24,896 bases of DNA from an uncultured Candidatus Bathyarchaeia archaeon (lineage in GTDB: Archaea > Thermoproteota > Bathyarchaeia > TCS64). Where the stretch lies: the NCBI GenBank assembly GCA_964594895.1, contig CAZQOX010000001.1, forward strand, positions 1-24,896. Reading direction: 5' to 3'. Below the pieces are notes generated by a model that made no database searches, was not told where the DNA came from, and saw only the letters and a program-made list of their open reading frames with translations. The position numbers and the translations under genes are program-made. Positions 1 to 24,896 of this stretch are shown here, one piece after another. Each line of letters opens with the position of its first letter. Within the stretch, counting starts at the first letter, position 1.

Positions 1-574
1 TGGATCTCCGCCTCAGTATATCCGCCTCAAGCTCCTCCGAGGCCACGTAGCCTGTGGATAGCTTGAGTTGGAAGCGGTCGAGCTGAGCCTCTGGGAGGGG
101 GTAAGTCCCCTCAAGCTCAATAGGGTTCTGTGTGGCGACCACGAAGAAGGGACGGTCAAGCGGGTATGTCTCTCCCTCGATGGTGACCTGCCTCTCCTCC
201 ATGCACTCCAGCAAGGCGGATTGAACCTTGGGCGGAGACCTGTTGATCTCGTCAGCCAGAAGTATATGGGTGAACACGGGGCCTTTCTCGAGGGAGAACT
301 CTCCCGTGTTCATACGCCATATCTTCGTGCCGATGATGTCGGCGGGCATCAGGTCCGGCGTGAACTGGACTCTGCCCCAGCCGCACCCTGTGGCCTTCGC
401 GAACACCTTCGCCAACAGGGTCTTCCCCAGGCCGGGGTTGTCTTCGAAGAGTATGTGGCCGTTCGCGAGTGCAGCGGCCAGCACCTTCTCAAGGAGCCTT
501 CTATCCCCGACGAAGTATTTCTGCACGGTGTCGAGGATGCTGTCGCACATGGTCTTAACTTCGTGTAACTGCAT
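1..574 (-). CDS. moxR: MoxR-family AAA+ ATPase, 5' part (continues beyond the left edge; absent from the ORF track)
   Basis: Manual minus-strand translation from ATG 574: MQLHEVKTMCDSILDTVQKYFVG...HILFEDNPGLGKT (Walker A)...RVQFTPDLMPADIIG...ILLADEINRSPPKVQSALLECMEERQVTIEG (Walker B)...FFVVATQNPIELEGTYPLPEAQLDRF. The ATG directly abuts the stop of the upstream gene (575-577). Confidence 0.94.
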   Translation of the reverse strand, partial: MQLHEVKTMCDSILDTVQKYFVGDRRLLEKVLAAALANGHILFEDNPGLGKTLLAKVFAKATGCGWGRVQFTPDLMPADIIGTKIWRMNTGEFSLEKGPVFTHILLADEINRSPPKVQSALLECMEERQVTIEGETYPLDRPFFVVATQNPIELEGTYPLPEAQLDRFQLKLSTGYVASEELEADILRRRS

Positions 575-1822
575 CTAGTAGACCTCCAAAGCCGTTTCTC
601 CCTCGGCCTCCTCTGCCTCCCTCTCGCCCGTTAACGGTTTTAACTGTATGGAGCCGAGTACTGTGTTAACGATCTTCCTTCTCCTCTGGTTGTTCAGCTT
701 GGCCACGTTGTCCGCCTGCCACGGTAGCCCTATCTTCGGCGGTTCCATGTCGCGGTACTCCACGAGCGGAGTGAGCGTGTTCGTGATTTCGTAGGCTTCT
801 AGACCCGAGTTCCTGAGCAGGAGAGTGAGGTGGATTATCAGCTCGTTCTTCTCGCCGTGGACGATGAACCTCTCGACGAGGTCCGAGAGGTGGTCGAGCT
901 GCACGTCCGTATGCATGTTCACCTGCTGCAGGTGCCTCCGCCACGTCCCGGTGACGTCCTGCCTGACGAGCGATTCCTCCGCGTAGCGCTTCATGCTTCG
1001 GTAGCTGAGGTAGAACCCTAGGCATATGGCGGCCCACTCCCCGATCACGACGTACTGGGGGTTAAGGCCTGAGGACTCGATGAAGTACCTCCGGACAAAG
1101 AAGAGGTAGTATATCAGGACGAAGTTGAGCAGCGTCACCTTCCCTATCTGGCCGCCGATCCTGCTGCCAAGATACTCTAGGTACGGGTTTGGGTGGTTCT
1201 TGAAGACGCCGGTGAGGGAGAGCACCGCCGTCATGGCGGTGCTAGCGACGATGACGTTGTTCACGGGCTCAGCTAGCCCCGCCTTTATGATTGGCAGCAG
1301 TAGTCCTGAGAAAGGTGAGCCTAGGACCATGTCCTCTAAGAAAGGGTAGACGTTGAGCCAAGTTCGGCTCCCCAGGAACCCTATGAATAATATGTAGATG
1401 CCCGTGAGTATGGGCTCGAAGATGTAGTTGACGTCCCTGACGTATACGCTCAGTACGTCATGGAGAGCCGAGAGCATCGTCGCGTACAACAGGAAGGCTG
1501 CAATGGGCTTCACCCAGCCCGGGACGAGGCTCCAGTCGGCCACAAAGTAGAGGAACGCGGTGTAAGCCACCGTGTTCAGGCCGGCGGATAGCCTATCCGT
1601 CGCCTTCCCGACGAGGAGCTTGTCCGCGACGACGCTGGAGTACTTCATGCATAGGAAAGCTATGAGGGGGGCTCCAAGGAAGGAGAGGTTGAGCGTGATG
1701 TCGTACCCAAGGATGTCCAATGGTATGATGGTCTCCTGCAGCACTAGGAACCATACGGTCACGGTTAGTAACGCGACGTATACTACCGAAGGCAGAACGA
1801 TCTCCTTAACTCTCTTCTCCAT
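575..1822 (-). CDS. Polytopic membrane protein of unknown function with soluble C-terminal domain, in the MoxR/transglutaminase operon
   Basis: 415 aa ORF with about 8-9 hydrophobic segments in the first ~275 aa and a charged C-terminal ~140 aa. Overlaps the upstream gene by 17 bp and abuts moxR. Confidence 0.8.
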   Translation of the reverse strand: MEKRVKEIVLPSVVYVALLTVTVWFLVLQETIIPLDILGYDITLNLSFLGAPLIAFLCMKYSSVVADKLLVGKATDRLSAGLNTVAYTAFLYFVADWSLVPGWVKPIAAFLLYATMLSALHDVLSVYVRDVNYIFEPILTGIYILFIGFLGSRTWLNVYPFLEDMVLGSPFSGLLLPIIKAGLAEPVNNVIVASTAMTAVLSLTGVFKNHPNPYLEYLGSRIGGQIGKVTLLNFVLIYYLFFVRRYFIESSGLNPQYVVIGEWAAICLGFYLSYRSMKRYAEESLVRQDVTGTWRRHLQQVNMHTDVQLDHLSDLVERFIVHGEKNELIIHLTLLLRNSGLEAYEITNTLTPLVEYRDMEPPKIGLPWQADNVAKLNNQRRRKIVNTVLGSIQLKPLTGEREAEEAEGETALEVY

Positions 1823-4800
1823 ATAAAGCCTCCTCGAACTCGTTCTTGGCGAGGTAGAAGCTCTCGTAGCTCTCCCTCGCTATCGGGTGGAGGCTGTAGC
1901 TAGCCTCCTCGAATATGAAGGTCATCTCCCCGAGCGCGCCATGCGTCTCCGCCGGCGTCTGGGTCTTAAGGTAGCCCAAGAGCTCACGCGCAGTGTAGTT
2001 GTCCTTGATCTTGTCGAACCTCTCACGCGCGTCCCTGAACTTGGCGTTGAATAGGCCGATGATCTCCTCACGGTAGTCGACTGTCTTCACGTCGAGCTCG
2101 GTGTTCAGCTCCTCGACGCGGTAACTGGCAGATATCTTCAGGCTCCCAGTCGACGCCTTGATCGTCGTGGTCAAAGCCGAACCCTCTTCACCGGTGTAGA
2201 CCACTCGGGGTTCACCGTCTACCTCCATGTCTACCTGGGCGTTCACTATCGGGTGGCCCTCGACAGTGGTCAACCTCACAGAGATCTCAAGCTCCTCGTC
2301 GACGCCCCAGACGTTGGGGAACGGGGCCCGTATCTGGGGCAGCGAGATGGTCAGCCGGGTCGACCCGGTCTCCGACTCAGCCACGCTCGTAGGCTTCTCC
2401 GGCGGCGCCGCCTCGGTCCCCTTCATACGCATGTAGACTAGGGCGCCTACACACGCGAGGCCGAGGAAAACGGCCGCAGCCTGTAGCACAGGGAAACGTG
2501 TCGGCGTGAGCACCGTCAGAGTGGTCATGGCTGAGGCAGCCGTGTAGAGACCCTCCCCCCGATACGTAGCGGACAACGTCACGGTATTGCCCTCCGGCTC
2601 GGAAAGCTTGAAACTGAACTCCGCCACGCCTGCGTCGTCAGTTGTTGCCGTGAGGTTCCCGGCGAGTTCGCCGCAGCGGTAGAGGAGCGTCAAGGGTTTG
2701 CTCCCCAGAGACTCGCCGTGGTCGTCCCTGAGCACGGCTCTTACGACGTTCTGCCGCCCGGCCTGAACCTCCTGTCTCGACTCGAAGCCGATCTGCGGCC
2801 TCGCCTTCACGACGGCGGAAGCATCTACCCTCTGCTGGTTGCTGTGGAGAGTGAACTCCAGGGGGACATCACCCAGCTCATGGTCGATGGGCGGCCTGTA
2901 GGAGATGAAGAACTCGCCCACCTCGTTAGTCACCGTGGAGATCTCCTTGCCTTCCAGGCGGAGGGTCAGGGCCTCGGAGTCGCCGGGGACCTCGTCGGCG
3001 TGGACCCTGCCCTTGATGACCGAGTTCTCGCCCCGGACCAACGCGATGTCTCTCGTGGGGGTGATGGTGAGGGGAACCGACTCGACGTATGTGCTCGCGG
3101 ATGCCCCGAGATGATACTCAGCGCCCCCGTACGTCATCTTCACCTCGAATGCGCCTGGCTCAGCGAGGAGCACCGTGACTCGAATGCGTCCCTCGCCGTC
3201 GGTGACCCTGTTGTAGGTCTCTGCCCCGGCGGAGACTGTGCACTGGGCTTCGGCGAGGGATCTGCTGGTCTGCTTCTCCACCAGAGTGCAGGATATGTTG
3301 AAGGCTTGACCGGTGACGACCTTCTCGGGCACGTCGATCGTGAACTCGGTCTCCATGTAGCTCACTATCGGCGGATCGCTCCACGAGTCCATGTACACCT
3401 CGTTCCCCAGCGTGTGGGCGTCCACGTTGTACTCTCCCCCCGGGAGACCGACGGGGAAGAGACAGGTGACGTTGAACCTGCTGTCGACAACCACCCCGCG
3501 ACCAGCCAGGGTGCCGTTATCAGATTTCTCCTTCTTCAGGTAGACGAGGACGTCTAGCCCCGAGGCGTCGTTCCCCTGGTCATCCACGACGGTGCCTGCC
3601 ACGGTGAAACGTGAGCCGACGAGGACGTACTCGTCCTGGTACGTGATCGTGGTGTTTGTCGGTGTTCTGTTCGGAGGCTCCTCGGGCGTCCAAGTCTCTC
3701 CGGTGGGCGTCGCGTCGAAGACGATCCACCCGAGGTCGTCGAAGAGAGCCTCCGTGTATGCGTGGGCCTGAGTCGTCTCCACGGACTGGGCCTCGGCGGC
3801 GGGGTCGACCAGGTAACCCGTCACGAGCCGCGCCGGCACGCCTAGGCTCCGGGCGAGCAGAGTCAAAGCCGTGTTGAAGTTGGTGCACACCCCCTGCCTC
3901 TCGCGGAACAGGAACCACTCCACCGGGTCTACGTCGCCTGGAGACCGGGTGTAGGAGAGGTTGTAATGGTAGTTGGTCTTCAGGTGGCTCTCCAGGGTCT
4001 TCACCTTGAGGTACGGCGACTCTACGTTACGGGTGATCTGCTCCGCAAAAGGAGTTATCAGGGTCTCTAGGGTGTCCGGCACCTGTAAATACAATGTGCT
4101 ATTGTAGGGCGTAGCCTTCTCCAGAGTCGTCTCGTTGAACACATAGACCTCTGACTGCACCTCGTAGCTCAAGGCCAAAGGTTCGTCCACGCGGAATAGC
4201 TCGTGCTCGGGGTAGAAAGTCATGTTCCAGTCGACGACGACTTGCAACGGGTGAAGCGGCGAAGGTATGAAGCCGCCAAGGGCCTGAACCGGCTCAACGT
4301 AGTAGTGATGCTCCTGGATGCCGCTGTAGTTGCCTACGACGGATGCCACGTACTGGCCCCAGTACGGGACAGGGGTGGAGCCGTGCATGTACCATGAGCC
4401 GTTGTAGTAGTCGCCGACGCCGTCCCTCAAGTAGGGTGAGCCTGTGGCCCCGTAGATCCTGAATACCTCTTCACCTGTCGTAGGTACCTCGCCTTCGACG
4501 GGTAACTCTCCGCCGTCGTCGATGGAGGGCCCAGGAAGCCCGCCTGTCTCGTTGAAACCTCCGAACTCCTCGATCATGGACAGCAGGTCCGCGCCCGGCG
4601 TGGCGTCGAAGATTATCCAGCCGAGGCCCTCGAAGGGGACCTCGGTGAACGCGTGAGCCTGGATCGGGTAGACGTCTTGTATCGTGGCTTCGGGGTCGAT
4701 GTAGTAACCTCCCACCAGCCTCGCGGTTATGTTCAGGCATCTGGCCATCATGGTGAGAGCCGTGTTGAAGTCGGTGCAGACCCCCTCCCCGCTCTCGTAT

Positions 4801-5573
4801 AGGAACCACTCCAGGGGGTCTACGCCGGGTGGAGCGTCCGGGCAGGTCAGGTTATAGTCGTAGTGGGTCTCAAGGTACTCCTCCAGGGCCCGAAGCTGCA
4901 TGTACGGCGTCGAGGCGTCGCCAACTATCTCCTCGGCAAGCGCCGTGAGGTCGCCCTCGATCTCCTCGGGCACCTCAAGGTAGTCTGGGAGATACATGAC
5001 GTCGCTCACGTTGAGGACTTCGTCGCTGTAGCTGTACTTGATGTAGGTTAGGTTGTATGCGTCGACGCCCGCCTCGCAGCTGAAGACCATCTCGTCGCCG
5101 TAGTAGGTGACCAAGTCGGTGAGGTTAAGACCAATGGTGTTTGGTGCAGTAGGGATATACACGCCCAGATCTGTCAGCGGCTCGACTGTGAAGCTGACCC
5201 GCATGGGTGAGGCGTTAACATAGATGTCGGGCCAGAGAAGCTCACCCGTATAGGCGATGGGGTCTGAAGGCGAGGAGCCCCAGAGCCCGGATAGATACCT
5301 GTCGTAGGCCATGAGCCTCAGGTACTTCGTCCCCGTGGAGCCCCTCACCCGGAAGATGGGGCCGGATTCACCCATCTCTATGTCCGGCTTCTCCAGCTTC
5401 GTTGACTCGGGGTTGGGCGTCGGGGGTGTCTCTGGCTTCAGATTGGGCACGTTGGGCGTCTGAAGCCCCTCCAGGGTAGGAACCTCGCCCAGAGAGTCTA
5501 TGGAGAGGGATAGCAGCAGGACGGATAAAACGATACACGCTAACACGATAACTGTCTTATTTATTCGCTGCAA
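1806..5573 (-). CDS. Large membrane/surface protein: two transglutaminase-like (TgpA-type) modules, Ig-like repeats, C-proximal TM helix and DUF4129-like tail
   Basis: Two Cys-His-Asp sets: GVCTDFNTAL/AHAFTEV/FDATP and GVCTNFNTAL/AHAYTEA/FDATP. N-terminal hydrophobic anchor (VIVLACIVLSVLLLSLSI), Pro-rich linker, TM VLQAAAVFLGLACVGALVYM. Start placed at TTG 5573 (GGTGG upstream); the track's extension to 5744 lies in AT-rich spacer DNA. The exact start is uncertain. Confidence 0.9.
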   Translation of the reverse strand: MQRINKTVIVLACIVLSVLLLSLSIDSLGEVPTLEGLQTPNVPNLKPETPPTPNPESTKLEKPDIEMGESGPIFRVRGSTGTKYLRLMAYDRYLSGLWGSSPSDPIAYTGELLWPDIYVNASPMRVSFTVEPLTDLGVYIPTAPNTIGLNLTDLVTYYGDEMVFSCEAGVDAYNLTYIKYSYSDEVLNVSDVMYLPDYLEVPEEIEGDLTALAEEIVGDASTPYMQLRALEEYLETHYDYNLTCPDAPPGVDPLEWFLYESGEGVCTDFNTALTMMARCLNITARLVGGYYIDPEATIQDVYPIQAHAFTEVPFEGLGWIIFDATPGADLLSMIEEFGGFNETGGLPGPSIDDGGELPVEGEVPTTGEEVFRIYGATGSPYLRDGVGDYYNGSWYMHGSTPVPYWGQYVASVVGNYSGIQEHHYYVEPVQALGGFIPSPLHPLQVVVDWNMTFYPEHELFRVDEPLALSYEVQSEVYVFNETTLEKATPYNSTLYLQVPDTLETLITPFAEQITRNVESPYLKVKTLESHLKTNYHYNLSYTRSPGDVDPVEWFLFRERQGVCTNFNTALTLLARSLGVPARLVTGYLVDPAAEAQSVETTQAHAYTEALFDDLGWIVFDATPTGETWTPEEPPNRTPTNTTITYQDEYVLVGSRFTVAGTVVDDQGNDASGLDVLVYLKKEKSDNGTLAGRGVVVDSRFNVTCLFPVGLPGGEYNVDAHTLGNEVYMDSWSDPPIVSYMETEFTIDVPEKVVTGQAFNISCTLVEKQTSRSLAEAQCTVSAGAETYNRVTDGEGRIRVTVLLAEPGAFEVKMTYGGAEYHLGASASTYVESVPLTITPTRDIALVRGENSVIKGRVHADEVPGDSEALTLRLEGKEISTVTNEVGEFFISYRPPIDHELGDVPLEFTLHSNQQRVDASAVVKARPQIGFESRQEVQAGRQNVVRAVLRDDHGESLGSKPLTLLYRCGELAGNLTATTDDAGVAEFSFKLSEPEGNTVTLSATYRGEGLYTAASAMTTLTVLTPTRFPVLQAAAVFLGLACVGALVYMRMKGTEAAPPEKPTSVAESETGSTRLTISLPQIRAPFPNVWGVDEELEISVRLTTVEGHPIVNAQVDMEVDGEPRVVYTGEEGSALTTTIKASTGSLKISASYRVEELNTELDVKTVDYREEIIGLFNAKFRDARERFDKIKDNYTARELLGYLKTQTPAETHGALGEMTFIFEEASYSLHPIARESYESFYLAKNEFEEALYGEES
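3700..5380 (-). repeat. Internal protein-level duplication of the transglutaminase module (period 297 aa)
   Basis: Catalytic Cys codons at 4776-4778 and 3885-3887 (891 nt apart). Parallel motifs FRV/IxGxTGxxYLR, YxYNL, PGxVDPxEWFL, ARLVxGY, GWIxFDATP. Boundaries are approximate. Confidence 0.85.
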
Positions 5574-5825
5574 ATAGCCCGTCCACCATGATATTCGAAG
5601 GCGAACGCGATATAAGAGTTCTAGATGAATGAAATAGATCAAATTGTTAACGGAGTCGATACTTAGGTGGTATCTTAATGCGCGCACATAGAAATATAAA
5701 GCATAAAAACCTAAAAAAAACGACACGTAATTAACATAAATCAATTAAAAACCTTTGGCATCTTTTAATATTAATAGAAATAAAGGTAATGAAGGCCATG
5801 TTCTATTTACGATAGCAGATAACCC

Positions 5826-5918
5826 AGCATCGGTTCTTGAATAGGACAATGACTGTTAAACTGTACGAAAAACGAACTTTAACATCCACAATACCGTGAA
5901 AAGACCACAACCGATGTT
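5826..5918. promoter_or_regulatory. Nested inverted repeats in the spacer between the divergent transglutaminase and hdr operons (possible structured leader or operator)
   Basis: CATCGGTT (5828-5835) pairs with AACCGATG (5909-5916), enclosing TGTTAAA (5854-5860) / TTTAACA (5878-5884). Function not established. Confidence 0.4.
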
Positions 5919-6020
5919 TGAATTAGAGTGACGTTTCCTCTGGATAGTGGATCATGGTTTAGGGGGTCCATGGGCTCAGGGGTTTCCATTTAATCAATGC
6001 TCGGAGTTGAAGTATGACAG

Positions 6021-6509
6021 ATGATGGCGTTAAATCGTTTATCCTCCAAAGAGAAAAAGTACATGGGTGTGGCGGAGCAGTGCACCCAGTGCGGTAAATG
6101 CTCCAGCGGGTGCCCAGCCGCAAGATACCTTGAGCTGAGACCGCGGAAGATCGCGTTGATGGCACAGAGAGACCTCATCGACGAGCTGCTTGATTCCGAC
6201 GTGATCTGGATGTGCACCCAGTGTCATCAATGCATGGAGAGGTGCCCACGGGAGATCACGCCCTACGACATCATCATATACCTCCAGAACCTGGCGGTGC
6301 TGAGAGGATACGACTACCCCAAGGATCTTAACATGCTCCTCGCCTCCATCAAGAGGTACGGGGCCATCCAGCTGCCCCAGGAGATATTCGACAAGGAATT
6401 CGAGAACTATGAGAGAGAGGACCTTAACCTGCCCGACCTTGAGGGCCCAGCGGACATGGAGGGGTTCCAAAAGGGCTTGACCAAGGTGCTGGAGGAGTCG
6501 AAGCGTTGA
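6021..6509 (+). CDS. hdrC: Heterodisulfide reductase subunit C-like 2[4Fe-4S] protein
   Basis: CTQCGKCSSGCP and WMCTQCHQCMERCP motifs; stop overlaps the start of hdrB (TTGA). Confidence 0.92.
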   Translation: MMALNRLSSKEKKYMGVAEQCTQCGKCSSGCPAARYLELRPRKIALMAQRDLIDELLDSDVIWMCTQCHQCMERCPREITPYDIIIYLQNLAVLRGYDYPKDLNMLLASIKRYGAIQLPQEIFDKEFENYEREDLNLPDLEGPADMEGFQKGLTKVLEESKR

Positions 6510-7384
6510 GGTACGCGCTGTATCTGGGCTGCTGGATACATACTCAGCAGTACGGCTACGAGATGTCCACCAGAAGAACCCTGCCCAGGCTGGGAGTGGA
6601 GCTCCACGACCCCGAGGGCTTCAGCTGCTGCGGCTACCCACTGAGGAGCTTCAACGACTCGGCGTGGTTCTACCTCTCGGCGAGGAACCTCGCGATAGCC
6701 GAGAGGGACGGCCTCGACATACTCCCCCTGTGCAACGGCTGTTACGCCTCGATGAACGAGGTGAAGCACTACCTTGACTCCGACGAGGAGTTCAGGAGCT
6801 ACATCAACGAGGCTCTGAGCAACGAGGGCTTGGAGTACAGAGGAAACAGACGGGTTAGACACATCCTAGAGGTTCTTCACGACGACATCGGAGTCGAGGA
6901 GATAGAGACGGAGATAGAGACGCCGCTGTCGGGGCTATGCTTCGCCACACACTGCGGCTGCCACGCGTTGAGGCCCAGCGACTTCAAGCACACAGACGAC
7001 CCCGAGGACCCCAGGCTGCTGGACGAGGTGACCCATGCCCTGGGCGCTGAGACGCGTTACTACCCAGAGAAGATGGACTGCTGCGGAGCAACCCTGGTGA
7101 TCAGCGACTACGAGACGGCTTTCAAGCTGACAGGCTACAAGATCCAGGCCGTCCAGAGACGAGGCTTCGATGGACTCGTGACCAACTGCCCGTTCTGCTT
7201 CAAGATGTTCGACTCCAGGCAGGACGCCGTTGGCAAGATCATACACGACGAGGGGCTCAGCCTCCCCGTCTTTTACGTTACCCAGCTACTGGGACTCGCC
7301 CTCGGCATGGATGCGTCTGAGCTCGGCCTCGGTTTCAACATGAGCCCTGTAGATAAGGTAATCGAGAAAATTGGAGGAGGCTGA
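6506..7384 (+). CDS. hdrB: Heterodisulfide reductase subunit B-like (two CCG domains)
   Basis: YLGC, SCCG, LCNGC, HCGCH, DCCG, NCPFC: the full cysteine set typical of HdrB non-cubane cluster sites. Confidence 0.95.
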   Translation: MRYALYLGCWIHTQQYGYEMSTRRTLPRLGVELHDPEGFSCCGYPLRSFNDSAWFYLSARNLAIAERDGLDILPLCNGCYASMNEVKHYLDSDEEFRSYINEALSNEGLEYRGNRRVRHILEVLHDDIGVEEIETEIETPLSGLCFATHCGCHALRPSDFKHTDDPEDPRLLDEVTHALGAETRYYPEKMDCCGATLVISDYETAFKLTGYKIQAVQRRGFDGLVTNCPFCFKMFDSRQDAVGKIIHDEGLSLPVFYVTQLLGLALGMDASELGLGFNMSPVDKVIEKIGGG

Positions 7385-7388
7385 GGCG

Positions 7389-8705
7389 ATGGAATCGTCT
7401 GTTGTCGTCATCGGCGGAGGGATAGCCGGCATCCAAGCGTCTCTCGACCTTGCTGACGGCGGCCACAAAGTGTACCTCGTCGAGAAAACGCCGAGCATCG
7501 GAGGCAAGATGGCGCTGCTTGACAAGACCTTCCCGACCCTCGACTGCGCCATCTGCATACTCGCGCCCAAGATGATCGAGGTCTACAGGCACCCCCGCAT
7601 CAGGCTCCTCACCAACTCCGAGGTAACCGAGGTCTCCGGGGAAGCCGGGAACTTCACCGTGAAGGTGACGAGGAAGCCCAGGTACGTCGACGAGGACAAG
7701 TGCATAGGCTGCGGCGTATGCGCCCAGAAGTGCCCCGTAAACGTGCCTGACGAGTACCAGATGGGGCTCAGCGACAGGAAAGCCATCCATCTGCCTTTCC
7801 CGCAGTCGGTGCCACTGGTCTACAGCATCGACCCGGAGCACTGCCTCTACCTGACTCGAGGCGTCTGCAGGATCTGTGAAAAGTTCTGCGAAGCAGGGGC
7901 CATAAATTACGAGCAGAAAGAGGAGGCCCTCGAGATAGAGGCCTCAGGCATAGTCGTGGCCACAGGGCTTGAGCCCTTCGACCCCACCATCATCAACGAG
8001 TATGGGTACAAGAGGTTCAGCGACGTCGTCACCGCCATGGAGTTCGAGCGCATGATAACGGCCACGGGCCCCACCGAGGGGGAGCTACTCCGGCCTTCAA
8101 ACAGCCAGCACCCCCACAGCATCGCCTTCATCCAGTGCGTAGGCTCCAGAAGCCTACGCGAGGGAAACCCCTACTGCTCCGCAGTGTGCTGTATGCACGC
8201 AACGAAGGAGGCGATACTCGCAAAAGAGCACGTCCCAGACGTGGAGGTGACCATCTACTACACAGACCTCAGGGCCTTCGGGAAAGGGTTCAGGGAGTTC
8301 GTCGAGAGAGCCATGAAAGAGTATGGAGTCAAGTACGTCAGGGGTAAGCCGGCGGAGATCAGGGAGGACCCCGACACGAGGAGGCTTCAATTCTGGTACG
8401 AGGACACCCACACCGGCGACACGGGTTTCGCGGAGACGGATATGGTTGTGCTCTGCACGGCCCTCACCCCGAGCCCAGGAAACATGGGTCTCGCCGAGAC
8501 CCTGAAGGTTGATGTGGACGAGTACGGTTTCTTCACCCAGCCGAGGCCCTTGAGAGACCCTGTTGGTACGACTCGTGAAGGCGTCTACGTCTGCGGGTTC
8601 TGCCAAGGCCCTAAGGACATACCCGACTCCATCGCGGAGGCCAGTGGAGCAGCGTCAATGGTTTCGGTCATCGCCAACAAGAACACGGGAGAGACGGAAA
8701 GATGA
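7389..8705 (+). CDS. hdrA: HdrA-like flavoprotein, short form (FAD domain plus inserted ferredoxin; no N-terminal domain, no C-terminal ferredoxin)
   Basis: VIGGGIAG Rossmann motif, LDKTFPTLDCAIC, CIGCGVCAQKCP, CLYLTRGVCRICEKFC, MEFER, QCVGSR, CSAVCCMHATKEA. ATG 7389 preferred over TTG 7371 because GGAGGAGG lies at 7373-7380. Confidence 0.93.
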   Translation: MESSVVVIGGGIAGIQASLDLADGGHKVYLVEKTPSIGGKMALLDKTFPTLDCAICILAPKMIEVYRHPRIRLLTNSEVTEVSGEAGNFTVKVTRKPRYVDEDKCIGCGVCAQKCPVNVPDEYQMGLSDRKAIHLPFPQSVPLVYSIDPEHCLYLTRGVCRICEKFCEAGAINYEQKEEALEIEASGIVVATGLEPFDPTIINEYGYKRFSDVVTAMEFERMITATGPTEGELLRPSNSQHPHSIAFIQCVGSRSLREGNPYCSAVCCMHATKEAILAKEHVPDVEVTIYYTDLRAFGKGFREFVERAMKEYGVKYVRGKPAEIREDPDTRRLQFWYEDTHTGDTGFAETDMVVLCTALTPSPGNMGLAETLKVDVDEYGFFTQPRPLRDPVGTTREGVYVCGFCQGPKDIPDSIAEASGAASMVSVIANKNTGETER

Positions 8706-10858
8706 ACGGAGAAGAGGCCCCGAAGATTGGGGTGTTCCTCTGCCACTGCGGAACCAACATAGCCGGGGTGGTCGACGTACCCAGCGTCGCCGAGTACGCC
8801 CGCAGGATACCTGGGGTATACTACGTAGAGGAGAACCTCCACACCTGCAGCTCCGAGGGCATCAACCACATCAAGGAGGCCATCGAGAGGGAGGGGCTGG
8901 AGAGGGTCGTCGTCGCCGCGTGCACCCCACGAACCCACGAACAGCTGTTCATGGAGGCCGTGGAGGAGGCGGGGCTCAACAGGTACCTCTTCCAGATGGT
9001 CAACGTACGTGAACAAGACTCATGGGTCCACGGGGACAAGGACGCCGCGACGGCGAAAGCAAAACAGCTGGTCCACATGGCGGTGGCGAAGGCAACTTAC
9101 CTAGAGCCCGAGGAGAGGAGAAAGATCGACGTCACACCCACATCCCTCGTGGTGGGGGCCGGCGTGGCCGGGATGACCGCTGCGCTCGCCCTGGCGGAAC
9201 AAGGCTTCCAAGTCATACTAGTAGAGAAGGAGGGCGAGCCCGGAGGCCTAGTGAAGAAACTTTTCGACTTATCTCCCACCAACCAAGACGCAGAGGAGTT
9301 CCTCGCACCCATGATCGACGCGGTGCGAAGCAACGACAACATACAGCTCTTCACGTCATCCAAGGTCGTGGACGTCAGCGGCTTCATAGGCCACTTCAAC
9401 GTCGGCATCAAATCAAACAAGAATCATCTCTCCACCGAGGTGGGAACCATCATCGTAGCCACCGGTGCAGAGGTCTTCACCCCCGACGGATACTATTCCT
9501 ACGGCGAAACCCCCAACATAGTCACACAGCTTGAGCTCGAGGAAAAGCTCCGTGAAGGCTCGTTCAAGGTTCCAGACCATGTGGCTTTCATCCAGTGCGT
9601 CGGCAGCATGGAGGAGAAAGGGAGGACATACTGCTCGAGAATATGCTGCGGCGTGGCGCTTAAGAACGCCATACGGCTGAAGGAGCTCAACCCAGACGCG
9701 GATATCCACATACTCTACAGGGAGCTTCAGGCATACGGGGTCGAGCTGGAGGCGCTGTACAGGGAGGCCCTCAGCAAGGAGGTCAAGTTCATCAACTATG
9801 TCCCGGAGAGGCCGCCGGAGGTATCGGCTCAGAGCGGAGGCATCAATCTGAGTGTCTACGACACGCTTCAGGGATCGGATGTGGAGCTGCAGCCAGGTTT
9901 GGTCGTCCTCTCCACCCCTCTCGTGCAGCACGAGGAGGGGCGAGCCTTGGCTAAGCTGCTGAGGGTCCCACTGGGCTCAGACGGCTTCTTCCTCGAGGCA
10001 CACCCCAAGATGAGGCCCGTCGACTTCTCGTCCGACGGCATCTACCTCTGCGGGACAGCCCACGCACCAAAGAACATCGCGGAAAGCGTCACCCAGGGAT
10101 ACGCCGCGGCTTCACGGGCAGCCATACCCATGAGGCTGGGTGAGATCAGCATAGACGCAGTCAGTGCAGTCCTCGACCCGGAGCTCTGTGTAGGCTGTGG
10201 GGCGTGCGCCAGCGGATGCCCCTTCGACGCCATCGAGTGGATGCCCTCGGGGAAGCCCCACGTGATCGAGGCGGCGTGCAAAGGCTGCGGCGTCTGCACG
10301 GTGGAGTGCCCGGTGGGCGCCATGCAGCTGAGATACTTCAAGGACAAACAGCTTGTGCCCGCCGTCAGAGCCCTCATGCAGCGGACACCAGGGATGAATG
10401 TAGATGACTCATCAAACCCGACTGTGCTGGTTTTCGCGTGCAGGTGGTGCAGCTACGCGGCGGCCGACTACGCGGGTGTGATGAGGCTCAGCTACCCGGC
10501 CAACGTCCGCATACTCATGGTGCCATGTACTGGCAGGGTCGACTTCAGACACATATATGAGGGGTTCAGCAGCGGCGCCGACGGAGTAATAGTGATAGGG
10601 TGCCTCAAGGAGCAGTGCCACTACACAGACGGCAACATAATCGCAGAGAGGAGGGTCGAAGTAGAGAAGAAGGCCATAGAGGTCCTAGGTATTAGCGGCG
10701 ACAGGCTTGAGATGCTCTTCTGCAGCGCAGGAATGCCCAGGGAGTTCGCAGAGTATATGCGGAGCTTCACCGAGAGGATCAAGCGGCTTGGGAAGATCGA
10801 ACGCGAGACGGTCCGAGCGTTCAAGGAGATAGAGGTAGAGGCAGCGGCTGGAGGGTGA
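8702..10858 (+). CDS. hdrA: HdrA-like flavoprotein fused to an MvhD-like [2Fe-2S] domain (N-terminal domain, FAD domain, C-terminal ferredoxin, MvhD)
   Basis: KIGVFLCHCGTNI...HTCS...ACTP; VVGAGVAG; CSRICCGVALKNA; CVGCGACASGCP and CKGCGVCTVECP; C-terminal FACRWCSYAAAD...VPCTGRVD...GCLKEQCHY (MvhD). ATGA overlap with the preceding gene. Confidence 0.93.
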   Translation: MNGEEAPKIGVFLCHCGTNIAGVVDVPSVAEYARRIPGVYYVEENLHTCSSEGINHIKEAIEREGLERVVVAACTPRTHEQLFMEAVEEAGLNRYLFQMVNVREQDSWVHGDKDAATAKAKQLVHMAVAKATYLEPEERRKIDVTPTSLVVGAGVAGMTAALALAEQGFQVILVEKEGEPGGLVKKLFDLSPTNQDAEEFLAPMIDAVRSNDNIQLFTSSKVVDVSGFIGHFNVGIKSNKNHLSTEVGTIIVATGAEVFTPDGYYSYGETPNIVTQLELEEKLREGSFKVPDHVAFIQCVGSMEEKGRTYCSRICCGVALKNAIRLKELNPDADIHILYRELQAYGVELEALYREALSKEVKFINYVPERPPEVSAQSGGINLSVYDTLQGSDVELQPGLVVLSTPLVQHEEGRALAKLLRVPLGSDGFFLEAHPKMRPVDFSSDGIYLCGTAHAPKNIAESVTQGYAAASRAAIPMRLGEISIDAVSAVLDPELCVGCGACASGCPFDAIEWMPSGKPHVIEAACKGCGVCTVECPVGAMQLRYFKDKQLVPAVRALMQRTPGMNVDDSSNPTVLVFACRWCSYAAADYAGVMRLSYPANVRILMVPCTGRVDFRHIYEGFSSGADGVIVIGCLKEQCHYTDGNIIAERRVEVEKKAIEVLGISGDRLEMLFCSAGMPREFAEYMRSFTERIKRLGKIERETVRAFKEIEVEAAAGG

Positions 10859-10862
10859 CGGC

Positions 10863-11684
10863 GTGTACAGGATAACCGAGAAACAGGAGATACAGCCAAA
10901 CATCAACATGTTCAAGGTATACGCACCGGCCGTGTCGAAGAAGGCGGAGCCGGGACAGTTCGTGATCATCAGGAGCAACGAGAGAGGCGAGAGAATGCCG
11001 ATGACTATCGCGGGAACAGAGCCCGACGAAGGAACAGTAACCATATACTTCGCGGAGGTGGGAGCCTCCTCCAAAGAGTTAGGAGCCCTTGGCGAGGGAG
11101 ACGACATACTCAACTTCTCCGGGCCCCTCGGAAACGCGATACCCATCGAAGAGTATGGAAACGTCCTCTGTATCGCTGGAGGAGTGTTTCAGGGAGCCAA
11201 CTACTATCTATCGAAGAGGCTCCACGAGGCAGACAACGAAGTAACCAACGTCATCTGTGTCCCGAGCGAAGACCACTTGTTCCTCTTAGATGAGGTTGAG
11301 AGCGTAAGCAAGAACGTTCTCGTAGCCACCGACGACGCTGCAAACGGAGTCAACCTACCGGAATTACTGGAGAAAGTGTTCAAGGAGACCAGCTTTGACC
11401 GGGTATTCACGTTCGGACCCACCTCCATGCAGAGGCTGGTCGCGGAGACAACGAGGCCGCTGGGTATACCTACCAGAGTGGCCCTCTTCCCGATAATGGT
11501 TGACGGCACAGGGATGTGCGGGGCGTGCAGGGTAACCGTAGGCGGGGCGACGCGGTTCGCCTGCATAGACGGCCCAGAGTTCGACGGCCACCTGGTCGAC
11601 TTCGACGAGCTCATCTCAAGGATGAGGTACTATACCGCCCAGGAGAAGATCGCCATGGTTCTCCATGAGAGGAGGATCGTGTGA
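10863..11684 (+). CDS. nfnA: NfnA/SudB-like FAD/[2Fe-2S] subunit (PyrK family) of an Nfn-type transhydrogenase
   Basis: PGQFVIIR..GERMPMTIA, GPLG, PIMVDGTGMCGACRV...ACIDGPEFDGH. GTG start preceded by GGAGGGTGA. Confidence 0.88.
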   Translation: MYRITEKQEIQPNINMFKVYAPAVSKKAEPGQFVIIRSNERGERMPMTIAGTEPDEGTVTIYFAEVGASSKELGALGEGDDILNFSGPLGNAIPIEEYGNVLCIAGGVFQGANYYLSKRLHEADNEVTNVICVPSEDHLFLLDEVESVSKNVLVATDDAANGVNLPELLEKVFKETSFDRVFTFGPTSMQRLVAETTRPLGIPTRVALFPIMVDGTGMCGACRVTVGGATRFACIDGPEFDGHLVDFDELISRMRYYTAQEKIAMVLHERRIV

Positions 11685-13084
11685 TGGCTTTCGACGTCCC
11701 ACAGGTGGAGATGCCCAAGCAGACGCCGGAGGAGCGTGTGAACAACTTCGACGAGGTCGCGCTCGGCTACACCGAGGAACAGGCCGTCCAGGAGGCGTCC
11801 AGGTGCCTCGGCTGTAAGAACCCCCAGTGCATCAAGGGATGCCCGGTCGACGTCGACATCCCGAGCTTCATAGAGCTCATCAAGACAGAAAAATACGTCG
11901 AGGCAGCCGCCAAGATAAAGGAAACCAACGCCCTGCCAGCCATCTGCGGCCGCGTGTGCCCACAGGAGAACCAGTGCCAGAAACGTTGCGTCCTCGGCGT
12001 AAGAAGTGAACCGGTGGCCATCGGTAGACTTGAGCGGTTCGCCGCAGACTACGAAAGAAAGCATGGAGAACCCTCTAAACCTGTTAAGGGTGAAAGACTT
12101 GGCCGTGTGGCCGTCGTAGGCGCGGGACCCGCAGGGTTAACGGTGACGGCTGACCTCCTGATGAGAGGCTACGATGTGGAGGTTTTCGAGTCCCTCCACG
12201 AAGCAGGCGGAGTACTGATGTATGGCATACCCGAGTTCAGGCTACCCAAGGCGATAGTGCAGGCGGAGGTAGACTACGTCAAGAGCCTAGGGGCAAAGAT
12301 ACACCTCGACGCCACCATAGGCAGACTCCACACAATTTCAGAGCTTTTCGAGAGCGGCTTCCAAGCGGTCTTCATAGGGAGCGGCGCCGGGCTCCCCAGG
12401 TTCCTGAACGTCCCCGGCGAGAACCTCAAGGGGATCTACTCGGCAAACGAGTTCCTGATCAGGACCAACCTGATGAAGGCGTACAGGTTCCCCGAGTACC
12501 GGACCCCCATCACGGTGGGGAGGAACGTGGCGGTCATCGGTGGCGGGAACGTGGCCATGGACTCTGCTCGGTGCGCCAAGAGATTGGGCGCCGAGAACGT
12601 CTACATAGTGTACCGGAGGGGCAGGGAGGAGCTCCCGGCCAGGGAGGAGGAGGTAGAGAACGCCGAGGATGAAGACGTAATATTCAGGCTCTTGAACAAC
12701 CCGGTCAGGTTCATCGGCGACGACAGGGGCTACGTCACAGAAATGGAGTGCATCGGGATGAAGCTGGGGGAGCCGGACGACTCAGGGAGGAGGCGGCCCA
12801 TAGAGGTGGAGGGTTCAGAGTTCCTCATGGAGGTGGACAACGTGGTGGTGGCGATAGGGCAGACCCCCAACCCCTTAATACAGCAGACGACCGAAGGGCT
12901 AGAGGTGACCCGGTGGGGCACCATAGTCACCGACGAGGAGACGATGAAGACGAGCATCGACGCCGTCTACGCCGGCGGAGACGTGGTCAGCGGAGCCGCG
13001 ACTGTGATAAGCGCCATGGGGGCCGGAAGGAGGGCTGCGAGAGCCATCCACGAGTACCTGACCCAATCTCACTCGGCGACGTAA
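11681..13084 (+). CDS. nfnB: NfnB/SudA-like (GltD-family) NADPH-binding flavoprotein with 2[4Fe-4S]
   Basis: NFDEVALGY...EASRCLGC...CIKGCP...CGRVCPQENQC; VVGAGPAG; YGIPEFRLPK; VIGGGNVAMD...YRR; YAGGDVVSGAATVISAMGAG. Start is GTG 11681 or ATG 11684, overlapping the nfnA stop, with GGAGG at 11671-11675. Confidence 0.9.
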   Translation: MMAFDVPQVEMPKQTPEERVNNFDEVALGYTEEQAVQEASRCLGCKNPQCIKGCPVDVDIPSFIELIKTEKYVEAAAKIKETNALPAICGRVCPQENQCQKRCVLGVRSEPVAIGRLERFAADYERKHGEPSKPVKGERLGRVAVVGAGPAGLTVTADLLMRGYDVEVFESLHEAGGVLMYGIPEFRLPKAIVQAEVDYVKSLGAKIHLDATIGRLHTISELFESGFQAVFIGSGAGLPRFLNVPGENLKGIYSANEFLIRTNLMKAYRFPEYRTPITVGRNVAVIGGGNVAMDSARCAKRLGAENVYIVYRRGREELPAREEEVENAEDEDVIFRLLNNPVRFIGDDRGYVTEMECIGMKLGEPDDSGRRRPIEVEGSEFLMEVDNVVVAIGQTPNPLIQQTTEGLEVTRWGTIVTDEETMKTSIDAVYAGGDVVSGAATVISAMGAGRRAARAIHEYLTQSHSAT

Positions 13085-13326
13085 CAGGTCGTCGTGGAAA
13101 TTACACCGTAGAGGTTCCGTATCTTGTTGAGCACTATGTTCTGCAGCTGGTCTATGTCGTCAACTTCTACATCGACGTACATGTCATAGGGTCCGTAGAT
13201 GTAGTGGGCTTCCTTGACGCCCTCTAGGCTTAGTATCTCGTTCTTTAGCATGTTCTCTATCTTGGAGTCCACTCTCAGAAATACCAGAGCTCTGTGAGGG
13301 TCTGGTAGATCAAGCTCGCCTCGCAT
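13069..13326 (-). CDS. Stand-alone Lrp/AsnC ligand-binding (RAM) domain protein, no HTH
   Basis: 85 aa: ALVFLRV...LEGVKEAHYIYGPYDMYVDVE...IRNLYGVISTTT. Its 3' end overlaps the nfnB 3' end by 16 bp. Confidence 0.85.
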   Translation of the reverse strand: MRGELDLPDPHRALVFLRVDSKIENMLKNEILSLEGVKEAHYIYGPYDMYVDVEVDDIDQLQNIVLNKIRNLYGVISTTTCYVAE

Positions 13327-13377
13327 TCTATTACTGGATTAGTTTTCCAGTTATTGGAGCTATTGGAGGCATAAAAG

Positions 13378-13560
13378 TTCGCGTTTCGTACCATCATAGG
13401 AATATAGGGGTGTTCCTCGTAACATGAACGCCGTGAAACCACCCTCGAAACGAGAACTATATATACTATGTTTACTATAATTATTTTAAAAGAGAATGGG
13501 TTCCATATTGCAGAATCGTGTAAACGAGGCTGCATAGTCCAAAACCTCTTTAAACGAGAA
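13378..13560. promoter_or_regulatory. Array of (G/T)AAACGAGAA-like sites in the divergent promoter region of the two Lrp-family genes
   Basis: GAAACGAGAA 13447-13456, TAAAAGAGAA 13487-13496, TAAACGAGGC 13521-13530, TAAACGAGAA 13551-13560, plus an inverted GAAACGCGAA at 13378-13387. Confidence 0.45.
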
Positions 13561-13570
13561 GTGCAAGAAA

Positions 13571-14017
13571 ATGCGGATAGATCGACTTGATCTGCAGATA
13601 CTTCGATCTCTGAGCAGGGACGGCCGCAAGCCGTTCAAGGCAATCGCACGCGAGCTAGACGTCAGCGACGCCACCATAAGGAAACGCGTGAGACGGATGC
13701 AGAAGGAAGAGATAATAAAGCAGTTCCACGTGCTCATCGACTACGACAAGATAGGTAACTTCATCAAGGCTTTCATAGGGCTCAAAGTAAACCCTCAACA
13801 GCTTCAAGAAATAGTGAATGAACTCGAGAACCACCCCGACATCCAGGTCATGTACAGGACCACCGGGGGGTGGGACATCTTCGTCGAAGTCATCTTCAAG
13901 GACATGCAGGAACTCAACTGGTTCATGGAGAAGAAGCTGAGCATCGACGGGATAATAGGCACAGAGGCGAACGTTGTCATCGGCTCATACAAACGGTGCC
14001 CGTGCACAAATATATAG
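13571..14017 (+). CDS. Lrp/AsnC family transcriptional regulator (HTH plus RAM)
   Basis: IDRLDLQILRSLSRDGRKPFKAIARELDVSDATIRKRVRRM (AsnC HTH); YRTTGGWDIFVEV (RAM domain). Confidence 0.95.
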   Translation: MRIDRLDLQILRSLSRDGRKPFKAIARELDVSDATIRKRVRRMQKEEIIKQFHVLIDYDKIGNFIKAFIGLKVNPQQLQEIVNELENHPDIQVMYRTTGGWDIFVEVIFKDMQELNWFMEKKLSIDGIIGTEANVVIGSYKRCPCTNI

Positions 14018-14095
14018 AGCCGCTACTTAGCCCAGATACCTAGCGCTTTACCCTCAAGTTCATATTCTCATAATTATGATGTATACTGGATTTGT

Positions 14096-14908
14096 ATGTC
14101 TGCTAAGGCGCGTAAGCTCTTCAACCCGTGGAACATAGCGTTGGTGACCCTACTAGTGGGGTTGATGCTGGGATACCAGGTCAACGACGTGTTGTCGTCA
14201 GGCAAGATCAGCAGCCTCCAGGAGACGATAGATGATCAGAGCGCCACGGTGACGGCGTTGGAGCAGCAGGTCGCCGTGCTGCAGGGGAACTACACCAAGA
14301 TTCAAGACGATCTGGCGCGGGTCACGGAGGTCTACGAGATCCTCCAGAACGACGCGGTCCTTAGGAGCATATACGACGAGCTGCTGGAGGACTACGAGGA
14401 CGCGACCCAGGAGCTGAACGACTCCACAGACAGGGTCTCTGAGCTCGAGGACCAAGTCGGCGATCTCGAGTACCAGGTAAGCGAACTCGAGGAAGACTAT
14501 GATGCGCTTCAGGAGAGCTACTTCAAGTTGTGGAACGAGTACAACAACATCAGGGTCTTGAGTTGGACGTACTTCGTCGTGAACGGTCTGGAGGTTAATC
14601 TCACGACTACCAAACTTGTCTACGAAACAAACACAAACATCGAAGGCTCTATAAGTATTCACTACATCAACGGCGATCCTTTCAACGGCACCTTCGTGCT
14701 GAGGGTATGGAGCGACGTTCTAAGTGTGGGCAGTAGTTCATCCGAGAAACAGATCTACGGTGAAGCAGAATATGTCTTCAATAATCCATTCATGTTTGGA
14801 GCGGGGTCGTATGTTCTCAGAGCTTCAATCATCAAGGACGCTGAGGGCAACGTCGTCGCCGGCTCTACTCAGCTTAAGGACTACTCGATAGATATGCAAG
14901 TAGGATAA
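14096..14908 (+). CDS. Membrane-anchored coiled-coil protein with C-terminal beta-rich domain, function unknown
   Basis: N-terminal hydrophobic helix (IALVTLLVGLMLGY), ~120 aa acidic heptad region (VSELEDQVGDLEYQVSELEEDYDAL), beta-rich C-terminus. Confidence 0.8.
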   Translation: MSAKARKLFNPWNIALVTLLVGLMLGYQVNDVLSSGKISSLQETIDDQSATVTALEQQVAVLQGNYTKIQDDLARVTEVYEILQNDAVLRSIYDELLEDYEDATQELNDSTDRVSELEDQVGDLEYQVSELEEDYDALQESYFKLWNEYNNIRVLSWTYFVVNGLEVNLTTTKLVYETNTNIEGSISIHYINGDPFNGTFVLRVWSDVLSVGSSSSEKQIYGEAEYVFNNPFMFGAGSYVLRASIIKDAEGNVVAGSTQLKDYSIDMQVG

Positions 14909-15242
14909 TGCCACAACCATCTACAGAGTATCGTAGCAGACACCCAAATTCATTGGGTGATGCAATTCTTATGCCTAGAACGATTCTAATCGAATGGCTT
15001 TCGAAGGATGTCACCGTACACGCGGCTCTGCTTGGTTAAGACGCTGATGATTATTGTAGGAGACGCTGCAAGAATCCGACGCTGAGCTGCCCCAAACATC
15101 GTCTGAATGCGGATTAAATGATTTTTTTTAATGCTAGAGGAAAATGATGTTTGTATCCTATGTGGCTACTTTGGGCTAGTCCTCTTAAGCGTCTGCGATC
15201 TCAAACGTTATATCCACTCGGATCATCTTAGGCTAGACTAAA

Positions 15243-16469
15243 TTGGCTGCGGCTTTCATAAGGGAGCTCGGGCGGGTCTGGAGGCGCCAGAAACGTAACT
15301 GGAGGACCGTCGTGACCCGCCAGATCTTCAACAGGTTCTTCAACGAGCTCACCCTCGAGTACGCCAACATCTACATCACCCTCCTCGGCGCCTCACCCGT
15401 GCAGCTGGGCGCGGTCAACAGCGTCTTGGGCGTCGCCCAAGCCCTCATATCCATACCGCTGGGCATCATCCGCGACCGCTTCAACCTCAGGAAGATCTAC
15501 CTCTTCGGCGTCGGCATGCTGGTGTTCGTGCCTCTCCTCTACGCCTTGGCGCCGAGCTGGCAGGTGATATCTCTCGCCATCCTCCTCTCGGGGCTCGGCA
15601 TGATGGTCGGCTCCTGCGTCATCATCTGTGACCTCAGCCTGCCGCACCGGGACAGGGCCACGGGGAAGGCGCTGTGTGAGGGAACCGGCGCCCTGCCGAC
15701 CATACTCGCCCCCACCGGTGCTGCCGTCCTCATCACGTTGTTCGGCGGCATAACCACCCGGGGCATCCGTGACCTGTACTGGATACAGTTCGCCGCCAGG
15801 CTGATGCTCTTCCTCTACGTCTACAGGAACCTCACCGACGTGGAGAGGCCCAACAGCGCGCCGAAGGGACTCGATGTGGCAGCAGAGTTCGGCGAGGTCT
15901 TCAGGCGGGGCACGGCGGTCAAGCGGTGGATTCTCTTCCAGAGCGTCAACACGTTCACGATGACCATGCTCTCCACGTTCAGATACCCATACATCTACGA
16001 CGTCAAAGGCGCCAGCCAGTACATCATAGGCGGCTTCGCCACGGCGACCCTCGTCACGGAAGCCATCTTCAGCACCGTCATAGGCAGGTTCGCAGACAGG
16101 ATGGGGCGGAAGAAGGCCTTCTACATACTCATACCGCTGGTCAGCGCCGCCAACCTCGCATTGATACTTGCGCCCACCCCGGGGTGGCTGCTGCTCGCCG
16201 GGTTCCTCATGGGGTTCAGGATGATCGCCACCTTCAGCTACGGCTCCATGACTCCCGAGCTGGTGCCCCCCGAGTGCCTGGGCCGGTGGCGCGGCCTGAT
16301 AGGCCTCTTCACCGGCCTAGCCAGCATACCAGCCCCCATCATCGGAGGCCTGATATGGGAGCGGCTCGGGCCCCAGTGGGTGTTCATCGCCATAACGGTG
16401 ATAGATCTGCTTGTCAGGACCCCTCTGCTGTACTCCGTCCCCGAGACCTTGAGAATCCGTAAAGAATAG
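15243..16469 (+). CDS. MFS transporter
   Basis: About 12 hydrophobic segments; GIIRDRFNLRK and GRFADRMGRKK MFS motif-A loops. TTG start with TTATAT at about 15207-15212 upstream. Confidence 0.92.
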   Translation: MAAAFIRELGRVWRRQKRNWRTVVTRQIFNRFFNELTLEYANIYITLLGASPVQLGAVNSVLGVAQALISIPLGIIRDRFNLRKIYLFGVGMLVFVPLLYALAPSWQVISLAILLSGLGMMVGSCVIICDLSLPHRDRATGKALCEGTGALPTILAPTGAAVLITLFGGITTRGIRDLYWIQFAARLMLFLYVYRNLTDVERPNSAPKGLDVAAEFGEVFRRGTAVKRWILFQSVNTFTMTMLSTFRYPYIYDVKGASQYIIGGFATATLVTEAIFSTVIGRFADRMGRKKAFYILIPLVSAANLALILAPTPGWLLLAGFLMGFRMIATFSYGSMTPELVPPECLGRWRGLIGLFTGLASIPAPIIGGLIWERLGPQWVFIAITVIDLLVRTPLLYSVPETLRIRKE

Positions 16470-16472
16470 AGC

Positions 16473-16901
16473 CTACTCTACAGGGACGCGGTGGATATCG
16501 TACTCCCCGGGCTTCCGGTAGCTGAAGCCCGTGTGCTCTAGTTTGATGAGCACGTAGTCAGGGTGGTCGACGGTGTCAAAGAAGTTCTTGGCCCAGCCGA
16601 TCAGGTCGTAGACCCTCGTCTTGGTATCCTTGTCTTCTACCTCGGTGGCCACACCTTCACCCCGTATGAAGCCGTTTCCAGCGTCGCCCTCCAGCGTCAT
16701 ATAGTACTCGACCCTTGGGTTCACCCTGATCTGGACCAGCTTGTTGGCTTGCACCCCGCCCCGGGCGCCCGTGATCATGTAGAAACCTTCGCCCATCTTG
16801 ATGAGTGTCATGGGGCGTACGCGGGGCTGCAGACCATCAGCCGTCGCGATGTAGACCACCTGCTGCTCCTTGTACCATGACAGCACTTCCTCCGCCATCA
16901 T
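16473..16901 (-). CDS. Pyridoxamine 5'-phosphate oxidase-like FMN-binding split-barrel protein
   Basis: VVYIATADGLQPRVRPM, KLVQIRVNPRVE, PDYVLIKL pattern; 142 aa. Confidence 0.85.
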   Translation of the reverse strand: MMAEEVLSWYKEQQVVYIATADGLQPRVRPMTLIKMGEGFYMITGARGGVQANKLVQIRVNPRVEYYMTLEGDAGNGFIRGEGVATEVEDKDTKTRVYDLIGWAKNFFDTVDHPDYVLIKLEHTGFSYRKPGEYDIHRVPVE

Positions 16902-17132
16902 TTTCCGTCAAAGGAACCATGACGGAGGCTCCGGATAAGTTTATCAAAAGAGTGCTCATGAAAATCCATGCCCATTCACGGAGCGCCAGCAACCGTCTAA
17001 GGCTATGCTATACACGTGGCGTTCATAGAAGTTTCTCAACGTAACAGTGATCGCCTCGTCATTCAATAATTTGTGATATGGATGTGTACGTAATCTATCC
17101 TGCTAATTGGATTCATTTCGTTTACCTACCTG

Positions 17133-17138
17133 AAAAAA
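17133..17138 (-). terminator. Oligo-T tract just downstream of mscL (archaeal-type terminator candidate)
   Basis: T6 on the minus strand a few bp after the stop codon. Confidence 0.45.
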
Positions 17139-17142
17139 GAGG

Positions 17143-17526
17143 CTACTTGAGGCTCGTCCTCTTAAGCTCCCTCATAAACCAGAACACGATCAACGCGATG
17201 ATCAGGTAGTCCAGCAGCGCCCCCGCGAAGTGTCCCATGAACAGGACCACGGGTCCCACCGTCAGCGTAGCGTCTCTCCACGCTCCGCCAGGTATGAAGA
17301 ACGTGATCACAGGCATCAGTATGTCCGCCACCAGCGCGTTCACCAGGTCCTTCGAGGCGCTGCCTATGATGAACCCGATGGCCAGCCCAACCACACCGTA
17401 CTTGTTGATGAAGTCGACGAACTCCATCCAGAGCCCCCGCGGCTCCGGCGGCGGCGCGGCTGGCTTCGCCGTCAACGCCTCCCTGATCTTCACGAGCTCC
17501 GCAAGGATTCTATCGTCCTCAGCCAA
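17143..17526 (-). CDS. mscL: Large-conductance mechanosensitive channel MscL with N-terminal extension
   Basis: EFVDFINKYGVVGLAIGFIIGSASKDLVNALVADILMPVI (S1 plus TM1); GHFAGALLDYLIIALIVFW (TM2). TTG 17526 (GGTG upstream) preferred over ATG 17547. Confidence 0.92.
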   Translation of the reverse strand: MAEDDRILAELVKIREALTAKPAAPPPEPRGLWMEFVDFINKYGVVGLAIGFIIGSASKDLVNALVADILMPVITFFIPGGAWRDATLTVGPVVLFMGHFAGALLDYLIIALIVFWFMRELKRTSLK

Positions 17527-17566
17527 GTAGACACCGTGTAGCACCATGAGTCTGCTTTACTTATTG

Positions 17567-17800
17567 CTATGGGTTGTAGGTGAACGCCAGCTCGTAGGCC
17601 TCGTACAGCGCAGTAGACTCCGTCGTGATCACGGTCTGATCCTGCAGCGTGGCTCCGTCCCACGTCGTCACCACCAGGTTGTTTGAGGAGTCCGCCGTCG
17701 CCACGATGACCTCGGGGTACTCGGCATTCGGGTTGCTCCTCACCTGGATCCACTCATGCTTGTTGGTGACGCCGCCATAGATGCTCCAGTTGTCCGTCCC
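17567..17800 (-). pseudogene. Start-less 77-codon remnant resembling the C-terminus of a beta-rich extracellular protein
   Basis: Manual translation: GTDNWSIYGGVTNKHEWIQVRSNPNAEYPEVIVATADSSNNLVVTTWDGATLQDQTVITTESTALYEAYELAFTYNP-stop. GC-rich third positions like neighbouring genes; preceded by an in-frame TAG at 17801-17803. Confidence 0.55.
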
Positions 17801-17832
17801 CTAGGGGTTCCAACCGCTTATTTAAAAATTTG

Positions 17833-17839
17833 AAAAAAA
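17833..17839 (-). terminator. Oligo-T tract downstream of the serine peptidase gene
   Basis: T7 on the minus strand about 25 bp after the stop, followed by further T-rich sequence. Confidence 0.45.
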
Positions 17840-17862
17840 CGTCGTGTGAATCGATAAAAAGG

Positions 17863-19278
17863 TTAACCAAGTGCCTTGTGGAAGCAGTACCTCTCCACGA
17901 AAAGGTCCACGTGGCCGTCCTCGTGGACCACGAACTCCACCGGAGACTTGGCGCCATCCATCAACGTGTAGAACACCGTGGACTCCAGCGAGGGGTCCTC
18001 GGGGATCAGGGGCTGAAGCGTCTCGGCGAACGGCGTCTTGGTCTCCAAGTAGAGCATCCCAGCCTTCTTCACCACGCGCACACGCTCGATGCCCTTATAG
18101 ATCTCGTACGCCCCCGTCAGCCGATCCATGCGACTCTTGATGGCCAGCCTCGGGACGGCCTCGTAAGGGTCCATGCCCAGCATTACGGCGAACACGCCCT
18201 CGGCTACGTCCTCGTAGGGCAGGCTCGCGCTGTTACCCATCATCACGACCCCCATCTCGGCGTCCGGCAGGAACGCCATGTACGCCGTGGAGACCAGTAT
18301 GCTGCCGCCGTGGCTCACCATCTTGTGCCCATGGAAGCTGGGCGTGACCCCCAGGCCGTACCCGTAGCCGTACTCGCCGTAGTAGCCGTCTGGGCGACGG
18401 ATGTGCAGCGTCTGCATCTTCTGGAACGACTCGCTGCTGGCGAGCCTCCCGCCTGGGTAGGCGCCCTTCTCTATCTGGGCGTTGAGGTACTTCGCCATCT
18501 CGTTCACGCTGCTGGCTATGCCCCCCGCCGCCGCTATGAAGCTGAAGCCGGGGTTGTCGTCGGGGTTGGGGTAGGGGAACCTGCTGGGCTCCACGGCTCC
18601 GTCCGGCTTCTTCCAGTGAGGCACTATGTGGTCGGGGTCTGCGTAGAACTCGGCGGTGTCGAGGGTCGACCGCGTCATGCCTAGGGGCTCAAGTATCTTC
18701 TCCTTTATGTACCTGTGGAACGGCATCCCGGACTTCTCCTGGATCACGTGGCCAAGCATCCTCCACGCAGCGTTATGGTAGAAGAACCTCTCCCCGGGGG
18801 GCGCCACCAGCTCGTCCTGCGCCCCGTTCACGAGCCTGTAGAAGTCCTCGGCGCTGCCCCAGGGGATGCCCGTGTCGGCGCCTACGCCCCTGTAGAGGGC
18901 TACGCTGGACGTCGCCAGGCTCGGCAGCCCCAGGCTGTGGGTCAGCAGGTGACGTATCCTTATGGGGTTCCCCGGTAGCCCCAGCTTGAAGGGTACATGT
19001 TTCTTGACGGGGTCGTCGACGCTAAGCTTGCCCTGCTCGACGAGCTGCATGATCCCGATGGCTACGAAGCTCTTGGTGATGCTGCCGATGCCGTAGAGGG
19101 TGTCCGGCGTGGCTGGGAGGTTTCTCTGGGGGTCTCGGGCCCCGAAGCCCTGAGAGTACGCCGTCTCTCCCTCCCTCACGACGGCTATGCTGAACCCGGG
19201 CATCTTCCCTTCCCGCATGTACTTGGGGGCTATGTGCTCTATCCAGTCCCGCAGCTCAGGCTGATCTTTGTCTGTCAA
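17863..19278 (-). CDS. Serine hydrolase of the beta-lactamase/peptidase S12 family, Pab87-like with C-terminal extension
   Basis: YGIGSITKSF (SxxK), LLTHSLG, FFYHN (YxN), HGGS; extra ~100 aa C-terminal domain; no signal peptide seen. Confidence 0.92.
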   Translation of the reverse strand: MTDKDQPELRDWIEHIAPKYMREGKMPGFSIAVVREGETAYSQGFGARDPQRNLPATPDTLYGIGSITKSFVAIGIMQLVEQGKLSVDDPVKKHVPFKLGLPGNPIRIRHLLTHSLGLPSLATSSVALYRGVGADTGIPWGSAEDFYRLVNGAQDELVAPPGERFFYHNAAWRMLGHVIQEKSGMPFHRYIKEKILEPLGMTRSTLDTAEFYADPDHIVPHWKKPDGAVEPSRFPYPNPDDNPGFSFIAAAGGIASSVNEMAKYLNAQIEKGAYPGGRLASSESFQKMQTLHIRRPDGYYGEYGYGYGLGVTPSFHGHKMVSHGGSILVSTAYMAFLPDAEMGVVMMGNSASLPYEDVAEGVFAVMLGMDPYEAVPRLAIKSRMDRLTGAYEIYKGIERVRVVKKAGMLYLETKTPFAETLQPLIPEDPSLESTVFYTLMDGAKSPVEFVVHEDGHVDLFVERYCFHKALG

Positions 19279-19308
19279 ACCTATCGTTGAAGACTCTGGC
19301 TTGGACTG

Positions 19309-19315
19309 TATAAAA
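19309..19315 (-). promoter_or_regulatory. TATA-box candidate for the serine peptidase gene
   Basis: TTTTATA on the minus strand 31-37 bp upstream of TTG 19278. Confidence 0.5.
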
Positions 19316-19351
19316 CATGTGTCGGAAAATGGCGGTGTTAAAAAGTTGATG

Positions 19352-19798
19352 TTACGCCAGCGCCTTTATGAGGTCGGCCTCGCTAAGGGTGCCGGCTATG
19401 CCCTCGTCGCCGATGATGAGTATATGGTCCACACCGCCGATGGCCATGACCCTTATGGCGTCCACTGCCTTGTCTTCCTCGCCGAGGACGATGCACGTGT
19501 TGGCGCCGGTGAGGCCGCACGCCTCCATGAACTCCATGGCGGATGGCTTCCTCATGAGCTCCGCGACCTTCCTGTCCCGGACCTCCATGGGCATCTCCTC
19601 GAACATGTTCTTGCCCAGCACGTAGCAGCTTATGGCGAAGAATATTTCCTCAGCGGTCACCAGCCCCATCACCAAGCCTTCGTCCATCACGACGACGACG
19701 TCCTTCCCCTTTTCCACCATCTTCTTCGACACGGCGGCTAGACCCTCTGAGGGTTTCACCACCAGTGGATCTCTCTTCATGAGGTCCTTTATCTTCAT
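19352..19798 (-). CDS. CBS-domain pair protein
   Basis: MKIKDLMKRDPLVV...GLVTAEEI and HILIIGDEGIAGTLSEADLIKAL. Start is ATG 19798 or TTG 19810. Confidence 0.88.
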   Translation of the reverse strand: MKIKDLMKRDPLVVKPSEGLAAVSKKMVEKGKDVVVVMDEGLVMGLVTAEEIFFAISCYVLGKNMFEEMPMEVRDRKVAELMRKPSAMEFMEACGLTGANTCIVLGEEDKAVDAIRVMAIGGVDHILIIGDEGIAGTLSEADLIKALA

Positions 19799-19870
19799 CC
19801 CAAGTTTCAATGCAAAACCACATGATGTTCAGGGAACTAACGTTAAAAAATGTTAGCCAAGCCTAAGGGG

Positions 19871-21100
19871 TCAATCATGGTTTAAGGTCTCAGGCACCAA
19901 AAAGTGCATGATGGGTATCCTGAACACCATGTCCACGACGAGCGGTATGACGAATATGAGGGCCGGGTAGCTGCTGTTGTACAGGTAGCCCCCCAAGATA
20001 GGCGCCCCGACCCTCACCAGGGCGCTGAACGTGTTGCTTATCCCCAGCCATCTGCCTCTCTGCTCGGGTGGAACCATCTCCATCATGAGCGTATCGTATG
20101 CGCTGCTGCTCAACGCGATCCCCCTGAGGAACCAAGCCGGAAGCAGCCAGTACGGGTGTCTGGTAAACACGACTATTATGAAGCTGAGCCACAGCGCGGG
20201 CCTCACGGAGATGAACGCGAACTTCCTCCCCCTGGTGTCGGCGAGCCGGTTCATGGGGACCGAGAACATGATCGCCGATATTATCTGCACAGTCGTCATG
20301 AGCCCGAGGACCAGCTCATCCGCGCCCTTCACCTCCGCCGCGTATAGAAACACGAAGTTCTCCATGATGCTCCAGACGAGCGCCCCCAGCGCCCCGACGA
20401 CGATCATCATCTTCAGCTTCCTGCCTCCCCTCATGACCTCAGCCATGTCGCCGAGGAAGCCCACCTTTGCGTCCTTTCTTGGTTGCGGGAGAACGTCGGT
20501 TAGCCTCATGTAGACGTAGCCGTAGACGCCGAGCATCCCCACGAGGCGAATGATGAAGAGGGGCCTGATCCCTTCTACGTTGAGGCCGCCGAAGTGGTTG
20601 ACGAGAAGGGCGGCCGGCACGGGGCTTATGAGGCCCAGTATCTGGGCTATTATCATCCTGAACCCCAGCCCGGTGGCCCTGTCCTCCGGCTTGAGCCCGT
20701 TTATCACTATGATCTGCTGGCTCCGGAACATGAGAGACATGGTGAAGGGGTTGACGACCATGGCTAACAGTATCCACCGCCAGTCCTGGGCGAAGGCGTA
20801 GAGACCTATCATCACGACGTGGAGGACCATCCCTGCGCCCATCACCCTCTTCAGGTTGTGGTTGTCGGCCACCCAGCCGACGGGCATGCTTATGATCATG
20901 TTTATGAAGGAGCTTACGCTGCTCAGGTAGCCTATCATGATGTTGTCGGCGCCCAGTGCCTTCGTGTATATGCTGCTGTAGTTGCCCGTGAGGTTGAAGA
21001 GGAACATGGCGCCGCCGCTGCGGACGATCATCATCCAGTAGTTATGGCTCTGCCTGGAGAGAAACTCCCTGACTTCGTCGACACTTTCCTTCAGCCCCAC
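19871..21100 (-). CDS. MFS transporter (paralogue of 15243-16469)
   Basis: GWVADNHNLKR and RLADTRGRK loops; shares VPPExxGRW and terminal VPETL with the first MFS. GTG 21100 (GGTG upstream) preferred over 21160. Confidence 0.92.
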   Translation of the reverse strand: MGLKESVDEVREFLSRQSHNYWMMIVRSGGAMFLFNLTGNYSSIYTKALGADNIMIGYLSSVSSFINMIISMPVGWVADNHNLKRVMGAGMVLHVVMIGLYAFAQDWRWILLAMVVNPFTMSLMFRSQQIIVINGLKPEDRATGLGFRMIIAQILGLISPVPAALLVNHFGGLNVEGIRPLFIIRLVGMLGVYGYVYMRLTDVLPQPRKDAKVGFLGDMAEVMRGGRKLKMMIVVGALGALVWSIMENFVFLYAAEVKGADELVLGLMTTVQIISAIMFSVPMNRLADTRGRKFAFISVRPALWLSFIIVVFTRHPYWLLPAWFLRGIALSSSAYDTLMMEMVPPEQRGRWLGISNTFSALVRVGAPILGGYLYNSSYPALIFVIPLVVDMVFRIPIMHFLVPETLNHD

Positions 21101-21178
21101 AGAACCGCACCCAAATAGACTTGTTACTTGATGTTGTGCCTCGATAAAAACTGGACGCATCTAACGCTGACTGAATAA

Positions 21179-21184
21179 TTATAT
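21179..21184 (+). promoter_or_regulatory. TATA-box candidate for the TIGR04076-like gene
   Basis: TTATAT 24-29 bp upstream of ATG 21208, in an AT-rich divergent spacer. Confidence 0.5.
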
Positions 21185-21207
21185 TCAGCCATTAACAAGC
21201 AGCATGC

Positions 21208-21480
21208 ATGGTGAAAGTGGAGGCAAGGGTCATCAGTCAAGAGGGTCACTGCGAAGCCGGGCACAGAGTCGGCGACGAGATAGTGTTCGACTGGGACACC
21301 CACGAGATAGAAGGGAGAATCTGTCTACACGCACTGTACTCGACGCTGCCCAAGATATACGCCTTAGCCCATGGAGCCGACGTAGCCTTCGCGGTGTCAG
21401 ATGACGGGTCCAGGGTTGCGAGGCACGCGTGCCCAGACGGCTACAACCCTGTGATATTCGAGCTCAAGAGGATCGGTTAA
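21208..21480 (+). CDS. TIGR04076-family-like small protein
   Basis: VISQEGHCEAGHRVGD...ICLHAL...ACPDGYNPVIFELKRI, the three-Cys pattern I associate with this family. Confidence 0.78.
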   Translation: MVKVEARVISQEGHCEAGHRVGDEIVFDWDTHEIEGRICLHALYSTLPKIYALAHGADVAFAVSDDGSRVARHACPDGYNPVIFELKRIG

Positions 21481-22679
21481 ACCGTTTCATCGGGCCTCAC
21501 ACGGTCTCTCACCAGGAAGGCGAGCAGACCAACGTCAATCACCGCCAGCACCAGGTTCACAAGCATAGGCATGTGGTAGCCGTAGGCGTCGTAGAGTATG
21601 CCTCCTATCAAGGGTCCGGGGAGCGCCACTAGGCCCCTGAAGGTCGCGTACCCGCCTATGGACTTCGCCCTCTCCTCCGGGTCCACGTTCTGCGCTATCC
21701 ACGCCTGCTCGGCTGGAGCCCAGAACGCGGCGCTGAAGCCCATCAGCACGTTCGCCGCCATCGTCACGGGGAAGCTCTGGTTGAGCAGCAGCGAAGCGAG
21801 CAGTATGCATGACAGCGCCTGGCTTATAACCAGGTACTTCACGTAGCCCACCCTGTCCAGATACCTGCCGAGGACGACTTGGAACAGCGCCATGGTCCCC
21901 GCGTTCACCGCTGTCATCAACCCGAGCATCCCGGGTGTGAAGCTGAACGCGTCCGTCAGCAGCCCGTTGATGAGCCTCCAGCCCACGCTGAACGCGAAGA
22001 GGTCGACAGACATTGCTACGTAGAAACCCCAGAGGTACTTGGGCGGCCTGAACGTGTCCAGCAGCGATCCCCATACCTGGCTCAAGGTGAAAGACGCCGA
22101 GGACGCTCTTTCCCGGGTCTCCCCGATCTTGAGCACCGTCACCAGCAGCGACGTGAACGCGAAGAAAGTCGCGAGAGAAAAAACCATTCTATAGCCCACG
22201 TTATCCGCCAGCCACCCCGCGGCGAGGGTACCGAGGAGCCCTGTCGCCATGTAGCAGCTCCCCAGGATGCTGTAGACTCTTCCTAGCTCGTTGCTCCTCG
22301 CAGACTCGGTCACCACCGCCTGCCACACCGGGATCATGGCTACGCTTAACCCTAACAGCGTCATGCCCACAGCGAGGAGAAGCCACGATCGTGCGAACAA
22401 GAAGCATAAGCCGGAAAGGAGAATGAGGGCGTCCCTAGTGATCAGAAATGGCTTCCTACCGTAGACGTCCGAGGCGGCCCCAAGCACAGGCTGGACGACA
22501 ATCTTGGCCAGGTCCATGAGGCTCTCGAGTGCTCCGATGCTTCTAATGGAGATGCCGAGGCTCAGCGCATAGGGCTGCCATACGACGACCCTGAGGTTAT
22601 CTATCATCCCTCGGAGAGCCGTAACCACGGCCAAGTAGAGTATCTGCTTCTCCTCGCGGATGGGTTTGAGTGTGGCCAA
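21477..22679 (-). CDS. MFS transporter
   Basis: GAASDVYGRKP, GWLADNVGYR and GRYLDRVG motif-A loops; about 12 TM segments; TTG start. Confidence 0.92.
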   Translation of the reverse strand: MATLKPIREEKQILYLAVVTALRGMIDNLRVVVWQPYALSLGISIRSIGALESLMDLAKIVVQPVLGAASDVYGRKPFLITRDALILLSGLCFLFARSWLLLAVGMTLLGLSVAMIPVWQAVVTESARSNELGRVYSILGSCYMATGLLGTLAAGWLADNVGYRMVFSLATFFAFTSLLVTVLKIGETRERASSASFTLSQVWGSLLDTFRPPKYLWGFYVAMSVDLFAFSVGWRLINGLLTDAFSFTPGMLGLMTAVNAGTMALFQVVLGRYLDRVGYVKYLVISQALSCILLASLLLNQSFPVTMAANVLMGFSAAFWAPAEQAWIAQNVDPEERAKSIGGYATFRGLVALPGPLIGGILYDAYGYHMPMLVNLVLAVIDVGLLAFLVRDRVRPDETV

Positions 22680-22729
22680 ATCCCTTCAACGGCGATACTG
22701 AACAGGGGCCTCTCATTTAACCCTAACTG

Positions 22730-22735
22730 AAAAAA
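22730..22735 (-). terminator. Oligo-T tract downstream of pfpI
   Basis: T6 on the minus strand a few bp after the stop codon. Confidence 0.4.
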
Positions 22736-22741
22736 TGGGGG

Positions 22742-23248
22742 CTACTCAAGCTGCTTGAGGATCGCGGGGAGCCAGGCCGGCATGTCCGGCGGGAAGCGGC
22801 TTGTCACCAGGTTGCCGTCGACGACCACGGGCTCGTCCACGTAGACCCCGCCAGCGTTCTTCACGTCGGTCGAGACGCTCCGCACACACGTGAGCCTGCG
22901 GCCCTCCACGACCTCCGCCTCTATGAGCATCTGGGCGGCGTGACATATGGCTCCGATGACCAGTCCGCCGCTGTCGGCGTCTCTGACCAGCCTCACCATC
23001 TCCTCCTTGGTCCTCATCCGGTCGGGGGCCCAGCCCCCAGGGATGACGAGCACCTTGAAGTCGTTGACGTCGATGTCACCCGGCTCCTTCGTGGACTTTA
23101 CGCTTCCGCCCTTCTTGCCGCTGTACGTCTCGTCGGCCCTGGGGCCCACGACCTCCACCTCGTAGCCCGCCTCCTGAAGCCTGTAGTAGGGGTACAGGAG
23201 CTCGACGTCCTCGAAGCCGTTATCAACCAGTATGATTGCCCTGTCCAT
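22742..23248 (-). CDS. pfpI: DJ-1/PfpI family protein (intracellular protease / glyoxalase III-like)
   Basis: GFEDVELLYP, LVIPGGWAPDRMR, AICHAAQML (nucleophile Cys), VVVDGNLVTSRFPPD. Confidence 0.93.
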   Translation of the reverse strand: MDRAIILVDNGFEDVELLYPYYRLQEAGYEVEVVGPRADETYSGKKGGSVKSTKEPGDIDVNDFKVLVIPGGWAPDRMRTKEEMVRLVRDADSGGLVIGAICHAAQMLIEAEVVEGRRLTCVRSVSTDVKNAGGVYVDEPVVVDGNLVTSRFPPDMPAWLPAILKQLE

Positions 23249-23370
23249 ATCCCAGTCATGAATTGGACGTAACGGCCCGATATGAAGGTATACGGGTACG
23301 TTGTCTGTATGCGCCGCACACCTATTTAGCGATAAATCCGTGGTCTGCTCATCTGTATCGGGTGTCGATT

Positions 23371-23526
23371 ATGGTAGAGCTGTGTGGTAGATGCGGGGAG
23401 CCCATCCGGGGGTTCAAGGGGTACGATCCGGAGATAGGCGAGATATGCTTCACATGCTACTTGGAGATGCTTCAGAGCCCCATTGATCAAATCGAGAAAA
23501 CGCCGCAGACGGTATTTGTAGCGTAG
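23371..23526 (+). CDS. 51-aa zinc-finger-like microprotein (CxxC...CxxC)
   Basis: MVELCGRCGEPIRGFKGYDPEIGEICFTCYLEML...; GGTG at 23361-23364 before ATG 23371; T6 tract after the stop. Confidence 0.65.
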   Translation: MVELCGRCGEPIRGFKGYDPEIGEICFTCYLEMLQSPIDQIEKTPQTVFVA

Positions 23527-23531
23527 CGGCC

Positions 23532-23537
23532 TTTTTT
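23532..23537 (+). terminator. Oligo-T tract after the zinc-finger micro-ORF
   Basis: TTTTTT 5 bp after the stop codon. Confidence 0.45.
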
Positions 23538-23633
23538 CACGACTCCTCACATCAGCCCTACTGACGTTGCTGGCTTTTCGGTTTTTACGCTACATGTTTT
23601 AAACACGTAGAAGTTATTCTTCTGAGACTGGGA

Positions 23634-24110
23634 ATGGTTTCTGAGAAGGATATCGCGGAGTTCGGGGACCTCTGGGCCCTCATGTACTGCACCTTCGCCA
23701 GGGAGATGGTGGACAGCTTCGGCGAGGCGGGCGAGAAGGCTCTCATCCGCGCCATACAGGCGTACGGCAAGGCCCGGGGCGAGAGGCTCAAGGAGAGACA
23801 CCAGGAGCAAGGGCTTCTAGTCAACCTGCGCAGCCTCTTCGAGCACTACGACCTACCCGGACACCCCGACACGAGGAAGGAGAGGACCCACTTCACGGAC
23901 GACAAGCTGGTAAGCGACACGCATCTCTGCCCATACGAGAGGCTCTGGAGAGCGCATGCGTGCAACGACGTCGGGCTGCTATACTGCCAGCACTTCCACC
24001 ACGCGTTCTGGCAGACCTACCGCCCAGACATAGACGTGCAGATACCGGAGACACTGACCAAGGACGACCCGTACTGCAGGTTCATAGTGACACAGCCGCC
24101 TGATGACTGA
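23634..24110 (+). CDS. L-2-amino-thiazoline-4-carboxylate (ATC) hydrolase-like protein (V4R/H-NOX-related fold)
   Basis: FGEAGEKALIRAIQAYGKARGERL, HLCPYERLW, VGLLYCQHFH, ETLTKDDPYCRF; TTTTAAA about 32-38 bp upstream. Confidence 0.8.
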   Translation: MVSEKDIAEFGDLWALMYCTFAREMVDSFGEAGEKALIRAIQAYGKARGERLKERHQEQGLLVNLRSLFEHYDLPGHPDTRKERTHFTDDKLVSDTHLCPYERLWRAHACNDVGLLYCQHFHHAFWQTYRPDIDVQIPETLTKDDPYCRFIVTQPPDD

Positions 24111-24201
24111 GCCATACCAGTCTCCTTCGACTTGAGATGGAGACAGGTTTCATAAACCACAATTATATGTTAGCCTGCCTATCAGTTGCTGGGCCACTCA
24201 C

Positions 24202-24330
24202 ATGAGCGAAGAAGAGAAGCTAGAGGAGGTCGTGAGCCGCCTAAACAGGCTCCTCGCCAAACAGAGACACATCGAAGAACGGATGAAGAGGATAGAGGAA
24301 GCCGTCGAGCAGAAAGACGCCGAGGAGTAG
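24202..24330 (+). CDS. 42-aa coiled-coil microprotein (not in the ORF track)
   Basis: MSEEEKLEEVVSRLNRLLAKQRHIEERMKRIEEAVEQKDAEE; clear heptad pattern; TTATAT about 35 bp upstream. Confidence 0.6.
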   Translation: MSEEEKLEEVVSRLNRLLAKQRHIEERMKRIEEAVEQKDAEE

Positions 24331-24373
24331 AGGCAACCACTCTCGACCCGTTTTTAAGTCAAGACCGTCATCA

Positions 24374-24637
24374 ATGCTTTGGATGGACGAGGAACCGAGG
24401 AACGGGTTGTCCCCTGACGCCAAGAAGGCTCTTTTTAGGCACCTGATACAGAGGTACCCGAGGCTGACTGTGAAGATCCTCCTGGGTTTCAACCCGGACG
24501 GCTTGGACCGACTGACCATCGCCCTGGGTCATGGCTCCGAGTACGACTGCAGGCTGCTGGGAGACCAGGGGTTCAGGGAGGCCGAAGTCAGGCGGTACAT
24601 GAGGGAGATCAAAGCCACTAATGCTACCTCCATGTAA
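24374..24637 (+). CDS. Hypothetical protein (87 aa)
   Basis: Open frame with GC-rich third positions and globular-protein composition, same strand as its neighbours; no recognised motif. Confidence 0.55.
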   Translation: MLWMDEEPRNGLSPDAKKALFRHLIQRYPRLTVKILLGFNPDGLDRLTIALGHGSEYDCRLLGDQGFREAEVRRYMREIKATNATSM

Positions 24638-24896
24638 CAAGAAAAATCGACGCGCCAAGTCACCCAAACACACCATCATCTAAGGGGGGAGGGGGGGGTA
24701 GACGAGAAAAGGCGTACAGACGCCCCTTCCACCGAAAGAACCCCCAGAAACACCTCTTTCAGATCCAATCATATACAAAAGTGTCATCCACCGAACATAA
24801 AAACACGCCCCAAAAACGCTAATTCCTAGTGACACGGATAGTGAATTTCTCGCAGTATAACAAAAACGGTACTGGATAAATAATTTGTCATCGATT

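Follow-up and report, generated by a model that had tools for sequence, protein, structure and literature searches.

Entry of NAD(P)H electrons into HdrA through fused NfnB/GltD-like modules has published precedents (PMC9012536, PMC12054007, PMC9430772), among them HdrA9-11 of ANME-1, type III HdrA proteins including a Bathyarchaeota class, and the HdrA of Moorella thermoacetica (MetFV-HdrABC-MvhD). The locus described here shares with these fusions an NfnB/GltD-type NAD(P)H flavin/[4Fe-4S] module as the proposed nicotinamide port on an HdrA-based system, and a comparable insertion is present in the short HdrA of a direct relative (L173/L174). In the present operon, however, NfnB is a separate polypeptide accompanied by an NfnA (FAD, [2Fe-2S]) that the fusions lack, both HdrA proteins in the window (the whole stretch of DNA analysed, 24,896 nt) are free of the insertion, and the likely contact is MvhD rather than an inserted ferredoxin domain. 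No published description of an hdrA::mvhD-nfnAB arrangement was found in the literature; the novelty considered in an earlier, sequence-only reading of this DNA is therefore confined to the arrangement, as nicotinamide entry by way of an NfnB/GltD-like module has already been put forward for the fusions.

In Desulfovibrio, FlxABCD-HdrABC is reportedly an NADH-dependent Hdr (Ramos et al. 2015), and the present operon would resemble it in linking a nicotinamide-dependent input module of the NfnA/PyrK family to HdrABC through an MvhD-type protein. It differs in having no flxB or flxC gene, in carrying the nicotinamide site on NfnB (NADPH) rather than on an NfnA-like subunit, and in the fusion of MvhD to HdrA. 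The F420H2-dependent HdrA2B2C2 of Methanosarcina acetivorans likewise has an HdrA::MvhD fusion encoded with hdrB and hdrC; HdrA2, however, is a single complete HdrA, the operon scores under the HdrA2 equivalog cutoff, and no methanogenesis genes of the host lineage lie in the window. Complementary HdrA halves, as found here, have already been described in the tandem pairs of ANME archaea (HdrA5/6 and HdrA12/13; Chadwick et al. 2022), but those clusters hold HdrBC, MvhD, HdrD-like and FdhAB-like genes with no separate NfnAB pair, and in the present operon the pair additionally divides the two ferredoxin domains between its members.

Both Nfn subunits align over their full length with NfnAB/NfnSL (T. 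maritima 4YLF, P. furiosus NfnI 5JCA), and the NfnB cofactor and NADPH motifs and the NfnA FAD and [2Fe-2S] ligands are all kept. Here, however, NfnA has F109 and F209 at the positions of the NAD(H) loop and the flavin Asn, and nfnAB is translationally coupled to hdrA::mvhD instead of free-standing. A second paralogue, P. furiosus NfnII ('Xfn'), was shown in a 2025 study (PMC12506544) to be an Fd:NADP+ reductase that is monofunctional and does not bifurcate; its small subunit has a dead NAD site and is isolated electronically. NfnII is thus an Nfn paralogue with a small subunit unable, as also seems the case here, to use NAD(H), but its site is blocked by an extra loop, an Arg and His220, whereas this loop is absent from the Bathyarchaeia clade, in which Gly-to-Phe/Met and Asn-to-Phe/Ile/Met changes are found instead. 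No Hdr partner is reported in the literature found on NfnII.

The window derives from a sediment archaeon of the Bathyarchaeia. Six genes, for HdrC, HdrB, a short HdrA, a long HdrA::MvhD, an NfnA-like protein and NfnB, occupy positions 6021-13084 of the + strand, and these gene calls, first made in the sequence-only reading, were borne out by the ORFs and family profile matches. The features are as follows.

5745-6020, + strand: AT-rich intergenic leader 5' of hdrC (GC composition)
6021-6509, + strand: hdrC-like gene for a 162-aa protein with two ferredoxin motifs of the [4Fe-4S] type (Pfam Fer4_8/Fer4_9 dicluster)
6506-7384, + strand: hdrB-like gene, 292 aa, catalytic disulfide-reductase subunit (two CCG domains)
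7389-8705, + strand: short hdrA, 438 aa, thioredoxin-reductase-like FAD domain with inserted ferredoxin domain
8702-10858, + strand: long hdrA::mvhD, 718 aa, N-terminal Fe-S, FAD and C-terminal ferredoxin domains and fused MvhD
10415-10795, + strand: aa 572-698 of the long HdrA, MvhD [2Fe-2S] adaptor domain (Pfam FlpD PF02662 over aa 575-697, E = 7.6e-45)
10863-11684, + strand: nfnA-like small subunit, 273 aa (NF004862, 332 bits, cutoff 220)
11681-13084, + strand: nfnB large subunit, 467 aa (TIGR01316, 587 bits, cutoff 472)
13069-13326, - strand: stand-alone RAM (Lrp/AsnC ligand-binding) domain gene (PF01037, E = 9.6e-12)
13571-14017, + strand: full-length Lrp/AsnC-type regulator gene (HTH_AsnC-type and AsnC_trans_reg)

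As read from the sequence, the junctions among the six genes are all 4-nt overlaps or 4-nt gaps, and a GGAGG-like motif lies 6-11 nt 5' of each internal start, in agreement with the translational coupling described previously.

hdrC/hdrB: GCGTTGAGG, TTGA overlap (TTG start of hdrB on the hdrC stop)
hdrB/short hdrA: GGAGGAGGCTGAGGCGATG, 4-nt gap, strong Shine-Dalgarno
short/long hdrA: AAGATGAAC, ATGA overlap
hdrA::mvhD/nfnA: GGAGGGTGACGGCGTG, 4-nt gap, Shine-Dalgarno
nfnA/nfnB: GGAGGATCGTGTGATGG, GTGA or TGATG

The ATG taken as the start of the short hdrA lies 4 nt past the hdrB stop and is preceded by GGAGGAGG; the ORF listing also offers an upstream TTG at 7371. Pfam scans of the operon and of the other large ORFs tested in the window gave no match to a hydrogenase, to formate dehydrogenase, or to FrhB, FlxBC or Mcr, which upholds the earlier statements that the operon has no such input genes and the window no methanogenesis genes. 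The leader, presumed to be the operon promoter region, falls where GC content drops to 0.485 (5001-6000) versus ~0.59 within the operon. At the other end, the RAM gene is convergent with nfnB and shares 16 nt with the 3' end of that gene; L001, L008-L010 and L173/L174 have a RAM-type gene at this position too, and L175 has RAM genes near nfnB. The product of the Lrp gene is a candidate regulator of the operon that would respond to amino acids. At L001 and L173/L174 an Lrp gene likewise comes after the operon, and L003 has one 3-4 kb ahead of hdrA::mvhD.

All cluster motifs of the disulfide-reducing arm are present in HdrC and HdrB. HdrB aligns full-length with methanogen HdrB (5odc_B, 238 bits) and retains the two Cx(n)CCx(n)CxxC motifs. 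Neither protein reaches its equivalog cutoff (HdrC, 88 bits against 160 for TIGR03290; HdrB, 264 bits against 345 for TIGR03288). Orthologues of hdrC are equally placed in L001, L004, L008 and L173. The short HdrA has neither the N-terminal nor the C-terminal domain, its alignment being limited to residues ~142-570 of classical HdrA (8rvv_A, 5odc_A; 489 bits), and keeps the TFPTLDCAIC motif with the Cys197 equivalent. The long HdrA has no such motif, reading LSPTNQDAEEF there, and its FAD domain is without the inserted ferredoxin domain, the 8rvu_a alignment skipping classical HdrA residues 247-322. Its MvhD domain matches the MvhD chains 9sfi_K, 9sw2_D and 5odc_D, and C580, C583, C609, C634 and C639 do not vary among 10 homologues. 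By sequence the two proteins are complementary halves and should pair as an asymmetric heterodimer. In such a dimer the short HdrA, through its inserted ferredoxin domain, would provide the only exit on the ferredoxin side; there would be one N-terminal cluster, completed by the Cys197 equivalent of the short HdrA, and one input arm made of the C-terminal ferredoxin domain and MvhD of the long HdrA.

NfnB matches T. maritima NfnB (4ylf_B, 563 bits) and P. furiosus NfnI-L (519 bits), and the alignment contains all of its motifs (RCx2Cx4Cx3CPV, GRVCPQExQCx3C, EFRLP and YRR); by sequence, the NADPH site, the bifurcating-type FAD site and two [4Fe-4S] clusters are intact. The NfnA-like protein (252 bits with both P. 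furiosus NfnI-S, 5jca_S, and T. maritima NfnA, 4ylf_A) conserves the RxPxT and DGTGMCGACR..FAC motifs of the FAD and [2Fe-2S] sites, ligands that are invariant across the linked clade. Its NAD(H) signature is lost at F109 (11187-11189) and F209 (11487-11489). The NAD(H) loop reads IAGGVFQGANYY versus VGGGVGIATLYP in T. maritima and IGGGVGVAEIYP in P. furiosus, and in 120 of the 120 closest NfnA homologues GGGVGxA..YP has become GGGV[F/M/Y]xGA..Y, the second Gly of the GxGxxP-type loop being F, M or Y. F209 stands where NfnI has Asn218, over the flavin; it is at least 90% conserved in the linked clade, versus Asn in canonical NfnA. The NAD site of this Nfn-like enzyme therefore seems to have been lost, and the previous description of a normal Nfn pair fails on this feature; in it the pair resembles P. 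furiosus NfnII.

The hdrA::mvhD-nfnAB linkage was found at at least 12 distinct Bathyarchaeia loci in five or six architectures, including variants with and without hdrCB, with [NiFe]-hydrogenase and with glutamate dehydrogenase inserted.

Six genes as in the window: L001/L002, L008-L010
Six genes plus inserted glutamate dehydrogenase: L004/L005
Short hdrA, hdrA::mvhD and nfnAB, no hdrCB: L006/L007, L012, L099
hdrA::mvhD and nfnAB alone: L003
Six genes, NfnB-like insertion in the short HdrA: L173/L174
[NiFe]-hydrogenase, two hdrA::mvhD and nfnAB nearby: L091/L092, L095, L094, L175

Since the gene order repeats in independent contigs at 53-70% HdrA identity, it is conserved far beyond chance. 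The adjacency, whose lack in relatives would have spoken against the earlier reading, is thus conserved there, but the unit is smaller than the hdrCBA-mvhD-nfnAB originally drawn; its core is the short HdrA, HdrA::MvhD and NfnAB, with hdrCB absent in several loci. In seven lineages (the window, L001, L003, L006, L008, L012 and L173) hdrA::mvhD and nfnA are separated by 0-4 nt or overlap. Among loci with informative flanks, hdrA::mvhD adjoins 12 of the 14 non-Gly nfnA genes versus none of the 27 canonical ones (hypergeometric P ~1e-8, computed by hand with relatedness ignored). The two non-Gly exceptions are L098 and L100.

The best interpretation of these data, to which we give a probability of about one half, makes NfnAB the port through which NADP(H) communicates with a bifurcating complex of the Hdr type, HdrA::MvhD standing in for NAD. 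The NfnAB-like pair would dock on the single MvhD domain, occupying the place of the Mvh hydrogenase, formate dehydrogenase or Flx of other Hdr complexes, and HdrA::MvhD would replace NAD+ as the partner of the NfnA flavin. Loss of the NAD(H) signature with retention of the FAD and [2Fe-2S] sites is what would be expected had a protein partner replaced NAD. The invariant MvhD cysteines, the operon's lack of any other input module, the tight coupling of the six genes and the recurrence of the linkage in Bathyarchaeia contigs all argue for it, as do the contrast between non-Gly and canonical nfnA loci and the precedent of the published fusions. Against it, two bifurcations in strict series would be thermodynamically unfavourable by our own estimate from standard potentials. 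In L004, L091 and L175, moreover, nfnAB is parted from hdrA::mvhD by glutamate dehydrogenase and other genes, or is convergent, which fits a functional neighbourhood as well as a stoichiometric complex, and the altered NfnA of L098 and L100 occurs with no hdrA::mvhD.

These last observations would also suit a free-standing, NfnII-like, non-bifurcating ferredoxin:NADP+ oxidoreductase that is merely co-regulated with Hdr, a possible though less than probable explanation and, because of the resemblance to P. furiosus NfnII, a serious rival. The operon would then be shared since Hdr, and often glutamate dehydrogenase, use the same ferredoxin and NADPH pools, with soluble ferredoxin carrying electrons between the two enzymes. 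NfnII-S likewise has no NAD(H) signature, and NfnII is a monofunctional paralogue favoured in peptide growth (PMC12506544, PMC12221290). In L004/L005 and L091/L092 the cluster contains or adjoins the gene for glutamate dehydrogenase, which is no complex subunit, and at L175 and L094 nfnAB runs convergently to the hydrogenase-hdrA genes. However, canonical NfnAB use the same pools and yet never adjoin hdrA::mvhD in our sample, the close spacing is conserved in the seven lineages, and the NAD-site change (Gly to Phe or Met, no extra loop) is unlike that of NfnII. A free-standing enzyme would also leave the single MvhD domain without a partner encoded nearby, and the invariant NfnA FAD and [2Fe-2S] ligands speak against it. 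The proposal that NfnAB stands in for the input module thus gains from the conserved adjacency and signature loss but has to contend with this rival.

It is improbable that another donor feeds Hdr, with nfnAB an unrelated passenger. Such a donor could be F420H2, which HdrA::MvhD would oxidise without an intermediary in the manner of Methanosarcina HdrA2B2C2, or H2 via an MvhAG hydrogenase encoded elsewhere. HdrA::MvhD does have the HdrA2 domain arrangement and NF040770 (HdrA2) as its best NCBIfam match, but its 697 bits fall well under the cutoff of 1100, and HdrA2 is one full-length HdrA, not a split complementary pair. As to hydrogenase, in paralogous loci the [NiFe]-hydrogenase large subunit directly precedes the HdrA::MvhD genes, and MvhD domains of this lineage can therefore also serve hydrogenase. 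Those loci, however, have two MvhD domains of their own and still keep nfnAB alongside. The L001 genome appears to carry a separate locus of Mvh and two HdrA::MvhD on the same contig, and that hydrogenase has its own MvhD partners, which favours NfnAB as the port. The sign of a common contig is that P0013, P0133 and P0179 each list a longest contig of 153,067 nt, although the sequences of L001 and L091 come from separate Logan assemblies. Nor would a passenger pair persist across five or six operon architectures or bear a clade-specific NAD-site change.

A reading suggested by database annotation, very improbable, makes nfnAB a glutamate synthase small-subunit system or sulfide dehydrogenase (SudAB) of nitrogen or polysulfide metabolism, in a nitrogen-assimilation operon marked by glutamate dehydrogenase and the Lrp/RAM regulators. 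In its favour, TIGR01316 ('NADPH-dependent glutamate synthase') scores over its cutoff, 'sulfide/dihydroorotate dehydrogenase-like' is among the database names, Lrp/RAM genes are found nearby, as are genes for glutamate dehydrogenase or glutamine synthetase, and a Lake Towuti study ties Bathyarchaeia sud and hdr to polysulfide cycling (PMC11631310). Against it, no GltB-type (amidotransferase/FMN) gene was found in the window or the related loci inspected, and the closest solved structures are NfnAB, whose 519-563 bits greatly exceed the 280-288 bits of GltD. The names 'GltA' and 'SudAB', moreover, go back to earlier assignments of enzymes that now count as Nfn.

Because Hdr genes are tightly joined to an Nfn-like enzyme with a seemingly lost NAD site, the two enzymes probably work as one NADPH/ferredoxin/disulfide redox machine. 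With NfnAB as its port, the six genes would encode one cytoplasmic iron-sulfur flavoprotein system joining the NADP(H), ferredoxin and disulfide/dithiol pools, with the reversible net reaction 2 NADPH + oxidised ferredoxin + RS-SR <-> 2 NADP+ + reduced ferredoxin + 2 RSH. Running forward in a peptide-fermenting Bathyarchaeon, it may dispose of NADPH from glutamate dehydrogenase; in reverse, it would make NADPH from reduced ferredoxin and thiol.

Six plus-strand open reading frames were identified between positions 6021 and 13084, and their Pfam and NCBIfam identities confirmed the six-gene hdr-nfn operon that had been claimed from the sequence-only reading.

The hdr-nfn operon of the window
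6021-6509, plus strand: hdrC-like gene, 4Fe-4S dicluster protein (Pfam/NCBIfam)
6506-7384, plus strand: hdrB-like gene, two CCG domains (Pfam/NCBIfam)
7389-8705, plus strand: short HdrA (Pfam/NCBIfam)
8702-10858, plus strand: long HdrA, with MvhD/FlpD as its C-terminal domain (Pfam/NCBIfam)
10863-11684, plus strand: NfnA/PyrK-family protein (NF004862, 332 bits, above the cutoff)
11681-13084, plus strand: NfnB/GltD-family protein (TIGR01316, 587 bits, above the cutoff)

The gene junctions were also as that reading gave them, namely TTGA, a 4-nt gap after GGAGGAGG, ATGA, a 4-nt gap after GGAGGG, and GTGA/TGATG, and inspection of the junction sequences showed that a GGAGG-like motif precedes each internal start. 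The operon was said to hold no hydrogenase, Fdh or FrhB gene, and the window no methanogenesis gene, and this too was borne out: hydrogenase, formate dehydrogenase, FrhB and Mcr are all missing from the whole window, and neither CoM/CoB synthesis genes nor Mcr were found within its 24.9 kb. Scans with bacterial models returned no promoter-like site, and terminator-like sites no commoner than in shuffled sequences, but the host is an archaeon and these scans are thus uninformative.

The HdrB protein was aligned end to end with methanogen HdrB (5odc_B), and both CCG motifs, which correspond to two non-cubane [4Fe-4S] clusters, were intact with all motif cysteines matched. The equivalog cutoffs for the CoB-CoM HdrA, HdrB and HdrC proteins were reached by no Hdr subunit of the window: HdrC scored 88 with TIGR03290 (cutoff 160), HdrB 264 with TIGR03288 (cutoff 345), and the short and long HdrA 454 and 430 with NF041778 (cutoff 1400). 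Judged from sequence, then, the proteins have the Hdr fold and cofactor set, while membership of the methanogen CoB-CoM enzyme is not established. The HdrA2B2C2 family was considered and rejected, since the NF040770 (HdrA2) score of 697 lies below the cutoff of 1100 and the domain architecture differs.

Methanogen HdrABC contains one four-domain HdrA that forms a symmetric homodimer, whereas in the window the domains are divided between two genes. The short HdrA matches only residues ~142-570 of methanogen HdrA, comprising the FAD/thioredoxin-reductase-like domain with its inserted ferredoxin domain; it has no N-terminal domain but keeps the Cys197-equivalent cluster-ligand motif TFPTLDCAIC (TFPTLDCxxC). 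In the long HdrA the N-terminal Fe-S domain is present and the inserted ferredoxin domain (reference residues 247-322) is passed over; LSPTNQDAEEF takes the place of the Cys197 motif, and beyond the FAD region the protein continues into a C-terminal ferredoxin domain followed by MvhD, whose five cysteines are all invariant across ten homologues. Tandem HdrA pairs of ANME archaea, complementary in the N-terminal Fe-S domain and Cys197, have been read as obligate asymmetric heterodimers (Chadwick et al., PMC9012536), and the window pair shows the same split as the HdrA5/6 type, the long copy having the N-terminal domain and the short one the Cys197 ligand. A Glu and a Lys are said to mark bifurcating HdrA flavins (PMC9430772); both window HdrAs keep the residues at the aligned positions, the mapping being approximate.

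The NfnB protein aligned over its whole length with Thermotoga maritima NfnB (4ylf_B, 563 bits) and the large subunit of Pyrococcus furiosus NfnI (5jca_L, 519 bits). Compared with these structures, the motifs RCx2Cx4Cx3CPV, GRVCPQExQCx3C, EFRLP and YRR are all present, such that NfnB retains both [4Fe-4S] cluster motifs, as given for the Nfn large subunit (PMC6405883), together with the Arg that contacts the flavin and the NADPH-site YRR. The NfnA protein matched NfnA/NfnS structures with 252 bits, and its FAD motif GERMPMT and the Asp/Cys3 ligands of the [2Fe-2S] cluster (MVDGTGMCGACR...FAC) are conserved, being invariant in 23 clade members.

The nicotinamide loop of NfnA differs, reading IAGGVFQGANYY in the window as against VGGGVGIATLYP in T. 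maritima and IGGGVGVAEIYP in P. furiosus. In all of the 120 closest NfnA homologues the second Gly is replaced by Phe (97), Met (21) or Tyr (2), and the terminal Pro is absent. The residue over the small-subunit flavin is Asn218 in NfnI, His220 in NfnII and Phe209 in the window NfnA, where it is at least 90% conserved within the clade; canonical loci of the metagenome sample keep Gly and Asn among the matches listed. At the level of motifs, the signature of a functional NAD(H) site (a GGGVGxA..YP loop with Asn over the flavin) is therefore absent from the window NfnA. The NAD(H) site is predicted to be non-functional because the altered positions are those at which members of the ferredoxin-reductase-like family contact NAD(P)H, at its pyrophosphate and its nicotinamide. 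By its motifs the window pair is outside the NfnAB family in the strict sense, since the defining NAD site was tested for and its signature is lacking. The alteration also appears distinct from that in NfnII, which blocks its NAD site with an extra loop, an Arg and His220: the extra insertions of NfnII are absent from the window NfnA in the alignment with 5vj7_B, although a bulky aromatic residue, F209, does stand at the His220/Asn218 position.

A synteny search established that the adjacency of hdrA::mvhD and nfnAB is kept beyond the window, recurring among related loci on other contigs (designated L001 onward) in several architectures. The full six-gene set also occurs in L001/L002 and L008-L010, and in L004/L005 with a glutamate dehydrogenase gene inserted ahead of nfnA. 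The hdrCB genes are missing from L012 and L099, which comprise short hdrA, hdrA::mvhD and nfnAB, and from L006/L007, where the same genes follow one for a thioredoxin-reductase-like protein. This 311-aa flavoprotein (7633-8568) is encoded just upstream, at the position of hdrCB in the window, and may be an alternative high-potential partner. In L003, on the 1.1-Mb Bathyarchaeota chromosome CP070786.1, hdrA::mvhD and nfnAB are present with a truncated nfnB gene (312 aa) followed by a phage-integrase-family gene (12958-15051), and the operon looks disrupted by insertion. The L173/L174 loci carry all six genes, and the short HdrA there is a 902-aa orthologue (L173 4139-6847; L174 1430-4138), 58-62% identical to the window protein. 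Its inserted ferredoxin domain is interrupted by ~430 aa of NfnB-like sequence that shares 44% identity with NfnB of the window, a feature already published as 'type III'. As nfnA and nfnB also persist as separate genes downstream, the L173 operon holds two NfnB-type modules.

In a second family of loci (L091/L092, L095, L175, L094), a [NiFe]-hydrogenase large subunit gene and two hdrA::mvhD genes lie near nfnAB of the altered type. Both hdrA::mvhD genes are full-length (750-804 aa) and come after the hydrogenase gene, with no hdrBC, in L091/L092 (1-5030) and L175 (4407-10536, minus strand) as in L094 and L095. A glutamate dehydrogenase gene separates this set from nfnAB in L091/L092, the same arrangement is inferred from spacing for L095, and in L175/L094 the set and nfnAB are convergent. 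The hydrogenase-type and six-gene loci as read came from different Logan assemblies; both types appear to share one contig of 153,067 nt, the longest listed for the protein homologues P0013, P0133 and P0179.

The association was quantified in a sample, rather than a census, drawn from metagenomes with an NfnA profile, with the NfnA motif classes of 33 loci read from the alignment. Among the matches listed, 12 distinct non-Gly NfnA loci with informative flanks were linked to hdrA::mvhD and two (L098, L100) were unlinked, while the 27 canonical Gly-type loci for which 3 kb or more could be read upstream showed no such link, two of these lying near HdrL-like genes without MvhD. The hypergeometric P, calculated by hand, was ~1e-8 for these listed matches; the loci are mutually related and the sample is incomplete, and P therefore shows only that the association is non-accidental. 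Outside Bathyarchaeia, tandem short/long hdrA pairs were common and nfnA lay beside none among the matches listed. Adjacent or fused short-HdrA-like and long-HdrA(::MvhD)-like regions (L013-L090) were widespread, occurring in Desulfobacterales, Chloroflexota, Aminicenantes, Thermoplasmata, Asgard archaea and others, many with an NfnB-like ORF (35-45% identity) directly upstream in an HdrL-like arrangement, and with nfnA in none of the matches listed.

By sequence, the Hdr cofactor chain is complete, with a single exit on the ferredoxin side and a single input arm, MvhD. NfnB is likewise a complete NADPH-flavin-[4Fe-4S] module, and NfnA retains its redox cofactor sites but has no recognisable NAD site; the Hdr and Nfn parts are joined by a conserved genomic bond. 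The favoured interpretation of these data is that MvhD would bind NfnAB as its module and that HdrA::MvhD would occupy the place that NAD+ has in a normal Nfn. The net reaction would then be 2 NADPH + oxidised ferredoxin + RS-SR <-> 2 NADP+ + reduced ferredoxin + 2 RSH, which would be reversible because it is roughly isoenergetic at standard potentials of about -320, -500 and -140 mV. In the hydrogenase-linked paralogues, with two MvhD domains and no hdrBC, the same port would join H2, NADP+ and ferredoxin. A strictly serial pair of bifurcations is estimated to be energetically unfavourable. The odds that NfnAB is docked on Hdr as one complex are put at about even. The fuller reading, in which HdrA::MvhD replaces NAD+ as the physiological partner at the Nfn small subunit, joining two unlike flavin-based bifurcating modules in a supercomplex that couples NADPH to ferredoxin plus a disulfide (window type) or H2 (hydrogenase-linked paralogues) according to the module attached, is tentative and is given a probability of roughly 0.4.

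It could be that nfnAB encodes a free cytoplasmic, NfnII-like ferredoxin:NADP+ reductase whose sole tie to Hdr and glutamate dehydrogenase is common regulation. The NAD site of P. furiosus NfnII is likewise blocked, and that enzyme is monofunctional, a 2025 kinetic study having described it as a plain non-bifurcating ferredoxin:NADP+ reductase (PMC12506544), and it is used more during growth on peptides (PMC12506544, PMC12221290); the intervening genes or convergent orientation at some loci also fit a free enzyme. Note, however, that the 0-4-nt coupling is conserved in seven lineages, that canonical Nfn enzymes serve the same redox pools yet their genes are never found at hdrA::mvhD among the matches listed, that the NAD site is altered differently from that of NfnII, and that the single MvhD would be left with no other candidate partner, and we regard a free enzyme as the main rival, less probable than a docked complex. 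A passenger role for nfnAB, with H2 or F420H2 feeding Hdr, is improbable. Database annotation reads the last two genes as glutamate synthase or sulfide dehydrogenase, a very remote prospect that was rejected, as there is no GltB partner and Nfn structures are the closest by far.

A docked Hdr-Nfn complex would differ from the systems nearest to it. FlxABCD-HdrABC has the Fe-S subunits FlxB and FlxC and carries its NADH site on the NfnA-like FlxA, whereas the window operon has no additional Fe-S subunit genes and the nicotinamide loop of its NfnA-like protein is degenerate. In the HdrA-NfnB fusion (type III HdrA/HdrL-like), an NfnB/GltD-like domain lies inside HdrA; the window HdrAs lack this insertion, and the fusion is found in the related locus L173. 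The operon product is best filed, on present sequence evidence, as one whose working would resemble that of an Hdr complex equipped with a nicotinamide input module.

Downstream of the operon, a stand-alone RAM (Lrp/AsnC ligand-binding) gene (13069-13326, minus strand) is convergent with nfnB, with a 16-nt overlap of the 3' ends, and is followed by a full Lrp regulator gene (13571-14017, plus strand). The position of the RAM gene recurs in L001, L008-L010 and L173/L174, with overlaps of 4-12 nt in L001 and L008, and L175 has RAM genes close to nfnB. These genes suggest amino-acid-responsive control of the operon. The glutamate dehydrogenase gene (ELFV_dehydrog) between hdrA::mvhD and nfnAB (L004/L005, 12322-13668; L091, 5195-6541; L092, 5190-6536) represents an insertion in two different locus types, and the genes upstream in L003 encode glutamine synthetase and asparagine synthase. 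The glutamate dehydrogenase and L003 genes point to a tie between the operon and NADPH-dependent glutamate metabolism. Taken together, the recurrent glutamate dehydrogenase and the conserved RAM/Lrp genes immediately downstream suggest that the physiological setting is amino-acid metabolism. The remainder of the window includes the following genes.

Further genes of the window
1806-5744, minus strand: 1312-aa giant surface protein with two transglutaminase-core domains and Ig-like repeats
15243-16469: MFS transporter, first of three paralogues
17863-19278, minus strand: Pab87-type beta-lactamase-fold peptidase with octamerisation domain
19871-21160, minus strand: MFS transporter, second paralogue
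21477-22679, minus strand: MFS transporter, third paralogue
22742-23248, minus strand: DJ-1/PfpI protein

MscL, a CBS protein and a PNPOx-like protein are encoded as well, besides the Lrp and RAM-only proteins. The surface protein, peptidase, DJ-1/PfpI protein and three MFS transporters would suit a peptide-degrading lifestyle. The named best homologues of HdrA::MvhD and NfnA are from Bathyarchaeota/Bathyarchaeia, and the window DNA is present in DNA runs of salt-marsh and soil metagenomes, while a search of RNA runs for a transcript yielded none containing the region.

Earlier work has described Hdr cores whose input modules can be exchanged, asymmetric HdrA pairs in tandem, and HdrA fusions in which an NfnB/GltD-like domain is the proposed NAD(P)H port (PMC9012536, PMC12054007, PMC9430772, PMC5861303). 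In the open-access literature, no description was found of a separate NfnA and NfnB pair coupled to hdrA::mvhD, an absence that is not proof, or of the loss of the NAD signature from NfnA throughout the clade. For annotators, GGGV[F/M] together with Phe over the flavin is a simple sequence marker that could separate this clade from true NfnA. If the NfnAB-like pair does plug into HdrA::MvhD, it would be a new input/output module beside Mvh, Fdh, Flx, MetFV and F420, and a concrete case of a protein partner in place of NAD in an Nfn-type enzyme, an idea once considered for P. furiosus NfnII but later abandoned. It would also allow non-methanogenic archaea to pass electrons from amino-acid-derived NADPH on to low-potential ferredoxin.

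Follow-up and report, generated by a model that had tools for sequence, protein, structure and literature searches.

Adjacent short and long hdrA genes of a Bathyarchaeia operon as probable halves of one asymmetric HdrA core

The stretch of DNA analyzed (24,896 nt, referred to as the window) carries six tightly packed genes, in the order hdrC, hdrB, short hdrA, long hdrA-mvhD, nfnA-like and nfnB-like, with neighboring genes spaced by -4 to +4 nt throughout. All coordinates below are on the + strand. The HdrC-like protein (162 aa, 6021..6509) is soluble and has two [4Fe-4S] motifs (Pfam Fer4_8, E 7.5e-12), scoring 88 bits against NCBIfam TIGR03290 HdrC, below the cut-off of 160; at TTGA its stop and the start of hdrB overlap. 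The HdrB-like protein (292 aa, 6506..7384) has two CCG cysteine-rich domains (Pfam CCG in two stretches, E 6.9e-26), scores 264 bits against TIGR03288 HdrB, below the cut-off of 345, and is where disulfide reduction is predicted to take place. The short hdrA (438 aa, 7389..8705) and long hdrA-mvhD (718 aa, 8702..10858) overlap at ATGA and are translationally coupled, and low-level transcripts over both were found in a salt-marsh metatranscriptome. The host is a sediment archaeon (Bathyarchaeia). Downstream lie an NfnA/SudB-like small subunit (273 aa, 10863..11684; FAD/NAD-binding, [2Fe-2S]) and an NfnB/SudA/GltD-like large subunit (467 aa, 11681..13084; 2x[4Fe-4S], FAD, NADPH).

When aligned to the solved HdrA 5odc_A (E 1.7e-145), the short HdrA, with its ATG at 7389, covers residues 146-569, the span of the FAD (thioredoxin-reductase-like) domain and the inserted 2x[4Fe-4S] ferredoxin; it has neither an N-terminal domain nor a C-terminal ferredoxin. 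The inserted ferredoxin (7677..7946) has eight cysteines (Cys 105, 108, 111, 115, 152, 160, 163 and 167), and the protein matches the published class 'HdrA6' (PMC12054007). The long HdrA contains the N-terminal domain, FAD domain, C-terminal ferredoxin and MvhD, and its alignment to 8rvu_a covers residues 10-246 and 323-654, skipping the inserted ferredoxin. It was compared with 120 relatives at 54-70% identity, those named being Bathyarchaeota/Bathyarchaeia. The N-terminal [4Fe-4S] domain (8702..9106), placed by alignment to the HdrA N-terminal domain, has cysteines C14, C16, C49 and C74, kept in all 120 relatives bar one alignment gap at C14 and C16. The C-terminal 2x[4Fe-4S] ferredoxin domain (10154..10387) was placed by Pfam Fer4/Fer4_21 (residues 489-542) and the HdrA alignment. 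The fused MvhD [2Fe-2S] domain (10424..10792; Pfam PF02662 FlpD/MvhD, residues 575-697, E 7.6e-45) matches the MvhD chains 9sfi_K and 5odc_D (E 1e-27 to 1e-30), and its five cysteines are invariant among the relatives. Both HdrAs retain the four cysteines of the FAD-domain [4Fe-4S] cluster, so this module is present twice; the N-terminal-domain cluster, inserted ferredoxin, C-terminal ferredoxin and Cys pair occur once each. The reciprocal domain content and single accessory Fe-S modules, both noted in a sequence-only reading of the window, were reproduced by the 5odc_A and 8rvu_a alignments and Pfam.

At the Cys pair, DKTFPTLDCAIC in the short HdrA stands against DLSPTNQDAEE in the long one. 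In alignment numbering, C53-A-I-C56 (7545..7556) is equivalent to 5ODC Cys194-x-x-Cys197, and the long HdrA has D196 and E199 (9287..9298) at these two positions, having lost the pair. The passage of PMC9012536 that cites the Wagner 2017 structure has Cys197 of the partner contributing to the N-domain cluster, and the Cys/Sec197 pair has been described as the relay from FAD to cluster A3 (PMC13518236). C53/C56 are accordingly proposed, by analogy, to be a redox-active Cys pair or a cluster ligand reaching the N-terminal-domain cluster of the partner. The sequence-only reading had named the cysteine of DKTFPTLDC as the partner-cluster ligand, which was the wrong residue: C53 equals Cys194, and the ligand Cys197 equals C56, the second of DC-x-x-C. 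Short-type units have Cys or Sec at position 197 in 80/80 cases (Sec in 21, all 21 verified as in-frame TGA), no complete long-type unit across phyla has Cys there, and Cys occurs at neither position in the bathyarchaeal long HdrA relatives (0/120).

The linkage of the two types was surveyed for 101 long-type units from 86 loci in many phyla. Fusion behind a short-type unit was found for 64, and 28 were in tandem directly downstream of one; six were at contig ends and three were solo. A short-type unit is therefore fused or adjacent for 92 of the 95 assessable long-type units, nearly always with the short unit first. The two hdrA genes are also in tandem in three further bathyarchaeal loci (L086-L088), and in one related locus, L003, no short gene adjoins the long HdrA; L003 looks decayed, with a truncated nfnB adjoining an integrase. 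Because the reciprocal pattern recurs in 92/95 units from many phyla, the reciprocal domain losses are not attributable to chance. Short and long types fell into two nearly clean paralogue clades, and their pairwise distances were correlated (Mantel r = 0.83, reached by 0/999 permutations), showing separate lineages that co-diverge. Taken together, Rosetta-stone linkage and residue conservation strongly support a heteromeric pair, and suggest that the two genes correspond, in split form, to the 'double HdrA' fused in many bacteria and archaea (type II HdrA, HdrL, Moorella HdrA, BamE).

As the two genes encode complementary halves of a flavoprotein fused elsewhere, they probably form an asymmetric working pair, the halves of one pseudo-twofold HdrA core (probability about 0.7), with wiring assigned from the solved structures of HdrA and BamE, by transfer from homologues at about 35-50% identity. 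The short subunit would hold the bifurcating FAD, with K273 at N5, E220 and the C53-x-x-C56 relay, and the long subunit would give its N-terminal-domain [4Fe-4S] cluster (A3/E3-type) in trans, between the Cys pair/FAD of the short subunit and its inserted ferredoxin, the predicted low-potential exit. A mobile entry arm, consisting of the C-terminal ferredoxin and the fused MvhD [2Fe-2S] domain (electron-entry adaptor), would also come from the long subunit, whose own FAD is probably non-bifurcating, structural or auxiliary. High-potential electrons would pass by the FAD-domain [4Fe-4S] cluster to HdrC, HdrB and some disulfide. In a bathyarchaeal subfamily at ~55% identity hdrCB is not adjacent, so HdrBC is not a universal partner. 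The co-transcribed NfnAB-type module would connect the core with NAD(P)H, either by supplying the MvhD arm or by docking on the inserted ferredoxin, the place at which an NfnB/GltD domain is inserted in relatives. The asymmetric heterodimer with one-directional wiring that the sequence-only reading had put forward is supported by the structural premise as relayed in PMC9012536 and by linkage and residue conservation.

One alternative is a heterodimer in which the FAD of the long subunit is catalytic as well, as a second converter (two-electron to one-electron) or bifurcation site; the FAD-domain cluster of the long subunit would then connect this flavin with NfnAB or with a second HdrBC. This corresponds to the 'two non-equivalent flavins' of the sequence-only reading. 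The motifs MEFER and CCMHATK of the short HdrA correspond to LELEE and CCGVALK of the long one, as previously quoted, and the E and K positions of both align with Glu354/356 and Lys409 of 5ODC, the latter forming a hydrogen bond with flavin N5 (PMC6405883). K273 of the short HdrA (8205..8207) equals Lys409, and with C53/C56 is in register with Lys280 and Cys59-Cys62 of BamE; K321 of the long HdrA (9662..9664) equals Lys409 too, and is kept in the window together with E278 and E280. Lysine is also found in 38/39 long HdrAs of the window's own subfamily, and the FAD-fold glycines and FAD-domain cluster cysteines are kept in 120/120 relatives. Selection thus acts on the flavin of the long HdrA, which may matter for catalysis, and the fused Moorella HdrA does bind two FAD (PMC5861303). 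Against this, lysine is present in 77/77 short-type units but is replaced (Q, D, N, R and others) in 29/97 long-type units across phyla, 68 keeping it, and in 75/120 bathyarchaeal relatives (K 45, N 66, S 6, G 3). By cryo-EM of BamE the bifurcating FAD is in TrxR1 (Lys280, Cys59-Cys62) and the second FAD, in TrxR2 (Gln768), is non-bifurcating (preprint 10.64898/2026.04.10.717634), that is, not at the branch point. The long subunit, moreover, has no Cys pair, inserted ferredoxin or facing partner N-domain, so its flavin would lack a low-potential branch. Two FAD sites with bifurcation residues, as first claimed, are thus true of the window, but long-type HdrAs as a family do not conserve the lysine. 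With the lysine invariant in short-type and variable in long-type units and the second FAD of BamE non-bifurcating, one bifurcating flavin, on the short subunit, is more likely than two working ones, and the latter arrangement is considered unlikely. Two separate enzymes from one operon, a short HdrA homodimer with HdrBC and a long HdrA-MvhD homodimer with NfnAB, would agree with the homodimeric canonical HdrA and with the ~55% subfamily and L003, where long HdrA-MvhD and nfnAB travel without hdrCB. A long-long dimer, however, would have two N-domain clusters without a Cys197 partner, and in a short-short dimer no N-domain cluster would bridge the two Cys pairs and inserted ferredoxins. The near-universal linkage of the two types, and the short gene still standing beside the long one in L086-L088, also make this very improbable.

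The attachment of NfnAB to the paired HdrA core is less firm. The NfnA-like subunit matches P. furiosus NfnI (5jca_S, E 3.9e-74) and 4ylf_A (E 4.9e-74) and scores 332 bits against NCBIfam NF004862 (cut-off 220); the NfnB-like subunit matches T. maritima NfnB (4ylf_B) over its full length (E 4.4e-168) and scores 587 bits against TIGR01316 (cut-off 472). Both are above their cut-offs. The window's NfnAB is a complete enzyme, very like stand-alone Nfn, and physical attachment to the Hdr core may be absent. It could then be a free-standing NADH-dependent ferredoxin:NADP+ oxidoreductase, merely co-regulated and communicating with the core through soluble ferredoxin, with the MvhD arm fed by an unlinked donor (hydrogenase, formate dehydrogenase or F420-dependent enzyme). 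A gene for glutamate dehydrogenase indeed stands between the long hdrA and nfnA in L004 and L005. Nevertheless, nfnA and nfnB follow the HdrA pair in every bathyarchaeal context examined, at 2-5 nt in the window and L086-L088, and the operon encodes no dehydrogenase module other than NfnAB. An Nfn-like element was found in 35/86 sources, in 12 of them as an NfnB-like domain inside the ferredoxin domain of the short unit, and HdrL, described as an Hdr/glutamate-synthase fusion (PMC2702500), has such an insertion too. A free-standing NfnAB has a real chance, though a tie to the core is favored. Within this system, the recurrent tie of the HdrA pair to NfnAB/GltD modules has been explored less.

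The heterodimer idea itself is not new, as an asymmetric heterodimer was proposed in 2022 for the tandem HdrAs of ANME (HdrA5/6 and HdrA12/13; Chadwick et al., PMC9012536). There, as here, two hdrA genes are adjacent, one HdrA having the N-terminal domain without Cys197 and the other the reverse, and the ANME heterodimer is likewise a proposal drawn from the same domain and Cys197 complementarity. The present pair differs in its phylum (Bathyarchaeia), in the MvhD fused to the long subunit, and in being flanked by hdrCB and a complete nfnAB. The fused double HdrAs (BamE, Moorella thermoacetica HdrA, 'type II' HdrA) share the short-like then long-like order, the Cys pair and N5 lysine in the first unit (C59/C62 and K280 in BamE; C53/C56 and K273 here), two FAD per core, and an N-domain cluster, C-terminal ferredoxin and MvhD-type adaptor that serve the first flavin. 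They are, however, one polypeptide rather than two genes, BamE has Gln where the long subunit of the window has Lys at the second FAD, and their output modules are BamBC/BamD or MetFV rather than HdrBC and NfnAB. The selenoprotein HdrL of Desulfobacterium autotrophicum (PMC2702500) and 'type III' HdrA with inserted GltD (PMC12054007) combine HdrA units with a GltD/NfnB-type NAD(P)H module, then MvhD; such proteins in the surveyed loci (1420-1530 aa) have a short unit with inserted NfnB, then a long unit. In the window, unlike these, NfnB-like is separate, complete and partnered by NfnA, the ferredoxin domain has no insertion, and position 197 is Cys, not Sec.

A pair orthologous to QmoA/QmoB of sulfate reducers, acting in dissimilatory sulfur metabolism with HdrBC in place of QmoC, is scarcely credible. 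The architecture is similar, with two HdrA-like flavoproteins that differ from each other and an MvhD-like domain on the larger (PMC3333476), and HdrC weakly matches the qmoC model. That match is 66 bits, far under the cut-off of 300, HdrA/HdrA2 models give the best scores for both HdrAs, and a membrane QmoC-type subunit, apr, sat and dsr are absent from the window and the bathyarchaeal contexts; Qmo works with membrane-bound QmoC and AprAB. The Qmo likeness noted earlier is thus architectural and stops short of context, and HdrL, BamE, Moorella HdrA and the ANME tandem pairs, which that reading missed, are closer analogues. The canonical methanogen HdrA (5ODC, 7BKB, 8RVU) has all domains, with homologous ligand sets (E 1e-131 to 1e-146); its homodimer is symmetric and contains two complete electron paths, whereas here only one complete path would assemble. 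FlxABCD-HdrABC (Desulfovibrio, NADH-dependent) and HdrA2B2C2 (Methanosarcina acetivorans) have an HdrABC-type core with a nucleotide or deazaflavin donor rather than H2. They use a single HdrA type, and their donor modules are unrelated or distantly related to NfnAB, but an MvhD-type adaptor is common to the window pair, the FlxD system and, as a fusion, HdrA2.

The reciprocal HdrA pair is real and belongs to an already known type. The short HdrA (438 aa; 7389-8705, + strand) was aligned to residues 146-569 of the methanogen HdrA 5odc_A (E = 1.7e-145), which comprise the FAD domain and the inserted two-cluster ferredoxin alone. The long HdrA (718 aa; 8702-10858, + strand) was aligned to 8rvu_a over 10-246 and 323-654, so that the inserted ferredoxin is left out, and continues into an MvhD/FlpD domain (Pfam FlpD, residues 575-697), which places the MvhD-like domain on the larger flavoprotein, as in QmoB (PMC3333476). 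Both proteins carry a FAD-binding, thioredoxin-reductase-like domain with a GxGxxG motif (G9-G14 in the short HdrA, G152-G157 in the long) and a four-Cys [4Fe-4S] site equivalent to C386, C399, C403 and C404 of 5ODC (C250, C263, C267 and C268; C299, C311, C315 and C316). In the 5odc alignment, C53 and C56 of the short HdrA correspond to Cys194 and Cys197, E218/E220 to Glu354/356 and K273 to Lys409; the long HdrA has D196 and E199 where the two Cys stand, and keeps E278/E280 and K321. The lysine that is hydrogen-bonded to flavin N5 in 5ODC (Lys409; PMC6405883) is thus present by sequence position in both (K273, K321). The four canonical accessory elements were not found in one polypeptide, the short HdrA having the inserted ferredoxin and the Cys pair only, and the NCBIfam HdrA models scored 413-697 bits against cut-offs of 1100-1400. 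The predicted cofactors of the pair are seven [4Fe-4S] clusters, one [2Fe-2S] cluster and two FAD sites. The domain contents and motifs quoted in the sequence-only reading were all present in the translations and in the alignments to the solved HdrAs 5odc_A and 8rvu_a; its count of one copy of each accessory Fe-S module holds for the accessory modules, but the four-Cys cluster of the FAD domain occurs in both proteins. In the inserted ferredoxin, the second cluster motif (short HdrA C152-C167; 7842-7889) reads C-x7-C-x2-C-x3-C and is longer by five inserted residues (LYLTR) than that of the methanogen HdrAs to which it was aligned from the PDB.

The role given to Cys197 was based on Chadwick et al. 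2022 and two 2026 cryo-EM papers. According to Chadwick et al., the N-terminal-domain cluster takes one ligand from Cys197 of the other HdrA copy, and the low-potential path to ferredoxin runs via this cluster (PMC9012536). In the M. maripaludis super-assembly, cluster A3 was located in the mobile N-terminal domain, and the Cys-Sec197 pair between A3 and the bifurcating FAD was described as a probable disulfide/selenylsulfide relay (PMC13518236). In the BCRII preprint, the distance from the Cys59-Cys62 pair of BamE to cluster E3 is 3.4 Å in one state, and that to the bifurcating FAD ~13 Å (10.64898/2026.04.10.717634). From these three sources, therefore, the Cys pair sits on the subunit of the bifurcating flavin and works with the N-domain cluster of the other unit, and the premise that a Cys of one subunit serves the N-domain cluster of its partner matches their data. 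The residue itself had been misidentified: the partner-cluster contact was placed at the Cys of DKTFPTLDC, and is instead Cys197, the second Cys of DC-x-x-C (C56). As both Cys are absent from the long HdrA, the heterodimer argument is unaffected. Ligand-level or operon-level detail was not found in Yan & Ferry 2018, Baymann 2018, Poudel 2018 or the 2024 HdrA bioRxiv preprint.

For the linkage analysis, a profile of the long HdrA was scanned against one genome per species, which gave 80 loci from many phyla, including Bathyarchaeia, Asgard, Archaeoglobi, Thermoplasmata, Desulfobacterota, Chloroflexota, Planctomycetota, Acidobacteriota and Verrucomicrobiota. The window domains were mapped with phmmer onto all ORFs of the scan loci and the context loci, and a unit was counted as long-type when the N-domain was present and the inserted ferredoxin absent (n = 101). 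Long-type units formed the second half of an ORF with a short-type first half (64/101), lay directly downstream of a separate short-type gene (28/101), stood at a contig end (6/101) or were solo (3/101). The order was short then long without exception, in loci picked by similarity to the long HdrA, which under-samples arrangements such as the long-then-short HdrA fusions reported for ANME. The pattern of one unit with Cys197 and without the N-terminal domain, beside a second with the domain and without this Cys, was found in the window pair and family-wide. Because the two types are fused or adjacent in relatives, the short and long window proteins are taken to act as one functional unit, by classical Rosetta-stone evidence; physically, the prediction is a single pseudo-dimeric core in which one cluster site is completed in trans. 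No split HdrA pair, Qmo, HdrL or Moorella HdrA was among the solved-structure (PDB) sequence matches of the short or long HdrA. In L003 (10958-13051), the only clear solo long HdrA locus, nfnB is truncated (312 aa) and followed by a phage-type integrase, which suggests that an integration event broke up the operon; the locus was discounted on this ground and because L086-L088, of the same subfamily, all have the short gene.

In a neighbour-joining tree of the C-part of the FAD domain (a quick tree, without support values), the short and long types split almost cleanly. Rooting on the two canonical HdrAs in the loci had given uninformative clades, and the split appeared on re-rooting on the window proteins. 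The short and long distance matrices were correlated over 71 pairs (r = 0.83), a value reached by 0/999 permutations. Judged from these sequences, the two paralogues go back to an old duplication and have since been passed on as a pair.

The two types differ at the residues around the flavin. At position 197, the short-type units (n = 80) had C-x-x-C in 58 cases, C-x-x-TGA in 21 and S-x-x-C in 1; Cys was found there in no complete long-type unit, and positions 194 and 197 take almost any residue in this type. The Lys409 equivalent was K in 77/77 short-type units and in 68/97 long-type units (Q in 10; D, N and R in 4 each; and others), and the Glu356 equivalent was E in 76/77 and 61/97, respectively. 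The 21 TGA units had at first seemed to be short-type units without the Cys pair, a reading that was rejected, as they are selenoproteins split at an in-frame TGA: the codon was in frame at position 197 in 21/21 cases checked, directly after DKTFPTNDCxx, and is therefore assigned to selenocysteine. All 21 are bacterial, mostly from Desulfobacterota (L017, L021, L024, L026, L027, L030, L048, L051, L054 and L056; L058, L060, L061, L066, L068, L072, L075, L083 and L084). Gene callers split these HdrAs into a stub of ~57 codons followed by a 'headless' HdrA in ORF lists. Among 120 bathyarchaeal relatives of the long HdrA, the lysine position was K in 45, N in 66, S in 6 and G in 3. The window subfamily (at least 59% identity) keeps K, and a second HdrA-MvhD subfamily (~55% identity, 711-715 aa; including L086-L088) has the flavin-N5 lysine replaced by Asn, Ser or Gly (75/120). 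The Cys of the N-domain, FAD-domain cluster and MvhD were invariant in the 120 relatives, one alignment gap at C14/C16 apart.

Two non-equivalent flavins, both with the E and K positions of a bifurcating site, had been proposed from the sequence. Both positions are present in the window pair (E218/E220 and K273; E278/E280 and K321), and the K is relaxed across the long-type family. By homology to solved systems, all accessory modules of the pair would converge on the flavin of the short subunit. The short subunit itself would contribute the Cys pair and the inserted ferredoxin, the latter as low-potential exit, and the long subunit would supply in trans the N-domain cluster, the C-terminal ferredoxin and the [2Fe-2S] of MvhD as entry arm. 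The flavin of the long subunit would be neighboured by its own FAD-domain cluster only, with N5-site residues relaxed across the family. BamE presents the same situation by experiment: its first unit has Lys280 and a bifurcating FAD, its second Gln768 and a FAD that does not bifurcate (preprint; 10.64898/2026.04.10.717634). Taken together, the single neighbouring cluster, the relaxed residues and the BamE parallel speak for a lone bifurcating flavin, carried by the short subunit, while that of the long subunit would be auxiliary or structural. The substitution that marks the second flavin of BamE was not found in the window, where the long HdrA keeps K321, and since the Lys is kept in the window subfamily, its long-subunit flavin is possibly catalytic. 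One bifurcating flavin on the short subunit remains the favoured reading, with a wiring transferred by analogy from homologues. The comparison also gives a simple sequence rule for any HdrA pair or fusion: the bifurcating unit would be the short-type one, which always has Cys/Sec197 and the N5 lysine, both being relaxed in the long type.

Six genes on the + strand make up the operon: hdrC-like (6021-6509), hdrB-like (6506-7384), short hdrA (7389-8705), the long hdrA-mvhD fusion (8702-10858), nfnA/sudB-like (10863-11684) and nfnB/sudA/gltD-like (11681-13084). The junctions are, in gene order, a TTGA overlap, a 4-nt gap, an ATGA overlap (8702-8705, between the adjacent, co-oriented short and long hdrA), a 4-nt gap and a GTGA overlap between nfnA and nfnB. 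With 4-nt overlaps or 4-nt gaps between all six genes, co-transcription is indicated and translational coupling is probable. The HdrB-like protein has two intact CCG domains (Pfam CCG, two stretches), which are sites for non-cubane clusters, and the HdrC-like protein has two [4Fe-4S] motifs (Pfam Fer4_8, with the Cys motifs visible in translations). Both scored below the NCBIfam CoM-S-S-CoB reductase cut-offs (HdrB 264 vs. 345; HdrC 88 vs. 160), and high-potential electrons would, by homology, pass to HdrC and HdrB and on to a disulfide. QmoABC differs in its membrane subunit QmoC, a fusion of HdrC and the HdrE cytochrome b, and in its linkage to aprBA/sat. Here, the HdrC-like protein is soluble (162 aa; qmoC model 66 vs. 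cut-off 300), and no apr or sat genes were found in the window or related contexts. NCBIfam gave no QmoA or QmoB model matches, and Qmo membership was judged by context alone.

The last two genes encode an Nfn. Both proteins are full-length and close to crystallised Nfn subunits, NfnB matching Thermotoga 4ylf_B (E = 4e-168) and NfnA matching Pyrococcus 5jca_S (E = 4e-74). The NfnB- and NfnA-like proteins passed the cut-offs of NCBIfam TIGR01316 and NF004862, and by Pfam the adjacent genes encode a Fer4_20 two-cluster, FAD/NADPH large subunit and a PyrK-like [2Fe-2S] small subunit. As a free heterodimer, NfnAB may reduce NADP+ in an NADH- and ferredoxin-dependent reaction. Both nfn genes come after the pair in all bathyarchaeal loci examined, and hdrC-hdrB precede it in the window subfamily (L001, L002, L004 and L005). 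In the ~55% subfamily the operon consists of short, long, nfnA and nfnB, without adjacent hdrCB in L086 and L088 and with only a divergent hdrCB set, beside another hdrA-mvhD, in L087. The conserved core is therefore short HdrA, long HdrA-MvhD, NfnA and NfnB, and HdrBC is not its universal partner.

Outside Bathyarchaeia, an Nfn-like element accompanied the pair or fusion in 35/86 sources, and in 12 sources an NfnB/GltD domain was inserted in the short-type ferredoxin domain. The latter is the architecture of HdrL of Desulfobacterium autotrophicum, a selenoprotein and Hdr/glutamate-synthase fusion followed by MvhD (PMC2702500), and also of the 'type III' HdrAs of ANME-1 and Bathyarchaeota (PMC12054007). 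NAD(P)H would enter or leave via NfnAB, which may bind at the MvhD arm or at the inserted ferredoxin. A bolder and rather doubtful extension, to which we give about one chance in four, is that all six proteins assemble into a single supercomplex. The short-HdrA flavin and the NfnB-type flavin, as bifurcation modules unrelated to each other, would then be hard-wired in series through the inserted ferredoxin of the short subunit, the place at which relatives have an NfnB/GltD domain inserted, and would couple NADPH/NADH to disulfide reduction without free ferredoxin. If true, such a complex would amount to an 'HdrL' that is split into separate modules and has a complete NfnAB.

Other attachments were observed in relatives. 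In L034, a complete Bathyarchaeota chromosome (L034:5072-10438), an 899-aa short-type HdrA with inserted GltD/NfnB is followed by an 838-aa protein, whose N-part matches residues 6-512 of the long HdrA (55% identity) and whose C-part is a LarA (lactate racemase) domain, where the long HdrA has its C-terminal ferredoxin and MvhD. In Desulfobacterales and Anaerolineales, a fusion of ~600 aa, HdrC-like Fe-S and NfnB/GltD-like, follows an HdrA core that is split into short and long-MvhD (L035, L039, L046, L047 and L049), a fused double HdrA (L072) or a long HdrA cut by the contig end (L053). By its domains, this fusion reads as a different solution for linking the same core to an NAD(P)H module.

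The heterodimer idea is not new: it was published in 2022, from N-domain/Cys197 complementarity, for tandem and fused HdrAs of ANME (PMC9012536). The short architecture is the published class 'HdrA6' (PMC12054007), a structure of the fused version has been posted as a preprint (10.64898/2026.04.10.717634), and bathyarchaeal hdr and sud/nfn genes are mentioned in general terms in the literature. In the literature searched, no paper dissecting the bathyarchaeal hdrCB-hdrA-hdrA/mvhD-nfnAB operon was found. Three points may be novel: the family-wide sequence rule for picking the bifurcating unit, the frequency of Sec197 among bacterial versions, and the four-gene core with a complete NfnAB.

Electron bifurcation of the HdrA type has a central place in anaerobic energy conservation. 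Its mechanism is still debated, above all what the Cys/Sec197 pair and the mobile N-terminal cluster do and what part gating plays. With the modules of one flavin spread over two small genes, a core that is split by nature would suit the genetic separation of these functions, and offers a conserved 'control' flavin on the partner subunit. Bathyarchaeia are among the most abundant archaea of anoxic sediments, and we know of no cultured bathyarchaeal model for HdrA chemistry. The closest relatives of the long HdrA (54-70% identity, 120 cluster representatives) were from Candidatus Bathyarchaeota/Bathyarchaeia wherever named. As the operon is present in well over a hundred bathyarchaeal sequence clusters, it is probably a major node in the redox balance of NAD(P)H, ferredoxin and thiols in Bathyarchaeia. 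Salt-marsh and soil metagenomes contain DNA that is nearly identical to the window. In one salt-marsh metatranscriptome there were two 151-nt contigs, of which one covers the short gene at its 3' end and the other the long gene at its 5' end; this is weak evidence that short and long hdrA are transcribed in salt marsh.

Regulators of the Lrp/AsnC type adjoin the operon in the window (13571-14017) and in several related loci. Lrp/AsnC or amino-acid genes were located in L001 (~5001-5234 and 12399-12971), L003 (4181-4624), L004 and L005 (both 10322-11668) and L087 (3198-4478); a glutamate dehydrogenase gene lies inside or beside the operon in L004, L005 and L087, and glutamine and asparagine synthetase genes lie nearby in L003. 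These neighbours hint that the operon is tied to the metabolism of amino acids and NADPH. The transporter and peptide-processing genes at 15243-16469 (+), 19871-21160 (-), 21477-22679 (-), 17863-19278 (-) and 22742-23248 (-) encode three MFS transporters, a Pab87-type beta-lactamase-fold protein with an archaeal octamerisation domain and a DJ-1/PfpI protein, and have no evident tie to the hdr operon. Divergent from the operon, across an AT-richer spacer (5745-6020, GC ~0.49), are the genes for a 1312-aa protein with a transglutaminase-like core and Ig-like/macroglobulin domains (1806-5744, -) and, after it, a 415-aa ORF without a Pfam match (575-1822, -). The gene at 14096-14908 (+), within a low-GC stretch at 13000-15000 (GC 0.48-0.50 vs. 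~0.59 elsewhere), encodes a protein of 270 aa that has a hydrophobic N-terminal segment and a long coiled coil (sub-threshold Pfam coiled-coil matches only).
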